Part shown: piece by piece, positions 1 through 64,000 of the stretch
Numbering within the stretch: the first letter of the stretch is position 1
Layout: the number at the start of each line of letters is the position of its first letter
From: an uncultured Nitrospiraceae bacterium
GTDB taxonomy: Bacteria; Nitrospirota; UBA9217
Reading direction: 5' to 3'
Length of the DNA stretch: 64,000 nt
Assembly: GCA_964447405.1 (NCBI GenBank)
Contig: CAYUSP010000003.1
Coordinates: 384,135 to 448,134, forward strand
Translations under genes and position numbers: made by a program
The notes under the pieces: generated by a model
Database searches by the model: none
What the model was told of the DNA's origin: nothing
The model's input: the letters and a program-made list of their open reading frames with translations, nothing else

Positions 1-1267
1 CCCTACTATCGATGCCACCGCCGCGTTGCACGTGATATGCCATGGGTGGCAGGGTTTCAGTGCTCAGCACGCGCGAGTAATGGAATTCGTGTCCACGAAC
101 TGTCTCACCTTTGCACAGGAAAGGACCATCTGACGCCGCCTCCAAGACAGCGTATCCGTGAGCCTGTGGGCGCTGTTCAAGGATAAAATCAACCGGGAAA
201 ACAGCTGTCATGGGATACGCTTTATCTTGTACCTGCAAACTCCTGCCCAGATAGATGAGCCCGCCGCACTCCGCATAAATGGGCAGCCCGCCTTCTGCCG
301 CTTCCTTGACAGATAGGCAAAAACTCACGTTCCCGGAAAGAGCTGCAGCCTGAGTCTCCGGGAAACCACCCCCGATATACAGTGCATCAAGACAAGACGG
401 CAGTACCGCATCCTGCAGCGCATTCAACTCAAGGAGATCTGCACCCTGCTCCTGAAGCGCCTCGAGATTATCGGGATAATAGAATTGGAATGCCGTATCC
501 CGGATAATGCCTATGACAACCCGACCTGTCTGAACCTTCGCGCTCGGCACGACCTGTACTGATGCGTCGAGCATCGGGACTTCCCGTGCGATGTTCCATA
601 ATGCTTCAAGATCGAGGTATTTTTCTGCAACGACCGCTGACGCTTCAATAGCGCGATCTACCTCTGGATGCTCTTGAAACGGGGTGAGCCCCATATGCCG
701 CTCAGGAAATGAACCCTTGGCCTGGCGCGGTATTGCTCCAACTACCGGAATACCACTGCTCTGCTCGATCGACGATCTAATCACCGTTTCGTGACGGCCA
801 GGGGAAACATTGTTTAGGATGATTCCCCTGAGGTCAACCTCGGCATCAAAATGCTTGCATCCCAAAATACATGCCGCTACTGTGCTGGAAGCTTTGGTAC
901 AATCGACGATCAGAATTACGGGAATCTTCAGCAGCCTAGAAAGACGGGCTGTGCTGTATGTTCCGGTCTCATCAACACCGTCATACAGACCCCGGTTCCC
1001 TTCTATCAGAGCGACATCCGCTTCGGAAGAGTGCCCCTGAAATGACCGCAGAATCCGCTCCCGATCCATGATAAAAAGATCGAGATTATAGCACGGCCTG
1101 CCCGCTGCCGCTCCCAGCCATCCCGCATCAATAAAATCCGGGCCTTTTTTAAAGACCGCAATACGACGACCGAGTTTGCGCCATGCAGCAATGATCCCTA
1201 ATGAGATCGTCGTTTTTCCCGACCCACCTCGAGTGGCGGAAATAGACAGCCTTGGTATAGTCCACAT
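1..1267 (-). CDS. dsrN: Cobyrinic acid a,c-diamide synthase family protein (CbiA/CobB-like; DsrN-type siroheme amidase). N-terminus in window, C-terminus beyond window start
   Basis: Reverse translation from ATG (complement of 1265-1267) gives MWTIPRLSISATRGGSGKTTISLGIIAAWRKLGRRIAVFKKGPDFIDAGW... (P-loop GSGKTT) and later ...GGFPE...IYAECGGLIYLG (glutamine amidotransferase motif of CbiA). Position immediately downstream of dsrABD matches the dsrN context. Confidence 0.8.
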   Translation of the reverse strand, partial: MWTIPRLSISATRGGSGKTTISLGIIAAWRKLGRRIAVFKKGPDFIDAGWLGAAAGRPCYNLDLFIMDRERILRSFQGHSSEADVALIEGNRGLYDGVDETGTYSTARLSRLLKIPVILIVDCTKASSTVAACILGCKHFDAEVDLRGIILNNVSPGRHETVIRSSIEQSSGIPVVGAIPRQAKGSFPERHMGLTPFQEHPEVDRAIEASAVVAEKYLDLEALWNIAREVPMLDASVQVVPSAKVQTGRVVIGIIRDTAFQFYYPDNLEALQEQGADLLELNALQDAVLPSCLDALYIGGGFPETQAAALSGNVSFCLSVKEAAEGGLPIYAECGGLIYLGRSLQVQDKAYPMTAVFPVDFILEQRPQAHGYAVLEAASDGPFLCKGETVRGHEFHYSRVLSTETLPPMAYHVQRGGGIDSR

Positions 1268-1275
1268 GCTGCAAA

Positions 1276-1509
1276 CTACTGGGGATTCGCCGATCCCTCA
1301 GTGTGGGGAATCTCGATAAAGCTTCCGCCGAAATAGGAATAGACCAGTTTGCCGCCATCAACGAGTTCGCGAATGGCTGCCTTGGCTTCTTCTTCAGTTG
1401 CACCTTCGGCGATCATGGCCTTCTTGATATCCCCGGCTTTCATTTTCTTTTTTCCCTGATTCTTTTCAACCAGGTCATACACTTTTTTTTGAACTTCCGC
1501 AGCGTCCAT
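1276..1509 (-). CDS. dsrD: DsrD, small winged-helix protein of the dissimilatory sulfite reductase operon
   Basis: 77 aa Lys-rich ORF (MDAAEVQKKVYDLVEKNQGKKKMKAGDIKKAM...LVYSYFGGSFIEI) directly downstream of dsrB; size and sequence pattern match the DsrD family. Confidence 0.8.
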   Translation of the reverse strand: MDAAEVQKKVYDLVEKNQGKKKMKAGDIKKAMIAEGATEEEAKAAIRELVDGGKLVYSYFGGSFIEIPHTEGSANPQ

Positions 1510-1598
1510 AATCGCACTCCTCCGGTTAAAATGTGCACATCATCAGAAAACCGGCCCCGGAGAAATACCGGGGCCGGTGTGTTCATGGCGCTATATTC

Positions 1599-2672
1599 TT
1601 ATTCCCACTTGAAGGTGGGAGTCATGCGGAACGTTTCGCGGGCAAATGTGAAATCGTCGATATGCTGATAGGTGAAGGGCAGTCCCGTCAGTTTGAAGAA
1701 CCGCTCCCAGCCTATGCGTTCGATCCACTCACCCATGCGCTCGTGCTTTTTGGCATTCTGCGCGTAGATCTCAACCAGATGCTTCACCGCTTTCACGGTT
1801 TCAGGCCAACGCGGCGGAGTGTTCGGCAGGAACGGGATGACCAGCTTGGACATGCGGGCAGGTCCGCGGGCATTCGACACCTTGCCACCGACATAGATGG
1901 AGATACCATCGCCGCCGCCATCGGCGATGGGAAGCGACGGGCACATCGTATAGCAGTTGCCGCAGTACATGCAGCGTTCAGCCTTGATCTTCACGGACTT
2001 CGTTGCCGGATTCGGGCTGATAGCGCCCGTGGGGCAGGAAGCGATCGTCGTGGGAATTTCGCACTGATTCGCCAGTGTCGCCTCGTTCACCTTGGGAGGC
2101 AGGCGATGGATACCGAGGATGGCGATGTCTGAGCAGTGGACCGCACCGCACATGTTCAAGCAGCACGCAAGTGCAATACGTACGCGTGCAGGCAGGCTCT
2201 TCGTGGTGAAATACTCGTGAAGCTCATCCATGACAGCCTTCACCACGCCCGAAGCATCCGTCGCCGGCGTGTGGCAGTGGATCCAGCCCTGGGTGTGAAC
2301 CACGTTGCTGATGCCGTAACCAATGCCGCCAACGAGATGACCGCGCTTCTTGAGGTCAGCGACCATTGCGTCAACCTGATCTTTCGCCGGGAAGAACTCG
2401 ATATTGTGGCGCGTCGTCCAGCGAAGGTGACCACCGCTGTATTTCTCGGAGATGTCGCACATCTCACGGACGTAATCCGTGCTCACCAGGCGCGGCGTGG
2501 CAATGCGCACGGTATACAGTTCATCTCCTGTCTCGGAAACATGCTTCATTACTCCCTTGTTGATCTGTTCATGATACTTCCACTTCCCGTAGTTCTTTGC
2601 GATCACGGGAGGCAGAAATTTATTATAATCAGGTGAACCAAGATCCGTTATTCTTTTCGGTTTGTCAGCCAT
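1599..2672 (-). CDS. dsrB: Dissimilatory sulfite reductase beta subunit
   Basis: 357 aa; siroheme/[4Fe-4S] Cys clusters ([35 protein letters not shown]); the order dsrA-dsrB-dsrD is typical. Confidence 0.9.
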
Positions 2673-2712
2673 TATAGGATTTCCTCCTTAAAATTATTCG
2701 CAGTTAGAGTGT

Positions 2713-3891
2713 TTACTTCACTTCACCTGGTGCCCAGAACACATAGGGATTCGTCCTCGGCGCCTTTACCATCTGCGGCACGGGCGGCAGACCGGTGAAT
2801 TCGAGCATGGATCTCATACCAATGCGGTCCACCAGTTCACCAATACGCTCGCGGTTCTTGCCGGACTCATCCCACCACTCCCACAGCTTGCGGATAAGAC
2901 CTTCGAGGTTGTCATAGGGCGCTTCAAGCTTCATGAAGGGCACAATAACCCAGCTCATCAACGCGCCGGTCACAATCGGGGCCTTGCCGCCGAGCATGAT
3001 CGTTGCACCCTTCTCCTTGCCTGGGCGGAGGGCCTTCGACATCTGGTTGATGCAGTGCATGCAGCGGTTGCAGTCCTTGTCATTAATCTTGAGCGCACTG
3101 CCGTCGAAGCTCATGCACTTGGTCGGGCACATATTCACGATCTCTTCCTGGATGTTCATCTTAGAGGCATAATTCTTTACTTCCGCCTGGTCGATGCGGA
3201 TGTTGTCTCTCCAGGTGCCGATGATGGACATATCGGCGCGGGCCACTGCTGCGGTGCAGTCATTGGCACAACCGGACACTTTGATCTTAAACTTGTACGG
3301 GAACGCAGGGCGATGGAGCTCATCTTGGAATTTATGGGTCAGCGTATGGCAGATCGACATGGTGTCGATGTTTGAGTACTCGCAGCGAGCCATGCCCACG
3401 CAGGAACTCGGTGTGCGGAGACAGGAACCGGATCCGCCAAGGTCCCAGCCCTTTGCAGTGATCTCTGCGAAGATCGGCTCAAGCTTATCGGTCTGTGTAC
3501 CGAGCCATATGATGTCGCCGGTTGAACCATGCATGTTCCACATGCCGCTGCCGTGCTTTTCCCATATATCGCAAAGTTCTTTCAGGGCTTTGGAGGTATA
3601 GAAGAATCCGGATGGCGGGTTGACGCGAACTGTATGGAAATGGGCCACGCCGGGGAATTCTTCGGGCAAATCACAGTAACGGCCGATAACACCGCCGCCA
3701 TAACCGAGGACACCGACGATACCGCCGTGTTTCCAGTGGGTGATTTTGTCCCGGTACGATCTCTCCAGAATTCCGAGCAGATCCTGCGCTGTGTTGCTCT
3801 TCTTTGCGGCCGTTTTAATCTCTTTCACAAAACTGGGCCATGCGCCTTTTTCAAGGTCATCAAGCATCGGTGTTTTTACATCTTTGCTCAT
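2713..3891 (-). CDS. dsrA: Dissimilatory sulfite reductase alpha subunit
   Basis: 392 aa with DsrA hallmarks: HWKHGGIVGVLGYGGGVIGRYCD, NMHGSTGDII, DLGGSGSCLRTPSSCVGMARCE, ferredoxin-like CPTKC...CNRCMHCIN, C-terminal NPYVFW. Confidence 0.92.
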   Translation of the reverse strand: MSKDVKTPMLDDLEKGAWPSFVKEIKTAAKKSNTAQDLLGILERSYRDKITHWKHGGIVGVLGYGGGVIGRYCDLPEEFPGVAHFHTVRVNPPSGFFYTSKALKELCDIWEKHGSGMWNMHGSTGDIIWLGTQTDKLEPIFAEITAKGWDLGGSGSCLRTPSSCVGMARCEYSNIDTMSICHTLTHKFQDELHRPAFPYKFKIKVSGCANDCTAAVARADMSIIGTWRDNIRIDQAEVKNYASKMNIQEEIVNMCPTKCMSFDGSALKINDKDCNRCMHCINQMSKALRPGKEKGATIMLGGKAPIVTGALMSWVIVPFMKLEAPYDNLEGLIRKLWEWWDESGKNRERIGELVDRIGMRSMLEFTGLPPVPQMVKAPRTNPYVFWAPGEVK

Positions 3892-4605
3892 TAGAAATCC
3901 TCCTTATAGAGTTATCTCATTGATATTAAAACATCACTATTCATGGGACATTTTTTTGTGCTGCGATCCGGAAAGTTGTTCGGAACAGAAACGAAGTACT
4001 GTTGCGTTATCACAGAGGACAAATTTATTCCGATAAGCTACAGGATCCCCCTTTCTTAGCAGAGTCAAGCACTCGGTATTTTTTGCAAATGAGGCGGGTG
4101 AGCCCAACAATCAAATACTGAACCTCAAGTCCTATTGAGTGTCAGGCATGCGATTGTATGTGTACTAACCTGATTAGTCAAATAAATAAAATTAATAAAA
4201 CCATAACGCTGGACAATTTCCAGAGTTTAGCATATTGCAAATAATTTATATAAATACAGGAAGATATGTTCTATTGAGAATAATATTGTATAGAGGTGTA
4301 ATAAATTGCAAATTCGTTGCCACAGAATTTCTATAGTCTGCAATCTTAAACCATATATTAATCATAAAGTTAGATTTCGTGATAATTAGCTAGCGCATCA
4401 AACAATTTGGTATTTGTACCAATTAATATCGTACCATAAGCATAATACTATGATTTAAAACACTAATTACGTAAAACGCTCTTGATTGGCATTATTACCA
4501 AATTATCGCTAGTAAAAGAACAAATTCTCTCTCACATTGACACTGGAAAAACCTTCTGATACGATGCGTCATGTCGTCAATGAATACAGAAAAAGAGGAG
4601 GGTAT
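3892..4605. promoter_or_regulatory. About 710 bp AT-rich divergent intergenic region: dsrA promoter/long leader on one side, osmC-family gene promoter on the other
   Basis: Strong compositional drop (many A/T runs, no ORF of 60 aa or more) between two divergently oriented genes. Confidence 0.4.
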
Positions 4606-5025
4606 ATGGTTGAAGCAAAAGTAACATTGGTCAAAAATATGCAGTTTTCGGGAATTGCGTCTTCAGGCCACAGCATCACCATGGATGCAGACGAACAATC
4701 TGGTGGTCAAAACGCCGGTTTCCGTCCTATGGAGCTTTTGCTCGTAGGTTTTGGCGGCTGCTCCGGCATGGATGTGATATCGATTCTTCGCAAAAAAAGA
4801 ACGCAGGTCAGCGGTCTTGAGATCTTCGTTAAGGGAAGCAAGACGGATAACAATCCCAAAATCTATAAGGAAATTCATATTGAATATGTTGTGACAGGCA
4901 AGGGCGTTGATAAAACCGCTGTCGAAAGGGCTATACGGTTGTCATTGGATAAATATTGCTCAGTAGGCGCTACACTCGCAAAAGCTGGAACGATCACCCA
5001 CAGTTATCGGATCATTGAAGCATAG
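4606..5025 (+). CDS. OsmC/Ohr family peroxiredoxin-like protein
   Basis: Start chosen at ATG 4606 preceded by AGGAGG; sequence ...MELLLVGFGGCSGMDVISILRKKR...DKYCSVGATL is OsmC-like with two conserved Cys. Confidence 0.75.
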   Translation: MVEAKVTLVKNMQFSGIASSGHSITMDADEQSGGQNAGFRPMELLLVGFGGCSGMDVISILRKKRTQVSGLEIFVKGSKTDNNPKIYKEIHIEYVVTGKGVDKTAVERAIRLSLDKYCSVGATLAKAGTITHSYRIIEA

Positions 5026-5091
5026 GTCTGTACTGATTGTCCGGCATGAGATTGCATAGAGACGGGCTGGCGCTTGATATTCACTGCATGC

Positions 5092-5754
5092 TCACAGTAT
5101 GCTCTCTTTTTTGATCTCCTCCAATTGGCTCTTCAGCGCATCGATCTGCAACTGCAGGTCGATGAGACGGTCTGCTATGGGATCAGGGATGTGTGCATGG
5201 TCTAATAACGCCTCATCCGGAACTCGCTCATCCTTGATCCTCACGATCCTTCCGGGAATGCCCACAACAGTGGAATGGTCCGGAACATCCTGAAGAACAA
5301 CTGAATTAGCCCCCATTTTGACATAATCCCCTATCTGAATGGGGCCGAGCACTTTGCATCCTGCTCCTACGACCACATGACTACCGATAGTAGGATGGCG
5401 TTTACCGCGCTGTTTGCCTGTGCCTCCCAGGGTCACTCCCTGAAAAAGCGTTACATGATCTCCAATCTCCGTTGTCTCACCGATCACGACCCCCATTCCA
5501 TGGTCGATAAACAGGCTCGAACCAATGGTCGCACCGGGATGGATCTCGATCCCCGTAATAAAACGGGCTAGCTGCGACAGGGCGCGGGGGAAAAAGGGAA
5601 CACCCTTTTTCCATAGCCAGTGAGCAACGCGATAGAATAAAAGTGCATGAAATCCAGCATAGGTAAGGGCGACCTCGAGTTTGCTGGTTGCAGCGGGATC
5701 CATAGATAATGCTGCGTTAAAGTCATTTTTAATCTTACGATAGATTTCGCTCAT
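5092..5754 (-). CDS. cysE: Serine O-acetyltransferase
   Basis: Hexapeptide-repeat acyltransferase with CysE signature IHPGATIGSSLFIDHGMGVVIGETTEIGDHVTLFQGVTLGGTGKQRGKRHPT. Confidence 0.88.
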   Translation of the reverse strand: MSEIYRKIKNDFNAALSMDPAATSKLEVALTYAGFHALLFYRVAHWLWKKGVPFFPRALSQLARFITGIEIHPGATIGSSLFIDHGMGVVIGETTEIGDHVTLFQGVTLGGTGKQRGKRHPTIGSHVVVGAGCKVLGPIQIGDYVKMGANSVVLQDVPDHSTVVGIPGRIVRIKDERVPDEALLDHAHIPDPIADRLIDLQLQIDALKSQLEEIKKESIL

Positions 5755-5822
5755 TATCTGATTCCGGTTCTCCTATAACTGAAATCCAAGCCTTGCTTAA
5801 TCCACGATCTGCATCACATTAT

Positions 5823-6386
5823 TTATTCTCGGAGCCATCCGGGAGGCACTCCGGCTTTGCGAGCCTCGTCAGGAATCGTTACCGCAATATCATTCCTGGC
5901 GATGTTGATATCCAATTGAACGCCCTTCATTTCCTCTTCAATCCTCTGGGCTTCAGCCTTGTCAGCCGGCGCAGCATTCATCGTCAGCAGGGATATCCTC
6001 TTCTGTTCAAGTGTTTGATACTGCCGCTCCAGATTCGCTAATCGTTCCCGCGCATCCTTCATGCGCATCTGCCAAACGGCCATCTGGCCTGCTTCGACTT
6101 CCGCATCGACCCTGACAGGCGCGGCAGGAGCACTGGTTTGCTCCCCATGTCCAGCGGCGGTATCTTCTTTCCCGGACTGCTCCATCATGTTAGCCTTTTC
6201 CCGGAATTTCTTCGGTACCTTGTCCAAGCTGTCGGTGATGTGGATAGCGCCCCTGTCATCAATCCACTGGTACAGGTAACGTTTTTTTGTCGCCTCATTT
6301 TCTTCCTGGCTTTGTTTCTCAGGCTGGGCCCAAGCAACCATGGTGCCCAACAATAGCGACAGCAGGATAACAAGACCCATACGCAT
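5823..6386 (-). CDS. DUF4124-like secreted coiled-coil protein
   Basis: Signal peptide (MRMGLVILLSLLLGTMVAWA) and YQWIDDRGAIHITDS motif typical of DUF4124; Glu/Lys-rich coiled region. Confidence 0.55.
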   Translation of the reverse strand: MRMGLVILLSLLLGTMVAWAQPEKQSQEENEATKKRYLYQWIDDRGAIHITDSLDKVPKKFREKANMMEQSGKEDTAAGHGEQTSAPAAPVRVDAEVEAGQMAVWQMRMKDARERLANLERQYQTLEQKRISLLTMNAAPADKAEAQRIEEEMKGVQLDINIARNDIAVTIPDEARKAGVPPGWLRE

Positions 6387-6390
6387 TAGG

Positions 6391-6876
6391 TCATACTCCT
6401 TTTACGATTGTCACTGCTGCATAAGCAGCCATACCTTCACCCCGACCAGCGAATCCAAGCCCTTCCGTCGTCGTTGCCTTAATATTAATGCAGGACCGAT
6501 CGACCTTCATTACGGCTGCGATGTTCGAGACCATTGCCGGGATAAAGGGTGCCATTCTTGGCTTCTCCGCGACAATGGTCGCGTCAATGTTCTGCATCTC
6601 GAATCCTGACTCACCCAGAAGCCGCCTGACCTCTTCCAGCAGCGTGAGGCTCGAAATGCCCTTGTATTTCGGCGCGGAATCAGGGAAATGTCTGCCGATA
6701 TCCCCGAGGCCTGCAGCACCAAGCAGCGCATCACAGATCGCATGAAGCAGCACATCCGCATCTGAATGCCCCAGGAGCCCCTTTTCAAAAGGGATATCCT
6801 CTCCGCCGATAATGAGCTTTCTTCCCTCGATCAGGCGGTGAACGTCATATCCGGTTCCAATCCTTATAATATGCAC
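6391..6876 (-). CDS. ispF: 2-C-methyl-D-erythritol 2,4-cyclodiphosphate synthase
   Basis: [15 protein letters not shown]...[31 protein letters not shown] matches IspF metal/substrate motifs. Confidence 0.9.
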
Positions 6877-7565
6877 AGCCTTTTCAGTATCTCCTTTGCG
6901 ATGATCATATCTTCAGGCGTTGTGATCTTGATATTGTCATAGCTACCCATGATCACCTGAACTTTTTCTCCCATACTCTCCACGAGCGTCGCATCATCCG
7001 TGCCGTATAGTTTCTGCTTCTGGGACTCCACATGGGCGCATTTCAGGATCTCAGCAGGAAAAGCCTGGGGAGTCTGAATAGCCCACAACCTCGACCGATC
7101 CAGCGTAAGCAGAACGCACTGTTTATCATCAACCTGCTTGATAGTATCCTTAATCGGCACGCCGGCAGTATTGCATACACCTTTTTTCGCGAGTGCCACT
7201 GCCTCACTGATCATTTCCGGCGTCACGAAAGGCCGCACTCCGTCATGAACGACAACGACTGCCACGTCTTTTTCGAGCTTCTGCAGGCCTTTCGATACGG
7301 AATCCTGGCGTTCCCTGCCCCCCACGACGAGCGTCCGCACTTTGGTAATATGGTACCGTTCGATCACGTCGCGGAGACAGCCTTCGATTTCCTCCTCCGA
7401 TAGGATCGGGATAATGGCATCGATCTCAGGTGCACGCTGAAATGCAAGCAGCGTGTGAGCCAGCAGCGGTTTGTCTCCCAGCAACAGGAACTGCTTTGCC
7501 ACGGTCCTGCCCATACGCCTGCCCGTACCGGCTGCCGGTATGAGTGCAGTGACTGTCGGCATCAA
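6864..7565 (-). CDS. ispD: 2-C-methyl-D-erythritol 4-phosphate cytidylyltransferase
   Basis: N-terminal [12 protein letters not shown] nucleotide-binding motif; overlaps ispF start by 13 nt (ispDF operon). Confidence 0.88.
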
Positions 7566-7620
7566 TATTCCCTCATAGGTTGCTGCCGTTCCAGCTGGTT
7601 AATCATACGGCTGGTCTGCT

Positions 7621-8544
7621 TCATTTTTTATAATTTTTCACAACTATTTTAAAGCGTTTGGCCATCGGAGCTTCCATGTCTATACTTACTCGGAGCTGGA
7701 ACCTACCTGTATTTTCCCGATGAAAAATGTCGAAGGGGAGAACGATCTGCCCGTCTTCCAGAGATGCTTTCCCCAAATCGACTCTCATTCCCGCATCCAC
7801 AGCTTCCTCAAGCGCGGCCATCTCCGGTTTGGCCTCAACCATGAGAGCCCCCGGCAGGGATGGCTCACGGGGAGGCGAGTCCTCCATCAGATCCTCAGGG
7901 AAGGACTCCACAAAATCCTTTCTGCTACTGATGTCGCCGAGCGCAAAATTATGCTGCTCAGGATTTTTCTGCATATCCCGAAGCACGAGTTTGGCAATCG
8001 ACGTGAAAGTTTTGAGCACACCGGTACCATCTTTGGCGATGGCTTCATAGAACGGCACCCTGCGGGGATTCAGCACAGCATTCAGTTCTTCGACGGCAAG
8101 AACATCCGGGAGGTCCCGCTTGTTGTACTGGATTGCCAGGGGGAAATCGGACAGATCGATGCGCTGTTCCGCGAAGTTATCGCGGAGATTTGCCATGCTT
8201 TCCAGGTCCGCATCCAGCATGGTACGCTGCGAATCCGCAACAAACACCACGCCATCCGCGCCTTTGAGCACCAGCTTGCGGGTCGCGTTGTAAAAAACCT
8301 GTCCAGGGACCGTGTATAGATGGAACCGCACTTTATAATTTTTTATGGTCCCGAGCTCTAACGGCAGAAAATCGAAGAAGAGGGTGCGGTCTGATTCCGT
8401 AGCCAGCGATACGAGCTTCCCGCGCTGGCCAGGAGCAATACGGTGATAGATGAGCTGGATATTCGTCGTTTTGCCGCACAATCCGGGGCCGTAATAGACG
8501 ATCTTTGCGTTAATTTCACGCGTTGTGTGGTTCACCAGCGCCAT
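7621..8544 (-). CDS. MglA-family Ras-like small GTPase with a roughly 110 aa C-terminal extension
   Basis: Near-colinear with Myxococcus MglA over the first ~195 aa (EINAKIVYYGPGLCGKTTN, RTLFFDFLPL, FHLYTVPGQVFY, VVFVADSQ, IQYNKRDLP); extra acidic/Pro-rich tail ending KRFKIVVKNYKK. Confidence 0.8.
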   Translation of the reverse strand: MALVNHTTREINAKIVYYGPGLCGKTTNIQLIYHRIAPGQRGKLVSLATESDRTLFFDFLPLELGTIKNYKVRFHLYTVPGQVFYNATRKLVLKGADGVVFVADSQRTMLDADLESMANLRDNFAEQRIDLSDFPLAIQYNKRDLPDVLAVEELNAVLNPRRVPFYEAIAKDGTGVLKTFTSIAKLVLRDMQKNPEQHNFALGDISSRKDFVESFPEDLMEDSPPREPSLPGALMVEAKPEMAALEEAVDAGMRVDLGKASLEDGQIVLPFDIFHRENTGRFQLRVSIDMEAPMAKRFKIVVKNYKK

Positions 8545-8588
8545 AACTGCATAATTGCATAAAAAGGTGGGTATGTCAATATAGCCAA

Positions 8589-9407
8589 TCAGCTGTTTCC
8601 GGCCGAGAGCGCATTCAGCGCCAAGCTGTGCGTCCCATCGTTCTTGCTTGCAAGCAGCGGCACGGTCCGTGATAAGCCAACGGTGATAGGATCGAGTGAA
8701 GCTCCGGTGAGATCGGTCAGCACGCCGCCCGCTTCCTTCAAAATCAGCATTCCCGCGGCATAATCAAAGGCACGGGACGCGGTGCCGGTTGCAAAGACGC
8801 TCAGTGCCCCCGAAGCAAGATAGACGAGGTCAAGGGCAGTGGAGCCGAAGCAACGCGTGCGCTTCGCCTGGCTGATGAGCGGCATGATCCGGGGGATGTC
8901 TGTCGCGGGTGTCGAGGCCTCGTATGCAACGATCGTTATGCCGACTTCCTGCGGGGTTCGCATGGGAGCATGGTTCTTATAAGCGCCCCTGCCGCGTATG
9001 GCCCAGAACTCATCACCCACAGCGAGATTGATGACATAGCCGACGGACAGGCTCGAGAGCGTCTGCCCGTCCAGAAGTGCCAGCGACGTGGAGAAGAACG
9101 GGATGCCGCTCTTGGCATTGTTGCTTCCGTCAATGGGATCCACCAGCACAATCTTTGATCCAGCTCCGAATTTCCTGATGCCCAGTTCTTCGGAAATAAG
9201 CGTGAACGATTCACCGTCCCGCTGTGCACCCTCAAGCGCGGCAATGATGATGTCCTCTGCCCATTTGTCCACGGGAAAGGTCTTGTCCCCGCCAGCACCT
9301 TTTCCGAGAGGGATCAACCCCCCTTCCTTCGCCAGGATCGCGGACAGACCTTCACGCATTTCCTTTCCAATAGATTTAAAAATCTCCAGCCATTGCTCAT
9401 TTGTCAT
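8589..9407 (-). CDS. Inositol monophosphatase / FBPase family protein (SuhB-like)
   Basis: LVDPIDGSNN and FDYAAG-type motifs; start set at MTNEQW (complement of 9405-9407) with AGGAG RBS; the ORF is open further upstream to 9485. Confidence 0.75.
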   Translation of the reverse strand: MTNEQWLEIFKSIGKEMREGLSAILAKEGGLIPLGKGAGGDKTFPVDKWAEDIIIAALEGAQRDGESFTLISEELGIRKFGAGSKIVLVDPIDGSNNAKSGIPFFSTSLALLDGQTLSSLSVGYVINLAVGDEFWAIRGRGAYKNHAPMRTPQEVGITIVAYEASTPATDIPRIMPLISQAKRTRCFGSTALDLVYLASGALSVFATGTASRAFDYAAGMLILKEAGGVLTDLTGASLDPITVGLSRTVPLLASKNDGTHSLALNALSAGNS

Positions 9408-9639
9408 AAGTTCTCCTAATCCGAATAAACCGGTATCGAAAAAACAAAGCTTAAAGCATCTCGCGCCAAGCCGCAAAGGCGCCAAGAGAACTGTTACATC
9501 TCAATTTAAAAATAATTAATCTGTCTTTTCTTTGCGACTTAGCGGCTTTGCGCGAAATATTCTTGCCGTTTTGTGTAGAATTATAATTCTGAGTTGTCTA
9601 AAAGGGTAAGGTACAAGTCCCCACCCAGGACCCTGGCCC

Positions 9640-11469
<1,830 letters not shown>

Positions 11470-11580
11470 GGTGTGAAAATCTTACCACAGATGAACACGG
11501 ATGGACACGGATAAATGCCGATTAATCAGCGAAAATCCGCGTTAATCTGCGGCCGACTACTGTTTTCAGGTTGAAACATT

Positions 11581-12456
11581 TTACAGTCTTCTCATCCGAT
11601 CCGGCCTGAGCATGGTCGCATCGTTCTTTTGAACATACTCCCGGAGCGTCCTGACGGCCGCATCCCGATCAGAAGGCATGCGGACCCGGAGGGGAAGATA
11701 ATTCGACGCGTGGTTCGAGAAAAAGAGCCCGCGCATCTCGGTATGCTCAAGCATCTCTGCGAGTTCGGTCAGGATCGCGAAGGGGTCAGGCAGGCTGAAC
11801 GTTCCGGTTTGTTCGAGGTCGTAGAGCGGCGTGTTGGGCACGATCATGGTCGTGAGCGCGCCGACATAATCAGGATCGAGCTCCGAAAGCAGCCTGCCGG
11901 TAAGTCTTGCATGCTCGCTGCTCCGTTCGCTTCCGCCGATACCGAGCAGCACCGTGACCGAGAGCTTGATGCCTGCCTCTTTCACTCGGATGCCCGCCTC
12001 CCTCGTTTGTGCCGCGGTCACACCCTTTTGCATCCATGCCAGCAGAGTATCATCCCCGGACTCCACTCCAAGATAAAGGATGCCGAGACCCTTTTCCTTC
12101 AGAATTCGAAGCTCATCCGTGTTCTTACCAAGAATGCTTCGCGCATTGGCGTACATACCGATCCGCTGGAGCCGCGTGAAGTTCGCATGGAAAAGTCCAA
12201 ACAGGGAGAGCAGTTCCTGGTAAGGCGCGGCAAGCGCATCTCCGTCTGCAAGAAAGATCCGGCGCGTGTCCGCGAAGTCCGGAAGGCAGTCGAGCACATC
12301 CGCCTCCATTTCAGCGATGCTTCGAACACGGAATCGCTTGTCCTTGTACGCAGGGCAGAAAATGCAATGGTTATGCGTACATCCGATGGTGTACTGGAGG
12401 ATGAGGCTCTTGGCCTCGCTCGGAGGCCGGATGACGGTGCCCTCGTATTCAGGCAT
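11581..12456 (-). CDS. Radical SAM domain protein with atypical C-x4-C-x2-C cluster spacing
   Basis: GCTHNHCIFCP plus radical-SAM barrel features (LADGDALAAPY, YLGVESGDDTLL, LLGIGGSE); specific function unknown. Confidence 0.6.
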   Translation of the reverse strand: MPEYEGTVIRPPSEAKSLILQYTIGCTHNHCIFCPAYKDKRFRVRSIAEMEADVLDCLPDFADTRRIFLADGDALAAPYQELLSLFGLFHANFTRLQRIGMYANARSILGKNTDELRILKEKGLGILYLGVESGDDTLLAWMQKGVTAAQTREAGIRVKEAGIKLSVTVLLGIGGSERSSEHARLTGRLLSELDPDYVGALTTMIVPNTPLYDLEQTGTFSLPDPFAILTELAEMLEHTEMRGLFFSNHASNYLPLRVRMPSDRDAAVRTLREYVQKNDATMLRPDRMRRL

Positions 12457-12532
12457 GGTTTATCCTTTGATCCTCATGGGTGCGGGTTTCGTCTCAGTGC
12501 TTGAGCGAATTATAGTTCAAACGTTAGGCAGA

Positions 12533-13345
12533 TTACATCCTCAAAACCATGGAGATAGCACCGGTTTCGCAAACTCTCCGGCAAAGGCCGCAGCCGAAAC
12601 ATTTATGCGGATCTACATGGGCATGATGCTCGCCGTGATGCTGATGGCTGCTGATGGCCTGGAAATGGCACTCAGCATCGCACAGACCGCAGCCTGAGCA
12701 AAGCTTTTCGTCCACAACAGCCACTTGCTCAGCCCGTTCCATGGTCTCGACCGTGGTCCGGGAGAGCGTCAGCATGGCGAGGCAGTCCTGTGGTTTGCAA
12801 TTGCAAATGGCGCCGATGAACGGGGTCATCATGGTCCAGATGGTATGGATCGAGCCCTGCTCTTCCATCTCCTTCATCTGCATTATAGCCGTGTCCGGGG
12901 CGATGGATTCCAGGCCTTCATCGGACGCCTTGCCAAAGTACCCCATGTCGATCGCATTGTACCAGGGCTCGGGGCCATAGCTCACCGCATAGCAGCAGCG
13001 CTCGTCCTTCTTCTCGATGTTCCACCTGCATGCGCAGGGCATGCGCACCACGGTCCTTGCCCTGTTCACGACCTCACTGATCTCCTCGATAGGCAGCACC
13101 TGGCCGAAATGTTCCGCCTTGGCCTTCTGCTGCATTGCGTTTGCGACCGCAGCTGGTAGCTTGCCCTTTTTCCGAACAATGGTCTCAAGGCGGCCCAGAG
13201 TCTGAAATCCCTCAGAGAATGCCGATGAGAGAAAGTTCTCGATGTACTTGCGCCGCGTCAGATCGGACAGCAGGTCCTGTCCGTAGTTCGCCGCGTTCTT
13301 GTACCAGATCTTGCCGTCGCCGTGCTTTGTACAGAATTCACACAT
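12533..13345 (-). CDS. Fe-S cluster protein with C-terminal 2x[4Fe-4S] ferredoxin motifs and a His-rich stretch
   Basis: CSGCGLCDAEC and CFGCGLCRRVC motifs, HQHHGEHHAHVDPH, extra Cys pairs (MCEFC, CACRW, RCC); no confident family. Confidence 0.5.
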   Translation of the reverse strand: MCEFCTKHGDGKIWYKNAANYGQDLLSDLTRRKYIENFLSSAFSEGFQTLGRLETIVRKKGKLPAAVANAMQQKAKAEHFGQVLPIEEISEVVNRARTVVRMPCACRWNIEKKDERCCYAVSYGPEPWYNAIDMGYFGKASDEGLESIAPDTAIMQMKEMEEQGSIHTIWTMMTPFIGAICNCKPQDCLAMLTLSRTTVETMERAEQVAVVDEKLCSGCGLCDAECHFQAISSHQHHGEHHAHVDPHKCFGCGLCRRVCETGAISMVLRM

Positions 13346-13372
13346 TATTGTCCGCTCCCGTGAATGCGATAG

Positions 13373-15379
13373 TTACTCTACCTTAATCCCGACTGCCATC
13401 TCCTGCTTTCTGAGTGACCGGATCTTGTCCCGGAGCCCGGCAGCTGTTTCGAAATCCAGCTCCTTTGCCGCTGCTCGCATCTGCTTTTCGAGCGCAGCAA
13501 CAAGCGCGGGAATGTTGACCGTCGGCACATACTCGCCTGCCTCTTCAGCCGCGATCGGCACGGTAAAGTAATCCTGCTCGTACACGGTGCGAAGCGTTGC
13601 CTGGATATTCCTTTTGATCGACTGCGGTGTGATACCATTCTTTCTATTGTATTCCTCTTGCACCGCGCGCCGCCGGTCAGTCTCGGCAATGGCAATCGTC
13701 ATGGACTTCGTCATGGTGTCCGCATACAGGATGACCTCGCCGTTCACATTCCGGGCAGCCCGGCCCATGGTCTGAATGAGGGAGCGGGCCGATCGAAGAA
13801 ATCCCTCCTTGTCTGCGTCAAGAATCGCGACGAGCGACACCTCGGGGATATCAAGCCCTTCCCGCAGCAGATTTATGCCGATCAGCACATCGTACTTGCC
13901 CAGGCGAAGGTCCCTGATTATGTCCACACGTTCCAGGGTATCGACATCGGAATGCAGATACGCCACCTTTACGTTTAGTTCCTTATAATGCTCAGTAAGG
14001 TCCTCCGCCATGCGCTTCGTCAGTGTGGTCACGAGTACGCGTTCCTTGGCTTCCGCCCGTTTCCGGATCTCGTTCAGCAGATCATCAACCTGTCCCTTGA
14101 CAGCTCGGACCTCGATTTTCGGATCAATGAGTCCCGTGGGCCTGATGACCTGCTCGATGATGCGGCTGCCGGACCGCTCAATCTCATAATCCGCCGGCGT
14201 GGCGGATACATATACGATCTGGTTTGTCCTCGCGCAGAATTCCTCGAAATTAAGGGGCCTGTTGTCAAGCGCGGACGGCAAACGGAATCCATAATCCACG
14301 AGCGTGGTTTTTCTAGCCCGGTCGCCATTGTACATGCCGCCGATCTGCGGGATCGTGGCATGCGACTCGTCCGCGACCAGCAGATAATTCTTGGGGAAAT
14401 AATCAAGCAGTGTCGGCGGCGGCTCGCCCGGTGCCCGGCCCGAGAGATGGCGCGAATAGTTCTCGATCCCGTGGCAGAATCCCATTTCCTGGATCATCTC
14501 GAGATCGAACATCGTGCGCTGTTCTATCCGCTGCGCCTCGATCAGTTTGTTCGCCTTCCTGAAGTACTGGATTCGTTCCCTGAGTTCTTCATGAATGCCG
14601 TCGATCGCGGCCTTCATCCGAGATTCCGGAATGACATAATGGCTGTTCGGGTAGACCGCGATCTTTTCCAGCTTGTGCAGCGGTGTTCCCAGGAGCGGAT
14701 CGAATTCGGAGATCATGTCGATCTCATCCCCGAACATCTCGATCCGGATCGCCGTGCTCTCATGAGACGCGGGAAATATCTCGACTACGTCGCCGCGCAC
14801 ACGAAAAGTTCCGCGCTGAAAATCAAAATCGTTCCGTGAGTACTGAATGTCGACAAGCTTTCTGAGTATCTCGTTCCGATCCAGGCGCTGCCCCTTTTCC
14901 AGGAACAGGAGCATGCCGTGGTATGCTTCGGGAGAACCCAAACCATAGATGCACGATACCGATGCTACGACAATGACATCATTTCGCTCTAGCAGAGCGT
15001 TCGTTGCTGAGTGCCGCATGCGGTCGATCTGTTCGTTTATGGATGAATCCTTGTCAATGTATGTGTCCGTCGTCGGGAGGTACGCTTCCGGCTGGTAATA
15101 ATCATAATAAGACACAAAATACTCTACGGCATTGCCGGGGAAAAGCTCCTTGAACTCATTATACAGCTGGGCGGCCAGGGTCTTATTGTGCGCGATCACC
15201 AGCGTCGGCTTCCGCACCTGCTGGATCACATTGGCAATGGTGTAGGTCTTGCCCGAACCCGTCACCCCAAGCAGGACCTGGTGGCTAAGGCCCTTGTTGA
15301 TGCCTTCACAGAGTTTATCTATGGCTTGCGGCTGATCCCCTGTGGGTTTGAACGTAGATACCAGGTTGAATTCAGGCAT
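13373..15379 (-). CDS. uvrB: Excinuclease ABC subunit B
   Basis: 668 aa; helicase motifs [13 protein letters not shown]-terminal UVR domain (LRKQ...[14 protein letters not shown]). Confidence 0.93.
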
Positions 15380-15601
15380 AAAATGATATTACTCCCGGAG
15401 CAGTACCGTGTCAATGATACAGACCGGAACATTGATAACCTGTAGATGGCCAACTTTTTCCGCGATTTGCGATTGCTTGCCCTACACTTCCTGAAAATAA
15501 GGCACTACGGTTGGAACCGGATCACAAATCATTCGTAACTATCGAATATACTGCAATATTCCAATAACACTTTAAATAAAGTTTAGCACTAAAAATAAAT
15601 G

Positions 15602-15630
15602 TTGACAATACCAAAAAACTTATGTATTAT
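15602..15630 (+). promoter_or_regulatory. Near-consensus sigma70 promoter (TTGACA-17-TATTAT) upstream of the 15723 gene
   Basis: gTTGACAataccaaaaaacttatgTATTATtcc, about 90 bp upstream of the ATG. Confidence 0.5.
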
Positions 15631-15722
15631 TCCTTCAAGCATTGATCTTTCAATTCGCATAGAGTTATTTGTTGGCAGGCACAATCTCGGACATGTTTTC
15701 AACCACACGAAGGAGGCTAATC

Positions 15723-16439
15723 ATGAAGAAGCATTTCATCAGCATCATTCTGGTCATCGTCGCAGTCATCGCTTTACCAGCAACGGGTCTTACCTCTGAA
15801 TCCCTGTCACGCTGCGCTGATAAAGATACGGCATGCAGGAATTTTGAGCAGTTCCTTGAAGCACAGCAGCCGGAAAAGATCATCGAGCAATATAATTCAG
15901 CGATTCCCTACTCTGAGGACGCCCGTATTTTTATCGGCGAGGCTTACCTGGCTATGGCATCGCGAGACAATATCAGCCCCGACGTTGAAGAGAGCTATTA
16001 CCGGAGAGCGATCGAGGTAAAACACAACATTGCTTACATGGGGCTGTATTTCTTCTATGCAGTGAAAGACGAGGAGATGGCTATCGGTTTTCTGCGGGAT
16101 TATTTACAAACCCGGCCGGCTGATACTGTGCCCTATGTTATCCTGGGTGAATATGAGCTGAACAGGATGAATTACGAGCTCGCTGATTCGTACCTGCGGC
16201 TGGCGAAGCAGGTTGCCCATGCGCATTCACCACGTGTAGACTGGCTGCTGTTCCAGACTAGCTACCTTCTGAAAAACTTCACCTTAGCAAAAGAGATGTT
16301 TGAAAGCGCTGTAACAAAAGGCAAGTTTGATAAAGAGCTGAAGGCACTGACTTCCGATCCCCGATTCTCAGAAATCAGCAAACGCCCAGAGTTTTCGCAG
16401 TTTTGCAACTTGCTGAAAGTAGCCATGGCCTACAACTGA
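15723..16439 (+). CDS. Hypothetical secreted protein
   Basis: ATG preceded by GGAGG; signal peptide MKKHFISIILVIVAVIALPA; no recognisable domain. Confidence 0.6.
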   Translation: MKKHFISIILVIVAVIALPATGLTSESLSRCADKDTACRNFEQFLEAQQPEKIIEQYNSAIPYSEDARIFIGEAYLAMASRDNISPDVEESYYRRAIEVKHNIAYMGLYFFYAVKDEEMAIGFLRDYLQTRPADTVPYVILGEYELNRMNYELADSYLRLAKQVAHAHSPRVDWLLFQTSYLLKNFTLAKEMFESAVTKGKFDKELKALTSDPRFSEISKRPEFSQFCNLLKVAMAYN

Positions 16440-16510
16440 CAAATCATTACCGTCCCGCCGCCCAATCATCAGCGCGGCGGGGCATTCCCCTCTTATAGAT
16501 GGAAAGATTA

Positions 16511-16542
16511 ACGCTGGAGCCTAATGGCTCCAGCGTTTTTTA
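16511..16542 (+). terminator. Rho-independent terminator
   Basis: acgctggagcc-taat-ggctccagcgt followed by TTTTT; a second GC hairpin ccgccgc...gcggcgg lies just upstream. Confidence 0.6.
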
Positions 16543-16584
16543 CTTAGTACACGGTTAATCATTTTTTAGACCCCTGACCGTTTT

Positions 16585-17217
16585 TTATCTCCGTATAACG
16601 AGCAGTGCGCGCCGGTCCCCATGTTCGGCTGCATGCATAACCTGATCCCCGCAGCCCTCACCGTATACCATTTCGATCGCCTCCACGAAACCAGGGCTCA
16701 ATAAGCGCGAACCCGGCGCTTTCCGCGTATTGCAATTGAATAGAAAGGCATCGTTGATAGCCGAGAGAACCTCATCGCCGTCCGAGAAATGCATGGGCCA
16801 CAGCAGGCAGACTTTCGGTTTTACCTGCTCCAGCGGCAGGCCGAGTATCATGGCGACAGTATGCAGAGAGCAGTGGGTCCGGTGATTGGACCAGTAGGCG
16901 AAAAGGCAGAGACCGTCCTCATTCGTGTCGATGGAGAAAAGCCCGGGTTCCTCATTTTCGAAAACGTTATCGTATCCCCCGCCGGCTATTAAATGCGGGC
17001 AGAGTTTCGCTGCCTCGGGCAGGACCCTGATAATCCTGTTCATTTCCGCGGTGGTGACACATACCTCATACGAGGAGCAGCAGCACTTCTCGCCTCTGGC
17101 GCAGCCGTTGCAGTTATTCTCGAGCAACTGAAGAGACTCAACGTCGACCTCCACGCTGCTGCGCTGATGCTGCGGCGGTCGTTTTGTGCGCCTCTGTTTC
17201 GGACTTTTCGATGGCAT
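16585..17217 (-). CDS. Cysteine-cluster protein (YkgJ/CxxCxxCC-type, putative Fe-S or Zn binding)
   Basis: NCNGCARGEKCCC motif plus several additional Cys; basic N-terminus. Confidence 0.45.
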   Translation of the reverse strand: MPSKSPKQRRTKRPPQHQRSSVEVDVESLQLLENNCNGCARGEKCCCSSYEVCVTTAEMNRIIRVLPEAAKLCPHLIAGGGYDNVFENEEPGLFSIDTNEDGLCLFAYWSNHRTHCSLHTVAMILGLPLEQVKPKVCLLWPMHFSDGDEVLSAINDAFLFNCNTRKAPGSRLLSPGFVEAIEMVYGEGCGDQVMHAAEHGDRRALLVIRR

Positions 17218-17353
17218 TGGATTTAAGGAGAGCGGGGAATGAGGCTGTTGGTTTTTAAACGAGGCGATCCCCGCTCTTTTTCAGATGACTTCAAAGCCGC
17301 ATTCTGCGTTTATTTGACCGGTGCTTAGAGCTGAACTCAGCCTATGAGGAGCT

Positions 17354-17536
17354 TCATGTGGGGCCGCAGTTCATGGAGCAGGCGTTTGCCGTTTTTCTGT
17401 GATCCAGTGGTTCATGGCACTTCTTGTACTTCTTGTTGCTGCCGCACCAGCAGGGTTCGTTCCTGCCTGGTAGCTTTTGCGGCATACCCTCGTCCCTGCT
17501 GCTGAGCAAAGCTCCAAGTTTGTCAATGATACCCAT
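17354..17536 (-). CDS. Small SEC-C motif protein
   Basis: 60 aa ORF with EPCWCGSNKKYKKCH, the SecA C-terminal-type metal-binding motif. Confidence 0.5.
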   Translation of the reverse strand: MGIIDKLGALLSSRDEGMPQKLPGRNEPCWCGSNKKYKKCHEPLDHRKTANACSMNCGPT

Positions 17537-17830
17537 TTCTCACGTCCTGCCTTCCTGAGCATCGAATCGATCACCGCTGTACACAACAAACAACAGATGG
17601 TTCGAGAATGTCACCGGTTTATGGATGGCGGATTATACCTCCCTTATCCTTTGGATGCTACAGGATTTATTAGACCAGCTTGAGAAGGTAAAGTTTTCGG
17701 GAGTTGCAGGCAGGAACTGTAATACCAAAATGATAATGTCCTAATTCGCCAAAATAGAAAAGTCCTATTCCCAGTTACTATGACTCGACCATCAAGGGAG
17801 GGCATTGTGGGGGAAAAGGATATCCTCACG

Positions 17831-17949
17831 ATGAGCAACAGGGAAACAAAACGACTCCATATCATTCATCAGGTATTGAAAAAAAAGTGACACAGGTGGA
17901 CGCAGCAGAACTTATCAGCGTTAGTTCCTTGATAGTGTTTCTTCTATGA
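17831..17949 (+). pseudogene. N-terminal remnant of an IS481-family transposase (frameshifted, truncated)
   Basis: MSNRETKRLHIIHQVLKKK then +1 frame VTQVDAAELISVS matches the HTH N-terminus of IS481-type transposases; frame broken at an A8 homopolymer (17879-17886); only about 40 codons remain. Confidence 0.55.
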
Positions 17950-17961
17950 ATCATGAATTAG

Positions 17962-18855
17962 TTACTTTGTCAGCGAATATTCATCAACAATCTCGCGATC
18001 GATCGTCATAAACTTAAATGTCGCTGTCCGTTCCCCGACTACGACAAGCATCGCCCCATAATTTCTATTATAGCGTGATTGGCTCCCGCTGACGATGGAT
18101 GTGAAATCGTAGATGGATGAACCACCCAGACCGTTTACGAAATAAGGAAAATCGTTTACCAAAATCCTTTCATAGGTATGGTCATGCCCTGAAAAAACAC
18201 AGTCTGCCCCCCACTCCTTGAATGGCCATTGCATAAAAGCATGAGACCCGTGCAGTCCTGATGAAAAGGGTGGATGATGAAAATAAACCATCTTGAAAGC
18301 TTTGCCTGATGATGATAGCTGATTTTTCAGCCAATTCGCCTGGATCGAATCAATCGCTACGCCATCCGGCTCATTGGCATCGGTATTAAGAATAAAAAAC
18401 TGAATCGGTCCCCACGTAAACGTGTAATAGCGCTCGTTGCCGGGAAGGACAAAATATTCAAAAAAGGGCTGTGCCCCGCTCGGGGAAAGCCAGTCATGAT
18501 TTCCCAGAGAGGGGAAAAACCGGTTCTCGACAGACCCTTCACCATAGGTGCCGGAATAGGGATGGATAAATTGGTGATAATATTTCCCAATATTGGCATC
18601 GATCGTTGCCTGTTCGCCATAATAATAATTATTGTCACCGGTAGTTATGATGAAATCGGGATTCCATGATTTGACGAGGTCAGACACCGCCCTGTTGGCG
18701 GGGCCATCGAGGCCATAATCTCCAATGACCGCGAACGTCGATAGTATTGATTGAGGTGGGGTATCCGATCTGTCCCGACAGGCCGGGATCAATAGGAATA
18801 CCAAACAATAAAGCAGCAACGTTGAATGCCAAAATATGCCAGGCCATCGTATCAC
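17962..18855 (-). CDS. Metallophosphoesterase (calcineurin-like / purple acid phosphatase-like), secreted
   Basis: GDYG...GDNNY...GNHD...GHDHTYER metal-ligand motifs; N-terminal hydrophobic segment with Cys. Confidence 0.8.
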   Translation of the reverse strand: MIRWPGIFWHSTLLLYCLVFLLIPACRDRSDTPPQSILSTFAVIGDYGLDGPANRAVSDLVKSWNPDFIITTGDNNYYYGEQATIDANIGKYYHQFIHPYSGTYGEGSVENRFFPSLGNHDWLSPSGAQPFFEYFVLPGNERYYTFTWGPIQFFILNTDANEPDGVAIDSIQANWLKNQLSSSGKAFKMVYFHHPPFSSGLHGSHAFMQWPFKEWGADCVFSGHDHTYERILVNDFPYFVNGLGGSSIYDFTSIVSGSQSRYNRNYGAMLVVVGERTATFKFMTIDREIVDEYSLTK

Positions 18856-19093
18856 GCGATTATGTTAATCCTTCGGGTATTCGTATTTTAAGTCTGAGCT
18901 AAACCATTGTCCGTCTGCGGAATCAATGCACCAATGAGACGATGTCGCTTATGGTGCATGGCGTCTTTCCATGCAATTTCAGCATCAACATTTCTTGCAA
19001 TGCCCTCTCTTTCTCTTCCCGTCTCAGTGGTTAATGATACCATGTTCGCATCGGTAATAGTATTGTTGCAAATCGGCAAAACATTGCAGACCA

Positions 19094-21754
19094 TCAGATC
19101 AGGCTCTTCGACACGATCTCATGCACGTCTTTGGATAACTTCGGCGCTTTCAGGATCCGTTCGAGCTGCGCCCGCATGAGCCCTCTCCGCCCTACCTCGT
19201 AGCGCTTCCACATCGTGAACGAAGACACAAGCCGCGCTGCGATCTGAGGATTCAATGCATCAACGGCCAGCACCTTGTCAGCTAGGAATTCGTACCCCAC
19301 GCCATCGGGTTCGTGGAACCGCACGGAATTGGATGCAAAAGCCCCGATCAGCGAGCGTACCTTGTTTGGGTTCTTGATGCTGAATACCGGATGCGTCATC
19401 AGCTTTTTCACCGTATCGAGTGTGTTTGGCAGGCGCGATGTGGCCTGAATCGCAAGCCATTTGTCCATGACCAGCGGATCATCCTTCCATTTGTCATGGA
19501 ACGCGGCCAGCGCCTCTTCACGCTCCTCGCATTCGCTGTTCGCCAGGTTCGCGAGCGCGCTGATCACATCAGTCATGTTCGTGCCATTCCTGAACTGATC
19601 CTTGCAGAGGTCGCGCACGTCGCGGTCTTCCAGTTCCGAGAGATAAGCGAGGCAGGTGTTCTTGAGGCTCCGCTTCCCGATCGCCACCTGGTCAACACGA
19701 TAGGGGCCGTCATCCCGGTTTGCCTGGTACGTCGCCAGGAGCGGGCCCTTCAGGACAACAGCAAGGGTCTGCTGAACGAACTTTTTCGCCTCATGAATGG
19801 CCAGCGGATCGATTTCCGGCATGAAGTCAGCCAGGTAGGCCTCGGCGGGCAGTACCAGGGTGAAAGCCTGGAACGCTTTGTCCTGCATATTACTTTCGAG
19901 AATGGCCCTGAACGCATCGATGAAAAGATTGTCCAGCGCGAGTAGCTTCCCCTGTTGAAAATCCCGGACCAGATCAAGCAGCAGCTTCGCCGCAAACTGC
20001 TGGCCCGCATCCCATCGGTTGAACTCGTCGGAGTCATGTGACATGAGAATGAGCCGCTCCTCGTCCGTCAAGTCTATTTTCACTTTCACCGGCGCCGAGA
20101 ATCCGCGCAGGATCGAGGGCACGGGTTCGTCAGGGATATCCTGGAACACGAAGGTCTCTTCAGGCTTTTTTATCTCCAGATTTATCGTCCCCGCTTTTCG
20201 GATTCCCTGCTTCCCCGATGCCAGACATATGTCCAGATCTTTCCCGTCCCTTCCGAGGAGTCCAATGGCAACCGGAATATGCATGGGCTTCTTTTCTTTT
20301 TGGTCAGGCGTCGAAGGACAGGTTTGCCTGAATATGAGCGTATACGTCCTCGCCTTCGGGTCATACAACCGCGTGATCGCGAGCTCCGGTGTGCCCGCCT
20401 GCGAGTACCAAAGCTTGAACTGCGAGAGGTCCGCTCCGGTCGCGTCTTCCATGGCTGTTACGAAATCGTCAGTGGTTACAGCCTGTCCGTCGTGGCGAGA
20501 GAAGTAGAGGTCCGTGCCCTTGCGGAAACCTGCGGGACCCAGGATCGTCCGCAGCATCCGGATCACTTCTGCGCCCTTGTTGTATATCGTAAGTGTGTAG
20601 AAATTGTTGATCTCGACGTATGTCTCCGGCCGTACGGGGTGCGCCATGGGCCCTGCATCCTCACGGAACTGGTGCGTGCGCAGGATGTTCACGTCGCTTA
20701 TCCGCTTCACGCCCCGTGATGTCATGTCCTCCATGAAATGCTGGTCACGGAACACGGTGAATCCTTCTTTGAGCGACAGCTGGAACCAGTCGCGGCAGGT
20801 GACGCGGTCGCCTGACCAGTTGTGGAAATACTCGTGCCCAACCACACCCTGGATGCCCTGGTAATCGCCGTCTGTTGCGGTTTCGGGTTTCGCCAGCACG
20901 TATTTCGAATTGAAGACATTCAGACCTTTGTTCTCCATGGCGCCCATGTTAAAGTCGTCCGTGGCCACGATCATGAACAGATCAAGGTCGTACTCTCTGC
21001 CGTATGCCTCCTCGTCCCATCGCATTGCCTGCTTCAGCGATTCCATGGCATGGCCGCATTTGTCCTTGTTGTGATGCTGAACGTAAATGCGGAGCGTCAC
21101 GTCGCGTCCGGACAGGGTCCTGAAGTGGTCCTCGACCAGGGCGAAATCCCCGGCTACTAGCGCGAAGAGATACGCTGGCTTCGGGTACGGGTCATGCCAC
21201 GTTGCCTTGTGCCTGTTGCCCCCGAGATCGACAATGCCGAGTTGATTGCCGTTCGACAACATGAAGGGATATTTTTGTTTATCGCCGACGATCGTCGTCA
21301 TAAACCGAGCCAACACGTCAGGCCGGTCTGGATAATAGGTGATCTTCCTGAATCCCTCTGCCTCACACTGGGTGACGAAGCCGCTGCCAGACATGTAGAG
21401 GCCGGACAGCTCCGTGTTGTCCCGGGGATTTATTTCGGTTTCTATCTCGAGGACAAACCGGTCAGGGGCCGATGTGATCGTAAGCGTTTCAGCGTCAAGC
21501 TTGTAGTGACTCGCATCAAGCAGTTCGCCGTCGAGTTTGATCGACAGGAGCTTGAGGTCTTTCCCATTCAGCACGAACGGGTAAAGACCCTCGCAGTTGT
21601 CACGATTGCACAGCACCGTCAGAAGCGACGTTACGCGCGTACGCTTCTCATCAAGCTCAATCTGCAGATTCACCGTCTCGATATGAAAGTCAGGCGGACG
21701 GTATTCTTTAAGACTGGTTGTCACATGGGATCTTTTGTGTCCCTCTTCGGTCAT
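19094..21754 (-). CDS. pepN: Aminopeptidase N (M1 family)
   Basis: 886 aa; GAMEN exopeptidase motif and HEYFHNWSGDRVTCRDWFQLSLKEGFTVF (HExxH...E zinc site). Confidence 0.92.
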   Translation of the reverse strand: MTEEGHKRSHVTTSLKEYRPPDFHIETVNLQIELDEKRTRVTSLLTVLCNRDNCEGLYPFVLNGKDLKLLSIKLDGELLDASHYKLDAETLTITSAPDRFVLEIETEINPRDNTELSGLYMSGSGFVTQCEAEGFRKITYYPDRPDVLARFMTTIVGDKQKYPFMLSNGNQLGIVDLGGNRHKATWHDPYPKPAYLFALVAGDFALVEDHFRTLSGRDVTLRIYVQHHNKDKCGHAMESLKQAMRWDEEAYGREYDLDLFMIVATDDFNMGAMENKGLNVFNSKYVLAKPETATDGDYQGIQGVVGHEYFHNWSGDRVTCRDWFQLSLKEGFTVFRDQHFMEDMTSRGVKRISDVNILRTHQFREDAGPMAHPVRPETYVEINNFYTLTIYNKGAEVIRMLRTILGPAGFRKGTDLYFSRHDGQAVTTDDFVTAMEDATGADLSQFKLWYSQAGTPELAITRLYDPKARTYTLIFRQTCPSTPDQKEKKPMHIPVAIGLLGRDGKDLDICLASGKQGIRKAGTINLEIKKPEETFVFQDIPDEPVPSILRGFSAPVKVKIDLTDEERLILMSHDSDEFNRWDAGQQFAAKLLLDLVRDFQQGKLLALDNLFIDAFRAILESNMQDKAFQAFTLVLPAEAYLADFMPEIDPLAIHEAKKFVQQTLAVVLKGPLLATYQANRDDGPYRVDQVAIGKRSLKNTCLAYLSELEDRDVRDLCKDQFRNGTNMTDVISALANLANSECEEREEALAAFHDKWKDDPLVMDKWLAIQATSRLPNTLDTVKKLMTHPVFSIKNPNKVRSLIGAFASNSVRFHEPDGVGYEFLADKVLAVDALNPQIAARLVSSFTMWKRYEVGRRGLMRAQLERILKAPKLSKDVHEIVSKSLI

Positions 21755-21874
21755 GAAAGCCTCTTTTCAGTCTTGATTACGGTTGAGTGAACGTGATATG
21801 CGGAGTATCACATACAGCTTCAGAATGGAACGAGCGTACTATATAATTTAGAATGGGGCAAGGGAAAATAGAAG

Positions 21875-23095
21875 TCATTCCGATCTTAGCGACACGATCG
21901 GATCGAACTCTGCAGCCTTCCTGGCCGGATAAATGCCGAAGAATAATCCTATCGCAGCTGAAAATATAAAAGCGACGGCAACAGAAGGCAAGGATATGCT
22001 TGTCGGGAGTTCCGTTGTCCAACCCACAATAAGCGATCCCGAGATCCCCAGCGCAGCGCCAATGATCCCTCCCGCGAGGCTGAGCACCAGTGCTTCCATG
22101 AGAAACTGAAGAAGGATGTCCTTTTTGCGCGCGCCGAGCGCCCTGCGAAGGCCGATCTCCCTGACTCGCTCTTTGATGGATATAAGCATAATCGCGAGAA
22201 TGCCCACGCCGCCGACCAGGAGCGAGATCGCGGCAATGCCGCCGAGAAGCATCGTAAAGGTTTCCGACGTTTCCTGCTCGGCGCGCAGGATGTCCATCTG
22301 GTTTTGTATGCTGAAATCGTTTTCCCTGCCGGGCTTCAACCGGTGGCGCTCGCGAAGGATCGAGGCGATGTCGGCCACTGCCTTGTCCATAAGCGACACG
22401 TCGCGTGCGGCAATGTATATATTGTTAACGTACGTAACGTTCATCAGCCTGCGCATGGCCGTGGTTATCGGGATGAGGATCTGATCGTCGTCATCCTGAC
22501 CAATGGCATTTACGCCCTTTTCCTCAAGTACGCCGATGACTTCGAAAGGCACATTGTTGATCCGGACCATCTCGCCGATGGCCGCGCGATCCTCGAAAAG
22601 ATTTCGAACAACGGTCCTGCCGAGCACTGCGACCCGCAGGGAAGCTCTGACCTCATCCTCGGTAAAGAAGCGGCCCAGCCCGGGCCGGAAATTGCGTATC
22701 TCGGGAAATTCCGGTGTGGTGCCTGACACAACCGTGTTAGAGCTCGTCTCGCCGTATTTGACCAGATATTTTTTCCCCTGGAACGGGGCGGCCTTTGCGA
22801 TTGCCGCGGATTCGGTTGCGAGCGCCACAGCATCGCGCACGGTGAGTGAAGTAGTATTGCCAGTCTGCCTCGGCCTGCCGGCGATAATGCGCACTTTACC
22901 GGCGGTTACGATGATCAGGTTCGTGCCGAGGCCCTGAATCTTCTTCAGGACCGCCTCCTGGGCGCCTCTGCCGATTGCGACCATCAGGACCACGGCAGAT
23001 ACACCGATCACGATGCCGATCACCGCCAGGGCGGTGCGCATCTTATGCGTGCCAAGGGTCTTGAGGGCTATTTTGGTACCTTTGATTAACTTCAT
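21875..23095 (-). CDS. ABC transporter permease, FtsX/MacB family (second permease of a split MacB)
   Basis: 406 aa; N-terminal TM, large periplasmic domain, C-terminal 3 TM with FtsX signature (EIGLRRALGARKKDILLQFLMEA). Confidence 0.85.
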   Translation of the reverse strand: MKLIKGTKIALKTLGTHKMRTALAVIGIVIGVSAVVLMVAIGRGAQEAVLKKIQGLGTNLIIVTAGKVRIIAGRPRQTGNTTSLTVRDAVALATESAAIAKAAPFQGKKYLVKYGETSSNTVVSGTTPEFPEIRNFRPGLGRFFTEDEVRASLRVAVLGRTVVRNLFEDRAAIGEMVRINNVPFEVIGVLEEKGVNAIGQDDDDQILIPITTAMRRLMNVTYVNNIYIAARDVSLMDKAVADIASILRERHRLKPGRENDFSIQNQMDILRAEQETSETFTMLLGGIAAISLLVGGVGILAIMLISIKERVREIGLRRALGARKKDILLQFLMEALVLSLAGGIIGAALGISGSLIVGWTTELPTSISLPSVAVAFIFSAAIGLFFGIYPARKAAEFDPIVSLRSE

Positions 23096-23506
23096 AACTC
23101 TTTTATCGCAGAGGACGCAGGGAAAGACAGAAATTTATCAGCCGCGGATTTTCGCGGAAAAGACGGATAAGGTCGGTTTAAAGAATCAAAACCATGGAGT
23201 GCTATTTTCCTCCAATCAGTCCAATGCCTGATGTTTATCCGCGTTCATCCGCGAAAATCTGCGTCCAAATAAAATACTTTACAAACCAGGATCTTAAAAT
23301 TCAAGTCAAGTTCTGAGTCAAAAAAAACCATTTTCACACGAAGCCGCAGAGCACACGAAGAAAATCTTAAGTCTGGAATTATTTATCCTGAATCTCTTCG
23401 TGGCTTCGTGCCTTCGTGTGAGACCGAATTAGTTCATGACTAATCGGTCTGAGGTTCACCCCGTTAATTATTACGCTCTCTGCGTCCTCTGCGGTCAATT
23501 CCGTTT
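23096..23506. repeat. Structured intergenic insert bounded by inverted copies of the motif CCGCAGAGGACGCAGAG
   Basis: Motif at 23106-23120 (+) and 23476-23494 (-); internal hairpins ccgcgGATTTTcgcgg, cacacgaagccgcagagcacacgaag / cttcgtggcttcgtgccttcgtgtg, ccgaattagttcatgactaatcgg. Confidence 0.55.
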
Positions 23507-24724
23507 CTAGCTTTTTAAAGCGAGCACCGGATCCATCTCAGCCGCTTTTTTCGCGGGATGAATCCCGGCGAGTATCCCGACAAGCACCGAGAAAATGAAC
23601 CCGAGCACAAAAGACTCCCACGAGGGCATTGCCGGCATTTTCCCCTTGCTCAAAATGGGGAGCAGAATTGCGGCAACCAGCCCAACGAGCACACCGATAA
23701 TACCGCCCATGAGCGTGATCAAAGACGATTCGATCAGGAACTGGTTCTTGATGTCCTTTTTTCGGGCCCCGACAGCCCTGCGCAAACCGATCTCCTTCAC
23801 GCGCTCACCCACGGAGATCAGCATGATGTTCATAACTATGATCCCGCCGACGATGAGCGATATAAGCGATACAAGCCCGAGAAAGAGATTGAGCGTACCC
23901 ATCATGCCCTTTGCCATCTTGCTGACAGAAGAGGCCCCCCGCACGCGAAAATCTTCGGGGAATCCCGGCTGTATGTGATGCCGCTCCTTGAGCAATGCAG
24001 TAACATCGTTCTCGATCTTCTCTACCTGGTTCGAATCAATGGCAGCAATGCGGATGATGTTGACATACGGCGTATTGAAAACCCTTCTGCTGGCGGTCGT
24101 GTACGGAATTAAGATGCGGCTGTCCATGTCCATGCCCATGGGGCTGGTCCCTCGCGCGCCAAGTACGCCAATGACCTTAAAATTCACATTTTCGATCCTG
24201 ATGTTCGTACCAGTGGGATCTGCATTGCCGTACAGTTCGCTTACCACGGTCTTACCGAGCACGGCCACTCTGGCCATGCCTGCCATGTCCTCCTCGGAAA
24301 AATAGTCTCCGCTCTCCACAGGCCAATCCCACGCGTCGCCATAGTTCACGGTGCCGCCGTAGATCGTGGTGTTGGTGTTGTTCTCCTCGTACTTCACGGT
24401 CCGTCCGAGCCGAATGAGCGCGGCATCCATTGCCTTGATCCCTTTAATTTCCGTCAGTACCGCTTGGGCGTCCTCAAGGGTCAAGGTATTAACCTTTTCA
24501 TCAGGAGGCCCCAGGACCTTGCCGCCGCCTGCGAAGATCATCACCGCATTTGCTCCGAAATTCTGAACAGTCTTCATCACCTTGGCGCTTGCGCCTTTTC
24601 CCACGGAAACGATCACCGTAAGGGTGGTTATTCCGATAATAACGCCAAGCATCATCAAGAATGCCCTCATTTTATTCATGCCGATCGCCTTCATGGCGAG
24701 TTTAACTGTCTTTGCCTGTTTCAT
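23507..24724 (-). CDS. ABC transporter permease, FtsX/MacB family (first permease)
   Basis: 405 aa; same architecture as 21875-23095 (EIGLRRAVGARKKDIKNQFLIES). Confidence 0.85.
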   Translation of the reverse strand: MKQAKTVKLAMKAIGMNKMRAFLMMLGVIIGITTLTVIVSVGKGASAKVMKTVQNFGANAVMIFAGGGKVLGPPDEKVNTLTLEDAQAVLTEIKGIKAMDAALIRLGRTVKYEENNTNTTIYGGTVNYGDAWDWPVESGDYFSEEDMAGMARVAVLGKTVVSELYGNADPTGTNIRIENVNFKVIGVLGARGTSPMGMDMDSRILIPYTTASRRVFNTPYVNIIRIAAIDSNQVEKIENDVTALLKERHHIQPGFPEDFRVRGASSVSKMAKGMMGTLNLFLGLVSLISLIVGGIIVMNIMLISVGERVKEIGLRRAVGARKKDIKNQFLIESSLITLMGGIIGVLVGLVAAILLPILSKGKMPAMPSWESFVLGFIFSVLVGILAGIHPAKKAAEMDPVLALKS

Positions 24725-25404
24725 TATGCCACCTTCCTTTCGTCGCTCACGATCCTGCCGTCGCGCATCCTGATGATCCGGCTTGCCCGCTCTGCGATCT
24801 CGTCGGAGTGCGTGACCATAATGATGGTTCTGCCGTCCTTATGGAGCTTGTCGAAGATGGACATGACCTCGGTGCTGGAGGCGGTATCGAGATTGCCCGT
24901 GGGCTCGTCCGCGAGCAGAATGCTCGGATCGTTCACCAGAGAACGGGCAATGGCCACGCGCTGCTGTTGTCCGCCCGAAAGTTCACTCGGCACGTAATGC
25001 ATGCGGTCGCCGAGGCCAACCTCCTCAAGCGCCGTGGATGCAAGAGCGTTCATGTCCAGTTCGTCCGTGCTGTAGATGAGCGGGAGCTGCACATTTTCCA
25101 GCGCTGTGGTGCGAGCCAATAGATGGAATGACTGGAACACGAAGCCGATCTTCTTGTTGCGTATAGAGGACAGGTTGTCATCGTCCATCTTATCCACTTC
25201 AATCCCATCAAGACGGTACTCTCCGGTGCTCGGCTTGTCCAGACACCCGATGATGTTCATGAGCGTACTCTTGCCCATGCCTGACGGTGCCATGATGGCA
25301 ACATACTCGCCTTTCTCGATCTTGAGCGATACGCCCTGCAGCACCTTTACTTCCAAGCCCCCGTTTTTAAGATACGTCTTGGTAATGTCCTTTAACTCGA
25401 TCAT
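24724..25404 (-). CDS. ABC transporter ATP-binding protein (MacB/LolD-type)
   Basis: Walker A APSGMGKST, signature LSGGQQQRVAIARS, Walker B ILLADEPT. Confidence 0.92.
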   Translation of the reverse strand: MIELKDITKTYLKNGGLEVKVLQGVSLKIEKGEYVAIMAPSGMGKSTLMNIIGCLDKPSTGEYRLDGIEVDKMDDDNLSSIRNKKIGFVFQSFHLLARTTALENVQLPLIYSTDELDMNALASTALEEVGLGDRMHYVPSELSGGQQQRVAIARSLVNDPSILLADEPTGNLDTASSTEVMSIFDKLHKDGRTIIMVTHSDEIAERASRIIRMRDGRIVSDERKVA

Positions 25405-25485
25405 ACGGTCCTCCGATATAATATGTTCTCCAGCGGCATTGAAAATCCAGACTCCGAACTCCAGACTACGAACGCCTTATTATCA

Positions 25486-26595
25486 TTATTTCCCGCTCAC
25501 AACCACCACATCACCCTCCTTAAGGCCTGAGGTGATTTCCAGATTCGAGCCTTCCTTCCACCCGGTCTTGACCGGGATGCGGGAGGTCTTCCCGTCCCTG
25601 GCCTGCAGCATGACATATTTTTTCCCGCCTTCCCGTACAACCGCGGCACCTGGTACGACGAGCACGCCTGTTTTTTTCTGAAGGGTGATCGTCACATTCG
25701 CGGTCATGTCCGGTTTGAGTTTGCCCTCGGAATTTTCTATGCTGATCAAGGTTATATAGTTGACGACATTCTCCTGCAGCACCGCCCGTGGATAGATCGC
25801 CGTGACCCTGCCCTTGAAATCCTTGTCCGCAAAAGTGTCCACGGTAAAGAGCGCTTCCTGGCCCACGTTGATCTTGCCCACATCGGTCTCGTCCACATAG
25901 GCGTTCACTTCGAGTTTGTTCAGGTCGATAATCGTGATGAAAGTCGGCGCGCTGAGCCCAGCGGCAACGGTCTCACCCTGCTGAGTCGTGACCGAGGCGA
26001 TGGTTCCGTTGATCGGCGCGGTGATCGTCGCATAGGAGAGCTGCGCTTTTGCGTACTCCTGGTCGGCCTTTGCCTTCATGACCCGCGCCTTTGCTATGTC
26101 ATGGACGTTCTGAAGCGCATCGATGCTCTGCTGGGCAATATAGCCCTCTTTGGCGAGCGGCTTATCCCGCTCCAGATCCAACTTCGCCTTGTCGAACGCA
26201 GCCAGGACCTCAAGATAAGAAGCCTCTGCCTGGTCCGCCCGTGCCTTCAGGTCATCCTGTTCAAGCCTAACCAGGACCTGGCCCTTCTTGACCCGATCTC
26301 CGATATTGGCGTACAGATGCTCCACCTTGCCGGTGGTCCGCGCCCCGACCTTCACCTCGGCGCCGACCTTGGGCTTGATGATGCCTGTTGCCTGGACCAG
26401 GGATCCCATATCGCGTTTTATTACAACAGCCGTGGTAACAGCGAAATCCGACTTGTCATTGCCTGCCCTGGAATTGGCGACGACTGCAACGATGGCGATT
26501 ACCATGATCGCGGATGCCGCCGCTATGCTAAGTTTCTTTTTTGTTGTCACAATAAACCTCCCTGCTTTACGCTTCTGAATGTCAAAATCTTTCAC
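25486..26595 (-). CDS. Efflux transporter periplasmic adaptor subunit (HlyD/MacA family)
   Basis: N-terminal TM anchor, coiled-coil hairpin, beta-barrel and MP domains typical of MFP adaptors. Confidence 0.85.
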   Translation of the reverse strand: MKDFDIQKRKAGRFIVTTKKKLSIAAASAIMVIAIVAVVANSRAGNDKSDFAVTTAVVIKRDMGSLVQATGIIKPKVGAEVKVGARTTGKVEHLYANIGDRVKKGQVLVRLEQDDLKARADQAEASYLEVLAAFDKAKLDLERDKPLAKEGYIAQQSIDALQNVHDIAKARVMKAKADQEYAKAQLSYATITAPINGTIASVTTQQGETVAAGLSAPTFITIIDLNKLEVNAYVDETDVGKINVGQEALFTVDTFADKDFKGRVTAIYPRAVLQENVVNYITLISIENSEGKLKPDMTANVTITLQKKTGVLVVPGAAVVREGGKKYVMLQARDGKTSRIPVKTGWKEGSNLEITSGLKEGDVVVVSGK

Positions 26596-26791
26596 CGCAG
26601 AGGACGCAGAGGAAATCTTGCATTAAGTTCTCTCAAATCCTGCTCCATCTGCATTGCTCGGTTTTCACCTGTGTCGGCAACTTGATCTATTTAAGACTAC
26701 GCCACGATCTTAAAACTGCTTGCGGACAAATCTTTTCGACCCTTCCAGTCCTCTTCACTTGCTCCATTGAATTCCTCTGCGTCCTCTGCGG
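26595..26791. repeat. Second copy of the CCGCAGAGGACGCAGAG-bounded element (between macA and tolC)
   Basis: Motif at 26595-26612 (+) and 26774-26791 (-); interior shares GAAATCTT..AAGTTCT with the 23096-23506 element. Confidence 0.55.
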
Positions 26792-26818
26792 TAAATAAGT
26801 TTTTCAGGTTTTTATAAA

Positions 26819-28189
26819 TCATTTTATGCTACCTTCGACCGCCGCATATCGTTTTCCTGTTACACGATCAAGACGCGCGGAAGCTGCCTGGTAATCGCTG
26901 ACAGCCCTGACGTACACCACCTTTGCCTGGGTCAGGTCCGTCTCCGCAGTCAGCACCTCGATGTAGGTCGCCTTGCCCCGTTTATAGAATTCCATTATTG
27001 CTTTGTATGCTTCATCCTGTGCCTCTACCAGTCTTTTTGAGGACCGTATGGAGGCAAGAGCCGTACGGATATCAGCAAGCGACTGACTATAATCCACTCG
27101 CACCTGGTCCTTGATCGCCTTCTCGCTCCATTCGATCTCCCGGAACCGTGCGCGGGCCTTGCCAACCTGCGCCCGGGTGATGCCTCCCTCGAACAGCGAC
27201 CACTCCAAAAATACTCCTGCCATCCATTCGTCACCCGCGCCGCCCACATCCCGGTCGCGGTATCCGTAATTCCCCTGAAAACTGATCTCTGGCAGATAGG
27301 ACCCTGATGCCGAGTCAATAGCGAGCCGTGCCTGCTCCTTGATTTGCGTGCTCTTCTTGAGATCGGGATTATTCTCGAACACCCGACTAAGTAAAACAGC
27401 ATCCTGTTCCAGCTCCGCAAATGCTTCCGGTAAAGCATCCGCAATGCTGATCTCTGCTTCGATTCCGATGCCAATCGTTTTTTTCAATATCAGTTCGCTG
27501 ATCCGCAGGGCTTCCCGCACCTGGATCAAGCTTCGCTCCGCATCCAGGAATTGGGCCTCGGCCTTGAGAGATTCTACCCGGGTCGCCTTTCCGGCCTTCT
27601 GAAAGCTGTCGGTCAACTTGGCAAATGCTTCGCGCTGCGATTTCGAATGTTCGCCTACTCGCAGCAGTTCCCGGGCCTCTAGAACACGATAATAAGCCTG
27701 GCTCACCGCATAGATCGTATCGAGCCTTGTGGCGTCAGCAGATTCACGCTGCGCGTCAACGGCCTTTGAAGCTGCACGGTTGTTGTACCCGGTCTTCCCA
27801 CCATCGAACAGGAGCTGCTTCAACTTGACCTGCCCCAGGGATTCCTCTGTATACGCCATGGTCGGGAGCGCGCCGACGCGGTCGCGATTGGTCCGGGTAT
27901 AATAGGCGCTGGCAGTGACCTTCGGATAAAGACCTGCCGAGGCTATGCGGTAATCGTTCTCCAGTTCCGTAATCTTTTCCCGTTCGATCTGGAGCCCCGG
28001 ATTCTTATCCAATGCCAGGGCAATGCACTGACCAAGGGAAAGGATCTTGATGTCAGCAGAAACAAGATTAGCATCTGCGTTCATCTGAGGCAGCGGCTGA
28101 TTCCCATGCTCAGCCGCATAAGCGATGGGATCAAGCGCTGCAGCCATCACTAATACTACGGCAGCGGCAATAATCTTTAGACGTACCAT
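26819..28189 (-). CDS. TolC-family outer membrane efflux protein
   Basis: 456 aa; signal peptide, two repeated OEP halves. Confidence 0.85.
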   Translation of the reverse strand: MVRLKIIAAAVVLVMAAALDPIAYAAEHGNQPLPQMNADANLVSADIKILSLGQCIALALDKNPGLQIEREKITELENDYRIASAGLYPKVTASAYYTRTNRDRVGALPTMAYTEESLGQVKLKQLLFDGGKTGYNNRAASKAVDAQRESADATRLDTIYAVSQAYYRVLEARELLRVGEHSKSQREAFAKLTDSFQKAGKATRVESLKAEAQFLDAERSLIQVREALRISELILKKTIGIGIEAEISIADALPEAFAELEQDAVLLSRVFENNPDLKKSTQIKEQARLAIDSASGSYLPEISFQGNYGYRDRDVGGAGDEWMAGVFLEWSLFEGGITRAQVGKARARFREIEWSEKAIKDQVRVDYSQSLADIRTALASIRSSKRLVEAQDEAYKAIMEFYKRGKATYIEVLTAETDLTQAKVVYVRAVSDYQAASARLDRVTGKRYAAVEGSIK

Positions 28190-28343
28190 ATCAGTCTTAT
28201 CCTATCAATTTACGAACGATGGAAGGAAACAAAAAGGGATTATGTTTACGGGAAGTGAACGCAGGATCGGGGATCTGAATCAAAGCAGGAATGCAACCTC
28301 GACGCTGATCAATGTATAAAGAACGATCAGCATCTCATTTCAA

Positions 28344-28832
28344 CTACATCCGCCCCTGATCAGGCGGACACGCCGCCTGACCGCTCCCAACCATGTTCCG
28401 TTCGATGAGATCGAGAAACTTCTGCTGCTGGCCGGCATCGAGTGATGCTTTAATCTCAAGCATATGGCCTGCAATCATTCGCTGCATCTCTTCCTGTATT
28501 CCGCTTATTTCCTTGATCGTTGACTCAATTGCCTTTCTATCGGTATTTTGCAGACGCATAAGCGCCACCAGTTCTTTTCTTTTTGCATCGATCTTATGCC
28601 TGCGTTTGTCGATCTCCGCGCGAAAGAGCATCCCGTCCTTTTTCATCGCAGCCATCTGCTCGGGCTTCAGGGTCAGCTCTTCGAACAGGAACCGGTCTTT
28701 TTGCATGACCTTGCCAAAGGGCGACACCCATAAACGGGACTGCGAGTAATACCGGTATCCGATGGTTGTGAATATTGTCAGATTCAGGACCAGGGAAATT
28801 GCCAGGGTGAATTTGAGGATGTTACTTTTCAT
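28344..28832 (-). CDS. Periplasmic Spy/CpxP/ZraP-family protein (heavy-metal / envelope stress sensor-chaperone)
   Basis: Signal/anchor segment then LTLKPEQ...LTxxQ-like helical repeats. Confidence 0.6.
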   Translation of the reverse strand: MKSNILKFTLAISLVLNLTIFTTIGYRYYSQSRLWVSPFGKVMQKDRFLFEELTLKPEQMAAMKKDGMLFRAEIDKRRHKIDAKRKELVALMRLQNTDRKAIESTIKEISGIQEEMQRMIAGHMLEIKASLDAGQQQKFLDLIERNMVGSGQAACPPDQGRM

Positions 28833-29274
28833 GGCTGACCTCCGTCATGGCCAGATAGGCATTGCCCAGGGACCCGGGAGGCGTTGCATCAAATAAATCG
28901 AGAGAAAGGGACGATGCTATGTTCGTTGTCTGCGCAGCGACGGTGCTGTTCGTAATGACCCTCCCCGCCAGAATTCCGACCGTGATGACCATGAGCAGAA
29001 CCGCGGCTTCCGCGAATCTGATAAAGAACGGCACAAACCATGGTGCTTTCTTTATCTCCAGGCCCGCGGTCCGGGCAAGCACTCTGGTCGAGAAACCAAA
29101 AGGAGCCTGGTGAGATTCAATAGTCGAAAAGGCCACGTGCAGCGCCCCCATCTCTTCAAGGGCTGCTCTACATCGAGCGCATCCTTGCACATGGATTTCG
29201 AGAGAGGCCTTGTCCGCTCCCTGGAGTTCCTTGTCAAGATATGCTGAAATCTGTATGGATTTTGGACAACTCAT
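28822..29274 (-). CDS. Anti-sigma factor, zf-HC2 type
   Basis: N-terminal HVQGCARC (H-x3-C-x2-C) motif and a single TM segment; overlaps the downstream gene by 11 nt. Confidence 0.7.
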   Translation of the reverse strand: MSCPKSIQISAYLDKELQGADKASLEIHVQGCARCRAALEEMGALHVAFSTIESHQAPFGFSTRVLARTAGLEIKKAPWFVPFFIRFAEAAVLLMVITVGILAGRVITNSTVAAQTTNIASSLSLDLFDATPPGSLGNAYLAMTEVSHEK

Positions 29275-29352
29275 TTCGGCTCCTATCTATTTAAACGGAC
29301 GTATCCGAATTTTGTTCCCTAAAATATTTAATCCTAAAACCAGCAGTTGGAA

Positions 29353-29489
29353 CCACGGATGAACACGGTTAAGACCCAAAATCAACAACTTACTGTAAAT
29401 AAGAGGTTCGTCCAATTGGTGATAATAACTTTTGCCTTAACACTTTCAATCATCAGTGTTTATCAGTGTTTATCAGTGTTCATCTGTGG
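29353..29489. repeat. Inverted-repeat element (CCACGGATGAACACGG ... CCACAGATGAACAC on opposite strand) containing a 10-bp tandem repeat (atcagtgttt, about 3 copies)
   Basis: IR arms at 29353-29368 and 29476-29489; tandem at 29452-29481; a related motif occurs at 11485-11500. Confidence 0.55.
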
Positions 29490-30060
29490 TTAATAGCTCT
29501 TTTAGGTTCATTGATTTTCTGAGCTCTTCCCTTGCCCGCGCGATTCTCGATTTGACCGTGCCCAGCGAAATATCGAGTGTTTCGGCGATTTCCTCGTACG
29601 AAAGCTCCTCGATCTCCTTCAGGACGATGATCGCTCTTAACTTTGGCGACAGCCCTGCTAGGCCTTTTTGCAGTGCCTGGTTTATCTGCTTTGCTTGATA
29701 GAGCTTTTCCGGGGAAGGAGCAACCGAGGCGCGGTCATGGATAAGCTTTTCTCCTTCCTCTGAACTGTTGAAGAGGGATGCGAAAACTGGTTTTCTTTTG
29801 CGATCAATGCAGGTATTTGTTGCGATACGATAGAGCCAGGTATACAGAGCTGCATCAGGTTGGAACTGGGGAAGGGCTTGAAAGGCTTTCAGGAATACGT
29901 CCTGCGCAGCGTCCTGCGCATCATCGGCGTTGCCCAGCATATGCCTGCAAAGGTTGTAGATGCGGTCCTGGTAGGCGCGAAGAATCTCCTCAAAAGCTGA
30001 CGCATCTCCGCTTTTAAACCGTGCTATGAGTTCATGGTCATCGGGATTCTGCACAGGCAT
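29473..30060 (-). CDS. ECF (sigma-70 family, RpoE-like) sigma factor
   Basis: Region 2 (YQDRIYNLCRHMLGNADDAQDAAQDVFLKAF) and region 4 HTH (LSYEEIAETLDISLGTVKSRIARARE). Confidence 0.88.
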   Translation of the reverse strand: MPVQNPDDHELIARFKSGDASAFEEILRAYQDRIYNLCRHMLGNADDAQDAAQDVFLKAFQALPQFQPDAALYTWLYRIATNTCIDRKRKPVFASLFNSSEEGEKLIHDRASVAPSPEKLYQAKQINQALQKGLAGLSPKLRAIIVLKEIEELSYEEIAETLDISLGTVKSRIARAREELRKSMNLKELLTTDEH

Positions 30061-30102
30061 GGTAGGTAAGGGTAAAACTATGGAGTGCTCGATTGATGCA
30101 TT

Positions 30103-30795
30103 TTATTTGTCTTCCCATTTCGTCGGCATAATCAGGTTTCTGATCTTCAGCCACGAGCGCTCCCGCTGCGACATCGACTCGGGCCCGAATATGGCCTTCA
30201 TTTTAATGAGCGACAATTGGTCTGCCAGACCGACTAGTGCGGTAACGCAGCGTCCGATCACGGGAATGCTGCCTGTATGCAGCGCCGAGGCAAGATCAAC
30301 AACGTAGACCCTCCCCTCAACAACCAGGATGTTCGTGCGACGGTGAAGATCAAGATGCACCCAGCCGCGCTTGTGCAGCTCATCCAAAATCTGCTCGAAC
30401 TGATGCATGATATCCAGACCCAGCTCCCCGCGGGTAAATCCACCCAGATCGCGTCCTTCGAGATACTGGACCGCCAGCGAAAATTCCGACAGCCGCTTGA
30501 ATTGCGGAGGAAGGCCTTCGACGTTGATAAGCGCCGTATAGGCGCGGGCTTCCCGTCCAATGACAAAACGGCCGATGAAATGCTTTTCCCAGAAACCCTT
30601 CCGCGAATAGTCCTTTACCACAAAGCGCTGCCCGTCCGCTGCCCGGGTGATGAATACATCAGCCTTGGTGAATCGCCCCTTGATCAGGACCTTCTCCAGA
30701 TTGGATAGTGCTTCCTGGTATGTCAGCGTAGTATGCATGCGGTAGGAGGACGTACGATGATGTCGCATTGTAAAAGCGTGCACGTGCGGAGTCAA
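30103..30795 (-). CDS. Small protein kinase-like protein (Kdo/RIO/lipopolysaccharide kinase-like fold)
   Basis: VVKDY (VAIK-like), WVHLDLHRRTNILV (HxDLxxxNIL catalytic loop), VVDLASA (DFG-like); true start may be an internal Met. Confidence 0.55.
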   Translation of the reverse strand: MTPHVHAFTMRHHRTSSYRMHTTLTYQEALSNLEKVLIKGRFTKADVFITRAADGQRFVVKDYSRKGFWEKHFIGRFVIGREARAYTALINVEGLPPQFKRLSEFSLAVQYLEGRDLGGFTRGELGLDIMHQFEQILDELHKRGWVHLDLHRRTNILVVEGRVYVVDLASALHTGSIPVIGRCVTALVGLADQLSLIKMKAIFGPESMSQRERSWLKIRNLIMPTKWEDK

Positions 30796-30867
30796 GGGAT
30801 TAATGGCAAACGGAAAAAGAAAGGCCTCCTGCGGGGGGAGAGCAGGAGGCCGGAACTATTGGAGGAC

Positions 30868-31353
30868 TTATACTGGAGATTTACTATTGTCATTGCACCG
30901 CTGTTTCCGCCATGCGGGTGCGCCGTTCTCATCGCGCAGCTTCAATACTTCATTGCCTTTTTTGACTTCGGACGCGATAAAAATGTCCGCTCCCCTGCGG
31001 GAGGCCTTTGCCCCAATGATCTCAACAACATCGCCGGAGACGATTTTCACAGTCTGCTGATCGAGATACCACTGGGGCCCTACATGAATGATGGCCTGTC
31101 CGGTGCCTGTATTGAGCTTCAATTCCATGCCCTGTCCTTTACCCCGGTGGTTCGCAATTGGCTCCATGGCAACCACCGTACCGGTTATCGTTTCTGTTTT
31201 ACCTGCCTCGAACGATTGCCAGGGTCCGCGTCCTTTGCCGCAATCTCCGTCCCCTCTGCGCCCGTGTCCCCCGTCCGCCATCGCCGCCGCTGCAAGCACC
31301 AGTGCAACGCCCGCCACCAACAAAACTGCTGTTACTATAACACTCTTTTTCAT
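30868..31353 (-). CDS. Hypothetical secreted protein
   Basis: Signal peptide MKKSVIVTAVLLVAGVALVLAAAA; Gly/His-rich segment; no family assigned. Confidence 0.5.
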   Translation of the reverse strand: MKKSVIVTAVLLVAGVALVLAAAAMADGGHGRRGDGDCGKGRGPWQSFEAGKTETITGTVVAMEPIANHRGKGQGMELKLNTGTGQAIIHVGPQWYLDQQTVKIVSGDVVEIIGAKASRRGADIFIASEVKKGNEVLKLRDENGAPAWRKQRCNDNSKSPV

Positions 31354-31509
31354 ATGCTCCTCCTGACTTGATATAGCCTTCTTGCATAATGAGACACGGG
31401 CTTTGGGATTTGGTTGAATGTATTGATCAGATAATTACGAAAAAAGAAGGGCGGCAATGCAACTTGTGGAACGAAAAGGGAAAAGCGGTGAGTGTTGCAT
31501 GGTTAGAAA

Positions 31510-33006
31510 CTACTTCTTCGCCTCATAATCCATCAGGAACTGCGTCAGGAGCCGGACACCAAATCCCGTGGCGCCCTTTGGCGTATAGGGCCGTTCCTTG
31601 TCAGTCCATGCCACGGTGGCGATGTCCAGATGGACCCAGGGGTATTTCTGCACGAACTTGGAGAGCAGCGCTGCGGCGGTGATGACCCCTCCCGCGCGGC
31701 CGCCCGTGTTTTTCATGTCCGCGATATCGCTCTTGATCTGCTCGTAATATTCTTCCCAGAGCGGCAGTTCCCATACCCGTTCTCCGGTCTTGTCGCCGGC
31801 CGCCCGCATTTGCTGAATGAAGCCTTTATCAGTTCCAAGCATGCCTGCAGCCTCATTGCCGAGGGCAATACCGCACGCGCCGGTGAGAGTAGCGATGTCT
31901 ATAATAACAGCGGGTTTATATCTGCATGCATAGGTAAGCGCATCGGACAGGATCAACCTGCCTTCCGCGTCCGTGTTCAGGACCTCGATGGTCTGGCCTG
32001 ACATGGTGCGAAGGATGTCTCCCGGCTTATATGCTCTTCCCCCGGGCATGTTCTCCGTGGCTGGCAGCAGGCCAACGATGTTCAGGGGCAGCTTGAGAGC
32101 TGCCGCGGTCCGGATCGCACCGAGCACCGCGGCTCCGCCGGACATATCGTCCTTCATTTTGTCCATGTTCTCGGCAGGCTTTATTGAAATACCACCCGAG
32201 TCAAAGGTTATGGTCTTGCCCACCAGGGCAATGAATGGTTTTTTCCCGCCTCGCCGGTATTCGATAATGATGAATTTCGGCGGCTGTGCGCTTCCTGAAG
32301 CAACGCCCAACAGGCCGCCCATGCCAAGCTTATGTATCGCGCCCTTTTCCAGGACCTGGATCCTGAGCTGGAAATCCTTGGCCATCCTCTTTGCCGCGGC
32401 TGCTATGATCGTCGGCGTCATATCAGCCGGAGGATGGTTCACCATGTCCCGGGCCATGAGAGTGGAGTCGGCGATGGCCTCGCCGATCCTTGCACCCTGT
32501 TGCATGTCACGGACGAACGACTTCTTTTCCGCTAGGAGTGTGATCGCCTGAATATCCTTGTCCCGTACGCTGTCGTCACTGGTCTTGTATTTCAGGAACC
32601 GGTAGAGGCCCAGCCTGCTGCCTTCTACTACTGCCTGTGCGAGGTCCTTTGGAGCAAACCTGATGTCGTCTGCAGAGAACGCGATCTCCCGCGCGCCGGC
32701 TGCCCTCAAGGCATTAGCCGCTTTGCCCGCTGCCTGCCGCAGCCGGTTGGTTTTCAGATCGCCGCGTTTTCCCAGGCCGGCGACAAGCAGGCGCTCAGCC
32801 TTGATCCGGCCTTCCGGGTAAAGAAGATGGACTGCACCGGGACTCGGCTTAAAAACGCCCGCCTTGATAAGATGGGAAATCCGGCCGTTAAGCGCCTTGT
32901 CCGCCTTTTGAACCACGCTGCCGGGAACCTTGTCCTCGAAACAGAAGATGACCAGGGCCCCGGTTTTGTGCTTTTCCCAGGATTGTACCTTAACGTTGAT
33001 CTTCAT
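31510..33006 (-). CDS. pepA: Leucyl aminopeptidase (M17)
   Basis: NTDAEGRLILSDALTYA and surrounding M17 catalytic-domain motifs. Confidence 0.92.
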   Translation of the reverse strand: MKINVKVQSWEKHKTGALVIFCFEDKVPGSVVQKADKALNGRISHLIKAGVFKPSPGAVHLLYPEGRIKAERLLVAGLGKRGDLKTNRLRQAAGKAANALRAAGAREIAFSADDIRFAPKDLAQAVVEGSRLGLYRFLKYKTSDDSVRDKDIQAITLLAEKKSFVRDMQQGARIGEAIADSTLMARDMVNHPPADMTPTIIAAAAKRMAKDFQLRIQVLEKGAIHKLGMGGLLGVASGSAQPPKFIIIEYRRGGKKPFIALVGKTITFDSGGISIKPAENMDKMKDDMSGGAAVLGAIRTAAALKLPLNIVGLLPATENMPGGRAYKPGDILRTMSGQTIEVLNTDAEGRLILSDALTYACRYKPAVIIDIATLTGACGIALGNEAAGMLGTDKGFIQQMRAAGDKTGERVWELPLWEEYYEQIKSDIADMKNTGGRAGGVITAAALLSKFVQKYPWVHLDIATVAWTDKERPYTPKGATGFGVRLLTQFLMDYEAKK

Positions 33007-33051
33007 ATGCCCCCAATTGCCTGCGCTGCCTGTACCTGTTGCGGATGAAGT

Positions 33052-33723
33052 TCAGTCCTTCCGAACGACAATTGGTTCAAGACCTTCAAGCGTCAGTTTG
33101 GCCGCTACCTGCTCTGCCCGCTCCTCCGTCGCATACGCTCCCACGCGCACCCGATACAATACCGCGACATTAGCCTCATAGGGTGTTATGGTTACCACCT
33201 CGAACCTTTTGTTCAGCCGTTCCTTCAGCATGCGGGCGCTCTCCTGTTCCGAAAATACGGCCGCCTGCACGGTGAACTGGCCATTGTTCCTCACGGCATC
33301 CACAGCCTCGATCCTGACCCGGGCAATGCCCTGCGCCGCAAATTCCAGGTCTTTTGCGGCTCCATAGGACAGATCTAAGACCCTGCCTTTTACGAAAGGC
33401 CCCCGGTCAATTACCTTAAGCTTGATGCTTTTGAAGTTGTCAAGATTGGTCACACGGATCAGCGTGCCAAGAGGAAGAGTGCGGTGAGCAGCAGAAGGCA
33501 GATTCATATCGAAGATTTCGCCGCTTGCGGTCTTTCTGCCGTGAAATTCCCTGCCATACCAGGCGGCAATCCCGGTCTCGCGGTAGATTTGGTCCGGCGC
33601 CGCAACCGGCGCCTGAGCGTCGGAAAACGCATCGCCGGGTGCAGCGCCTTGTACCGCAAAAGGCGCTTCCCTGGCTGCACAGCCGGAGAGGATAATGCAA
33701 GCCAGCAGAAAGGTAATCACCAT
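33052..33723 (-). CDS. rlpA: Septal ring lytic transglycosylase RlpA family lipoprotein with C-terminal SPOR domain
   Basis: Lipobox LSGC; DPBB motif GIAAWYGREFHGRKTASGEIFD; C-terminal SPOR-like FTVQAAVF...YRVRVGAY; start set at the lipoprotein Met (ORF open to 33807). Confidence 0.8.
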   Translation of the reverse strand: MVITFLLACIILSGCAAREAPFAVQGAAPGDAFSDAQAPVAAPDQIYRETGIAAWYGREFHGRKTASGEIFDMNLPSAAHRTLPLGTLIRVTNLDNFKSIKLKVIDRGPFVKGRVLDLSYGAAKDLEFAAQGIARVRIEAVDAVRNNGQFTVQAAVFSEQESARMLKERLNKRFEVVTITPYEANVAVLYRVRVGAYATEERAEQVAAKLTLEGLEPIVVRKD

Positions 33724-33769
33724 TGTGCTGATGGAAGATGATGCTCCGAAGCACATGCCGCAGTTCCTG

Positions 33770-33997
33770 TTATGCAGATGCCTTTTCCCCGGCAGCTTTA
33801 GCCTCACCGGCCTTCTTTTCCGCCGATTTATACGCTTTAGCAGAACGCAGTTTCCGTTGGGCGCGCTTTACTTTCTTCTGCGCTTTGCGTAGATCTGGAT
33901 CAGCGGTCTTGCCTTCAGCCTTCTTTTTGGTCTCTGTGGCCGTTGCTTTCAGTTTTTTGATCTTCTCTTGCAATTTTTCCTGGTCAATCTTAATCAC
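33770..33997 (-). CDS. Small Lys/Ala-rich basic protein (histone-H1-like low complexity)
   Basis: GGAGGAG RBS 6 nt upstream of GTG; about 75 aa KKxxKA repeats; not an antisense shadow. Confidence 0.4.
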   Translation of the reverse strand: MIKIDQEKLQEKIKKLKATATETKKKAEGKTADPDLRKAQKKVKRAQRKLRSAKAYKSAEKKAGEAKAAGEKASA

Positions 33998-34241
33998 CGT
34001 CAACTCCTCCTGAATGAATGCTTCGAATTTTTCCTGCCCATATCGTGCCCCATAATAGTCAAAAGCCTTCTTAAAATCAAGGAATTTATGACTCGCTCTT
34101 GATTTTCGATATCGTCCATGTGCTTTCAGCGTTCCGTTTCAATGTTTGAATACGAAAGCATTCAAACCACAGCTGCATCGGTCATGAAATAAAAAAAGGG
34201 AGCCGCCAAACATCGGCGGCTCCCGGCGATACGTTCTATAC

Positions 34242-34535
34242 TTAGCAACCCACTGGAGCTTTTTTTGCTGGTGCTGCGGCGGCAGCTGCCTTCATGCTCT
34301 TGATCGTGTCCTTCTCGACAGTCACTTCCACCTTGTCGCCGGCCTTTACCTTGCCGAGGTCCACGGACTTATCAGCCTTCAATGTCTCGTCCTTGCCATC
34401 CATGGTGAGAACCACCGTGCCGGCCTTTGCATCAATGCTCTTAACTGTTCCCATCTTTGCACCTGAAGCAAATGCCAGCGAAACCAATGCTACAACCAAC
34501 ACTGCTGTTGCCAGAACTACTGCGATCTTCTTCAT
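34242..34535 (-). CDS. Small secreted protein (OB-fold-like), Ala/Lys-rich C-terminus ending in Cys
   Basis: GGAGGAG RBS, signal peptide MKKIAVVLATAVLVVALVSLAFA. Confidence 0.5.
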   Translation of the reverse strand: MKKIAVVLATAVLVVALVSLAFASGAKMGTVKSIDAKAGTVVLTMDGKDETLKADKSVDLGKVKAGDKVEVTVEKDTIKSMKAAAAAAPAKKAPVGC

Positions 34536-34723
34536 CTTCTCTACTCCTCCTAGAATGGATTGTAATGCTACGGAGCCGTACAATACCACAAGTTTAGCGA
34601 TTCCACAATTAAAATTTTAAATGATGCGATTTGATAATTTTGTATCACTTAATAGCATATGCTAAATCTATTAACAGCATTTAATACGAATCCCATTACT
34701 TATGTTTAGACCGTGTTTTATAC

Positions 34724-34752
34724 TTGACAGGGTATGGCAAATTTGATAGATT
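34724..34752 (+). promoter_or_regulatory. Sigma70-type promoter TTGACA-17-TAGATT
   Basis: tacTTGACAgggtatggcaaatttgaTAGATTgacc, about 50 bp upstream of the 34805 gene. Confidence 0.5.
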
Positions 34753-34804
34753 GACCGTGCTCTAAAGAAGTAAAATTTATTTCAGGAAGGGGGGTGAATC
34801 ACTA

Positions 34805-35035
34805 ATGAAAAAGATAATTGCTCTGTTTACTGCAATGGCATTTGCTCTTACCTTGGGCGTAGCATTCGCACAGGAGAAGGCAGCAGCACCGGCGGCAGCT
34901 CCTGCAAAGGCTGAGGAGAAGGCAGCACCGGCAAAGAAAGCAAAGAAGGCTGCAAAGAAAGAGAAGAAGGCTGCAAAGAAGGAAGCGGCAGCAGCACCGG
35001 CGGCAGCAGCACCGGCGGCTCCGGCTGGCAAGTAA
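34805..35035 (+). CDS. Small secreted Ala/Lys/Pro-rich protein
   Basis: RBS, signal peptide MKKIIALFTAMAFALTLGVAFA, then PAKKAKKAAKKEKK repeats; followed by a terminator. Confidence 0.55.
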   Translation: MKKIIALFTAMAFALTLGVAFAQEKAAAPAAAPAKAEEKAAPAKKAKKAAKKEKKAAKKEAAAAPAAAAPAAPAGK

Positions 35036-35101
35036 TTTCTCTATACCGCTAATTCATTATACCGAGCGGAAGAAAGAAATCCTTAAGATTCAGACTAAAC
35101 A

Positions 35102-35136
35102 AAAGCAGGCGGTAATCCCGCCTGCTTTTCTTTTTT
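35102..35136 (+). terminator. Rho-independent terminator
   Basis: aagcaggcgg-taatc-ccgcctgctt + T-run. Confidence 0.65.
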
Positions 35137-35163
35137 CCTCGCCGAGGGTCTTCCTTAAAACAC

Positions 35164-35925
35164 CTAATCCCACCAGAGAAAGAGCCTGTTCGTCCTTTTA
35201 AGGTCCCTGATCAGCCCCTCCACCGTCCCGGGGCCCTGGTCAATAGCGTCAGGGCTGAAATCATATACCTCTTCAGCAAAAGCTTTCAGGTCCTCTGGCA
35301 GCACCCTGAATTCCAGTTCCACCCAGTCATTATCAGCACCGATAATGTCAAACCAGGATATTTTCTCCCACTCCTTTAAATGGTCGATCACGTCCTGATT
35401 CGAAATATCGTATTCCGCACCATTCGTATGCATGATCCGCAGGATGTCGAACTGGTCAGTTCCCTTTAGCACGCCAATCTTGTCAACCTTGATCCCGCCG
35501 TTAATCTCCATGACGAATGGCATATAGCGAAGCGGGACAAGTTTTTTTCTGAGCGACGCCATGACAAGGTCGGTCATGTCATCCGGTACGGTTACTGCGA
35601 TGCCGGGCGCAATGATCCGGTATCCCTGTTCATCGAATCCAACCAGCCGTCCGACGCGGTCGCCGGTCTCCTGTTTCACGATGAGTAAAATCTGTCGATC
35701 AAATTTGAGGATTCGCGCCACTTCCTCCGCATATGCGGACAGGGTGACTTGAGTCCCGGTTATTCTGCTCGAACTGATAATTTGCGCACTTGCCGTTGGA
35801 GCACTTGCCAGGCTGCCTGTACTGTTCGTTATGATGCCCGTCGTCTGTGAACCCGCATTTGCAAGAGGCAATCCAGCACCAAATAACAACAGTACAACAC
35901 ACAACTGCAGAATCACTTTACCCAT
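35164..35925 (-). CDS. Hypothetical secreted protein
   Basis: Start set at MGKVILQLCVVLLLFGAGLPLANA (ORF open to 36024); Ser/Thr-rich linker then globular domain; no family assigned. Confidence 0.5.
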   Translation of the reverse strand: MGKVILQLCVVLLLFGAGLPLANAGSQTTGIITNSTGSLASAPTASAQIISSSRITGTQVTLSAYAEEVARILKFDRQILLIVKQETGDRVGRLVGFDEQGYRIIAPGIAVTVPDDMTDLVMASLRKKLVPLRYMPFVMEINGGIKVDKIGVLKGTDQFDILRIMHTNGAEYDISNQDVIDHLKEWEKISWFDIIGADNDWVELEFRVLPEDLKAFAEEVYDFSPDAIDQGPGTVEGLIRDLKRTNRLFLWWD

Positions 35926-36250
35926 ATACTCGATTCCTCTTTCTCTGACCAACCGCTTCGGGATGGTTAGCGGCGCATACCCACGACACAATGGTGCATA
36001 CTTTATCATGGAATGGCCAACCAAAACAATAGAATATCTTTGTACAAGGAATCAACTCATAACATGTCGGAAACACCTCAACGTGTCATTCTGCGTCCTT
36101 CTGGCTTTCACCCTAAGCAGAGCGAAGAGTCTCGCTTAATCAATACGATAAGAGACCCTTCACTACGTTCAGGGAGACACTTACCGACTTTCTATGAAAC
36201 CATCACAAGTAGACTGTTCATGAAAGTCACAGGCTTGCAGGTCATGGCTA

Positions 36251-36886
36251 TCAGATCTTTTTTGAAGGGCAGAGGTCGAAAAGCACACACGCGCTATGCA
36301 AGGTCTTTCTGGCCTGGCAAACTTTCCTGCCATGGAAGATCAGCAAGTGGGAAAGCCTATCCCAATCCTTTGATGGCGTATTTGCCATCAGGTCTTGCTC
36401 TATTTTTACCGGGTCCTCGTGTTTGGTAAGGCCCAGACGAAAGGCCAGCCGCTTTACATGGGTGTCTACCGCGATCCCCGCATTGATACCGTATGCGCCG
36501 GACAGCACGATGTTCGCGGTCTTTCTTGCAACCCCGGGAAGCAGGACCAGTTCCTCCATGGTATGCGGCACCTGTCCTCCGAACTGCTCCTGGAGCATCA
36601 CCGCGGTCCGGCTGATGTTCTTTGCCTTGGTATTGAAAAAGTTAACCGACCTGATGTCCTGTGCGAGCCTATCGGAACTTGCGGCGGCAAAATCCTTGAT
36701 TGATCGGTATTTGCGAAACAGGATTTCCGTCACCTTATTCACCTGTACATCGGTTGTTTGAGCCGACAGTATGGTCGCCACCAGAAGTTCGTGAGGCTTG
36801 GAAAAGCGGAGCATGGTCTGCGGTGTTGTCGTGTATTCCCGTTCAAGCCGCTTGAGAATGAGAGCAATCTTTGTTTGTCTGTTCAT
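36251..36886 (-). CDS. nth: Endonuclease III
   Basis: HhH-GPD (LPGVARKTANIV...D) and C-terminal [4Fe-4S] CQARKTLHSACVLFDLC. Confidence 0.9.
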   Translation of the reverse strand: MNRQTKIALILKRLEREYTTTPQTMLRFSKPHELLVATILSAQTTDVQVNKVTEILFRKYRSIKDFAAASSDRLAQDIRSVNFFNTKAKNISRTAVMLQEQFGGQVPHTMEELVLLPGVARKTANIVLSGAYGINAGIAVDTHVKRLAFRLGLTKHEDPVKIEQDLMANTPSKDWDRLSHLLIFHGRKVCQARKTLHSACVLFDLCPSKKI

Positions 36887-37208
36887 AAACCCTCTGAGGC
36901 CTGCGGCAGCGGCATTAAACTATTGTATGATATTGTCGGAAAGACCCAATGAACAGAAAAGATAATGGTCCTTTCGTAAATAAGTTGAAAAACGTAAATA
37001 GAAAATCAATTAAAAGAGCTAACAGAATCTTTGACACGGATAAGGGCCGATAGGAAGAACGATTTTCACTGATACATCAAAGTATTATCCGTGATAATCA
37101 TATTTGAATCCGCCGTTATCCGTGTACAAAGGTTTGTTGTAATGATTCTTCCGATGGGTATCATCTGGCTTCTTCAACTAAAACACGAATGACTCAAGAT
37201 AATTGACC

Positions 37209-37982
37209 TTAATCAGTGCGGATGAACGGCGTTTTCAGAAAGCCCCACAGCCTTTGATATTCGTCCTCACGGTATTGGGGAAGCCCGAGGTTTATCGCAC
37301 GGGTATCCGATCGAATCCGGTAGGTCTGCGCCAGCCGGTCCCAAACCGAAAGAATACTTGTATAGTTCGAATCCGTTTCCGAAAGGACGACCGAGTGATG
37401 AACCCGGTGCATGTTAGGGGTCGTTATGAATAAGCGCAGCACGCGGTCCCATGCTTCCGGCACAGCCAGATTGCTGTGGTGGAACAGTGCGGAGCTGTTC
37501 AGCATGACCTCGAACAGGAGCACCTCCTCAAATTTCATTCCCAGGAGCACGAGGATCGGCAGCCGGATGAAGGTGGACAGGACAAGCTCGCCGGGATGGA
37601 ACCGCAGCGCGGTTGTCGTATCCATGGCAATGTCGGAGTGATGCGCCCGGTGAAAACGCCACAAGAACGGGAGCCGGTGATTCGCCATGTGCCAGTAGTA
37701 CATCCAGATATCAAACAGAATAAATGCGGTAACGGGAGCAACAAGTCCCCATGCATCAGGCAACCGGAAAATACCCAGGGATCGTTCCTGCGCCCATGCG
37801 ATTACGCTCATGGTGATCCCCGCGAGTGCAAAGCGCGTCAGCAGGCCGTTCAAGACCGCTGTGGTAATATGCGGGAACGCATGCCGCGCCCTGCCTTTCC
37901 TGCCTGGATAATGAGGGAAGATGGTTTCGAGAATATAAATAAGAATCAGGAGGGAAATAATTGAGATAAGCTTGATATCCAT
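37209..37982 (-). CDS. Fatty acid hydroxylase / sterol desaturase family membrane protein
   Basis: Histidine boxes HMANH, HRAHH, HHSVV...H in a polytopic membrane protein. Confidence 0.75.
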   Translation of the reverse strand: MDIKLISIISLLILIYILETIFPHYPGRKGRARHAFPHITTAVLNGLLTRFALAGITMSVIAWAQERSLGIFRLPDAWGLVAPVTAFILFDIWMYYWHMANHRLPFLWRFHRAHHSDIAMDTTTALRFHPGELVLSTFIRLPILVLLGMKFEEVLLFEVMLNSSALFHHSNLAVPEAWDRVLRLFITTPNMHRVHHSVVLSETDSNYTSILSVWDRLAQTYRIRSDTRAINLGLPQYREDEYQRLWGFLKTPFIRTD

Positions 37983-37997
37983 GAGAACCGTTTCGTT

Positions 37998-38477
37998 TTA
38001 TCGATCCTGAAGACTGACCTTGTCAGCTGCCTCGTGCCAGCGCGATCGTATCTCCTCCACCCGCTTGCGATTCACACCCATATCCGAGCGGCCGATCCGG
38101 GACGCAGATCGGATATGCACCTGCCAGGAATTTTCGTCCAGCGCGAACTCAACATCATCCACGAACCTCCAGATGGCGCTCGTGAACTCGGCATGCACAT
38201 ACTTGTCTGTTTCTGATATGATCGCAGCCCGTTTCATGCCTGTGATGATGCTTTTGATCCTTGCAAGGGATTCGGTTGCAGTTGCAGCATAGGGCAGCGG
38301 TTCTATAAAATGCACCTTGTCAGCAGCATGGCTTGACACGCAGTTGGGGGTATCCGGACAAGGCGCCAGTTTGCCGTCATGTAATCCCAGATTTGCAGGC
38401 CGGACACCCGAGCATCCGTTCGCGAATATGCCTGCAATGAACGTCAGTAAAAACAATGCCGGACCTACCCTTTTCAC
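37998..38477 (-). CDS. DUF1499-like lipoprotein
   Basis: Lipobox (FANGC), PCPDTPNCVSS motif characteristic of DUF1499. Confidence 0.55.
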   Translation of the reverse strand: MKRVGPALFLLTFIAGIFANGCSGVRPANLGLHDGKLAPCPDTPNCVSSHAADKVHFIEPLPYAATATESLARIKSIITGMKRAAIISETDKYVHAEFTSAIWRFVDDVEFALDENSWQVHIRSASRIGRSDMGVNRKRVEEIRSRWHEAADKVSLQDR

Positions 38478-38715
38478 ACCATACCCTCGCCTGATTCACT
38501 GCTTCCCGCTGCTCTTAACAGCGCCGGAACTGTGGCCTCTTTTGTGTAACACTAACGCTGAACCTGACACCTGTCAAGATAAAAACGGCATTATTCGATT
38601 GACAATCCAGCCAATGCAGGGTAATATGCCCAGCTTTTCGTAAGGAGCAAATCTAAGACAGGATATCGCACGCGCACTCTTGCAGTACGTGCCGCGGTTT
38701 ATTAAAGGAACCATT

Positions 38716-40542
<1,827 letters not shown>

Positions 40543-40586
40543 CGATTCTCCTGGAGATAGTGCTAAAAGACATCCGCATACGAAAA

Positions 40587-40616
40587 GCCGCTGAATTGAA
40601 CTTCAGCGGCTTTTTC
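40587..40616 (+). terminator. Rho-independent terminator after typA
   Basis: gccgctgaa-ttgaa-ttcagcggc + TTTTT. Confidence 0.7.
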
Positions 40617-40668
40617 TTTGAGCCTTCTGCAGGGGATATGAGATAGAAAACGATGATGGGTATTCTTC

Positions 40669-42141
40669 TTAAAAATCCAGCGGGCTCTTCAGCTCTTTAA
40701 TGGTCTTGCTCGGCACGCAGTGAGTGTAAATCATGGTGGTCCGCACATCGGCATGCCCGAGTAGGGTCTGGATCGTGCGGATATCGTAGTTGGCCTGGAG
40801 CAGATGGGTGGCAAAAGAATGACGAAACGTGTGCGTGGTTACTCGTTTTGTAAGCTGCGCTTTCTTCACGGCAATATACAGTGCGTCCTGAAATCGCGAC
40901 TCATGCACGTGGTACCGCCGCTTTTCCTTGGATGATCCGATGATTGTCAGTGATTCCTGGGGAAAGAACCATTGCCATATAAATTCCTTGGCCGCGTTCG
41001 GGTATTTCTTTTCCAATTGGTCTTCTAGAAACACGCCAGCGTATCCTGCGGCAAGGTCGTCAGCATGCTGTTTTTTCACGAACGCTCGTTGGGCGAGCAA
41101 TTCAGGCGCTATCCTGTTCGGCAGGGGCACTGTTCGGCTCTTACCGCCTTTTCCCTTAATGGTGAGCAGTCCCGAATCGAAATTAAAATCCTTCACACGC
41201 ACTTTCACCGCTTCAAAGCGACGCAAGCCACAGCCGTACTGCAGCTTGGCAATGAGCTGATAAGGCTGTCCCAGTCGTGCAAGAACCTCCTGTATCTCAT
41301 CGCGTGATAGCACAACAGGAACATAGGTGGATTTCTTCGCTCGTGGAATGTCCTTATGATCGCCGAAATCTCTTTTGAGGATGTGCCTGTACAGAAACAG
41401 CAGGGCATTAAATGCGAGATTCTGCGTCGACGAGGACACCTTGCAGCGCACCGCGAGATAAGTAAGGTAACTCTTCACGTCCTGCGGCGAGAGCTGCACC
41501 GGATCTTTATGTGACAAATAGCACTGGAATTTCCTGGTCCAGTTCGCATAATGCTGCAGCGTTTTCTTGGAGTAATGCCTCATCTTGATCTCATCTACAA
41601 GCAGACTGATGATAGTATCCCATGCAGGATACCCTGACTTTCTCAGGCAGCGCCAATCATCATACCGCCCTTGGCGACGCTCGCTGCTTCCAGTAGAGGT
41701 TGGAGAACCGGGCGGTTCGCACATCATAACGGCATCTTTCGTTGCTGCCGATAGCAACGAGCCTTGTTCACGCGTCTGCTCGGAATTACCTCGAACAACC
41801 GCATTATTAACCCTGCCATCACGAATCGATGAAGGAGCAGTCTGTTGCTTTCGTTGAGCAGCGAAGAATAGGGATACTGAGGACGCCGCCTGCTCCACCA
41901 GCACTTCTGGCTGCCCCTTGGATCGGAGTTTTTCAGAGAACAGCCTGACTTGAACCGATCTTTCCTCTGGCGGTGAATACTTTGCCTGAAAATCCAGGAA
42001 ATACCTGATCCATTTCCGGTATTCATTACGCGCAAACAGAGGAATATTGTGCGTTTTTAGAATTTCATCAAAACGAGCGAGGATTTCTGGAGGTATGCCC
42101 TTCATATCGTCGTCCTTTTGTTTCCTATCAGATAACTGCAC
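40669..42141 (-). CDS. intI: Integron integrase (tyrosine recombinase) with N-terminal extension / duplicated SAM-like domain
   Basis: Box I LQYGCGLRRFEAVKVRVKD, IntI-specific insertion (QLEKKYPNAAKEFIWQWFFPQ...RRYHVHESRFQDALYIAVKKA, cf. IntI1 [21 protein letters not shown]...RRHHMYDQTFQRAFKRAV), Box II HTFRHSFATHLL, LLGHADVRTTMIYTHCV; divergent from an attC-bearing array. Confidence 0.9.
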   Translation of the reverse strand: MQLSDRKQKDDDMKGIPPEILARFDEILKTHNIPLFARNEYRKWIRYFLDFQAKYSPPEERSVQVRLFSEKLRSKGQPEVLVEQAASSVSLFFAAQRKQQTAPSSIRDGRVNNAVVRGNSEQTREQGSLLSAATKDAVMMCEPPGSPTSTGSSERRQGRYDDWRCLRKSGYPAWDTIISLLVDEIKMRHYSKKTLQHYANWTRKFQCYLSHKDPVQLSPQDVKSYLTYLAVRCKVSSSTQNLAFNALLFLYRHILKRDFGDHKDIPRAKKSTYVPVVLSRDEIQEVLARLGQPYQLIAKLQYGCGLRRFEAVKVRVKDFNFDSGLLTIKGKGGKSRTVPLPNRIAPELLAQRAFVKKQHADDLAAGYAGVFLEDQLEKKYPNAAKEFIWQWFFPQESLTIIGSSKEKRRYHVHESRFQDALYIAVKKAQLTKRVTTHTFRHSFATHLLQANYDIRTIQTLLGHADVRTTMIYTHCVPSKTIKELKSPLDF

Positions 42142-42359
42142 AGCCGTTGTTCATTATTCGTTTTATATTATAGTGAACACCCGTTCACCTGTCAAGCGCC
42201 AAAGTTAACTTGACACCCCGCATACTATAAAATATACTCGCCTCACAAACAAAGAGTTCGGGCATCATTCTTGCTAAGTCGTAAACACCGAAAATCCGTT
42301 CTTTACGACTTATCCCTAACTCGATAATCACTGGTTAATGACTGGGTGACAATTCTTCT
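42142..42359. mobile_element. attI region of the integron
   Basis: Located between the intI start and the first cassette; contains the Pc-like promoter, a 10-bp inverted repeat AAGTCGTAAA/TTTACGACTT (42284-42322) and GTTAATG near 42333. Confidence 0.5.
42210..42238 (+). promoter_or_regulatory. Pc-like cassette promoter (TTGACA-17-TATACT) in attI, reading into the array
   Basis: acTTGACAccccgcatactataaaaTATACTcgcc. Confidence 0.6.
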
Positions 42360-43238
42360 ATGTTTGCTGACATAAAATATATTCTACCCATCACTATCGC
42401 CTTAATTGGCAATCTGCTTGTTCTTCCTGCTACTTTTGCTGCAAACGTAGACGATCAGGCTGATCGCATCAAGGCTCTGATTCAAGAACAAAAACATAAG
42501 TATGATTCATATCCCCAAAATATTGACCACGTTTATATCGATCTGAAAATTGAATATGACCGTGCTGGAATCGAAGCCGCGCTTTTATATGCCAAACGCC
42601 ACATATTAAAAACAGAAGGGCGAAATGTTGAGGCAACGCTGAGACTTGATACAACGACTGGAGCTGAAGACATCATTGCCGACCTAGAAAAGGAAGGCAT
42701 GACAAGCTTCACGCGCCTATCCCAACCGCCAATAAGTGTCAAAGGTAGAATTCCAATATCAATGCTTTGCGATTTTTCCTCAAAACTGAACCAACAGTTG
42801 AACCAGTCATACTGCTGTGCTTACATCGAGAGCGCCTCTCTGCAACCTGATTTTACTCGTCGTGATTCATATCAAAAAGAAATATCAGGCGCTTATGAAA
42901 TGTGTAGTGGTTCGATACGCTGGCCGTTACAAGTTATTGCCTACTTACAGCAAACAACTTCAAAAAGTACTGTATATGAGTTTGCAAATTTAGCCAACGA
43001 AACAATCGACGACGATAGAGTAAATGGGATTATTAATTTTGTACCGCTGAATCGCGATGATGAAGACAAATTTTATTCACTTTTAAAAGCTCATCGCGTC
43101 GAAATTATTAAAAATGACCGCAATTATAATCAGGAACTGACTGCCTTGCTTCCAATTGAGAAGCTAGTCGATTTATGTAAGAAAAAGTACGTCTTGAATA
43201 TTTTTAGACAGAGGCGCAAAGTTCTTCCAATTGATTGA
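42360..43238 (+). CDS. Cassette ORF: hypothetical secreted protein
   Basis: Signal-like N-terminus (ILPITIALIGNLLVLPATFA), 292 aa, several Cys; no family. Confidence 0.55.
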   Translation: MFADIKYILPITIALIGNLLVLPATFAANVDDQADRIKALIQEQKHKYDSYPQNIDHVYIDLKIEYDRAGIEAALLYAKRHILKTEGRNVEATLRLDTTTGAEDIIADLEKEGMTSFTRLSQPPISVKGRIPISMLCDFSSKLNQQLNQSYCCAYIESASLQPDFTRRDSYQKEISGAYEMCSGSIRWPLQVIAYLQQTTSKSTVYEFANLANETIDDDRVNGIINFVPLNRDDEDKFYSLLKAHRVEIIKNDRNYNQELTALLPIEKLVDLCKKKYVLNIFRQRRKVLPID

Positions 43239-43244
43239 CAGTGT

Positions 43245-43307
43245 GATTTTAACCTGCGCCTCGACAGCGCCGCGCTAAAAAGCGGCGCGTCAGGCGCGTG
43301 GTTAGTT
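43245..43307 (+). mobile_element. attC site 1 (family A)
   Basis: tTTTAACCTGCGCCTCGACAGCGCCGCGCTAAAAAGCGGCGCGTCAGGCGCGTGGTTAGTT. Confidence 0.75.
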
Positions 43308-43339
43308 TTTCATTTTTTAAACTTACTGAGGGTGTGTAC

Positions 43340-44605
43340 ATGCGACTACTATCTAGTCTTTTAATGGTAATCATTAGCATCTGTGCGCAACAAGTCGCGG
43401 CCTCTGAGTCGCTTACCTGGGTTGGGCCTATTACGGTAATATCTGACAAATTTGAGCAATCCGGCGGAATATTTGGGTACACTCATACTCTCGACCAAGG
43501 TGATTGTTGCTGCGGTGGGCCAGCTACAGAAGATCGGTATCCAGATCAAATCAGGGTTGATGAAAAAGGCAATATCGCTGTCGGCGATAGATGGCATCAC
43601 ATGCACCCCGATGCAAAAATTCGTGTTTTCAATTCAACTGGTAAACTCATGTCATCATTCTCACAAACGAAAGAAGGGTGTACAAGCGGAGGCTATCTTT
43701 GGCCGGGGCACATGCAATTGCGAAACAACAAGATAATAGTAGAAACGGGAAACTGTGCTCAAGTATACAATTATGACGGCAAGTTGTTATGGCATCTCGG
43801 TCGAAGTACTAATAGTTATCCGGAATTAAAGATGGTTACAGAAGACAGAATAATTTTTAGAAAATATCTTAAAGACCCTTTCGGGAAACTAGAGTCAGAG
43901 CGCAAGGATATTCAAGCCGGGTGGTTAATATATAGCTTAGACGGAAAGCTGATTGAAGAGAAATTGAACTTTGAATTACCGCAACGAAAAGAAGGGGTCA
44001 ACGTCGTCGATGGATCAAGAGTCTATTCAAATGTTCTAAAAGCGACCGGCCGTTATGGTTTCAGAATCGACAAAAACAAGAATTTAATAGTTTTTAGAGT
44101 CAATGAAAAACCTGACGATTATGAACAAATACACTCGTTTCCTGCTGGGACACTTGATATTTATGATTTATCTTCGAAATATATTTATACGATTGTATTA
44201 CCACAAAATGAGTATTCACAAAACAGATATTGTGGGGAGGGCGCATTTGCAGGTAAAGATGTAATAGCTGAATATGGCGAAGCTAAAGAAGTCGATATCA
44301 ATGGGAATATCTATCTCACCTTATTCCTTCCAACGGAACTCAAGATTATTAAATGGATTCCTTTATCCTTAAATAATCCTCTGCCAGTAGATACAATTTC
44401 TAATCTAGATAAGAAAGCGTTGCGCATTCTAAGAAATGAAATTTATGCTCGAAAAGGTCGAAAGTTCGAATCAAAAGATCTTGCTGATTTATTTTCAAAG
44501 CAGCCATGGTACACTCCGATAGATAATTACAGTGATCATTTATTATCGAAAATTGATAGGGACAATATTGATGCAATATTCGAAATCGAGCGAAAGAAAA
44601 GATAA
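43340..44605 (+). CDS. Cassette ORF: secreted protein with C-terminal YARHG-like domain
   Basis: Signal peptide MRLLSSLLMVIISICAQQVAASE; C-terminal NEIYARKGRKFESKDLADLFSKQPWY resembles the YARHG domain; GDCCCGG motif. Confidence 0.55.
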   Translation: MRLLSSLLMVIISICAQQVAASESLTWVGPITVISDKFEQSGGIFGYTHTLDQGDCCCGGPATEDRYPDQIRVDEKGNIAVGDRWHHMHPDAKIRVFNSTGKLMSSFSQTKEGCTSGGYLWPGHMQLRNNKIIVETGNCAQVYNYDGKLLWHLGRSTNSYPELKMVTEDRIIFRKYLKDPFGKLESERKDIQAGWLIYSLDGKLIEEKLNFELPQRKEGVNVVDGSRVYSNVLKATGRYGFRIDKNKNLIVFRVNEKPDDYEQIHSFPAGTLDIYDLSSKYIYTIVLPQNEYSQNRYCGEGAFAGKDVIAEYGEAKEVDINGNIYLTLFLPTELKIIKWIPLSLNNPLPVDTISNLDKKALRILRNEIYARKGRKFESKDLADLFSKQPWYTPIDNYSDHLLSKIDRDNIDAIFEIERKKR

Positions 44606-44613
44606 ATTGAAGA

Positions 44614-44674
44614 TTTACTAACCAGGCGCTCGACGGCGACGCGCCGAGGTCGGCGCGTCAGCGCCGCGTTAATC
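44614..44674 (+). mobile_element. attC site 2 (family A)
   Basis: TTACTAACCAGGCGCTCGACGGCGACGCGCCGAGGTCGGCGCGTCAGCGCCGCGTTAATC. Confidence 0.75.
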
Positions 44675-44704
44675 ACGATATATAACAAGGTTCAGAGGTA
44701 ATTC

Positions 44705-45151
44705 ATGTCAGAACATCCTTTCAACTGTCCTAGCTGTAAGCAAACATACCCAATTTTCAAGTACAGTATCGGGATGAGCGACATCCTCGAATTGCGTTGC
44801 AGTAATTGTGCAACGTCGTTACATATCGATTTATATGATCCAATAATGCTCGACCTTTATAAGAAATACGGTCAATATACAGGCGGGTTCTTCGAGAACC
44901 TATACAATTCATTAAAGCCTTGTCGTTGTGGTGGCCAATACCTCGCCGCAGCTGCTTATCGTTGTCAAAAATGCAACATTGCTGTCTCATTGGACGAAAT
45001 AAAAAAGCAGATTGGTTATAAAGGAAACGGTACTCCCGGAATAGCAATGGCCAATATAATCAATTCATCTGATACGAAGGATAACATCTGGAAAAATCCG
45101 GAGGACATCAAACCGATAAAGCGATGGTGGAAGTTTTGGCAGAAAACTTAA
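44705..45151 (+). CDS. Cassette ORF: Cys-rich (4x CxxC, double zinc-ribbon-like) hypothetical protein
   Basis: CPSCKQ...CSNCAT...CRCGG...CQKCN. Confidence 0.5.
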   Translation: MSEHPFNCPSCKQTYPIFKYSIGMSDILELRCSNCATSLHIDLYDPIMLDLYKKYGQYTGGFFENLYNSLKPCRCGGQYLAAAAYRCQKCNIAVSLDEIKKQIGYKGNGTPGIAMANIINSSDTKDNIWKNPEDIKPIKRWWKFWQKT

Positions 45152-45153
45152 AA

Positions 45154-45212
45154 TATTAACCTGGCGCTCGACAGCGACGCGCCAAGGTCGGCGCGTCAGC
45201 GCCGTGTTAGTT
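45154..45212 (+). mobile_element. attC site 3 (family A)
   Basis: TATTAACCTGGCGCTCGACAGCGACGCGCCAAGGTCGGCGCGTCAGCGCCGTGTTAGTT. Confidence 0.75.
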
Positions 45213-45227
45213 TGAGATGGAGCATAA

Positions 45228-45854
45228 ATGAAATTTATAGAATATCGCGGACAATTTCGTCTTCTTTTCCCTCGCTATGACGAGCTTGTACTATTTACGA
45301 TGAGTTTAACCTGCCTACTTCTTATGATCACTGGCGTACTATCGCATATACCAGAAATTGGAGCGGTATCCCTGAGACAACTTGATCCTGGATTTTTTGT
45401 TCCTTTCATTTTTATAGCAATATTCATAGCCGGCCTCGTGTTGTCCTTATACCATGCATTCGTTGATCGCCCTAAAACAGAGATCGAAAAATCGTTTATG
45501 TTGTTTTTTGCCGTCTTAGTTAACGTCTTCAGCGGGTTCATGGGTAGTGGTTACAGCCTTACTACAGCCAGTGGTTGGTTTATAGTTTTTCCCGTTATCA
45601 ATATGATCAATAGCATGATTCTTCTCTTTATGTGGCGATATGGGTACTTTGACGAAACAAGTATTAGCGATCAACAGGCATCAAGAGGTCAAGTCATGCT
45701 TGCAGGGACAATAGTTTTAATTCTGTTTTATTTATGTCACGTTGTTTACGAATTCTTATGGATACAAACGCTATCTGTTTGTCTTGTTTATTCAATAAAC
45801 TTTATTAGACTGATTGAATCATTGATTTTTCGACCCGTACCGATTTCTAAATGA
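45228..45854 (+). CDS. Cassette ORF: polytopic membrane protein, unknown function
   Basis: 208 aa with about 6 hydrophobic helices. Confidence 0.5.
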   Translation: MKFIEYRGQFRLLFPRYDELVLFTMSLTCLLLMITGVLSHIPEIGAVSLRQLDPGFFVPFIFIAIFIAGLVLSLYHAFVDRPKTEIEKSFMLFFAVLVNVFSGFMGSGYSLTTASGWFIVFPVINMINSMILLFMWRYGYFDETSISDQQASRGQVMLAGTIVLILFYLCHVVYEFLWIQTLSVCLVYSINFIRLIESLIFRPVPISK

Positions 45855-45864
45855 CTGCATAATG

Positions 45865-45925
45865 ATTCTAACCATTCGGCTCGAGAGGGTCGCGAAAACC
45901 GCGCCCCTCAGCCGAGCCGTTATCT
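45865..45925 (+). mobile_element. attC site 4 (family B)
   Basis: TTCTAACCATTCGGCTCGAGAGGGTCGCGAAAACCGCGCCCCTCAGCCGAGCCGTTATCT. Confidence 0.7.
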
Positions 45926-45984
45926 TCATAGATTGTTCTACGTGACTGACGAATTCTGATTTTGCATAAGGAAAAATTCAGCTT

Positions 45985-46875
45985 ATGGTGCACCGTACAG
46001 CGTTCATTGTCATTTTGACCCTATTCTTATTTCCTTTCGCCGTACACGCCCGAGATGATTTCAAAATGGCCAATCTTGTTTATCCTTCCGAGAATCAAAT
46101 TACCCAAGCCCAGCTGACCCCACTAACAGCAGTAGAGTTGAAAAAAGAAATTCAGAACTCAATCGAGTTGCCAACCGAAAACTGTTTAGATCACGTCAAA
46201 ATGAAAATCGAGGACGATTCTATTGAGGAGTATCTATGGGGTTTTTATAAGTATGATTTTTCAGGCGATGGAATCGATGATTTGATATTTATCAGCTATT
46301 GTGGTGGTGAAGAGTATCAAAACTTTATTTGGATAAAGAAAGACAACAAATTCTATTACAGTGGCCTCCTATGGGGTACGATTGTCAAATTGTATCGTGC
46401 CCAAGACTTGAAAGCCTTATCGGTCGTAACGCGTGGCGGCTGGTGCTGTAGCGGCTATGTCGGATACATTAACCTGTATACACCTTCAAGCAATAATCAA
46501 GTCACAAAATATTCCTTAGAGAAAAGCGTCCGAGAATTCGGTGGCATTACATTGCCGGATAAAAGAATTCCCGCTAAGCGGTTCGTTGTGAAAAACGATA
46601 AATACAAACTGCGGGAACAGCCTATTATTAATGATAAGTATGATGAGCAGGAGAGTGAATTTGAACGCAGACCTGTTTATGGGAATACTTTGGCAGAATT
46701 CGTTAAGGGAAGCAAAGGCGAAGCCATTGCTGAAAAAACTGACGAAACCGGGCGGGTTTGGTGGTTCGTCATCATGGACCCAGATGCTAAGGCCACCTAT
46801 AATAGATTTTACGGCGATCAAAAAGCTTCAAAAGCCGGCTGGATGAGTTCAAGGTTTTTAGAAATGACGAAGTGA
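45985..46875 (+). CDS. Cassette ORF: hypothetical secreted protein
   Basis: Signal peptide MVHRTAFIVILTLFLFPFAVHA; 296 aa; stop overlaps attC. Confidence 0.5.
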   Translation: MVHRTAFIVILTLFLFPFAVHARDDFKMANLVYPSENQITQAQLTPLTAVELKKEIQNSIELPTENCLDHVKMKIEDDSIEEYLWGFYKYDFSGDGIDDLIFISYCGGEEYQNFIWIKKDNKFYYSGLLWGTIVKLYRAQDLKALSVVTRGGWCCSGYVGYINLYTPSSNNQVTKYSLEKSVREFGGITLPDKRIPAKRFVVKNDKYKLREQPIINDKYDEQESEFERRPVYGNTLAEFVKGSKGEAIAEKTDETGRVWWFVIMDPDAKATYNRFYGDQKASKAGWMSSRFLEMTK

Positions 46876-46931
46876 TAACCTGGCGCTCGACAGCGACGCG
46901 CCAAGGTCGGCGCGTCAGCGCCGCGTTATAT
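46873..46931 (+). mobile_element. attC site 5 (family A)
   Basis: TGATAACCTGGCGCTCGACAGCGACGCGCCAAGGTCGGCGCGTCAGCGCCGCGTTATAT. Confidence 0.75.
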
Positions 46932-46962
46932 GGTAATAAAAAATACCGACTCCGGAGATGAA

Positions 46963-47238
46963 ATGGAATTAACAAAACAAGAGCGAAAGTTCGCTGAATT
47001 ATCAACTAAACGGTATCGCGGTTTATTGTATCGAAACAGCCAATTGATCGGATGGGTCGGTGTTGTTCTCTTTGGGCTCGGCTTACTGCGGATATTGCCA
47101 GTATCTGCTACCGTTCAAAAATTACTTCTTCAAGGTGGTTTTTTTCTAATCGTAATGAGTACAATTATGTTCGCGATGACTATTATAAGTAAGCTTTACA
47201 CCCGTAATCAGGAACTTGATCGATCGCGACCGGATTAA
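46963..47238 (+). CDS. Cassette ORF (first of a two-gene cassette): small 2-TM membrane protein
   Basis: GGAG RBS; MELTKQERKF...two hydrophobic helices. Confidence 0.45.
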   Translation: MELTKQERKFAELSTKRYRGLLYRNSQLIGWVGVVLFGLGLLRILPVSATVQKLLLQGGFFLIVMSTIMFAMTIISKLYTRNQELDRSRPD

Positions 47239-47275
47239 GACGTAATGGTAAAGAAAACTTTTGCGGGAGGGAAAT

Positions 47276-47737
47276 ATGACCACTAAGAACGTTCGTGCAA
47301 TCGGTTTTTTACTTCTCCTGATATTTATTATCTCCCTCTACGCCTTATATCTGCTTACCCAGGACAAAACTCCTGAAAATTACCTTTTCTTTGGGTTTAC
47401 TTCTCTAACGTTTATCATCATATATTCAATCAGCATTTTAAATTACAAAATCACAGGTTCTAGTATCGGTATCGAAGTTGAACAAGCACGACAGGAGATC
47501 ATGACTTCAAAAAAGGAAATTGAGACACTAGCGAATACCTTGATCAAGGTGAGTTATGTCATTGCAGATGGGTCTAGCAGGTTTGGCGGCATGCCAAAAG
47601 AACATCAAGATAAGATCAGGGAATATCAAAATTCAATAAAAACATTTCTTGATCAAAACATTGACGAGGAAGTCAAGAAGACCATCTCTGGTTTAAATGA
47701 AGCAATAGACCTGCGAATTAATAAAGACAAGAAATAG
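47276..47737 (+). CDS. Cassette ORF (second of two-gene cassette): membrane-anchored coiled-coil protein
   Basis: GGGAGGG RBS; MTTKNVRAIGFLLLLIFIISLYALYLL then a helical soluble domain; no attC between it and the previous ORF. Confidence 0.45.
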   Translation: MTTKNVRAIGFLLLLIFIISLYALYLLTQDKTPENYLFFGFTSLTFIIIYSISILNYKITGSSIGIEVEQARQEIMTSKKEIETLANTLIKVSYVIADGSSRFGGMPKEHQDKIREYQNSIKTFLDQNIDEEVKKTISGLNEAIDLRINKDKK

Positions 47738-47744
47738 CGAGATA

Positions 47745-47804
47745 CAATAACCTGCCGGTCCACAGCGACGCGCCAGAAGGCGGCGCGTGACCGGCGCGTT
47801 AGGT
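47745..47804 (+). mobile_element. attC site 6 (family A)
   Basis: CAATAACCTGCCGGTCCACAGCGACGCGCCAGAAGGCGGCGCGTGACCGGCGCGTTAGGT. Confidence 0.75.
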
Positions 47805-47813
47805 AGGTAAAAT

Positions 47814-48353
47814 ATGAAGAAAAGAATAATATTCTTATTTGCCGCAATCCTTCTTATTTCTTCTTACAGTCAGGCCGAATCTCGTATAAACTTTCCCACA
47901 TATATCCCTGGTAAATATAGACCCTGTCTCGAAGCGTGGCTATCAGCCCATCCATCATATCGTATTGCGATCGAAACAGATTGCACGTATTGCGATAACA
48001 GCATCAAAGACATGAGAACGAAACCTTATGGGGATTGGAAACCTTTACCTGATTATCAACCCTATTTTACAGTCGGTGATTTCAATTCGGATAGCGTTGA
48101 TGATTTTGCCGTTGCAGTAATAGACGAACTCAAAAGAGATAAGAAATTCCGCATCCTGGTCTTTAATGGCCCTTTCAATACATCATCTCTTTCAAAGCCG
48201 GCTTTTGTATCTGGTCCGATCGATTTAAGCAACGCAGGCATGTTCTACGGAGGCCCTCGACCGAAACCATGGAGACTATTAGCTGGGCCGTTTGAGTCTG
48301 AAGGAACCTTGCTGGTGCCTCAAGGAAAAACATATAAGTGGGAAAGTAAGTAG
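47814..48353 (+). CDS. Cassette ORF: hypothetical secreted protein
   Basis: Signal peptide MKKRIIFLFAAILLISSYSQA. Confidence 0.5.
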   Translation: MKKRIIFLFAAILLISSYSQAESRINFPTYIPGKYRPCLEAWLSAHPSYRIAIETDCTYCDNSIKDMRTKPYGDWKPLPDYQPYFTVGDFNSDSVDDFAVAVIDELKRDKKFRILVFNGPFNTSSLSKPAFVSGPIDLSNAGMFYGGPRPKPWRLLAGPFESEGTLLVPQGKTYKWESK

Positions 48354-48358
48354 TCTGA

Positions 48359-48418
48359 ATCCTAACACTCGCGTCGAGAGGGTCGCTAAAAAACGCGCCC
48401 CTCACGCGCTCGTTAATT
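48359..48418 (+). mobile_element. attC site 7 (family B)
   Basis: ATCCTAACACTCGCGTCGAGAGGGTCGCTAAAAAACGCGCCCCTCACGCGCTCGTTAATT. Confidence 0.7.
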
Positions 48419-48456
48419 CTGGATAGCATCTCATTTTCATCGCAAGCTTAAAATAT

Positions 48457-48885
48457 ATGGAAATAATAAACGGCAAAATATTGACCCGCGAACAAATAGA
48501 TTCGATTAGTTCAACAATCCGAAAAGCTTATTTAGCACTTGTATGGTTTTCTGGGATCGATCTTGCCTTTAATATTTTCAAAGTTGCTAATCCTCTTTCA
48601 CACGGCGGGATTATGGAAGCGGGGCTAAAATTCGCTGAATTTATCATCATATATCGTGGTTTAAAGATTCGAGCATCTTGGCTCATTCCTTTAGTGTTAA
48701 TCTCCTCGGTTTATACGCTGTTTAGTGCTTTCTTTATTTCAATGGAGCCTGCAAAAGACATTGCGGAAATTATAGCTAAACCAGTAGGCATGTTGTTGGT
48801 CGTTTTTTCTGTATATCAACTTATATTTTTTTCAAAGACTGAAGTCAGGTCATCATTTGGTGCGAAAGGATTTAATGTTTTTTAA
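48457..48885 (+). CDS. Cassette ORF: hypothetical membrane protein
   Basis: 142 aa, about 3 hydrophobic helices. Confidence 0.45.
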   Translation: MEIINGKILTREQIDSISSTIRKAYLALVWFSGIDLAFNIFKVANPLSHGGIMEAGLKFAEFIIIYRGLKIRASWLIPLVLISSVYTLFSAFFISMEPAKDIAEIIAKPVGMLLVVFSVYQLIFFSKTEVRSSFGAKGFNVF

Positions 48886-48912
48886 CTGCTCTGATCAATA
48901 AAGTAATATGAT

Positions 48913-48970
48913 AATTAACCTGCGGGTCGAGTGAGTCGCGAAAAGCTCGCTCCTCACCCGCGTGTTAGTG
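48913..48970 (+). mobile_element. attC site 8 (family B variant)
   Basis: AATTAACCTGCGGGTCGAGTGAGTCGCGAAAAGCTCGCTCCTCACCCGCGTGTTAGTG. Confidence 0.7.
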
Positions 48971-49087
48971 CTTAATAATGCCCATTCCAACTTGGACAGA
49001 TTTTTTGTTAAATTCAGAGTGTGGTTTTCGCTATAAACTTTTGAATTTGCACTTGGTCAGCTACGAATTCATTTGTGGGGCTATAAC

Positions 49088-49513
49088 ATGAAAATAATAC
49101 TTCTATTGCTATTGACTTTTTCGCTATTCACATCGATTGCATTATGTGCAGGCAAAATAGGTCAGTTAGGCCTGTTTGATTCATCTTATGATCGTACTGT
49201 TTGGCAATATGTGGAATCTTCAGGGGGTGTAGACATATTTGAGCATAGGTTCTTAAAGAACTGTAATTTATATTCAGCGGTCATTACGGAAACATTTGAG
49301 GAAGAGGCTAAGAGGACTGAAGCTTTATTCGAAGGCAAGACTTACTACGTAACGAAAGGCCTTAAAGATGGCAAATTAATTTCATTATACTATTGTAAAA
49401 AAGGTTCTCCTTTTCAATGTCTTCGGGTATATGTTGCCAATGTTAGCGATATCAATGCATGCACCCAAGCCTCGGAAAAGGTAATTATCGACTACGAGCG
49501 AAGAAATAAATAG
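49088..49513 (+). CDS. Cassette ORF: small secreted Cys-containing protein
   Basis: Signal peptide MKIILLLLLTFSLFTSIALCAG; a 118-bp spacer lies between attC8 and the ATG. Confidence 0.5.
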   Translation: MKIILLLLLTFSLFTSIALCAGKIGQLGLFDSSYDRTVWQYVESSGGVDIFEHRFLKNCNLYSAVITETFEEEAKRTEALFEGKTYYVTKGLKDGKLISLYYCKKGSPFQCLRVYVANVSDINACTQASEKVIIDYERRNK

Positions 49514-49570
49514 CCTAACGTATAGTTCGAGAGGGTCGGGCTCGGCCCGCCCCTCAACTCGTTGTTATTT
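49513..49570 (+). mobile_element. attC site 9 (family B)
   Basis: GCCTAACGTATAGTTCGAGAGGGTCGGGCTCGGCCCGCCCCTCAACTCGTTGTTATTT. Confidence 0.7.
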
Positions 49571-49582
49571 CCGTGAGGAACA

Positions 49583-49807
49583 ATGGGTAACAGACGCGAT
49601 TCATTTCCGTTTCGATATCCTCAACTGTTTCACGAATGTTGGCATTGCCATACCGTAGGGCTGAAGCCGGGCATCCTTGATACAAAGCATGGTGATTACG
49701 GCATGCGAAAAGTATTTAAGGATGAACCAGAATTGCCGCTAAATTCTGAAGGTCTCTGTTTGGATTGCGCAGAACAATTAAAGACCAAGAAAGAGGATGC
49801 CAATTGA
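49583..49807 (+). CDS. Cassette ORF: small zinc-ribbon-like protein (CWHCH...CLDC)
   Basis: 74 aa; HECWHCH and GLCLDC motifs. Confidence 0.45.
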   Translation: MGNRRDSFPFRYPQLFHECWHCHTVGLKPGILDTKHGDYGMRKVFKDEPELPLNSEGLCLDCAEQLKTKKEDAN

Positions 49808-50169
49808 AGCAAACCAATTTTCTGAAGATCTGCTGGCACGACGGAAATATCGTCGATTTTAGATACATCTTCCCAATTACCAAAAGAGATAGGCCCTGCA
49901 TCATCATTAAAGCCGAAGTTTATGCGAATTATATTAATGCTGCTCATAGGCATTTGATCCAAATTGAATTTCCAAATATTCAAAACATAGATAAGAAGGT
50001 CAATTTTCCTGAAATTAAAGATAATGTGGTCGCAGGGTCAATCAATTACGCTAAGCCAAAAGAAATCGTAAATAGCCTTGGTACTTTTCAAGAATACACA
50101 TTCACTTTGTTTGGTGGCAAAATCAAAATCGTTTCAAACAAAGCCAAAATAAAGAAAATTATGAAATAA
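49765..50169 (+). CDS. Cassette ORF: hypothetical protein overlapping and likely translationally coupled to 49583-49807
   Basis: Open +1 frame; possible starts ATG 49765 (43-nt overlap) or TTG 49804 (TTGA start/stop overlap); no family. Confidence 0.4.
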   Translation: MRRTIKDQERGCQLKQTNFLKICWHDGNIVDFRYIFPITKRDRPCIIIKAEVYANYINAAHRHLIQIEFPNIQNIDKKVNFPEIKDNVVAGSINYAKPKEIVNSLGTFQEYTFTLFGGKIKIVSNKAKIKKIMK

Positions 50170-50222
50170 CCTGGCGCTCGACAGCGACGCGCCAAAGTCG
50201 GCGCGTCAGCGCCGTGTTGTAA
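50165..50222 (+). mobile_element. attC site 10 (family A)
   Basis: AATAACCTGGCGCTCGACAGCGACGCGCCAAAGTCGGCGCGTCAGCGCCGTGTTGTAA. Confidence 0.75.
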
Positions 50223-50238
50223 AGCAAAAGGAATCTAT

Positions 50239-50979
50239 ATGACCTATCGACAAATAATGTTATTTTTATTAGTGGCGACCCAACTTACGCTATCAAGCTG
50301 CGCTACATACTATGCACATGAGAGCATTCAAAATTTACCCAAATATGATCCTTCGAGGTTTCCCTATCTCATTGAAGGTGAATATTTAGAAGTAGCCAGT
50401 CAAGGGAATATATCATTTCAACACTACTACTTCCCGACTTTCCCATGGCCCGCATGGCATGGTCAACACATGCACTTATTTCTTTCGGAAACGCAAACAG
50501 AACCCATCGTGATTAATATGGATAAGCGCTTATCTGTAAAAGAGCCAATAATCTACTTTTACAAGGAAAGCAAGCGAACTCTCATAATAGATAAGACAAA
50601 TAGCGTCAAAAGCAAAGCACTCCTCTACGTATATCACCAGTCAGGAGAGGTGGACCTCAAAGATATTATCAAGAATACAGCCACTCAAGCTTTAGGTTCA
50701 GATAATGAAGTTCCTCTTGTGACACTTTCCTATAACAAAAATGGTGAGCAATCCATCTTCTCTGTTGGAAAGATAGTACGTCATGGCGGTTTGATTGAGT
50801 CACCTACCTTGAAGGGACTTTACATGCTTCATACTAGCCCTTATCAAAGCCGATGGAGACATCCACTTGATTATTGGCTTTATATCGTTACGGTCCCGGG
50901 CGATGTAGTTACCTCTCCATTACAACTACCATTCTGGATTTATACGTATTATCAAAACAGAGGATTGTCACCCAAATAA
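50239..50979 (+). CDS. Cassette ORF: hypothetical lipoprotein
   Basis: Lipobox LTLSSC after the N-terminal hydrophobic segment; 246 aa. Confidence 0.5.
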   Translation: MTYRQIMLFLLVATQLTLSSCATYYAHESIQNLPKYDPSRFPYLIEGEYLEVASQGNISFQHYYFPTFPWPAWHGQHMHLFLSETQTEPIVINMDKRLSVKEPIIYFYKESKRTLIIDKTNSVKSKALLYVYHQSGEVDLKDIIKNTATQALGSDNEVPLVTLSYNKNGEQSIFSVGKIVRHGGLIESPTLKGLYMLHTSPYQSRWRHPLDYWLYIVTVPGDVVTSPLQLPFWIYTYYQNRGLSPK

Positions 50980-51043
50980 GGCTAATATTATTAATCACTA
51001 TTTAGGATCGGGTAGCGAGTAAATCATAATTTTGAAACAAAGG

Positions 51044-51100
51044 ACCCAACATGGGGATCGAGAGCGGCGCGAAAGTCCGCGCCTCATCCCCGTGTTGTCA
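51044..51100 (+). mobile_element. attC site 11 (family B)
   Basis: ACCCAACATGGGGATCGAGAGCGGCGCGAAAGTCCGCGCCTCATCCCCGTGTTGTCA. Confidence 0.7.
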
Positions 51101-51122
51101 ACTCAACACAAAGGAGGTTCAT

Positions 51123-51473
51123 ATGCATTACGTCGATGGATTTGTGATACCGTTACCGAAGAAAAACCTGAAAGTATATACCCGAATGGCCAGGATGGGA
51201 AAAGAGATGTGGATGAAGCACGGCGCCATCGATTATAAGGAGTGCGTTGGAGAGGATTTGGAGAGGACGGGGGGGACGACTTTTTCACGACTGATGAAGT
51301 TGAAGCCCGGCGAGACCGTGGTTTTCTCATGGATCGTTTACAAGTCCCGGGCGCACCGCGACCGCGTCAATGCAAAGGTGATGAAAGAGATGGAAAAGAT
51401 GAGCCTGGAGGAGATGCCCTTCGACATGAAACGCATGGTGTATGGCGGTTTCAAGGTCCTCGTTGACATATAG
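51123..51473 (+). CDS. Cassette ORF: DUF1428 (YbaA-like) family protein
   Basis: AAGGAGG RBS; MHYVDGFVIPLP...GETVVFSWIVYKSRAHRDRVNAKVM...MPFDMKRMVYGGFKVLV matches the DUF1428 pattern. Confidence 0.65.
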   Translation: MHYVDGFVIPLPKKNLKVYTRMARMGKEMWMKHGAIDYKECVGEDLERTGGTTFSRLMKLKPGETVVFSWIVYKSRAHRDRVNAKVMKEMEKMSLEEMPFDMKRMVYGGFKVLVDI

Positions 51474-51486
51474 TATTTCATCACGG

Positions 51487-51539
51487 AACATAACAAGCGA
51501 GTGAGTCGCGAGGAGCACGCTCCTCACCAGCGTGTTGTC
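51487..51539 (+). mobile_element. attC site 12 (family B variant)
   Basis: ACATAACAAGCGAGTGAGTCGCGAGGAGCACGCTCCTCACCAGCGTGTTGTCA. Confidence 0.7.
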
Positions 51540-51588
51540 AGTGATAAATTTGAATATTGAAAATATGACGCAGAAGAGGGAACTTATT

Positions 51589-52011
51589 ATGCATTCACCA
51601 TCTGTATCTGTGGAAGAACTGAATGACATCCTGGCAGGCACACCATTTCTAAAGCCATATGGGTTTATTGTAAAGGCATGTGCTCCAAACGAGTGCACGC
51701 TACTTGTTCCGTTTATGCCTTCGCTCGAGCGACCAGGGGGGCTGGTCAGCGGCATGATGTTAATGGGAGCGGCGGACGTCGCAATGTGGCTTGCAATCAT
51801 GACTCTTCGGGGAACGAGTGAGCGTTGGGTTACTTCGGACATGAAAACAGCATTTCTGCGGGGTGCCAAAGAGGAAGACATCCTGTGTACGGCTCGCGTG
51901 CTCAAGCCCGGAAAGCGCAGCATGTACGGCACGGCTGAGTGTCATGGTGCAACAACTGGCCTGGTAGCTCACCATGTCCTCACATATGCAAAGATTGAAC
52001 CCGCAGGATGA
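51589..52011 (+). CDS. Cassette ORF: hotdog-fold thioesterase (PaaI/YbgC-like)
   Basis: MHSPSVSVEELNDILAGTPFLKPYGF...GGLVSGMMLMGAADVAMWLAIM is typical of PaaI-type thioesterases. Confidence 0.55.
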   Translation: MHSPSVSVEELNDILAGTPFLKPYGFIVKACAPNECTLLVPFMPSLERPGGLVSGMMLMGAADVAMWLAIMTLRGTSERWVTSDMKTAFLRGAKEEDILCTARVLKPGKRSMYGTAECHGATTGLVAHHVLTYAKIEPAG

Positions 52012-52047
52012 ATACCGCGACTCGAAAACCGCCAAAAAGAAAATAAA

Positions 52048-52110
52048 TGATAACATGCGCGTCCACAGCGACGCGCCAAAGGGCGGTATACATAAATTTA
52101 AGTTAAGAGA
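52048..52110 (+). mobile_element. attC site 13, truncated (right arm replaced)
   Basis: GATAACATGCGCGTCCACAGCGACGCGCCAAAGGGCGG then unrelated TATACATAAATTTAAGTTAAGAG; lacks the GGCGCGTGACCGGCGCGTTA half. Confidence 0.5.
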
Positions 52111-52119
52111 GGTGTCAAG

Positions 52120-52824
52120 ATGACAGATAAACAGCAATTGGATCATACTTATCACTACATAATGAAAACCTTCATAGATCGAGGCAATGCACCTCACTTT
52201 ACAGAGATAGCGAAAGAGTTTGGCGTAAACCCAGCTGAAGGCAAGAAATTGCTGTATGATTTGATGAATACGGGAATGGCAATGTGGCTTTATCCCGGAA
52301 CCGACCTAATTGCTTCATTTGCACCATTCAACAATCAGCCAACTCAATATCGCATTACTGTGGACGGACAACAAAGATGGTTTGCACAATGAGGTTTTGA
52401 AGCCCTGGCGGTCTGCTGGGCATTTCCACGAAAAGCAGTGCAGATTGACGCGCCATGTTTAGATTGCGGCGAGTCTATGAAAATCGTTGTGCGCGACGGC
52501 ATCATAGAAATTGAATCGCCTATCGGCATCCATGGATATATTGACATTCCTTTAAGTCAATGGGCAAAAAACTGGCCTTTTACGTGAAGTCGCATCCATC
52601 TCTTCCGGTCGGAAGATCATGTAAAAAACTGGTCCGACTTTCGTACAGGAACTGAAGAGGCAATTCTTCCGATCTCGGATGTCATGTCCATAATGAGCAC
52701 ACCCCGTCACAGTGCTAAATTGAGTGGTCATTACATCTCATCTGCTGCGGATTATGCGCCGCTATTTTTCCAGAGACTCAGGGAAGTAACGCGAAATTCA
52801 GAATTCTGGAAGCCCAAGTCGTAG
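52120..52824 (+). CDS. merB: Organomercurial lyase (MerB)-like protein with two in-frame TGA codons at the catalytic-Cys positions (candidate selenoprotein; alternatively a pseudogene)
   Basis: Single frame from ATG 52120 to TAG 52822-52824; TGA at 52390-52392 and 52585-52587. Translation: HTH N-terminus, ...VDGQQRWFAQ-U-GFEALAVCWAFP (MerB: RRLYAWCALDTLIFP) and ...NWPFT-U-SRIHLFRSEDHVKNW (MerB: SFCCHVHFFASVPTAEDW); U-U spacing 65 aa vs 63 in MerB. Confidence 0.6.
52402..52421 (+). ncRNA. Candidate bacterial SECIS hairpin 1 (cis-element within mRNA)
   Basis: CCCUGGC-GGUCU-GCUGGG, loop GG at +18/+19 from the UGA. Confidence 0.4.
52601..52616 (+). ncRNA. Candidate bacterial SECIS hairpin 2 (cis-element within mRNA)
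   Basis: (U)CUUCC-GGUC-GGAAG(A), loop GG at +20/+21 from the UGA; the loop GGUC is identical to the E. coli fdhF SECIS apical loop. Confidence 0.4.
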
Positions 52825-52895
52825 AGGGCAAAATCTGCCGTGTACGAATAGGGATATGTAGGTCGGGTAGAGCAAGGAGAAATCTGACACAATGA

Positions 52896-52950
52896 TCCCA
52901 ACATCGCTGTCGAGAGGGTCGTAAAAAAAGCATGCCCCTCACGGCGGCGA
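52896..52950 (+). mobile_element. attC site 14, degenerate (terminal, eroded right arm)
   Basis: ATCCCAACATCGCTGTCGAGAGGGTCGTAAAAAAAGCATGCCCCTCACGGCGGCG, then diverges (no GTTGGG core). Confidence 0.45.
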
Positions 52951-52972
52951 CGGCCCACGCTTCGCGCGTGCC

Positions 52973-53057
52973 GCTGAGCCATGCGTCTGTCCCGGCAAAA
53001 AACGCGCCGGGAGAACCAGACGCTCGAAACCAATGGCCCTGCGGGTCATGGCTCAGC
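52973..53057. repeat. Nested inverted-repeat structure at the distal end of the array
   Basis: GCTGAGCCATG ... CATGGCTCAGC (11 bp perfect arms) enclosing CGTCTG..CAGACG and CCCGGC-aaaaaacgc-GCCGGG. Confidence 0.5.
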
Positions 53058-53103
53058 TCCGGCATTAGCAGTTTCAATAATGAATATGTAAGGAGGATTA
53101 GTT

Positions 53104-53511
53104 ATGAGAAAGACCGTTATTGCCGTTTTGTTGGCCTTGTTCCTTCCGGTAGCCAGCTTTGCTGCTGACACGATGCGTGATGGATACTGGGAACTGATCA
53201 GCACCATGGAAATGCCCGGCATGCCTGTGAAAATGCCACCCACTACGACAAAGCACTGCTACACCAGGGAAGATGTTAAGGATCAGAAAAAAACCATCAC
53301 TACTGACAAAAACTGCACGGTTACCGATATTAAACAGTCTGGCAATAAAGTCACCTGGAAAATGAAGTGTACCGGCAAAAATGCCGGTGACTTCAGCGGC
53401 GAGACGGTTTACAAGGGAGGGATTGCATACGATTCAACCATGACGATGCAAACCCAGGGTCGCACAATGAATATGCAGGTTAAGGCCAAGCGGTTGGGGA
53501 ATTGTCCGTAG
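53104..53511 (+). CDS. Small secreted protein (possibly DUF3617-like)
   Basis: AAGGAGG RBS; signal peptide MRKTVIAVLLALFLPVASFA; conserved Cys pairs. Confidence 0.5.
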   Translation: MRKTVIAVLLALFLPVASFAADTMRDGYWELISTMEMPGMPVKMPPTTTKHCYTREDVKDQKKTITTDKNCTVTDIKQSGNKVTWKMKCTGKNAGDFSGETVYKGGIAYDSTMTMQTQGRTMNMQVKAKRLGNCP

Positions 53512-53544
53512 AATGTCCACGATCTTTCCCCAGAGGAGAAACCC

Positions 53545-54804
53545 ATGACGAAGCACCCCCTGAAACTGTTGTTGGCGGCCCTTGCCGTAATGATGCTGAC
53601 AGCGGTGCCGTCCCCTGGCGCGCAGAAAGCGACGACCCGAACGCTGTCGAACGAGCCCGGCACATGGCGCCCATGGACCTGCGGCGGCCACTCGGCAAGC
53701 GATCTCAAGCTCCTCGGCTTCACCCAGTCCGATGCAGAAGCCTTCAAGACGCGGCTCCAGCAGATCGCCGAGATCTTCCGGAAATCGCCTGTCTGGAATC
53801 CGCCGATGGGAGTCGATCCCTCGCTCACAGGCTCGCTCTACGGTGTGTCAGTCTATCCTTCCTCCGCGAAGAAGCTGAAGAACCATCCCATTGCAGGCTC
53901 CATTATGATGGGCAGCTTCGAGCACGTTGAGGTGGTCCGGACGACAGGCGGTCGGGAACAACGGGAGCGGCACATCGGCGACGAGACCGTACACATCATT
54001 TTCAATGTGAATTTGCTCCCCAAAGGCGGCGGTGTCAACATGCTGCGCGACGATGAGGGGGAGTTTTACGAGGAGCTGGTCCGCACGGCCGACATCGGAG
54101 GGTTCCCGATCTACGGCGACATGCTGGTCATTACGAAGAATGGACAGCCCGTCTGGACGCCGGTCTCCCGGGAGCGCTACCTCAAGGCCTTCATCGCCAA
54201 GCGCCGGCCGGACGCCGCCAACGCCGAGATTTACATCGCCGATCAACAGAAGAAGCTTGATGCCTTTATCGCTCCCGACGCATCTGCCGCCCGCCAGGCG
54301 AAATACAAGGCGGCGATCGACAAGATGGCGTCCAAGGGCGCGGCTGCGGTCGAACACGAACGGCGGTACTGGGAGCGTGATGAGGCAGACAACCTGGCCG
54401 TCCTGAAGCGCGGGGCTTCCCGCGACCCGAAAGTTTCTCCCCTCGCCGGCGTGATCGCCGGCGTGAAAGCCGCCGAGGAGCAGCTGGCAGCCATGCCTCC
54501 TGCCGAGCGCAACGCACCCGCCTGCCTCCTCGACGCCGGGAGCGACATGACCAAGAGCGGTCTGGTGGCGACGGGAACGCCCAAGTGCGTGCCGCTCGTC
54601 GGAAAGAACCCCAACTTCTTTGATCAGCAGCTGCCCCGCAGCGTGCCGCAGATCATCGTCGTCAGCCGGATCCGGGCGCTCGAAAAAACGTGGAAAGAAG
54701 GCCGGCCAGGCGAGAACAAAAAGGGTTCTCTCGATCTCTGGACTACCTACGAAGCGTTCCGTCAGGCCGACTTGCAGAAGGTGGCCGACCAGATCGACCG
54801 GTGA
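53545..54804 (+). CDS. Hypothetical secreted protein (GC-rich block)
   Basis: Signal peptide MTKHPLKLLLAALAVMMLTAVPSPGA; 419 aa; local GC about 65%. Confidence 0.55.
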   Translation: MTKHPLKLLLAALAVMMLTAVPSPGAQKATTRTLSNEPGTWRPWTCGGHSASDLKLLGFTQSDAEAFKTRLQQIAEIFRKSPVWNPPMGVDPSLTGSLYGVSVYPSSAKKLKNHPIAGSIMMGSFEHVEVVRTTGGREQRERHIGDETVHIIFNVNLLPKGGGVNMLRDDEGEFYEELVRTADIGGFPIYGDMLVITKNGQPVWTPVSRERYLKAFIAKRRPDAANAEIYIADQQKKLDAFIAPDASAARQAKYKAAIDKMASKGAAAVEHERRYWERDEADNLAVLKRGASRDPKVSPLAGVIAGVKAAEEQLAAMPPAERNAPACLLDAGSDMTKSGLVATGTPKCVPLVGKNPNFFDQQLPRSVPQIIVVSRIRALEKTWKEGRPGENKKGSLDLWTTYEAFRQADLQKVADQIDR

Positions 54805-54938
54805 CGGCGGGGATTGCAAGTTCGATTGCATAAAAATAGGAATGAGGACTGGACAGCCAACCAGTCGTTTCAGCGGGGAACGCGCTGAACTCGGTCTTAT
54901 ATTACGCGACAAACCGCTCTATTCCAGGAGAAATGTAA

Positions 54939-55730
54939 ATGCGGCTCGAAGTGATTTCCGAGGAACCTTCTTCAGATAATCCGCGCCCTACGCCTCTTCT
55001 GTTTGTGCATGGTATGTTGGTGGGAGGCTGGATCTGGTCACAGCACTTCCTCAGCTACTTCGCCGGACACGGATACTCCGCACATGCGCTTAGTTTGCGC
55101 GGCCATGGACGAAGCGAGGGCCGAGAGAGATTGCGATGGACCAGCCTCGCGGAATACGTTGACGATCTGGCGCAAGTTGTAGCACAGTTGCCCGCACTGC
55201 CTGTCCTGATCGGTCACTCGTACGGCGGTGCTGTCATCCAGAAGTATCTCGAACGCCAGTCAGTCCCGTGTGCCATTTTGCTCGCTTCAGCTCCGCCACA
55301 GGGTCTTTTGTTGTCGGTGCTGCGGACGGCGAGGCGTCAGCCTGCGGCTGTTCTCCGGGTTATTCTCACCTTGCGACTCTCTCCGCTTGTCAGCACGCCT
55401 GCCATCGCTCGCGATCTTTTTTTTTCGGATAGTATTTCAGAGGAGAAGGTGCGGAACTATCAAGGCCGCATGTCAGACGAATCGTATCGAAGTCTGCTTG
55501 ACATGCTCTTTCTGAATTTGCCGAAGCCGGAACGCATCACGACGCCGTTGTTGGTAATGGGTGCAGCCAATGATATGACTATTCGACCGAGTCAAGTTGA
55601 AGCCACTGCGCGCGCCTATGGCACGCAGCCGGTTATGTTCCCGAACATGGGCCATATGATGATGTTGGAGGATGGTTGGGAGAGAGTCGCCGAGCGGATA
55701 ATCGCGTGGTTAATTGAAAAGGGGTTGTGA
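54939..55730 (+). CDS. Alpha/beta hydrolase fold protein
   Basis: LLFVHGMLVGGWIW...LIGHSYGG (GxSxG nucleophile elbow)...C-terminal GHMMMLE (His). Confidence 0.75.
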   Translation: MRLEVISEEPSSDNPRPTPLLFVHGMLVGGWIWSQHFLSYFAGHGYSAHALSLRGHGRSEGRERLRWTSLAEYVDDLAQVVAQLPALPVLIGHSYGGAVIQKYLERQSVPCAILLASAPPQGLLLSVLRTARRQPAAVLRVILTLRLSPLVSTPAIARDLFFSDSISEEKVRNYQGRMSDESYRSLLDMLFLNLPKPERITTPLLVMGAANDMTIRPSQVEATARAYGTQPVMFPNMGHMMMLEDGWERVAERIIAWLIEKGL

Positions 55731-55869
55731 GGAACCGAACTAAACCTGCAGACCGGGTAGAGAGTAGATTAAAGCAAAGTAAGTCCTGACAACCGGTTGC
55801 ACATTGACCGCTTCGCGGCGTCTGAATTCGTTGTTGGACCGACATCACGGGAAATGCACAGGGGGGACC

Positions 55870-56841
55870 TTGAAAGCAGTTGTTCAGACCGAGTACGGTA
55901 CGCCGGATGTCATGCGGCTCGAGGACGTCGACACTCCTTCCATCAGCGACAACGAAGTCCTTGTACGCGTTCGTGCCGCATCAGTGAATCCGCCCGACTG
56001 GGCAGGCGTGCATGGGGTGCCCTACATCGTGCGCGCAGCGTTCGGGCTGCGCAGACCCAAGCTCGGCGTCAGAGGTACGGACCTGGCTGGCACTGTTCAG
56101 GCGATCGGTGGGAACGTCACACGGCTGTCTGTCAATAACGAAGTCTTCGGCGTCGGAACCGGCACATTCGCGGAATACGCGGTTGCAAGGGAAGACCACC
56201 TCGTACCGAAGCCGGCCAATATCACATTCGAACAGGCTGCCGCAACGGGGATGGCGGCGTTGACCGCACTCCAGGCACTTCGCGACGCCGGCTGCATCCG
56301 GGCTGGACAGAAAGTGCTCATTGTCGGAGCGGGCGGCGGGATCGGCACGTTTGCCGTCCAGATTGCGAAGTTACTGGGCGCACACGTGACCGGCGTATGC
56401 AGTACGTCGAAGCTGGAGCTGGTCCGCTCGCTGGGAGCCGACGACGTCATCGACTACCAGCGTGAGGACTTCACGCAGGGCAATGAGCGCTACGACCTCA
56501 TCCTCGACAATGTGCTGCGACACTCGCTGTCCGAGCTCCTGCGTGCGCTCGACCGCAACGGAACACTCGTGCCCAATGGCGGTCAGTTCTATAAGCGCTG
56601 GTTCGCGAGCACCGGCGTCCTCCTGGTCAAAGCGCCACTGCTCTCGCTGTTCGTACCGCAGCGGATTCGCATTTGCACGGAGCGCCCCGAACTGAACGAT
56701 CTGCTCGTCCTGAAGAGTCTTGTGGAGTCCGGGAAGCTGACACCTGTCGTTGGACGAACATACCCTCTGGACCAGGCTGGTGAAGCCATCTTGTACTTTG
56801 GGGAGGGACATGCCAGGGGCAAGATCGTCATCACCTTCTGA
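55870..56841 (+). CDS. Zinc-independent MDR-family oxidoreductase (quinone oxidoreductase/alcohol dehydrogenase-like)
   Basis: Start chosen at TTG giving MKAVVQTEYGTPDVMRLEDV...; NAD(P) Rossmann VLIVGAGGGIGTFAVQIAKLLGA; C-terminal GHARGKIVI. Confidence 0.7.
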   Translation: MKAVVQTEYGTPDVMRLEDVDTPSISDNEVLVRVRAASVNPPDWAGVHGVPYIVRAAFGLRRPKLGVRGTDLAGTVQAIGGNVTRLSVNNEVFGVGTGTFAEYAVAREDHLVPKPANITFEQAAATGMAALTALQALRDAGCIRAGQKVLIVGAGGGIGTFAVQIAKLLGAHVTGVCSTSKLELVRSLGADDVIDYQREDFTQGNERYDLILDNVLRHSLSELLRALDRNGTLVPNGGQFYKRWFASTGVLLVKAPLLSLFVPQRIRICTERPELNDLLVLKSLVESGKLTPVVGRTYPLDQAGEAILYFGEGHARGKIVITF

Positions 56842-57223
56842 GGCTGGATGGGTGAACCATTCGCGATACAACAAGCGCATCAAGCGGAAGGCGTCAGCGC
56901 TATACCGAAAGGCATGGCAGCCCTTAATCTCCGGGTAGCCTAAACTGCCAGATCAACAATTACCATTCGGACTGCCGAACATACCTGCCATTATTGTGCT
57001 ATACTTTAATCAGAATTACACCGTTTGTGCAACAGTGAACATCAAGAGAAGGCATTAAAAAAATACATGCTTCGCGAAGCGGTGTGATGACTGCGGATCA
57101 TGTGAAGTAATACGAATTCCAGCATCTGTAAGGAGTACATACTGTTATACAGATGAATATGAGATAGAGTCCGCTATTACTCATTACGTGTCTTCTCCTG
57201 TTTTCTTGCAAAGGAGGTGCACC

Positions 57224-57652
57224 ATGAGTATCTTCCTGAAAATCCTAACAAGTTTTCTGATCGTAATTCTGCTCCCCTATACTGTATGGTCTTCTGATGA
57301 ATTTACTGAGCAGTTCGCGGTTCTCGCTTCGTTTGCCCTGATCGATTTTTCGCAGAGCTCCAGCATGTTTTATGAGAACACCGGCTATTACGAAGTGAAT
57401 GCGCTCCTGGGCCCTTTTCCCAGCAGAGAGGAACTTCTTTCTTTCGGCATCGCAGGACTTGGCCTGACCTATCTCGTAAGCGCATTCCTGCCCGCTGCCT
57501 GGAGCGGCATGGTGATAGACTCGATCATTGCAACAGAGCGCCTGAACATCGAGGACAACCGGAGGGTTTACCGGGGCTGGAATGATGCGGGACCTCCAGC
57601 CCGGGGCAGATCGATGGCGGGTATACCGATTTTGATCAGTATGCGCTTTTAG
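57224..57652 (+). CDS. Hypothetical small membrane/secreted protein
   Basis: AAAGGAGG RBS; MSIFLKILTSFLIVILLPYTVWSS and a second hydrophobic segment. Confidence 0.45.
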   Translation: MSIFLKILTSFLIVILLPYTVWSSDEFTEQFAVLASFALIDFSQSSSMFYENTGYYEVNALLGPFPSREELLSFGIAGLGLTYLVSAFLPAAWSGMVIDSIIATERLNIEDNRRVYRGWNDAGPPARGRSMAGIPILISMRF

Positions 57653-57691
57653 TGAGACCAGATCCCGGAAGCATGAAAAAAAGATCAATGC

Positions 57692-58566
57692 TCACCGAAA
57701 CGTGCTATGGCCGGTCTGTTTGATAAAAGTGCCTTTCCGATATTCTTCAAAGGCTAGCTCCAACTCCTCATCCGTGTTCATAACAATCGGTCCATACCAT
57801 GCAACAGGCTCGCCTAGGGGCTTGCCGGAAATAAGCAGGAACCTGACAGCATCCGCATCCGCTGCAACGCTGACGGTATCCCCGTCCGAAAACAATACAA
57901 CCGTTCCGTTCTCGATGCCCTGCTTCCTGTGCTGGTCAAAAAAACCTCTGCCCTCAATAACATAGGCGAACACCGTATGCCCTCGTTTTACGTGATGAAC
58001 GAACTGCGACTTCGCGGGAACAGCCACATCGAGGTATTCTGGATCGATCATGATATCGCTCACCGGCCCGCGATAGCTGCCGAATGTCCCGCAGATAACT
58101 TTGACTCTGACTCCATTGTCCAGGGTGGCTTCCGGAACGAGTGCACACTTGATATCCTGGTAGCGGGGATCCATCATTTTATGGGAACGCGGGAGGTTGG
58201 CCCAGAGCTGGAATCCCTCCATACGCCCCCTCCCGTCTCCCTGGGGCATCTCCTGATGAATGATCCCGCTGCCTGCTGTCATCCATTGCATATCGCCTGA
58301 CGAAATGACGCCCTTGTTCCCCAGACTGTCGCCATGCTCCACATCGCCGCGAAGGACATAGGTGATCGTCTCGATGCCCCGATGCGGGTGCCAGGGAAAG
58401 CCCGCCCGGTAGTGTTCGGGATTATCAGAGCGGAAATCGTCCATCATCAGGAAAGGATCGAAGAGAGGAACCTCATTGTTACCAAAGACCCTTTTCAGGT
58501 GGACACCCGCCCCCTCGCGCGTGGGTCTGCTTTTCAGGATCGTTTGTATCGTCCTCATTTCAGCCA
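57692..58566 (-). CDS. Pirin family protein (bicupin)
   Basis: HPHRGIETITYVLRGDVEHGDSLGNKGVISSGDMQWMTAGSGIIHQEMP; start at MAEMRTIQ with AAGGAG RBS. Confidence 0.85.
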
Positions 58567-58648
58567 TGATAATCTCCTTTACTCTGATGAAAAGAACGGG
58601 GTCATCCGTGGATGACCCCCTAGTTTTACCCACCTGGTGCTACGCATG

Positions 58649-59095
58649 CTACTTCTTTGAAGCAAGTGCCCCATCAAGCGAGAGAGCGCCGCCGCCCCTG
58701 ATCATGAGTGCAATGCCGATGGCAATGACCAGAAGATGATACTCATACCCTTCGCCTTTCTGGTTCCCGAACCAGTTCATAAAGAAACCGTTGTTCCAGT
58801 GCATCATGTAGACGGCAACGGCCATGGTCACGCTTATCCCGAACGCCGCCACACGGGTCAACAATCCGGTAATCAGGCCCAGCGATCCGAGGCTCTCGGC
58901 CATGATGGCCAGAAAAGCGAATACCGCGGGAATGGCGAGTTTTGTGGTGAACATGTCCATGGTCCCGCTGAAACCATACCCTCCGAACCATCCAAGCAGT
59001 TTCTGCATCCCGTGCGGGAAAAAAACCACTCCCAACAAAACCCTTAAGACCAGTAATGCAACGTCATCATTCGTACTCATTATTTTCTTTAACAT
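58649..59095 (-). CDS. DoxX family membrane protein
   Basis: 4 TM helices, LRVLLGVVFFPHGMQKL; start at MLKKIMS with GAGGAGG RBS. Confidence 0.75.
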   Translation of the reverse strand: MLKKIMSTNDDVALLVLRVLLGVVFFPHGMQKLLGWFGGYGFSGTMDMFTTKLAIPAVFAFLAIMAESLGSLGLITGLLTRVAAFGISVTMAVAVYMMHWNNGFFMNWFGNQKGEGYEYHLLVIAIGIALMIRGGGALSLDGALASKK

Positions 59096-59137
59096 GGCAA
59101 CCTCCTCGTAGGTATTCACCTATACCCATGCATAGTT

Positions 59138-59356
59138 CTAGCGGGCGTGTGTCCCGTCGCAATAAGGCGCGGTTTTCGTCCGCCCGCAGGTGCACAATCC
59201 AACTTTTTTCTTTTCCGTCAGCTTGAACTCAAGCGGAACCTTGTCAGTACCTTTATGCGATCCGTCGCAAAAAGGCTGGTTTCCCGACTTTCCGCACGAA
59301 CACCAATAATAGGTGCCCGGCTCCAGTTCGACCATCTTCGGCAGATTATTTCCCAT
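59138..59356 (-). CDS. CDGSH iron-sulfur domain protein (two CDGSH [2Fe-2S] motifs)
   Basis: CSCGKSGNQPFCDGSH and CTCGRTKTAPYCDGTH; start at MGNNLPK with AGGAGG RBS. Confidence 0.8.
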   Translation of the reverse strand: MGNNLPKMVELEPGTYYWCSCGKSGNQPFCDGSHKGTDKVPLEFKLTEKKKVGLCTCGRTKTAPYCDGTHAR

Positions 59357-59428
59357 GACTACACCTCCTTTCGTATCGTTCGTGCTGCACTGCGCACTAT
59401 GGGTTCCCACTACCCAAAGATTACCTGT

Positions 59429-59887
59429 TCACTCGGCACTCCGCTGCTGAAGCCCAATCTTCTTGCAGAGATCACCGAGTGTTTTCTGCTCCGTCCGGGT
59501 TAATATGCTCATTTCCTTTACGATTCTGCTGACATGGCCCGGGAAAAAGTCCTTGATGAGCCTTTCACCAGCCTGCGTTGGCCGGACCAGATAATGTCTC
59601 CGGTCCGATTCGTCCCTGACGCGCTCTACCAGCCCCCGTTTTTCGAGATTATCAATGACCATAGTCACGTTTCCGCCGCTTTTCAATATTTTGCGGGCCA
59701 GATCCTTCTGAAAGAGCGGCCCGAGATGGCATAACGCATCCAGAATGCCGAACTGGCTCACGGTAAGGCCCAGGGATGCAAAATGAGACTCTACGCGGCT
59801 CGAAACCGACTCAGCGGCCCTGACCAGTTTGATAAACGTGTTCAGACCCGACACTTCCGCTTTAGTTCCTTTGTATTTCGTTCCCAT
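59429..59887 (-). CDS. MarR family transcriptional regulator
   Basis: wHTH segment LTVSQFGILDALCHLGPLFQKDLARKIL...RVRDESDRR. Confidence 0.8.
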   Translation of the reverse strand: MGTKYKGTKAEVSGLNTFIKLVRAAESVSSRVESHFASLGLTVSQFGILDALCHLGPLFQKDLARKILKSGGNVTMVIDNLEKRGLVERVRDESDRRHYLVRPTQAGERLIKDFFPGHVSRIVKEMSILTRTEQKTLGDLCKKIGLQQRSAE

Positions 59888-60226
59888 AGTAGTTTAATAG
59901 TTAATAGTTTAATATTAATCTAATAATAAGCATTGTCACCCTGTTTGTCAAGCGAAATTCGATGATGCGTTCACTCCCTGCCGCTGCTTGCAGGACCAGC
60001 AGGCTTTACAATGCGGATGATATGCTGTATCTTTTTATGACCGTTCAACGAACAAAACGTATAACCACTGATTAGCATAGCTTTAACATAAGTTACATGA
60101 TATTCAGCAAGCAAAAAGGCAATGATATAATAGTTATTCTAAGCTCTTCAACATTGGTTCAAACCGTGTGCATCAGTGGTTACAAAGGCAGTTTAGCGTT
60201 CAATTGCAGCAGGGACAAGTGTCAGC

Positions 60227-60751
60227 ATGCATGAGATAGACAGGATATTGTTCAGTGAGGAAACGATTGCTGCCAGGGTGGAGGAGCTGGCTGACCGGAT
60301 AAGGCGCGATTACGCGGAACGGGAAGTGGCGTTTATCAGCGTTCTGAAAGGCGCCGCACTTTTCTCCGCAGACCTGTTTCGCCAGCTTGCATTGCCCGCG
60401 ACTATTGATTTCATCCGTGCCGCAAGCTATGGCAATACGACCGTGTCATCCGGGATCATCAGTTTGGAACAGGATATCATCACCAACATACGCGGGAAGC
60501 ATGTGCTTCTGGTTGATACGATCATTGACTCAGGCGCAACCATGGCGTTTTTGATAAGGCATTTTTTGGAAAGGCACCCGGCAAGCATCCGGACCGTAGT
60601 TCTTCTGGACAAAAAGATAAAGAGAACTACCGATGTGTCTGTGGATTATGCCGGTTTCGATATTCCCGATGTGTTTGTGGTGGGTTACGGTATGGACTGT
60701 GGTGAGCGGTTTAGGAACCTGCCGTACATCGCTTCGATGAAGCAGCTTTGA
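60227..60751 (+). CDS. hpt: Hypoxanthine phosphoribosyltransferase
   Basis: PRPP-binding VLLVDTIIDSGATM and overall Hpt pattern. Confidence 0.88.
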   Translation: MHEIDRILFSEETIAARVEELADRIRRDYAEREVAFISVLKGAALFSADLFRQLALPATIDFIRAASYGNTTVSSGIISLEQDIITNIRGKHVLLVDTIIDSGATMAFLIRHFLERHPASIRTVVLLDKKIKRTTDVSVDYAGFDIPDVFVVGYGMDCGERFRNLPYIASMKQL

Positions 60752-60830
60752 GTCACATACCGGGAGTAATGCGTGCAATCTTACAGCGTTGAATGCATGG
60801 TATGCAACAAAAGGGGGGCCATCCCCACCC

Positions 60831-62444
60831 CTATTCTCCGGCGAGCAAACCAGCAGCAGCCTGCTGAATCTCCTCCATGCGATCGTAGGCGGCGATCCTG
60901 ACATTTGCGTCCATAAAATGGTCAAGAAGGTAGGGGCTGTCAAAAGAGATCACGAACGTAATTCCCTTCACCGATTCAACAGTCTTGAAAATCTTCAGTA
61001 CCATTTCCTGAAGCCTTGCATCAAGACCTGAGCGGCCTTTTGATGCGGATATTTTGGAAAACACAGCCAGCACGACAAACTCGGCTGCCTTGATGCTGTC
61101 CAGCACAAGGGATTCAGGCGGCTCCGAGCCCGGGGTCAGCACCATGACGAGGTAATGTTTGAACCTCTCCCTCATTGCCCGGATAAAGGCATTGCCCGAT
61201 GCCGTATCATTGTCATCGTCTAGGATAAAACAGGCTACGCCGCCGTCATGCGGGATAGGAAGGAACTTTTTGTCACCGCTCAGAACGCGCAACGTCTTGC
61301 GGCCGATCCCTCCCGCAGTGAGGCGGTTTTTCTGGTAGTCGATCGTGACTGCCTTTCGTTTGACTTTATCGAACAAGCCAAGCAGCTTTTTTGCGGCGGT
61401 GATCCGCTGAACGGACTCCCTGATGCGTTGTCGTGTGAGTCTGCCCTGCTCAACGGCCGAAACCACTGCATTAATGGTCACCACAGCGTCCCGCGGATGC
61501 AGAAGAATATCCATGCCTGCCTCGACTGTTCTGATGGCGATCTCTTCCTGCGAATATTCGCCGGTCAGCGCCCCCATGTCAAGAGCATCGGACACGATCA
61601 GCCCGTTAAATTCCATTCCTTCCCGAAGCAGGGCGGTCACGACCTTCTTGGAGAATGTCGTCGGTTTTTCCGGATCAAGAGCAGGCACCAGCAGGTGGGC
61701 AACCATGACCATGCCCACGCCTCCTTTCACGGCATCACGAAAGGGCGGAAGTTCCACGCGGTTCAAACGCGCTCTTTCTGCGCGGATCACCGGCAGTACG
61801 GAATGGGAATCCTGGTCAGTGTCCCCGTGTCCGGGGAAATGCTTGGCGCACGCCAGCAAATCGACCCGCTCCCTGCCTGAAGGCAGCTGAAGCCGCTCGA
61901 TGTATCGCGCACCGAACCAACCGACAATGCCGGGTTCTTCGCCGAAGGACCTGGTACAGATGATGGGATTATCCGGATTGTTATTGACATCAACGACCGG
62001 CGAGAACACGGTATGAATACCGGCTGCGCGGGTTTCTGTACGCACCGCATCAAGCATCCGGTCGAGCAGTTCCACATCTTTTTTCGAACGCCGGTTGATC
62101 GCCGAGGAGACAGCACGCTGGTTGGGGAACCGGGTGCCTCCGCTGAGCTGCTGGCCCAGACCGCGTTCGATATCGGAAGCTATCAGCAGCGGTATTCGGG
62201 AACTTTTCTGGATCTCATGCAGGCGCCGCGGGGTATGCTCCAGCGTCCCGCCGAAGAGGATGAATCCGCCTACACCTTCCTTCAGAAGAGCTGCTACATT
62301 GTCAAGATACCGCGAATCTCCGAGCTGCTCAGATTCTCCCAGTTTCTCCCCGTCGAGACGGGGCATGACCATCTGCGCGACTTCCTGCCTGAGCGTAAGG
62401 GTCTGCATGGCGGCTATTTTCTCTTTTTCTTCGGTGTATTGCAA
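60831..62444 (-). CDS. Glycoside hydrolase family 3 protein (beta-N-acetylhexosaminidase NagZ-like, long form)
   Basis: GH3 N-terminal catalytic domain motifs KHFPGHGDTDQDSH and LIVSDALDMGAL. Confidence 0.8.
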   Translation of the reverse strand: MQYTEEKEKIAAMQTLTLRQEVAQMVMPRLDGEKLGESEQLGDSRYLDNVAALLKEGVGGFILFGGTLEHTPRRLHEIQKSSRIPLLIASDIERGLGQQLSGGTRFPNQRAVSSAINRRSKKDVELLDRMLDAVRTETRAAGIHTVFSPVVDVNNNPDNPIICTRSFGEEPGIVGWFGARYIERLQLPSGRERVDLLACAKHFPGHGDTDQDSHSVLPVIRAERARLNRVELPPFRDAVKGGVGMVMVAHLLVPALDPEKPTTFSKKVVTALLREGMEFNGLIVSDALDMGALTGEYSQEEIAIRTVEAGMDILLHPRDAVVTINAVVSAVEQGRLTRQRIRESVQRITAAKKLLGLFDKVKRKAVTIDYQKNRLTAGGIGRKTLRVLSGDKKFLPIPHDGGVACFILDDDNDTASGNAFIRAMRERFKHYLVMVLTPGSEPPESLVLDSIKAAEFVVLAVFSKISASKGRSGLDARLQEMVLKIFKTVESVKGITFVISFDSPYLLDHFMDANVRIAAYDRMEEIQQAAAGLLAGE

Positions 62445-62538
62445 GCGTTTTTATTTTTCCCGCTTCACACTCCCGGTCCGGCATGGTATACTGTCCGGCC
62501 GGTAACCATCAATGCAGGCCTGCCCGGGGAGCGACTCA

Positions 62539-63341
62539 TGGACAACCTCAGATTCGAGAAGGACACCTACAAAACAGAAAAGCGGCGGCTTTCCTTTCTG
62601 CAGAAAACAATCCCCTCGTTCATCTTCTACGCGGATGCGGTCTCGATCATATTCAGAGCCAGCGCAAAAGCCAGGCGCGGACAATACGGCACGCCTGGAT
62701 GGTGCGCCAGCAGCATGGAAGCCCTTCGTGCCCTGGAGCGTGTTGGTGTGGTCTTTGACATAACCGGCATGGACTCCAAAAAGGAGTTCGACGGCCCCGC
62801 TGTCTTTATCGGAAACCATATGAGCACTCTGGAGACATTTGTTCTGCCGGTGCTCATTGCTCCTTTCAAGGATGCCACCTTCGTTGTCAAGCAAAGCCTG
62901 GTCGAATATCCTGTTTTCAAACACGTGATGCGCTCCCGGGATCCGATTACCGTGGGCCGTCAGAATCCCCGCGATGATCTGAAGGCGGTGCTTGAAGGCG
63001 GTGCGGAGAAACTGAGATCAGGGATGTCCATCATCATATTCCCTCAGACAACGCGTACACAGGTCTTTGACCCCGAACAGTTCAATACCATCGGAATCAA
63101 ACTTGCGAAGAAAGCGGGTGTTCCGGTCGTGCCGTTTGCGCTGAAAACCGATGCCTGGGGAAATGGCAGGTTTCTGAAGGACTACGGAAGGATCGACCCG
63201 ACGAAAAAAGTATATTTCGCCTTTGGCAAACCTCTTTGGATCAAAGACCGGGGAGTGAATGAGCATCAGCAGATCATCGATTTCATTACGGGTAAATTAA
63301 AGGAATGGGATATGAGCACCCCGAGAGACGAAAAAGGCTGA
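62539..63341 (+). CDS. Lysophospholipid (1-acyl-sn-glycerol-3-phosphate) acyltransferase family protein
   Basis: Start at MDNLRFEKD; NHMSTLE (HX4D/E-type) and FPQTTR motifs of the PlsC family; the longer ORF from 62013 is an antisense overlap with the GH3 gene. Confidence 0.7.
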
Positions 63342-63384
63342 CCCTTGCGGGGCCAGCCTTCGCTGCAGCGAACTGCGTGCAGCA

Positions 63385-64000
63385 TTATTTTACGTTCAGC
63401 AGTTCTACCTCGAATATCAATACCGCATTCGGTCCGATGGCTCCACCCGGCGCACCGGCCTCTCCGTAGGCGAGTGTGGACGGTATGAAAAGCTGCCATT
63501 TGGAACCTTCCTTCATGAGCTGCAGCGCCTCGGTCCAACCCTTGATCACACCCATGACCTGAAATGTAGCGGGTTCCCCCCGTTTGATCGAGCTGTCAAA
63601 CTCTGTTCCATCGATAAGCGTGCCGCGATAGTGAACCGTGACCGTGTCAGTTGCTTTGGGTGTTTTCCCCTTTCCTTCGCTCAGGACCTTATATTGCAGG
63701 CCGCTCTGCAGGGTTTTAACGCCGTCCTTGGCCTTGTTCTTCGCAAGGAAAACCTCTCCATCCGCCTTGTTCTTTCCCCCGACCTCCTTCGCCTTTTCCT
63801 GCTGTTTAGCCTGAAGGTCTTTTTGCAGGCTGGTCAGCGTGGTCCTGACCTCCTGTTCCGTCATGAGGGGTTTGCTGCCGGATAACAGGGCCTTCATCCC
63901 CTGGACGAGAATATCCGGATCGACTTCAATGCCGTTTCTCTTCATGCTGTTCCCGATATCAAGACCGATCGCATAGCTTATCTTATCCTTTTCCGTCTTG
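63385..64000 (-). CDS. FKBP-type peptidyl-prolyl cis-trans isomerase (FkpA/FklB-like), N-terminus beyond window end
   Basis: VHYRGTLIDGTEFDSS...GVIKGWTEALQLMKEGSKWQLFIPSTLAYGEAG...LIFEVELL; frame stays open upstream through 64000. Confidence 0.85.
   Translation of the reverse strand, partial: KTEKDKISYAIGLDIGNSMKRNGIEVDPDILVQGMKALLSGSKPLMTEQEVRTTLTSLQKDLQAKQQEKAKEVGGKNKADGEVFLAKNKAKDGVKTLQSGLQYKVLSEGKGKTPKATDTVTVHYRGTLIDGTEFDSSIKRGEPATFQVMGVIKGWTEALQLMKEGSKWQLFIPSTLAYGEAGAPGGAIGPNAVLIFEVELLNVK

Follow-up and report, generated by a model that had tools for sequence, protein, structure and literature searches.

A probably complete chromosomal integron with a 10.6 kb cassette array in a Nitrospirota bacterium

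We investigated whether a recombinase gene and the repeat-separated open reading frames (ORFs) beside it, in a 64-kb stretch of DNA from a Nitrospirota bacterium (the window), form a complete integron and, if so, of which kind. To our knowledge, no integron from Nitrospirota has been characterised. The integrase gene, intI, and a plus-strand array with 13-14 cassettes and 16 ORFs (42335-52949, 10.6 kb) point away from each other between typA and a DUF3617 gene on a 760-kb contig (Table 1). Pfam and flank annotation identified typA, DUF1499, DUF3617, hydrolase and ADH genes as neighbours of the locus. Comprising intI, attI, the promoter Pc and an attC-bounded cassette array, the locus is very probably a complete integron on the chromosome, and all structural tests that we ran upheld the original prediction to this effect. 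The integron itself is an ordinary representative of a well-known kind.

Table 1 Coordinates of integron features in the window
Feature	Position	Strand	Basis
intI, long-form integron integrase, 478 aa	40669-42105	-	TIGR02249; VchIntIA alignment; homologue starts
Variable disordered linker, IntI residues 89-150	about 41656-41841	-	
N-terminal four-helix domain, second core-binding (SAM-like), IntI residues 1-88	41842-42105	-	
PintI, TTGACA-17-TATAAT, 12/12 consensus bases, towards intI	42167-42195	-	Promoter scan
Palindrome GTGAAC-ACCC-GTTCAC, candidate operator filling the PintI spacer	42173-42188		Motif search
Pc, TTGACA-17-TATACT, 11/12 consensus bases, into array	42210-42238	+	Promoter scan
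attI region and cassette-transcript leader	42239-42340	+	Conservation among window and three relatives
Cassettes 1-12, 14 co-oriented ORFs, each ending at G of an intact attC R' box	42335-51534	+	
attC1 (cassette 1 ends at 43301)	43247-43307	+	Hairpin, covariation, covariance model
attC2 (cassette 2 ends at 44668)	44616-44674	+	As attC1
attC3 (cassette 3 ends at 45206)	45154-45212	+	As attC1
attC4 (cassette 4 ends at 45919)	45866-45925	+	As attC1
attC5 (cassette 5 ends at 46925)	46873-46931	+	As attC1
attC6 (cassette 6 ends at 47798)	47745-47804	+	As attC1
attC7 (cassette 7 ends at 48412)	48360-48418	+	As attC1
attC8 (cassette 8 ends at 48964)	48913-48970	+	As attC1
attC9 (cassette 9 ends at 49564)	49513-49570	+	As attC1
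attC10 (cassette 10 ends at 50216)	50164-50222	+	As attC1
attC11 (cassette 11 ends at 51094)	51044-51100	+	As attC1
attC12 (cassette 12 ends at 51534)	51488-51540	+	As attC1
4HBT thioesterase gene	51532-52011	+	Pfam
Terminal block, two fused former cassettes (4HBT thioesterase and MerB-like gene)	51535-52949	+	Pfam matches
Half attC remnant	52048-52081	+	R''/L'' arm 72% identical to family A; 3' arm lost; repeat families D1, D4
MerB-like selenoprotein gene (predicted), 234 codons, last of array	52120-52824	+	PF03243, E 1e-16
Truncated terminal attC, array end	52896-52949	+	R'', L'' and L' recognisable; R' GTT absent

Using profile searches, we found that residues 180-489 of the minus-strand ORF at 40669-42141 match TIGR02249, 'integron integrase', at 356 bits (cutoff 265), covering positions 4-313 of the 315-position model, while the protein scores below the cutoffs of both XerC and XerD. 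Alignment to VchIntIA (PDB 2a3v) spans ~295 residues (VchIntIA 13-307, E 1e-72) and contains the complete catalytic R-K-H-R-H-Y set in the motifs GLR, GKGGK, HxxR (HTFRH), LGH and IYTH, which are invariant across 25 aligned homologues. The expected IntI-specific insertion between the boxes is represented by GVFLEDQLEKKYPNAAKEFIWQWFFPQ, which aligns gap-free to VchIntIA 190-225. The predicted intact integron-type tyrosine recombinase is therefore borne out by the model and the catalytic residues, but its start had been placed too far upstream: the GTG-initiated ORF reaches 42141, whereas the homologues begin at the position of the ATG at 42105, giving a protein of 478 aa. Shared with all homologues, including a 478-aa protein that is 100% identical to IntI (P0001), this ATG is most likely the true start.

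IntI carries an N-terminal extension of about 165 aa, comprising a second core-binding domain and a linker. The domain is conserved and widespread across phyla, and our literature search found no published description of an IntI form with an extra N-terminal core-binding domain. As a tentative reading, IntI may fall into a large, cross-phylum and apparently undescribed 'long' clade, in which a duplicated core-binding domain and a flexible linker of ~60 residues would yield a heterobivalent enzyme. Any role for the extra domain is presumptive; it could bind a second DNA arm or accessory attI sites, with effects on the assembly or regulation of the attI x attC synapse. In this respect lambda Int offers a functional analogy only: in both enzymes a flexible linker joins an extra N-terminal domain of DNA-binding type to the core-binding and catalytic parts. 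However, the lambda arm-binding domain has a different fold, and no arm-type sites were identified for IntI, whose extra domain is a putative DNA binder. This widespread form of IntI with a duplicated core-binding domain is one of the more useful leads from the locus, being directly testable in existing recombination assays.

Between the co-oriented plus-strand ORFs we identified 12 intact attC sites, a half remnant and a truncated terminal site, agreeing with the predicted 14 attC sites and 16 ORFs if both degenerate sites are included. A covariance model, trained on the window's own sites and distinct from the general IntegronFinder model, scored the intact sites at 48-80 bits and detected none in the rest of the 64 kb (strongest match there 16 bits, E 0.06). 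The bottom strands of the intact sites fold into hairpins with z-scores of -2.0 to -6.7. In the window, 93% of cells were paired in the attC fold, compared with 29-47% when partners were slid, and compensatory changes were found in 10 of 16 pairs; an independent set of 28 sites from 10 other genomes likewise gave 93% of cells paired, with compensatory changes in 14 of 16 pairs.

In the hairpin, an unpaired central spacer separates a 4-bp R box from a 6-bp L stem, the terminal loop is short, and G16 and T20 are extrahelical. These two bases correspond to top-strand bulges C16 and A20, with position 24 also extrahelical in family A. Extrahelical bases occupy the same positions in VCR2 and attCoxa2 (PMC5027507). 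The published G16/T20 geometry thus holds in a distant lineage despite a much shorter spacer (2 nt here versus the usual 5-6). For family A, nonetheless, the lowest energy belongs to a different hairpin, which has a 7-nt bulge, and not to the consensus fold with extrahelical bases; attC12, having lost part of L'', folds weakly (-9.2 kcal/mol, z -2.0). The predicted RYYYAAC...GTTRRRY ends were recovered in part, as palindromes with AAC/GTT whose flanks conform only to YAAC...GTTR. Similarly, of the two homogeneous sequence families proposed, A is tight (85-94% identity), B only loose (75-80%), and three sites fall outside both. Lengths are uniform (53-61 nt), and homogeneity over all sites is moderate, with pairwise identity averaging 69% (range 53-94%).

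Alternatively, the recombinase could be of Xer type and have no connection with the repeats, which would then be palindromes of a REP-like or terminator-like kind. The repeats are indeed GC-rich hairpins at gene ends, and 4 of 13 terminator-pattern matches in the region lie in attC1 and attC3. However, they have AAC/GTT ends and asymmetric extrahelical bases, occur strictly in one orientation and were not detected in the remaining 53 kb of the window. In ten other genomes they likewise accompany related intI genes, and every attC match there lies upstream of intI on the opposite strand, always on the attI side. Together with a recombinase score above the integron-integrase cutoff and below those of XerC and XerD, these observations effectively refute the alternative.

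Towards the array end the sites are degenerate. The half remnant has no complementary 3' arm in its continuation, its bottom strand forms no R-box/L-box hairpin and the covariance model gave no match to it at E up to 10. The truncated terminal site, which was not in the training set, scored 32.5 bits over model positions 10-56 only. No R' box lies between the thioesterase and MerB-like genes.

Scanning 11 kb for promoters returned PintI and Pc as the two best matches, confirming the presence of the near-consensus sigma70 promoter sequence that had been predicted to point into the array. PintI is kept in six relatives and Pc in three of these, and all 16 cassette ORFs are co-oriented with Pc. 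The palindrome in the PintI spacer is the single GAAC-N4-GTTC occurrence in the window; among relatives, only the closest Nitrospirota ones keep it, at 50-90 nt upstream of intI. Its GAAC-N4-GTTC form (LexA/Cheo-box pattern) makes it a candidate repressor operator to which, judging by motif resemblance, LexA may bind. Conservation between the window and the three relatives that keep Pc stops exactly after GGTT, beyond which each has a different cassette. From this comparison, the predicted attI crossover is placed between G42334 and T42335 (CACTGG/TTAATG).

Cassettes 6 and 10 contain two ORFs apiece. The GC content of cassettes 1-11 is 0.37-0.43, compared with 0.53 in the rest of the window, and beyond the array it is 0.55-0.61. 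These eleven AT-rich cassettes (40% GC; genome 53% GC) encode secreted, membrane or zinc-ribbon ORFans, forming a small reservoir of such genes. Searched against a collection of 15 billion proteins, the cassette products proved to be near-singletons, and related arrays lack them. While most ORFs lack an assignable family, as had been claimed, our HMM search assigned Pfam families to 4 of the 16 (YARHG, DUF1428, 4HBT thioesterase and MerB-like). We agree that the array is without antibiotic-resistance genes; no toxin-antitoxin cassettes were recognised in it either.

The original prediction also held that the integron is sedentary. Cury et al. 2016 define sedentary integrons by more than 19 attC sites or by presence in 100% of a species. 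This array has 12 intact and 2 degenerate sites, below the first threshold, and with 12-14 attC sites at a mean identity of 69%, sedentary status is not established. In one of the six relatives that keep PintI (TypA 95%, IntI 60%), the typA locus likewise carries an integron; in two relatives outside that group (TypA 92% and 90%) it is empty. We therefore weighed whether this could be a mobile integron on a transposon, genomic island or plasmid-derived segment and not a resident one. The empty locus in the relatives with 90-92% TypA identity, the shortness of the array relative to the 19-attC threshold and the occurrence of closely related IntIs (80-84% identity) in differing genomic neighbourhoods would fit such an origin. 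We nevertheless regard it as very improbable: no transposase, resolvase, relaxase or IS genes were found among the flanking genes examined, the integron lies on a large contig beside DUF1499-typA synteny that is kept in relatives, and the relative with 95% TypA identity carries an integron at the same locus. Moreover, IntI scores 254 bits against the PRK15417 integron-integrase cutoff of 435 and therefore lies outside that equivalog, which we take to model class-1-type mobile IntI. Assignment to mobile integron classes 1-5 was rejected on the basis of this score and the absence of mobility genes from the flanks.

In a resident integron of this structure, IntI would recognise the folded bottom strand of attC hairpins, excise cassettes by attC x attC recombination and insert them at attI between G42334 and T42335; both recombination activities, attI x attC and attC x attC, are predicted from sequence. 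intI would be transcribed from the consensus PintI and, because the spacer holds a palindromic operator, would probably be repressed until a stress (SOS-type) signal. The array would be transcribed from Pc, and attI-proximal cassettes would therefore be best expressed, expression from Pc and SOS control both being presumptive. Three distal genes (DUF1428, thioesterase and MerB-like selenoprotein) lie behind attC sites that have decayed, and these genes have probably become immobile.

The whole array could instead be frozen, a structurally intact fossil without cassette exchange whose genes are read from Pc or their own promoters. The decay of two distal attC sites and the partial loss of L'' in the weakly folding attC12 point this way, as do the only other array copies found, from separate sequencing runs, both of which match the window exactly over cassettes 1-3. 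As these copies are identical, no cassette shuffling was observed. Related integrons, in contrast, differ completely in cassette content. That difference itself argues against a frozen array, along with a full-length IntI retaining every catalytic residue, a perfect promoter, eleven attC sites that keep pairing through compensatory changes and cassettes that retain a foreign GC content. We consider a frozen array unlikely, although it is less so than a mobile integron.

Compared with known systems, the integron resembles that of Vibrio cholerae in its IntI core, homologous to VchIntIA with the same catalytic residues and insertion, in its chromosomal location, in an intI divergent from a co-oriented array of mostly unknown-function cassettes, and in the G16/T20(/T24) extrahelical pattern of VCR2 and a 'house style' of related attC sites. 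It differs in its shorter unpaired spacer, in the IntI extension, which is missing in VchIntIA, and in having no recognised toxin-antitoxin cassettes. The Vibrio integron has about 180 cassettes (12-14 here), with attC sites of about 130 nt (53-61 nt here) whose identity is above 80-90% (mean 69% here). With class 1 mobile integrons it shares the architecture, the presumed mechanism, short attC sites (57-70 nt, like attCaadA7) and a repressor-type palindrome overlapping PintI, comparable to the established LexA box of class 1 intI1, reported by Guerin et al. 2009. In contrast to class 1, Pc lies in the intI-attI spacer and not within intI, the candidate operator is of the GAAC-N4-GTTC and not the CTGT-N8-ACAG type, and both a Tn402/Tn21 context and resistance cassettes are lacking. 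Our analysis adds one well-delimited Nitrospirota integron in which attI, Pc, PintI and the attC sites have exact positions. The IntI extension, PintI with its candidate operator, the degenerate state of the two attC sites at the array end and the two-UGA read-through described below were absent from the original prediction.

The last gene of the array contains two in-frame UGA codons (52390-52392 and 52585-52587, in contexts Q-U and T-U), each preceding a hairpin that has a GGUC(U) apical loop at +21 to +26. A homologue with 44% identity shares both UGA codons and their hairpins, and another has Cys plus UGA. This gene is predicted to encode an intact MerB-like selenoprotein, read through both UGA codons. 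The two codons presumably fall at the catalytic-Cys positions of MerB. A MerB-like family with two selenocysteines, apparently at catalytic positions, is the other of the more useful leads. SaoL is counted among the known prokaryotic selenoprotein families (PMC13188914). The predicted protein resembles SaoL (NF040728) in belonging to the MerB fold family PF03243 and in having a Sec codon near the second catalytic Cys position. Membership in SaoL was rejected, as the protein, at 40 bits, falls short of the curated cutoff of 140 and has two UGA codons, not a single 'CU' motif. It also runs about 80 residues past the end of the 159-position SaoL model.

The element is a bona fide complete integron. 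Its minus-strand ORF, predicted to encode an integron-type tyrosine recombinase, matches the Pfam families Phage_integrase and Phage_int_SAM_4 and scores above the cutoff of TIGR02249, the NCBI integron-integrase model (356 bits vs 265), while remaining below the cutoffs of the XerC, XerD and PRK15417 models. Residues 13-307 of VchIntIA (PDB 2a3v) align with the product, IntI, at E = 1e-72 without large gaps. In this alignment the catalytic set is present as Arg (GLR), Lys (GKGGK), His-x-x-Arg, His (LGH) and Tyr (IYTH), together with the IntI-specific segment GVFLEDQLEKKYPNAAKEFIWQWFFPQ. Overall, the original prediction was supported, with corrections.

Counted from the ATG at 42105, IntI comprises 478 aa and is about 165 aa longer than VchIntIA; the TIGR02249 model is likewise about 165 aa shorter than IntI. 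By alignment, the extension has three parts: a conserved domain of ~88 residues, a variable linker of ~60 residues and a conserved YDEWRCLRK motif, which runs into the normal SAM-like domain. Kinship of the additional domain with the SAM-like domain is clear by fold comparison only. When aligned with IntI's own SAM-like domain using hhalign, it gave an E-value of 0.015 at low probability, and a sequence-only search of the PDB with its profile returned nothing significant (XerA at E = 1.6). The AF2 model of full-length IntI, in which the catalytic domain was poor (pTM 0.31), was left out of the fold search.

The extra domain is encoded at 77 of 80 species-representative loci, and its profile matches 2163 cluster representatives at E-values up to 1e-3. 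The loci encoding it span Nitrospirota, Desulfobacterota, anammox Planctomycetota, Gammaproteobacteria and the Verrucomicrobia/Kiritimatiellota/Lentisphaerae group. The long form is a large clade of integron integrases spanning phyla, and constitutes one of the two main leads worth following from this locus. In a small literature sample that included Cury et al. 2016, we found no description of a naturally occurring domain at the N-terminus of integron integrases. Speculatively, the domain may confer a heterobivalent role like that of lambda Int.

The plus-strand array contains 16 ORFs, all co-oriented, separated by short GC-rich repeats. We identified 12 intact attC sites of 53-61 nt, starting with ...YAAC and ending with GTTR.... 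Folding of the bottom strand yielded a hairpin for all 12 (-9 to -23 kcal/mol, z -2.0 to -6.7). A single consensus structure fits both attC sequence families, A and B: a 4-bp R box, a 2-nt unpaired spacer in each arm, a 6-bp L stem, then a bulge, 3 bp, a second bulge, 3 bp and the loop. The unpaired central spacer is shorter than the 5-6 nt usual in other attC sites. In the consensus, 93% of cells are paired, compared with 29-47% after sliding of the 3' partners, and 10 of the 16 pairs show compensatory changes; the observed values were reached by none of 500 shuffles. With numbering that starts at the outside of the R'' heptamer, the bulges correspond to C16 and A20 of the top strand, leaving G16 and T20 extrahelical on the bottom strand, with T24 additionally extrahelical in family A. 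Extrahelical bases have been reported at the same positions in VCR2 and attCoxa2 (PMC5027507). In family A, another hairpin, which has a 7-nt bulge, competes with this structure and has the minimum energy; the consensus fold is backed by covariation between the families, not by energy.

An alternative reading of the repeats is that they are REP-like elements independent of intI. To assess specificity, a covariance model trained on the 12 intact sites was run unfiltered over both strands of all 64 kb. It retrieved all 12 (48-80 bits) and also a site on which it had not been trained, at 52902-52949 (32.5 bits, covering only positions 10-56 of the model). Beyond the array, the highest-scoring hit, at 16503-16544, reached 16 bits (E = 0.06) and was taken as chance. 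Run on ~1 Mb of sequence surrounding related intI genes, the same model found 24-28 sites in ten other genomes; without exception they lie on the strand opposite intI and upstream of it. This independent set has 93% of cells paired and compensatory changes in 14 of 16 pairs, in an alignment that was fitted to the model and so favours the structure somewhat. The specificity within the window, together with the linkage to intI and the pairing in other genomes, therefore led us to reject REP-like repeats in favour of attC sites. Rfam gave no match across the window at gathering thresholds, and none in the attI region when hits with E up to 1 were admitted. Of the 14 attC sites originally counted, 12 are intact and the other 2 are decayed, since the terminal site lacks the R' GTT and another retains only half.

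To locate attI, we aligned the intI-proximal region with those of three related platforms whose integrases are 80-84% identical (L083, L084 and L085). Conservation extends from intI through ...ATCACTGG and the next TT, beyond which the sequences diverge abruptly and each platform carries a different cassette, which puts the crossover between G42334 and T42335. Standing back to back, the two top sigma-70 matches in the 11-kb region are Pc, the predicted promoter into the array, whose sequence is present as described, and PintI, which the original prediction did not report, points into intI. Both are kept in the three relatives. The palindrome in the PintI spacer fits the pattern GAAC-N4-GTTC seen in Cheo-type LexA boxes and is the single occurrence of this pattern in the window. 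Upstream of intI, it is kept only among the nearest Nitrospirota relatives. By analogy with other integrons, it is reasonable to infer that intI may be under SOS control. Between Pc and the crossover point in attI, the conserved leader contains an 11-bp inverted repeat that is partly maintained in the three relatives. It could form a hairpin in the leader RNA or provide accessory sites for IntI, but we make no claim for a hairpin because the four sequences offer one compensatory pair only.

Coordinates of features in the window
Feature	Position	Strand	Description
intI ORF	40669-42141	-	Integron integrase
IntI N-terminal extension (165 aa)	41656-42105	-	SAM-like (core-binding) four-helix domain, duplicated, plus disordered linker
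PintI	42195-42167	-	TTGACA-17-TATAAT, 12/12
Palindrome	42173-42188		GTGAAC-ACCC-GTTCAC, fills PintI spacer
Pc	42210-42238	+	TTGACA-17-TATACT, 11/12
Leader inverted repeat	42275-42312	+	TAAGTCGTAAA-N16-TTTACGACTTA
Array, first GC block	42335-51094	+
Array, second GC block	51095-52949	+
Cassette 10	49583-50169	+	Span of its two overlapping ORFs
Half attC	52048-52081	+	R''/L'' arm only kept
MerB-like frame	52120-52824	+	234 codons, last gene of array
Terminal attC	52896-52949	+	Without R' GTT; end of array
OsmC-like gene	4537-5025		In low-GC island
Two ORFs without Pfam family	15669-17217		In low-GC island
Metallophosphoesterase gene			In low-GC island

GC content drops from ~0.53 to ~0.40 across 42-51 kb, and the array falls into two GC blocks. 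Cassettes 1-11 have 37-43% GC (genome 53%) and the distal genes behind the decayed attC have 47-50%, which would fit distal cassettes that are older, ameliorated or host-derived. The expectation that most cassette ORFs encode signal-peptide, membrane or Cys-rich proteins held for 6 (signal-peptide-like N-termini, one with a lipobox), 4 and 2 (zinc-ribbon-like) of the 16, respectively; that they lack assignable families did not hold for four, which match YARHG, DUF1428, 4HBT thioesterase and MerB in Pfam. Six cassette proteins were looked up among 15 billion; each was absent or shared its cluster with at most one other sequence. When every cassette protein was compared with 82 related loci by tblastn, the sole matches were in L001 and L002, which carry the first three cassettes in identical form, and thus no shared cassettes were found. 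PADLOC defence models returned nothing credible for 15 cassette proteins; the sole hit, to Cas5d (E = 0.005), was taken as chance. Two cassettes carry two genes each: cassette 6 has two small membrane ORFs 22 nt apart, while in cassette 10 a 74-aa Cys-rich ORF and a 134-aa TTG-start ORF overlap by 43 nt. No recognised toxin-antitoxin or defence family was found in either.

The last gene of the array, originally read as a 90-aa ORF, is instead a MerB-like frame with in-frame UGA codons at 52390 and 52585. These appear to occupy the catalytic-Cys positions of MerB (Cys96 and Cys159). Downstream of each UGA is a hairpin whose apical loop, GGUC(U), lies at +21 to +26, the first hairpin having a bulged U17; these resemble the E. 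coli fdhF SECIS, which we folded for comparison. Two in-frame TGA codons might mark a pseudogene, a reading we rejected because a homologue with 44% identity (L091) has the same two TGA codons and the same hairpins. In a second homologue (L086), Cys takes the first of the two positions, and UGA is found at the other. The gene is thus an intact predicted selenoprotein gene. It is related to the known selenoprotein family SaoL, yet scores below the SaoL cutoff, and appears to be a two-Sec relative of that family. This two-selenocysteine MerB-like family is the other main lead worth following. Gene callers cut the gene to 90 or 155 aa, or read UGA as Trp.

The integrase sits on a 760-kb NCBI contig, directly downstream of a TypA gene whose product shares 89% identity with proteins carrying Nitrospirota names; the nearest named IntI relatives are Nitrospirota too. 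The flanking genes are of housekeeping type, with no mobility genes in the integron flanks, and DUF1499-typA synteny is common to relatives. At the same typA-adjacent locus, one relative (L088; TypA 95% identical) encodes a long IntI with 60% identity, at 12595-14028 of L088. Two others (L089 and L090; TypA 92% and 90% identical) have no integron there, carrying DoxX and other genes instead, and the integrases with 80-84% identity are located in other genomic neighbourhoods. The array had been called sedentary on the homogeneity of two attC families. Family A is indeed homogeneous (85-94% identity), while family B reaches only 75-80% and the mean over all sites only 69%; judged by the Cury et al. 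2016 criteria, the integron is neither demonstrably sedentary nor demonstrably mobile. Outside the integron, no attC-like sites were found in the low-GC islands (best model hit 16 bits). These islands (GC 0.38-0.48) lie at 4001-5000, 15000-19000 and 34000-35000.

What the first reader, a model, noticed from the sequence alone, without database searches (positions are those of the whole stretch)
52048..52950. Eroded terminal attC sites fix the thioesterase and Sec-MerB-like genes at the array end
- attC13 (52048-52110) keeps the left half of the family-A site but its right half is replaced by unrelated AT-rich sequence.
- attC14 (52896-52950) keeps the family-B left arm but loses the GTTGGG core.
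- Together these would immobilise the last cassettes (thioesterase + MerB-like).
- This is consistent with old, domesticated cassettes at the distal end of a sedentary integron.
Basis: seen in the sequence. Interest (0 to 1): 0.55.

Follow-up and report, generated by a model that had tools for sequence, protein, structure and literature searches.

The report
Broken attC sites lock terminal cassettes
At the far end of a chromosomal integron in a Nitrospirota bacterium, the last two recombination sites are broken, so a thioesterase gene and a selenocysteine-containing MerB-like gene can probably no longer be cut out; this way of fixing cassette genes is already known, here seen in a new lineage.

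Summary
The window carries a complete chromosomal integron: an integron integrase at 40669-42141 (-) and 12 canonical attC hairpins from 43247 to 51540. Two defective sites follow.

- **c13 (52048-52086):** only the left half of a family-A attC. It shares 32 of 39 bases with c06, including an exact 16-mer. It has no right arm and no attC fold.
- **c14 (52896-52955):** a nearly complete family-B hairpin (32.7 bits). It matches intact sites column for column up to the crossover G, then reads GAC instead of GTT.

- The "unrelated AT-rich" sequence after c13 is the MerB cassette's own leader. The stretch 52087-52902 is 88% identical to a cassette in another array (L019).
- c14 keeps both arms and lacks only R'.
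- c12 is also weakened.

Immobilisation of the thioesterase and MerB-like genes is well supported structurally, but it was not tested experimentally. "Old, domesticated" is only partly supported. Three related Nitrospirota loci share the flanking gene but none of these cassettes.

The breaks look like discrete deletion or junction events, not slow erosion. This corresponds to the known "fused cassette" and degenerate-attC route to gene fixation. The MerB-like gene is a genuine two-selenocysteine protein.

The parts
40669..42141 (-). Integron integrase gene (490 aa, with a ~170-aa N-terminal extension)
   Evidence: TIGR02249 integron integrase scores 356 bits against a cutoff of 265. Pfam finds Phage_integrase and Phage_int_SAM_4. 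The ORF is intact, and the L007 ortholog has the same extension.
43247..51100 (+). Cassette array with 11 intact attC sites (c01-c11) of two or three sequence families, about 40% GC
   Evidence: Alignment; bottom-strand folds of -12.8 to -23.2 kcal/mol; consensus structure with compensatory changes in 10 of 17 pairs; covariance-model scores of 60-80 bits.
51123..51473 (+). DUF1428 cassette gene
   Evidence: Pfam PF07237, E 2e-35. GC3 is 0.71, which is host-like.
51488..51540 (+). attC c12: weakened site. The R box is present, but the left arm pairs poorly with the right arm.
   Evidence: Fold of -9.2 kcal/mol, z -1.3, with 25 of 200 shuffles folding as well. The model alignment needs non-canonical pairs.
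51589..52011 (+). PaaI/4HBT hotdog thioesterase cassette gene
   Evidence: Pfam 4HBT, E 8e-10. Homologs of 80-89% identity are widespread.
52048..52086 (+). attC c13 remnant: R'', L'' and the apical part of a family-A site. The right arm and R' are missing.
   Evidence: 32 of 39 bases identical to c06, against 6 of 22 on the right side. An exact 16-mer is shared only with c06. There is no attC fold. The model gives only 8 bits. The sequence is identical in the independent contig L004.
52087..52119 (+). 5' leader of the MerB-like cassette (AT-rich, with its ribosome-binding site).
   Evidence: blastn homology to L019, L020 and L025 starts at window 52087, 52094 and 52090. Supported by the alignment.
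52120..52824 (+). MerB-like gene with two in-frame UGA codons (52390-52392 and 52585-52587), read as selenocysteine
   Evidence: Pfam MerB, E 1.4e-16. UGA is conserved at the same positions in L019 and L020. At the second position it is also conserved in L011 and L015, with a conserved C-terminus read through. Hairpins with a GGUC loop start about 10-13 nt after each UGA.
52896..52955 (+). attC c14: family-B site with R'' (TCCCAAC), both arms and the loop intact. The R' position reads GACGGCC instead of GTTGGGx. The break comes right after the crossover G (52949).
   Evidence: Model score 32.7 bits, E 7e-8. Column-for-column alignment with the L007 terminal attC and with c07, c04 and c09. The fold has no R pairing.
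52973..53057 (.). Long imperfect hairpin between c14 and the DUF3617 gene (11-nt perfect arms around an inner stem). It is not an attC.
   Evidence: Inverted repeat. Fold of -29 kcal/mol, z about -3. No model or Rfam match. Unique in the window.
53104..53511 (+). DUF3617 gene with no attC. It is present in the window and L009 but absent from L007 and L008, so it is still part of the variable zone.
   Evidence: Pfam. The synteny map shows the conserved flank starting at 53525 in L007 (53530 in L008) and at 53206 in L009.
53545..54804 (+). Conserved 419-aa chromosomal gene that marks the right border of the variable region in all relatives
   Evidence: 85-87% aa identity in L007 and L008, and 69% in L009. 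blastn gives 89% nt identity.

Best explanation
**What it is.** This is the distal end of a sedentary chromosomal integron in a Nitrospirota (Nitrospiria) genome.

**The c13 break.** The thioesterase cassette has lost the 3' half of its attC through a short discrete deletion. What remains of c13 (R'', L'' and the loop) now abuts the leader of the next cassette. The thioesterase and the MerB-like gene therefore form a "fused cassette".

**The c14 break.** The MerB-like cassette's own attC is structurally complete up to the crossover G. Everything 3' of that point is non-integron sequence (GAC... instead of GTT...).

**Why this matters for mobility.** From established integron biology:
- IntI acts on the folded bottom strand.
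- It needs the R''/R' box, whose AAC/GTT triplet holds the cleavage point.
- It needs the L box, where a second monomer binds.

Neither site should be a substrate. Excision needs two working sites that flank the segment, so the thioesterase and MerB-like genes are locked in place. c12 is weakened too, so the DUF1428 cassette may be partly locked as well.

**State of the genes.** The locked genes are intact. The MerB-like gene keeps both Sec codons and its SECIS-like hairpins, so it is still under selection and is not decaying.

**Shown:** the sequence anatomy, the lack of an attC fold, homology of the cassette to another array, and absence of these cassettes from related arrays.

**Inferred:** loss of recombination activity, the deletion mechanism, and the order of events.
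For: - **Integron identity:** intI passes TIGR02249. Twelve attC sites show covariation.
- **c13:** half-site statistics, no attC fold, and 8 bits in the model.
- **c14:** 32.7 bits. It is aligned with intact sites up to the G of the core and then diverges. There is no R pairing.
- **MerB cassette unit:** window 52087-52902 equals L019 3577-4392 at 87.7% over 816 nt. In L019 it is preceded by a complete attC hairpin (-18.8 kcal/mol, with a 5-bp R box) and a different upstream gene.
- **Experimental precedent:** a truncated attC lacking the 2L core and the whole right-hand domain (blaGES-1/aacA4) gave no separate circular forms (PMC4670013).
- **Distal gradient:** relatives also have attC-less genes between the last recognisable attC and the conserved flank gene.
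- **Gene integrity:**
Against: - No recombination assay was done, so function is inferred from structure only.
- Some truncated attC sites have been reported to be excised by IntI1 (Ramirez et al., cited in PMC4670013).
- The covariance model was trained only on this array's own sites, so it may undervalue unusual sites.
- The right junction of c14 (52950-53015) is not confirmed by an independent assembly. Three Logan assemblies all break at 53016 and one breaks at 52188.
- Where the MerB cassette starts is ambiguous. In L019 the R' lies 13 nt upstream of the point where homology to the window begins.
Confidence: 0.72

Rival explanations
1. **Slow mutational erosion.** The thioesterase and MerB-like cassettes are ancient residents. 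Their attC sites decayed by accumulated point mutations while the genes were domesticated.
For: - Their position is distal.
- GC and GC3 of the last three cassettes are higher than in the first eleven.
- attC quality falls in a gradient from c11 to c14.
- Relative to the L019 and L007 R' sequences, c14 differs by substitutions only, with no length change.
Against: - The left 39 nt of c13 are still 82% identical to c06, while the right side drops abruptly to chance level. That is a junction, not diffuse decay.
- In c14 all the arms are intact and only the bases after the crossover G differ.
- The cassettes are absent from the three related arrays.
- The MerB cassette is 88% identical to a copy in a different array.
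- MerB GC3 is 0.44, which is still cassette-like.
Confidence: 0.15
2. **The sites still work.** attC recognition depends on structure and tolerates variation. c13 could use GGTATAC at 52085-52091 as a mini R' above its 7-bp hairpin, or c14 could still be recombined.
For: - The local model alignment places an R-like box at 52085-52091, with 3 of 4 pairs.
- A truncated aadA1 site has been reported as excisable.
- c14 keeps the L box and the stems.
Against: - The AAC/GTT triplet is absent at both candidate R' positions (GGT at c13, GAC at c14).
- The folds show no R pairing.
- Scores are 8 and 32.7 bits, against 50-80 bits for the other sites.
- A comparable truncated site was experimentally inert.
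Confidence: 0.06
3. **Assembly artefact at c14.** The apparent loss of R' would be a chimeric join in the source contig, at or near the attC repeat.
For: - Independent Logan assemblies of the same strain break at 52188 and at 53016. None that I could fetch spans 52189-53015.
- attC repeats caused the other breaks, at 45186 and 47766.
Against: - The window is collinear with L019 across 52087-52902, into R'' of c14.
- The c14 arms are unique rather than a repeated family-A sequence.
- The source protein set indicates a 760-kb contig.
- c13 itself is independently confirmed.
Confidence: 0.07

Closest known systems
Fused gene cassettes of class 1 integrons (e.g. blaGES-1/aacA4; aac(6')-30/aac(6')-Ib')
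   Same: - Partial loss of the first cassette's attC, with both ORFs intact.
- In blaGES-1/aacA4 the 2L core and the whole right-hand domain are missing. That is the same half that c13 lacks, and that site is experimentally inert (PMC4670013).
   Different: - In those cases the fused unit can still leave through the second cassette's intact attC. Here the second site (c14) is also defective, so the pair is fixed.
- The host is an environmental Nitrospirota chromosomal integron, not a clinical mobile integron.
Degenerate attC sites and CALIN elements as intermediates to gene stabilisation (Cury et al. 2016, PMC4889954)
   Same: That paper proposes the same idea: very degenerate attC sites mark the step between acquisition by an integron and definitive stabilisation in the genome.
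   Different: - Here the degenerate sites sit at the end of a complete integron with an intact integrase, not in an integrase-less cluster.
- Relative L009 does look like an integrase-less remnant within the 10 kb seen.
Cassettes inserted at, or recombined with, secondary (non-attC) sites (Francia 1993; Recchia & Hall 1995; cited from my own knowledge, not read here)
   Same: The product is a cassette whose attC ends at the crossover G and is followed by foreign sequence without GTT, so it cannot be excised again. That is exactly the anatomy of c14.
   Different: - The triplet here is GAC, which does not fit the reported GWT-type secondary-site consensus.
- No target duplicate or pre-insertion site is available to prove the event.
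SaoL, the MerB-like organometallic lyase selenoprotein (NCBIfam NF040728)
   Same: - A MerB-fold protein with selenocysteine in place of a catalytic cysteine.
- It is listed among prokaryotic selenoproteins (PMC13188914, PMC9312934).
   Different: - The window protein scores 40 bits against a cutoff of 140.
- It has two Sec codons (U...U) rather than one in a CU motif.
- It has an extra ~80-aa C-terminal region.

Membership tests
Integron (complete) | Integron-type tyrosine recombinase (IntI) with the IntI-specific additional domain | tested here: met
   TIGR02249 scores 356 bits against a cutoff of 265. The motif LEKKYPNAAKEFIWQWFFPQ is present in the translation.
Integron (complete) | Array of attC sites next to intI that fold as imperfect hairpins with an R''/R' box | tested here: met
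   Twelve sites. Folds, covariation, model scores.
Integron (complete) | attI site and Pc promoter next to intI | not tested
   The region 42142-42359 was read but not analysed.
Functional attC site (applied to c13) | R'' (RYYYAAC) pairs with R' (GTTRRRY), which carries the cleavage triplet | tested here: not met
   There is no R' at the family position. GGTATAC (52085-52091) and GTTAAGA (52102) do not pair in the folds. GTTAAGA is leader sequence, homologous to AATTAAGA in L020.
Functional attC site (applied to c13) | L''/L' box with extrahelical bases | tested here: not met
   The L' arm is absent, with 6 of 22 bases identical on the right side. The model gives 8 bits.
Functional attC site (applied to c14) | R''/R' pairing with a GTT core | tested here: not met
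   GACGGCC stands in the columns where every intact site has GTTxxxx. The fold lacks an R box.
Functional attC site (applied to c14) | L''/L' box and stems | tested here: met
   The GAGGG/CCCTC and flanking stems are kept. The model alignment is full length at 32.7 bits.
Functional attC site (c13, c14) | Recombination by IntI in vivo | not testable with these tools
   This needs a suicide-conjugation assay or an inverse-PCR assay.
Sedentary chromosomal integron | Chromosomal, at a conserved locus in related genomes, with homogeneous attC sites | tested here: met
   - The same right-flank gene occurs in L007 and L008, and L007 also has an orthologous intI.
- Family-A sites c02, c03, c05 and c10 are nearly identical.
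- The left flank is not shared with L007.
Sedentary chromosomal integron | Large array (more than 19 attC sites in the IntegronFinder operational definition, PMC4889954) or presence in 100% of the species' genomes | tested here: inconclusive
   Only 12 intact sites plus 2 defective ones. Species-wide frequency cannot be measured.
Fused gene cassette | [quoted passage not shown] | tested here: met
   A c13 half-site lies between an intact thioesterase gene and an intact MerB-like gene.
SaoL (NF040728) selenoprotein | Score above the curated equivalog cutoff | tested here: not met
   40 bits against a cutoff of 140.
Bacterial selenoprotein (MerB-like gene) | In-frame UGA conserved among homologs at a Cys-aligned catalytic position, with conserved sequence downstream | tested here: met
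   - UGA at both positions in the window, L019 and L020.
- UGA at position 2 with Cys at position 1 in L011, L015 and the ~155-aa database entries.
- Read-through C-termini are conserved.
Bacterial selenoprotein (MerB-like gene) | SECIS hairpin just downstream of UGA; Sec machinery (selA, selB, selC, selD) in the genome | tested here: inconclusive
   - Hairpins with a GGUC or GGUCU apical loop start 10-13 nt after each UGA, and the sequences are conserved. Their fold z-scores are not significant.
- No tRNA-Sec gene lies in the 64-kb window, and the rest of the genome was not seen.

The most novel reading that the evidence does not exclude
**The two defects are scars of aberrant integrase-linked events, not random decay.**
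- Comparison with L019, L020 and L007 bounds the MerB cassette within 1-2 nt at both ends: (T)TATAC... at 52087 and ...GGCG at 52949. These are the positions where IntI would cut.
- On each side the partner sequence is non-canonical: the loop of c13 on the left, and chromosomal GAC... on the right.

This would mean that attC x secondary-site recombination, or abortive cleavage followed by repair, routinely converts mobile cassettes into fixed genes at the distal end of Nitrospirota integrons. In this case it has fixed a two-selenocysteine MerB-like enzyme delivered by an integron.
Probability: 0.3. Interest if true: 0.45.

Novelty: new member of a known kind. Interest (0 to 1): 0.3.

Why it matters
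This is a clean natural example, outside clinical integrons, of how integron-captured genes become permanent chromosomal genes.
- The decay runs in steps towards the array end: intact, weakened, half-site, core-less site, then no site at all.
- It occurs in a little-studied phylum, Nitrospirota.
- The same cassette is caught in a different, better-preserved context elsewhere.
- It shows that a selenoprotein gene, complete with its in-ORF SECIS elements, travels as an integron cassette.

None of this overturns current models. It illustrates ideas already proposed, namely fused cassettes and degenerate attC sites as a step to stabilisation.

Tried and rejected
**Hypotheses rejected**
- **GTTAAGA at 52102 as a surviving R' of c13.** It sits at nearly the family spacing. 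I rejected it because it lies inside the MerB leader, which is homologous to AATTAAGA in L020 and ATATAAGA in L025. It also does not pair in the folds.
- **MerB cassette inserted into c13, with the missing right half lying after c14.** The sequence after 52949 has no GTT until about 53070, and it is not complementary to the c13 left arm. A 7-mer, GCGCGTG, shared with c06 is within chance.
- **The 85-nt hairpin at 52973-53057, or GAAAC...GTTTC at 53022-53084, as a further attC.** There is no model hit. The 53022-53084 fold is no better than shuffled sequence (z 0.15).
- **MerB-like gene as a pseudogene.** The conserved UGA positions, the read-through conservation and the SECIS-like hairpins argue against it.

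**Searches that gave nothing**
- Rfam and tRNA scans of the window found nothing.
- I could not get independent contigs over 52189-53015. The 90-aa MerB fragment and a 99-aa antisense ORF are not on record, and one call failed on coordinates.
- The closest MerB relative, P0001 (75% identity), has no DNA available.
- Thioesterase homolog contexts (L099, L100-L102) gave no intact family-A attC from which to rebuild the original c13.
- The promoter and terminator scan around c13 gave nothing above background.
- The sequence upstream of the DUF3617 gene shows no homology between the window and L009.

Full report
**What is in the window.** An integron integrase gene lies at 40669-42141 on the minus strand.
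- It passes the curated integron-integrase model TIGR02249, at 356 bits against a cutoff of 265.
- It has the Phage_integrase and SAM_4 domains.

Downstream on the plus strand is a low-GC (about 0.40) block from about 42.2 kb to 51 kb. It holds short ORFs, most with no family match checked, separated by repeats.

I located 14 candidate attC sites, from the R'' 7-mer to the R' 7-mer, and aligned them.
- Bottom-strand DNA folds show that c01-c11 are classical attC hairpins, at -12.8 to -23.2 kcal/mol. Most have R-box pairing and bulged bases.
- An RNAalifold consensus of c01-c12 has 17 pairs, of which 10 show compensatory changes.
- A covariance model built from that alignment recovers the 12 training sites at 50-80 bits. 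It finds one more site, c14, at 32.7 bits (E 7e-8). It finds nothing attC-like beyond 52958 or elsewhere in the window.

**Checking the two sites: c13.**
- Positions 52048-52086 are a family-A left half. They match c06 at 32 of 39 positions ungapped, whereas the right-hand 22 nt match at 6 of 22, which is chance level.
- The 16-mer GTCCACAGCGACGCGC occurs in the window only in c06 and c13, with none expected by chance.
- The bottom strand folds only into a 7-bp hairpin within the left half.
- The model sees c13 only in a local search, at 8 bits.

**Checking the two sites: c14.**
- Positions 52896-52955 align column for column with the intact family-B sites c04, c07 and c09, and with the intact terminal attC of relative L007.
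- The match runs through R'' (TCCCAAC), both arms, and ...CACGGCGGCG.
- At the point where every intact site has G|TTxxxx, c14 has G|ACGGCC.
- Its fold has the inner stems but no R box.

It needs three amendments.
- c14 keeps both arms, not just the left one.
- c12 (51488-51540) is also degraded: -9.2 kcal/mol, z -1.3, with a left arm that pairs only through G-T and mismatched positions.
- The sequence that "replaces" the right half of c13 is not unrelated filler, as the next part shows.

**What the AT-rich sequence is.** A metagenome scan with the MerB-like protein returned three close relatives.
- By blastn, L019 3577-4392 equals window 52087-52902 at 87.7% over 816 nt.
- L020 743-1394 equals window 52094-52745 at 88.7%.
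- L025 matches from window 52090 onward.

Homology therefore starts exactly at the c13 junction and ends at R'' of c14. The stretch 52087-52119 is the MerB cassette's own leader and ribosome-binding site.

The GTTAAGA at 52102 looked like a surviving R' at nearly the right spacing. It is in fact part of this leader, and L020 reads AATTAAGA at that position.

In L019 the same cassette sits behind an alpha/beta-hydrolase gene and a complete attC hairpin (3500-3569, -18.8 kcal/mol, 5-bp R box). It is followed by a shrunken site, GCCCAAC-21 nt-GTTGAAC, that keeps R'' and R' but lost the middle.

The cassette has therefore been in at least two different array contexts. Its flanking sites have broken in different ways in different lineages.

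**Orthologous arrays.** A genome scan with the 419-aa gene downstream of the array identified the organism as a Nitrospirota (Nitrospiria/Nitrospiraceae MAGs) and gave three informative loci.
- **L007** (87% aa identity) has an orthologous intI with the same N-terminal extension, family-A attC sites 96-98% identical to c03 and c05, and an intact terminal family-B attC (7711-7775, -20.5 kcal/mol). Four attC-less genes follow before the conserved gene.
- **L008** has four attC sites, the last one intact, and then two attC-less genes.
- **L009** has no integrase within 10 kb. It does have a 16-mer fragment of a family-A left half (8020-8035) and an attC-like site at 31 bits whose core reads ATT.

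None of the three carries the DUF1428, thioesterase or MerB-like genes. The conserved flank starts only at window 53525 (L007) or 53530 (L008), or at 53206 (L009). In all four genomes the variable zone thus extends past the last recognisable attC. This fits a distal zone where sites are progressively lost. It does not show that these particular cassettes are ancient.

Composition is mixed. GC3 is 0.32-0.45 for cassettes 1-11, 0.71 for DUF1428, 0.50 for the thioesterase and 0.44 for MerB, against 0.60-0.79 for host genes.

**Mechanism.** The following comes from established integron biology, partly read here in PMC4670013 and PMC4889954.
- IntI recombines the folded bottom strand.
- The R box carries the cleavage point in the AAC/GTT triplet.
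- The L box binds the second monomer.
- Excision needs two working sites around the segment.

c13 lacks R' and L', and c14 lacks R'. The thioesterase lies between c12 and c13, and MerB between c13 and c14. Neither gene can leave, alone or together.

A direct experimental precedent exists. The blaGES-1 attC, which lacks the 2L core and the entire right-hand domain, yielded no separate circular cassettes. That paper also cites a truncated aadA1 site that was still excised, so inactivity here remains an inference.

The defects are sharp junctions rather than diffuse substitutions. At c13, one arm, and possibly the first bases of the next cassette, were deleted. At c14, divergence begins exactly after the crossover G.

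The c14 pattern is what a cassette joined to a secondary site looks like. That comparison comes from my own knowledge of Francia 1993 and Recchia & Hall 1995, which I did not read here. I give integrase-linked aberrant events a probability of about 0.3. The evidence is limited by uncertainty about the true 5' end of the MerB cassette: in L019 the R' lies 13 nt upstream of where homology to the window starts.

**State of the locked genes.** The MerB-like ORF (52120-52824) has UGA at codons 91 and 156, at the positions I judge (from my recollection of the MerB sequence, not from a tool alignment) to correspond to the two catalytic cysteines.
- Many database homologs are "155-aa" entries that stop at the second UGA and have Cys at the first position.
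- L011 and L015 read through that UGA into a conserved C-terminus.
- L019 and L020 have UGA at both positions.
- Full-length JGI entries from short contigs show W at both positions. I read this as gene callers applying genetic code 4.
- Each UGA is followed, 10-13 nt later, by a hairpin with a GGUC or GGUCU apical loop. For the second UGA this is conserved in the window, L011, L015, L019 and L020. For the first UGA the sequence is conserved in L019 and L020, but the hairpin was the minimum-energy fold only in the window.

The gene is therefore a real selenoprotein, not a decaying pseudogene. It is related to the described MerB-like selenoprotein SaoL but is not a member of that family: it scores 40 bits against a cutoff of 140, and SaoL has one Sec in a CU motif. 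Its more distant homologs sit in ordinary chromosomal contexts without attC sites.

**Caveats.**
- Logan assemblies of the same strain are 100% identical to the window and confirm c13 (L004 = 47766-52188).
- Those assemblies break at 52188 and at 53016. I could not retrieve any independent contig across c14. A chimeric join or population heterogeneity at the array end is not excluded.
- The covariance model is trained only on this array.

**Verdict.** The claim of immobilisation is well supported but not tested experimentally. The "old, domesticated, eroded" interpretation is only partly supported. The feature is a new example, in Nitrospirota, of a known phenomenon: fused cassettes and degenerate attC sites as a route to gene fixation. 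I score interest at about 0.3. The integron-borne double-Sec MerB-like gene is the more unusual item.

Noticed in passing
window 52120-52824 (+); UGA at 52390-52392 and 52585-52587: The MerB-like gene has two in-frame UGA codons, at the positions I judge (from recall of the MerB sequence) to be the catalytic Cys positions. Each is followed by a hairpin with a GGUC loop. Homologs form a large family with Cys or Sec at the first position and Sec at the second. The gene falls below the cutoff for the described SaoL selenoprotein family (40 bits against 140). Here it is carried as an integron cassette.
   Followed up: partly
window 40669-42141 (-), residues 1-170; L007 2759-4210 (-): The integron integrase has a ~170-aa N-terminal extension that looks like a second SAM-like domain. 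It is conserved in the L007 ortholog. Typical IntI proteins are about 320 aa.
   Followed up: no
window 52973-53057: A long imperfect hairpin: 11-nt perfect outer arms, an inner GCGTCTG/TCCCGGC stem, about -29 kcal/mol and z about -3. It lies between c14 and the DUF3617 gene. It is unique in the window, has no Rfam hit and is not attC-like. Three independent assemblies break inside it, at 53016.
   Followed up: partly
L007 7765-8210: A perfect 221-bp tandem duplication (2.0 copies, 100% identical) starts one base before the R' core (GTTGAGG; the repeat unit begins CGTTGAGG) of the last attC in the related array. HigB/HigA-like genes follow it.
   Followed up: partly
L009 8020-8035 and 9114-9179: A related Nitrospirota genome has, next to the same DUF3617 and 419-aa genes, a family-A attC left-half fragment and an attC-like site whose core reads ATT. 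They flank DUF188-like and RsgA-like genes, and no integrase lies within 10 kb. It looks like a fossil array.
   Followed up: partly
window 51488-51540 (c12): The third site from the end is also degraded, with a weak fold and a left arm that pairs poorly. The DUF1428 cassette may therefore be partly immobilised too. That cassette has a host-like GC3 of 0.71.
   Followed up: partly
window 52188 and 53016 (ends of Logan contigs L004 and L001-L003): Independent assemblies of the same strain, from several runs, all stop at these two points on either side of the MerB and c14 region. This suggests a repeat or population heterogeneity at the array end.
   Followed up: no
proteins P0001, P0006, P0007, P0012 and others: Public full-length entries of this MerB-like family, from ~1-kb JGI contigs, show Trp at both Sec positions. 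The gene caller most likely switched to genetic code 4 on short contigs that contain in-frame TGA.
   Followed up: no
window 46930-47737 and 49583-50169: Two cassettes each appear to hold two ORFs with no attC between them (46930-47238 with 47261-47737; 49583-49807 with 49765-50169). They could be older fusions or two-gene cassettes.
   Followed up: no

Follow-up and report, generated by a model that had tools for sequence, protein, structure and literature searches.

A probable MerB-like selenoprotein gene and its conserved TGA codons

The gene described here encodes a protein related to MerB, an enzyme of mercury detoxification, with selenocysteine (Sec) very probably in place of each of the two catalytic cysteines that bind the metal. 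The complete gene lies on the forward strand at positions 52120 to 52824 of the 64-kb window (the whole stretch of DNA analyzed) and comprises 234 codons plus TAG, with putative Sec codons at 91 and 156. The frame runs from an ATG at 52120 to the TAG at 52822 to 52824 and is open except for two in-frame TGA codons, one at 52390 to 52392 (codon 91) and one at 52585 to 52587 (codon 156). Direct reading bore out the single 234-codon frame with TGA at 52390 and 52585 that a preliminary description of this DNA had proposed. A Shine-Dalgarno-like sequence with a putative function in translation, GAGAGGTG (52107 to 52114, forward strand), can be read 5 nt 5′ of the ATG. The best explanation of the whole, to which we assign a probability of about 0.85, is a MerB-fold protein carrying Sec at both positions, each inserted via its own SECIS element, with a predicted metal-binding or lyase role. 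Each UGA would be decoded through a SECIS in the coding sequence just 3′ of it, with SelB and Sec-tRNA(Sec) as the reader.

In the databases, this gene exists as a 90-aa fragment named "hypothetical protein," and identical 90-aa fragments are found in several Thermodesulfovibrionales and Nitrospirota metagenome-assembled genomes (MAGs). Protein databases list family members solely as stubs of 90 aa or 155 aa or as W/W mistranslations, many homologs having been translated by gene callers with W at both sites (code 4 or 25). Hidden by such annotation is a widespread family, with 493 tblastn-confirmed stretches encoding relatives among 185,579 species genomes. The form with TGA at both sites (U..U) occurs mostly in anaerobes (such as Desulfobacterota, Nitrospirota, Pelotomaculum, and Dehalococcoidia), and a C..U form is found in Alphaproteobacteria, Burkholderiales, Methylomirabilota, and Acidobacteriota.

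Across a comparative set of 82 homologous loci, site 2 was TGA in every case, while site 1 was TGA in 64 and TGC (Cys) in 18. The two sites were 65 codons apart in every locus examined, and the homologous frames stayed open to about 232 to 234 codons with no other stops and no frameshifts. Protein identity among the 64 TGA/TGA loci went down to 45%, and more distant homologs (P0156, P0157, P0198, and P0239) encoded Cys at both sites. The protein is under purifying selection after each UGA, as dN/dS was 0.08 to 0.15 both after UGA-1 and after UGA-2 in comparisons with unsaturated dS. Against an 86%-identical copy in a related Nitrospiraceae MAG (L003), the only comparison with a usable value for the segment before UGA-1 (0.12), dN/dS was 0.08 to 0.12 in all three segments, which indicates selection in this lineage.

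Public annotation in effect treats the gene as a decaying pseudogene, in which both TGAs are nonsense mutations and at most a 90-residue N-terminal fragment is made. The 90-aa database entry fits such a view, as do the degenerate attC-like repeats flanking the gene and the absence of Sec machinery from the window (both described below). However, the same two TGAs recur in 64 independent, highly diverged loci that are otherwise intact, dN/dS is near 0.1 after each TGA, both TGAs fall exactly on catalytic positions, and both of the hairpins that follow them covary. We consider decay extremely improbable for this gene, and for the family it is effectively refuted. The preliminary description had already judged decay very unlikely, and the 82-locus conservation, the spacing, and the dN/dS values agree; truncated orthologs with ordinary stops, which it had named as evidence to the contrary, were absent among the 82 loci, where the frame is open through the same TGAs.

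The many W/W translations could also mean that, under an alternative code or by near-cognate read-through, UGA specifies Trp, Gly, or Cys instead of Sec. However, these genomes continue to use TGA as a stop. It terminates 24 of the 82 family genes as well as bona fide genes in the window; for example, the alcohol dehydrogenase gene at 55804 to 56841 matches its Pfam model to the last model position and then ends in TGA. We know of no UGA reassignment in Desulfobacterota, Nitrospirota, Proteobacteria, and similar hosts, which also argues against a recoded genome. Trp at two MerB metal-ligand positions would be chemically senseless, and hairpins with the loop of Escherichia coli fdhF stand at the SECIS position, the one at site 1 being mostly lost where the codon is TGC. 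Insertion of a standard amino acid therefore receives almost no credence from us.

A SECIS-like hairpin after each UGA

Hairpin 1 (52404 to 52420, forward strand) begins 11 nt past UGA-1 and consists of a 6-bp stem with a GGUCU apical loop; it can be extended to 52402 to 52421 by allowing a bulged U, at −8.9 kcal/mol. Hairpin 2 (52600 to 52617, forward strand) begins 12 nt past UGA-2 and pairs CUCUUCC with GGAAGAG around a GGUC apical loop, the stem having 6 bp in the window copy and 7 bp in the consensus of the family, at −7.3 kcal/mol alone and −8.0 kcal/mol in context. Folding thus recovered the hairpin with a GGUC(U) loop that the preliminary description had placed after each TGA, and its comparison with the E. 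coli fdhF SECIS also held. Like the fdhF element, these are in-frame hairpins just 3′ of UGA (stem-loops of 17 to 18 nt starting 11 to 12 nt past it) with a GGUC loop, and their loops start 17 nt (site 1) and 19 nt (site 2) after UGA, within 1 nt of the 18 nt read from the fdhF sequence. They differ from fdhF in their stem sequences and in being two elements on one mRNA, 195 nt apart, with putative recognition by SelB.

A published bSECIS model specifies an apical loop of 3 to 9 nt with G within the first two positions, an upper stem of at least 4 bp, a distance of 16 to 37 nt from UGA, and a minimum free energy of −7.5 kcal/mol or lower (PMC13188914). Site 1 falls within all of these limits (loop GGUCU, 6 to 7 bp, 17 nt, −8.9 kcal/mol); site 2 falls within them for loop, stem (6 to 7 bp), and spacing (19 nt) and is borderline in energy, its isolated and in-context values lying on either side of the limit. 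Searches of Rfam, with the whole window at gathering thresholds and with positions 51900 to 53000 at E values up to 10, returned no match to either hairpin or to any curated bacterial SECIS family. Compared with shuffles, the folding energy of the single window sequence was unremarkable (z = +0.64 and −1.47). The lack of an Rfam match, the shuffle comparison, and the slightly weak isolated hairpin 2 were all counted against the main reading; the significance of the SECIS elements comes from comparative data, not from single-sequence folding.

These comparative data show that both hairpins are under RNA-level selection, as seen in covariation, synonymous constraint, and loss in Cys forms. Hairpin 1 was paired in 98.9% of cells (62 distinct sequences), with pair 15-31 being GC in 44 and CG in 16, and hairpin 2 was paired in 96.5% of cells (78 distinct sequences), with compensatory changes from CG to UA, GC, or AU at three pairs. 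Conservation of the hairpins in homologs, on which the preliminary description had made its proposal depend, was accordingly found at both sites, compensatory changes included. The full stem of hairpin 1 was present in 60 of 64 TGA forms versus 3 of 18 Cys forms. Synonymous-codon constraint was strong in both hairpins, and third-position entropy collapsed inside the hairpin only. For example, within hairpin 2 Arg was encoded by CGG in 75 of 82 loci and Ser by TCG in 76 of 82, compared to 25% and 21%, respectively, elsewhere in the same genes.

Genes for selA, selB, and selD were not found in the 64-kb window by Pfam analysis of 40 open reading frames (ORFs), a result counted against the main reading, and the window contains no tRNA and therefore no selC. 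A 620-aa GTPase in the window was considered as SelB and rejected, being BipA/TypA. Inspection of 78 same-frame ORF pairs by coordinates and lengths revealed no other convincing TGA-interrupted gene in the window. The most promising candidate (59138 to 59887, reverse strand) was rejected after its translation was read by eye, which showed a MarR-like ORF and, after it, a separate ORF carrying CDGSH motifs. Such genes had been sought as indirect evidence of Sec use.

Active-site positions and relation to MerB and SaoL

The window protein matched the Pfam MerB family (PF03243) with 61 bits versus a cut-off of 27 (E = 1.4e−16). Fold comparison relied on a model of P0007, a homolog sharing 47% identity with the window protein. 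This model (pLDDT 95) had MerB and MerB2 as its sole significant PDB matches (E of ~1e−9, TM 0.56 to 0.68), at 14 to 21% identity in the fold alignments, and its N-terminal domain was winged-helix-like. HMM scoring and fold comparison together remove the concern, voiced in the preliminary description, that the MerB alignment might be spurious.

Sites were assigned by sequence and profile alignments to the solved MerB and MerB2 structures. UGA-1 (Sec91) corresponds to MerB Cys96, the Glu94 codon (52399 to 52401, forward strand) stands at the position of the proton donor Asp99, and UGA-2 (Sec156) falls on MerB Cys159, which is also where SaoL, a known selenoprotein discussed below, has its Sec. 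The assignment also holds with a profile that is mostly W at the site columns, so the match is independent of writing C at the TGAs. It was first made from the letters alone, with the first TGA on Cys96 and its acidic residue kept, the second on Cys159/Cys160, and a U-U spacing of 65 residues versus 63 in MerB, and all three points stood. Glu94 was invariant in protein alignments, the single exception seen being Lys in L003. A CLDCG motif (Cys113 and Cys116; 52456 to 52470, forward strand) did not vary in either of two alignments, one of 15 and one of 55 sequences. Cys113 aligns with MerB Cys117, and Sec91 and CLDCG together form a U-x21-C-x2-C pattern in which Cys113 and Cys116 may serve as metal ligands.

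Relative to MerB (EC 4.99.1.2; PDB 3F0P and 5C17), the family shares domain and fold, its ligand and proton-donor positions match one to one, and Cys117 is kept. It differs in having Sec/Sec or Cys/Sec in place of Cys/Cys, Glu in place of Asp, one additional Cys (CxxC), and some 40 further residues at the C terminus. The catalytic signature of MerB is Cys96, Asp99, and Cys159 (PMC8261052), and the window reads Sec(UGA), Glu, and Sec(UGA) at these conserved positions. Both MerB equivalog models failed, with 19.6 bits versus 200 for NF033555 and 22.7 versus 193 for NF009710.

A MerB relative that contains Sec is not in itself a new idea, because SaoL, a MerB-like organometallic lyase selenoprotein with a single Sec (NF040728), has already been published (Haft & Gwadz, bioRxiv 10.1101/2022.07.06.499078; J Bacteriol 2023). 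SaoL resembles the present family in its PF03243 fold, in Sec at the MerB Cys159 position, in being routinely truncated at UGA in databases, and in its occurrence in anaerobes, including Syntrophobacter, outside mer resistance operons. However, the one Sec of SaoL lies in a C-U dipeptide, with Cys at the Cys96 position, whereas the double-Sec family has T (in the window), A, or S before the site 2 Sec and mostly U with its own SECIS at site 1. Further distinctions of the double-Sec family are its invariant CLDCG motif and its Glu in place of the Asp found in SaoL and MerB. SaoL is the marker of a nine-gene SAO operon; the double-Sec family is without conserved neighbors, and the window protein scored 40 bits against the NF040728 cut-off of 140. 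Identity of the family with SaoL was rejected on model score, site motif, and operon setting, and the window protein matched no other NCBIfam model. The literature search, outside which lay Haft & Tolstoy 2025 (mSystems) and the BSepDB supplements, found no double-Sec MerB relative and only the single-Sec SaoL; what is new is the family with two Sec.

Known bacterial selenoproteins that carry two Sec residues include UxxU metal-binding proteins and FmdB-family proteins (table in PMC13188914). These likewise have more than one Sec per polypeptide and presumed metal ligation, but their Sec residues are 2 to 3 residues apart in one motif. In the commonest form of the present family, 65 residues separate the two Sec and each has a SECIS of its own, an arrangement that is rare among catalogued bacterial selenoproteins. 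Judging from the MerB structure, Sec91 and Sec156 would meet only in the folded active site.

Possible function and genomic setting

The preliminary description had called the protein an organomercurial lyase. The part of this name that stands is the MerB fold with its active-site positions, from which lyase activity may be predicted; failure of the equivalog models, Glu in place of Asp99, and a gene never found beside mer genes speak against it. In the proposed mechanism, a soft metal or metalloid would be held between the two selenolates, possibly with Cys113 and Cys116, and Glu94 would act as proton donor as the carbon-metal bond is cleaved. Such an organometal lyase, like MerB or SaoL, might act on methylmercury or another organometallic compound. 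With selenolates for both MerB metal ligands, affinity for Hg and other soft metals, and reactivity with them, are predicted to be very different.

Hg-Se bonds are so strong that a diselenolate would give up Hg(II) only with difficulty, which counts against lyase function. This chemical reasoning points to an alternative, which we regard as somewhat unlikely, that the MerB-fold selenoprotein does not cleave carbon-metal bonds at all. It could instead function in high-affinity metal binding, trafficking, or sensing, or in redox chemistry via a Sec91-Sec156 diselenide, and would retain an ancestral TRASH-like metal site (U-x21-C-x2-C plus U156). Invariance of CLDCG, of which canonical MerB keeps one cysteine, the winged-helix-like N-terminal domain, and the lack of mer context are consistent with this, as is a published description in which the MerB catalytic domain arose from TRASH-like treble-clef metal sites by duplication (PMC4999995). 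On the other hand, an acidic residue is kept at the proton-donor position in all but L003, the protein shares its overall fold and both ligand positions with the lyase, and SaoL, with the same site 2 Sec, has been interpreted as a lyase (bioRxiv 10.1101/2022.07.06.499078).

The hosts of the double-Sec family belong to anaerobic groups involved in mercury methylation and demethylation. To our knowledge, no enzyme has been assigned to MerB-independent demethylation in such anaerobes, for which the family is a testable candidate. A diselenolate MerB-type lyase behind mer-independent methylmercury demethylation, or other organometallic turnover, in anaerobic sulfate-reducing or syntrophic bacteria is a speculative proposal that we consider unlikely. 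In that case, a pair of selenolates would bind far more tightly than the MerB dithiol at the trace concentrations met in the environment. The natural series of C..U and U..U forms, with fossil SECIS in two Cys forms, offers a ready comparison of Sec with Cys.

Elsewhere, the family is a free-standing gene without mer genes nearby. No Pfam family occurred in more than 4 of 71 same-strand neighbors within 200 nt, and no neighbor cluster was shared by more than 6 loci within about 6.5 kb. The merR, merT, merP, and merA Pfam families were absent from the 71 adjacent same-strand neighbors and from the window. No hgc or SAO gene was recognized near the family in the Pfam and clustering analyses of its neighbors.

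In the window, whose genome is Nitrospirota-like, the gene appears from its surroundings to be the last cassette of an integron on the chromosome. An integron integrase, IntI, is encoded at 40669 to 42141 on the reverse strand (TIGR02249, 356 bits versus a cut-off of 265, over residues 180 to 489); the ORF also has Pfam Phage_integrase and SAM_4 matches, and its translation probably begins only around codon 175. Low-GC cassettes at 43250 to 51540 on the forward strand are separated by about nine intact attC-like repeats (TAAC...GTTA, about 55 nt), and GC content is about 40% in the cassette array versus about 54% in the flanks. Degenerate attC-like copies stand on both sides of the gene (forward strand). 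The upstream one (52051 to 52108), of repeat family D1 with a diverged 3′ half, would be the cassette boundary, and the downstream one (52899 to 52953), of repeat families D6 and D10, keeps its 5′ half and central stem, has no GTT (R′) box, and would be the end of the array. Together with the integrase and the repeat array, these copies support the earlier designation of the gene as the last cassette.

The degenerate flanking attC copies and the roughly 10 kb between the gene and the integrase end of the array were counted against the main reading, expression in the host being putative. They suggest that the family could be truly double-Sec and this copy nonetheless silent, as a recently captured cassette without a compatible SelB or without a promoter. 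No integrase or attC sites were found at the 82 homologous loci, and an integron setting specific to this window would fit recent capture. However, both SECIS elements are intact and fit the family consensus, the gene has its own Shine-Dalgarno sequence, dN/dS against the Nitrospiraceae copy is low, and the identical 90-aa fragments recur in several related MAGs. We consider a silent copy quite improbable and favor a functional double-Sec gene. A selenoprotein cassette would work only in hosts whose Sec machinery reads its SECIS, an unusual limit on horizontal transfer.

A MerB-like frame with two in-frame TGA codons

The gene under study occupies window positions 52120-52824 (+) and, as the preliminary description had stated, reads as a single frame of 234 codons with in-frame TGA codons at 52390-52392 (+; codon 91, or site 1) and 52585-52587 (+; codon 156, or site 2). 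The frame ends in TAG, and a Shine-Dalgarno-like GAGAGGTG lies 5 nt upstream of its ATG. With Cys placed at both TGAs, the window protein scored 61 bits against Pfam MerB (PF03243; cut-off, 27 bits) and also aligned to the sequences of solved MerB and MerB2 proteins. The earlier placement of the first TGA on MerB Cys96, with the acidic residue kept, and of the second on the Cys159/Cys160 position was borne out: TGA-1 aligns to Cys96, Glu94 to Asp99, and TGA-2 to Cys159. A profile of database homologs, in which the site columns are mostly W, gave the same Cys96/Asp99/Cys159 correspondence, and the active-site alignment is therefore independent of the Cys substitution. For P0007, a database homolog 47% identical to the window protein, an AlphaFold2 model (mean pLDDT, 95) had significant matches among PDB folds only to MerB and MerB2 (E of ~1e-9, TM of 0.56 to 0.68, ~200 columns).

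Cys113 and Cys116, in the motif CLDCG (52456-52470), are invariant throughout the family. Glu94, at the proton-donor position, is otherwise invariant, with one exception: in L003:5616-6317 (Nitrospiraceae bacterium UBA6898), at 86% identity the closest relative among the loci read, Lys (AAA) replaces it. The same-strand neighbor upstream of this copy is a SAM-dependent methyltransferase gene.

Conservation of both TGA codons and their annotation

Two unusual classes of protein came up among the database homologs, one of ~155 amino acids with Cys at site 1 and ending exactly before site 2, and one of ~235 amino acids with Trp at both sites. In the DNA of two members of the longer class, the "Trp" codons are TGA, to which gene callers had applied code 4 or 25. 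A scan of 185,579 species, using one genome per species, confirmed 493 stretches encoding a relative, and 82 loci were read as DNA (the best 80 of these stretches plus two loci of W/W proteins). Site 2 is TGA in all 82, site 1 is TGA in 64 and TGC in 18, and the 65-residue spacing noted earlier between the two sites is 65 codons in every locus. No locus among the 82 has an ordinary stop with a truncated product; the frame remains open and conserved up to ~232 to 234 codons. These genomes still use TGA as a stop: it terminates 24 of the 82 family genes as well as the window alcohol dehydrogenase gene (55804-56841), whose Pfam match runs to the last position of the model before the TGA.

Where dS was unsaturated, comparison of the window gene with its relatives gave dN/dS values of 0.08 to 0.15 for the segment following UGA-1 and for that following UGA-2; before UGA-1, the usable value, against L003 only, was 0.12. 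In more distant relatives, Cys occupies the two sites, and thus the classical Sec/Cys pairing is seen at both positions. By these sequence comparisons, the TGAs are conserved and not a sign of decay, in line with the initial view that a decaying pseudogene was unlikely. Two U..U copies on different contigs occur in one Desulfobacterales MAG (L040/L053) and likewise in one Syntrophobacteraceae MAG (L054/L059).

Public records of the family, some named "organomercurial lyase" or "hypothetical protein," hold only truncations or W/W mistranslations. On short metagenomic contigs, use of a TGA=Trp code yields full-length "proteins" in which W occupies the two catalytic positions (among others P0001, P0006, P0007, P0012, P0061, and P0065, and loci L001 and L002), and in other pipelines the gene ends up truncated at 90 or 155 residues. 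MerB diversity surveys built on predicted proteins will misclassify this family.

Hairpins following each UGA

Each TGA had been described as followed by a hairpin with a GGUC loop and the geometry of an fdhF-like SECIS, and both features recur in the homologs, with compensatory pair changes at both sites. Hairpin 1, after UGA-1, has a stem formed by alignment columns 15-20 and 26-31 and a GGUCU loop. Across the 64 TGA forms (62 distinct sequences), 98.9% of its cells are paired, versus 14 to 60% with the 3' partners slid by 1 to 3 columns; 44 sequences have G-C at pair 15-31 and 16 have C-G. Hairpin 2, after UGA-2, has a CUCUUCC/GGAAGAG stem and a GGUC loop, with 96.5% of cells paired across 82 sequences (78 distinct). 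Three of its pairs show compensatory changes, from C-G to U-A (7 sequences at one pair, 12 at another) and from C-G to G-C (4) or A-U (1); one of these alters the protein, GAA becoming AAA (Glu to Lys) opposite a synonymous TTC to TTT.

Synonymous codon choice is nearly fixed within the hairpins. Third-position entropy is 0 to 0.7 bits within the hairpin, compared to ~1.9 bits outside. In hairpin 2, Arg is CGG in 75/82 (25% of Arg codons elsewhere in the same genes) and Ser is TCG in 76/82 (21% elsewhere); in hairpin 1, Val is GTC in 58/64 (30% elsewhere). Hairpin 1 also tracks the site-1 codon across these alignments: 60/64 TGA forms have all six pairs, versus 3/18 TGC forms, and 45/64 versus 2/18 carry the GGTCT loop. 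Two loci with TGC at site 1, L025:4798-4842 (Nitrospinae MAG) and L033:4916-4960 (Tectomicrobia MAG), nevertheless have a perfect hairpin 1 and GGTCT loop, which suggests a fossil SECIS and a recent Sec-to-Cys switch. The remaining 16 Cys forms have lost the loop, and only L016 has all six stem positions paired.

In Escherichia coli fdhF, UGA is followed by 11 nt and then GGUUGCAGGUCUGCACC, placing the GGUC loop at columns 22-25, compared to 21-24 (site 1) and 23-26 (site 2) in the MerB-like family. In loop, stem, and spacing, both hairpins fit the published bSECIS model (PMC13188914), with window hairpin 2 borderline in energy (−7.3 kcal/mol, threshold −7.5). Single-sequence folding energies of the window hairpins were not significant and no Rfam family matched either hairpin; the case for SECIS elements rests on comparative evidence, by which both are under selection as RNA.

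Predicted product, relation to SaoL, and gene context

The observation is real, and its first reading as a MerB-like double-selenocysteine candidate is supported; the best-supported identity of the product is a MerB-fold selenoprotein in which both metal ligands are predicted to be Sec. A separate SECIS would direct the insertion of each, the two selenolates would bind a soft metal, perhaps helped by Cys113 and Cys116, and Glu94 would serve as proton donor in place of MerB Asp99. Alternatively, the protein may have a non-lyase role, such as metal binding, trafficking, or a diselenide redox function, and three points keep this alternative in play. TRASH-like metal sites gave rise to the MerB domain (PMC4999995), and Sec91, Cys113, and Cys116 form a similar U-x21-C-x2-C pattern, retained in this family and lost in MerB, which keeps just the first CLDCG cysteine (Cys117). 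Gene context is uninformative: of 71 same-strand genes adjacent to family members, at most 4 share a Pfam family, and no mer, hgc, or SAO gene turned up near the family.

A MerB-like selenoprotein as such is already known. In SaoL, a single Sec forms part of a C-U dipeptide at the Cys159 position, and its gene belongs to a nine-gene SAO operon (Haft & Gwadz, bioRxiv 10.1101/2022.07.06.499078); a 2026 review lists SaoL as a 1-Sec family. The double-Sec family shares the site-2 Sec but has neither the dipeptide nor the operon, another Sec occupies the Cys96 position in most members, and the window protein scores 40 bits on the SaoL model (cut-off, 140). Beyond these sub-threshold SaoL and MerB scores, it matched no model in NCBIfam release 20.0, and the searchable literature, whose coverage is incomplete, yielded no description of the family. 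We rate it as a putative two-Sec family that would be the second among MerB-like selenoproteins.

The gene had been described as the last cassette of an integron. An integrase (40669-42141, −; 356 bits on TIGR02249, cut-off 265) and an array of approximately nine intact attC-like repeats of ~55 nt (TAAC...GTTA; 43250-51540) confirm the integron, which is chromosomal, in a Nitrospirota- or Thermodesulfovibrionales-like genome. Its cassettes (~40% GC versus ~54% in the genome) encode, among others, a YARHG-domain protein, a DUF1428 protein, a 4HBT thioesterase, and several ORFs without a Pfam match. The MerB-like gene follows the thioesterase cassette between degenerate attC copies, the downstream one without an R' box, which argues for a terminal and probably fixed cassette. 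The other 82 family loci showed no integrase or attC context.

Elsewhere in the window, 59138-59887 (−) was rejected as a TGA-interrupted selenoprotein; by eye, its translation holds a 152-amino-acid MarR-like ORF and a small CDGSH-motif ORF in the same frame with one TGA between them, which appear to be separate genes. Two adjacent NIR_SIR/4Fe-4S genes at 1599-3891 (−; 392 and 357 amino acids) resemble dsrAB (dissimilatory sulfite reductase), consistent with a Thermodesulfovibrionia-like host that reduces sulfate or sulfite.
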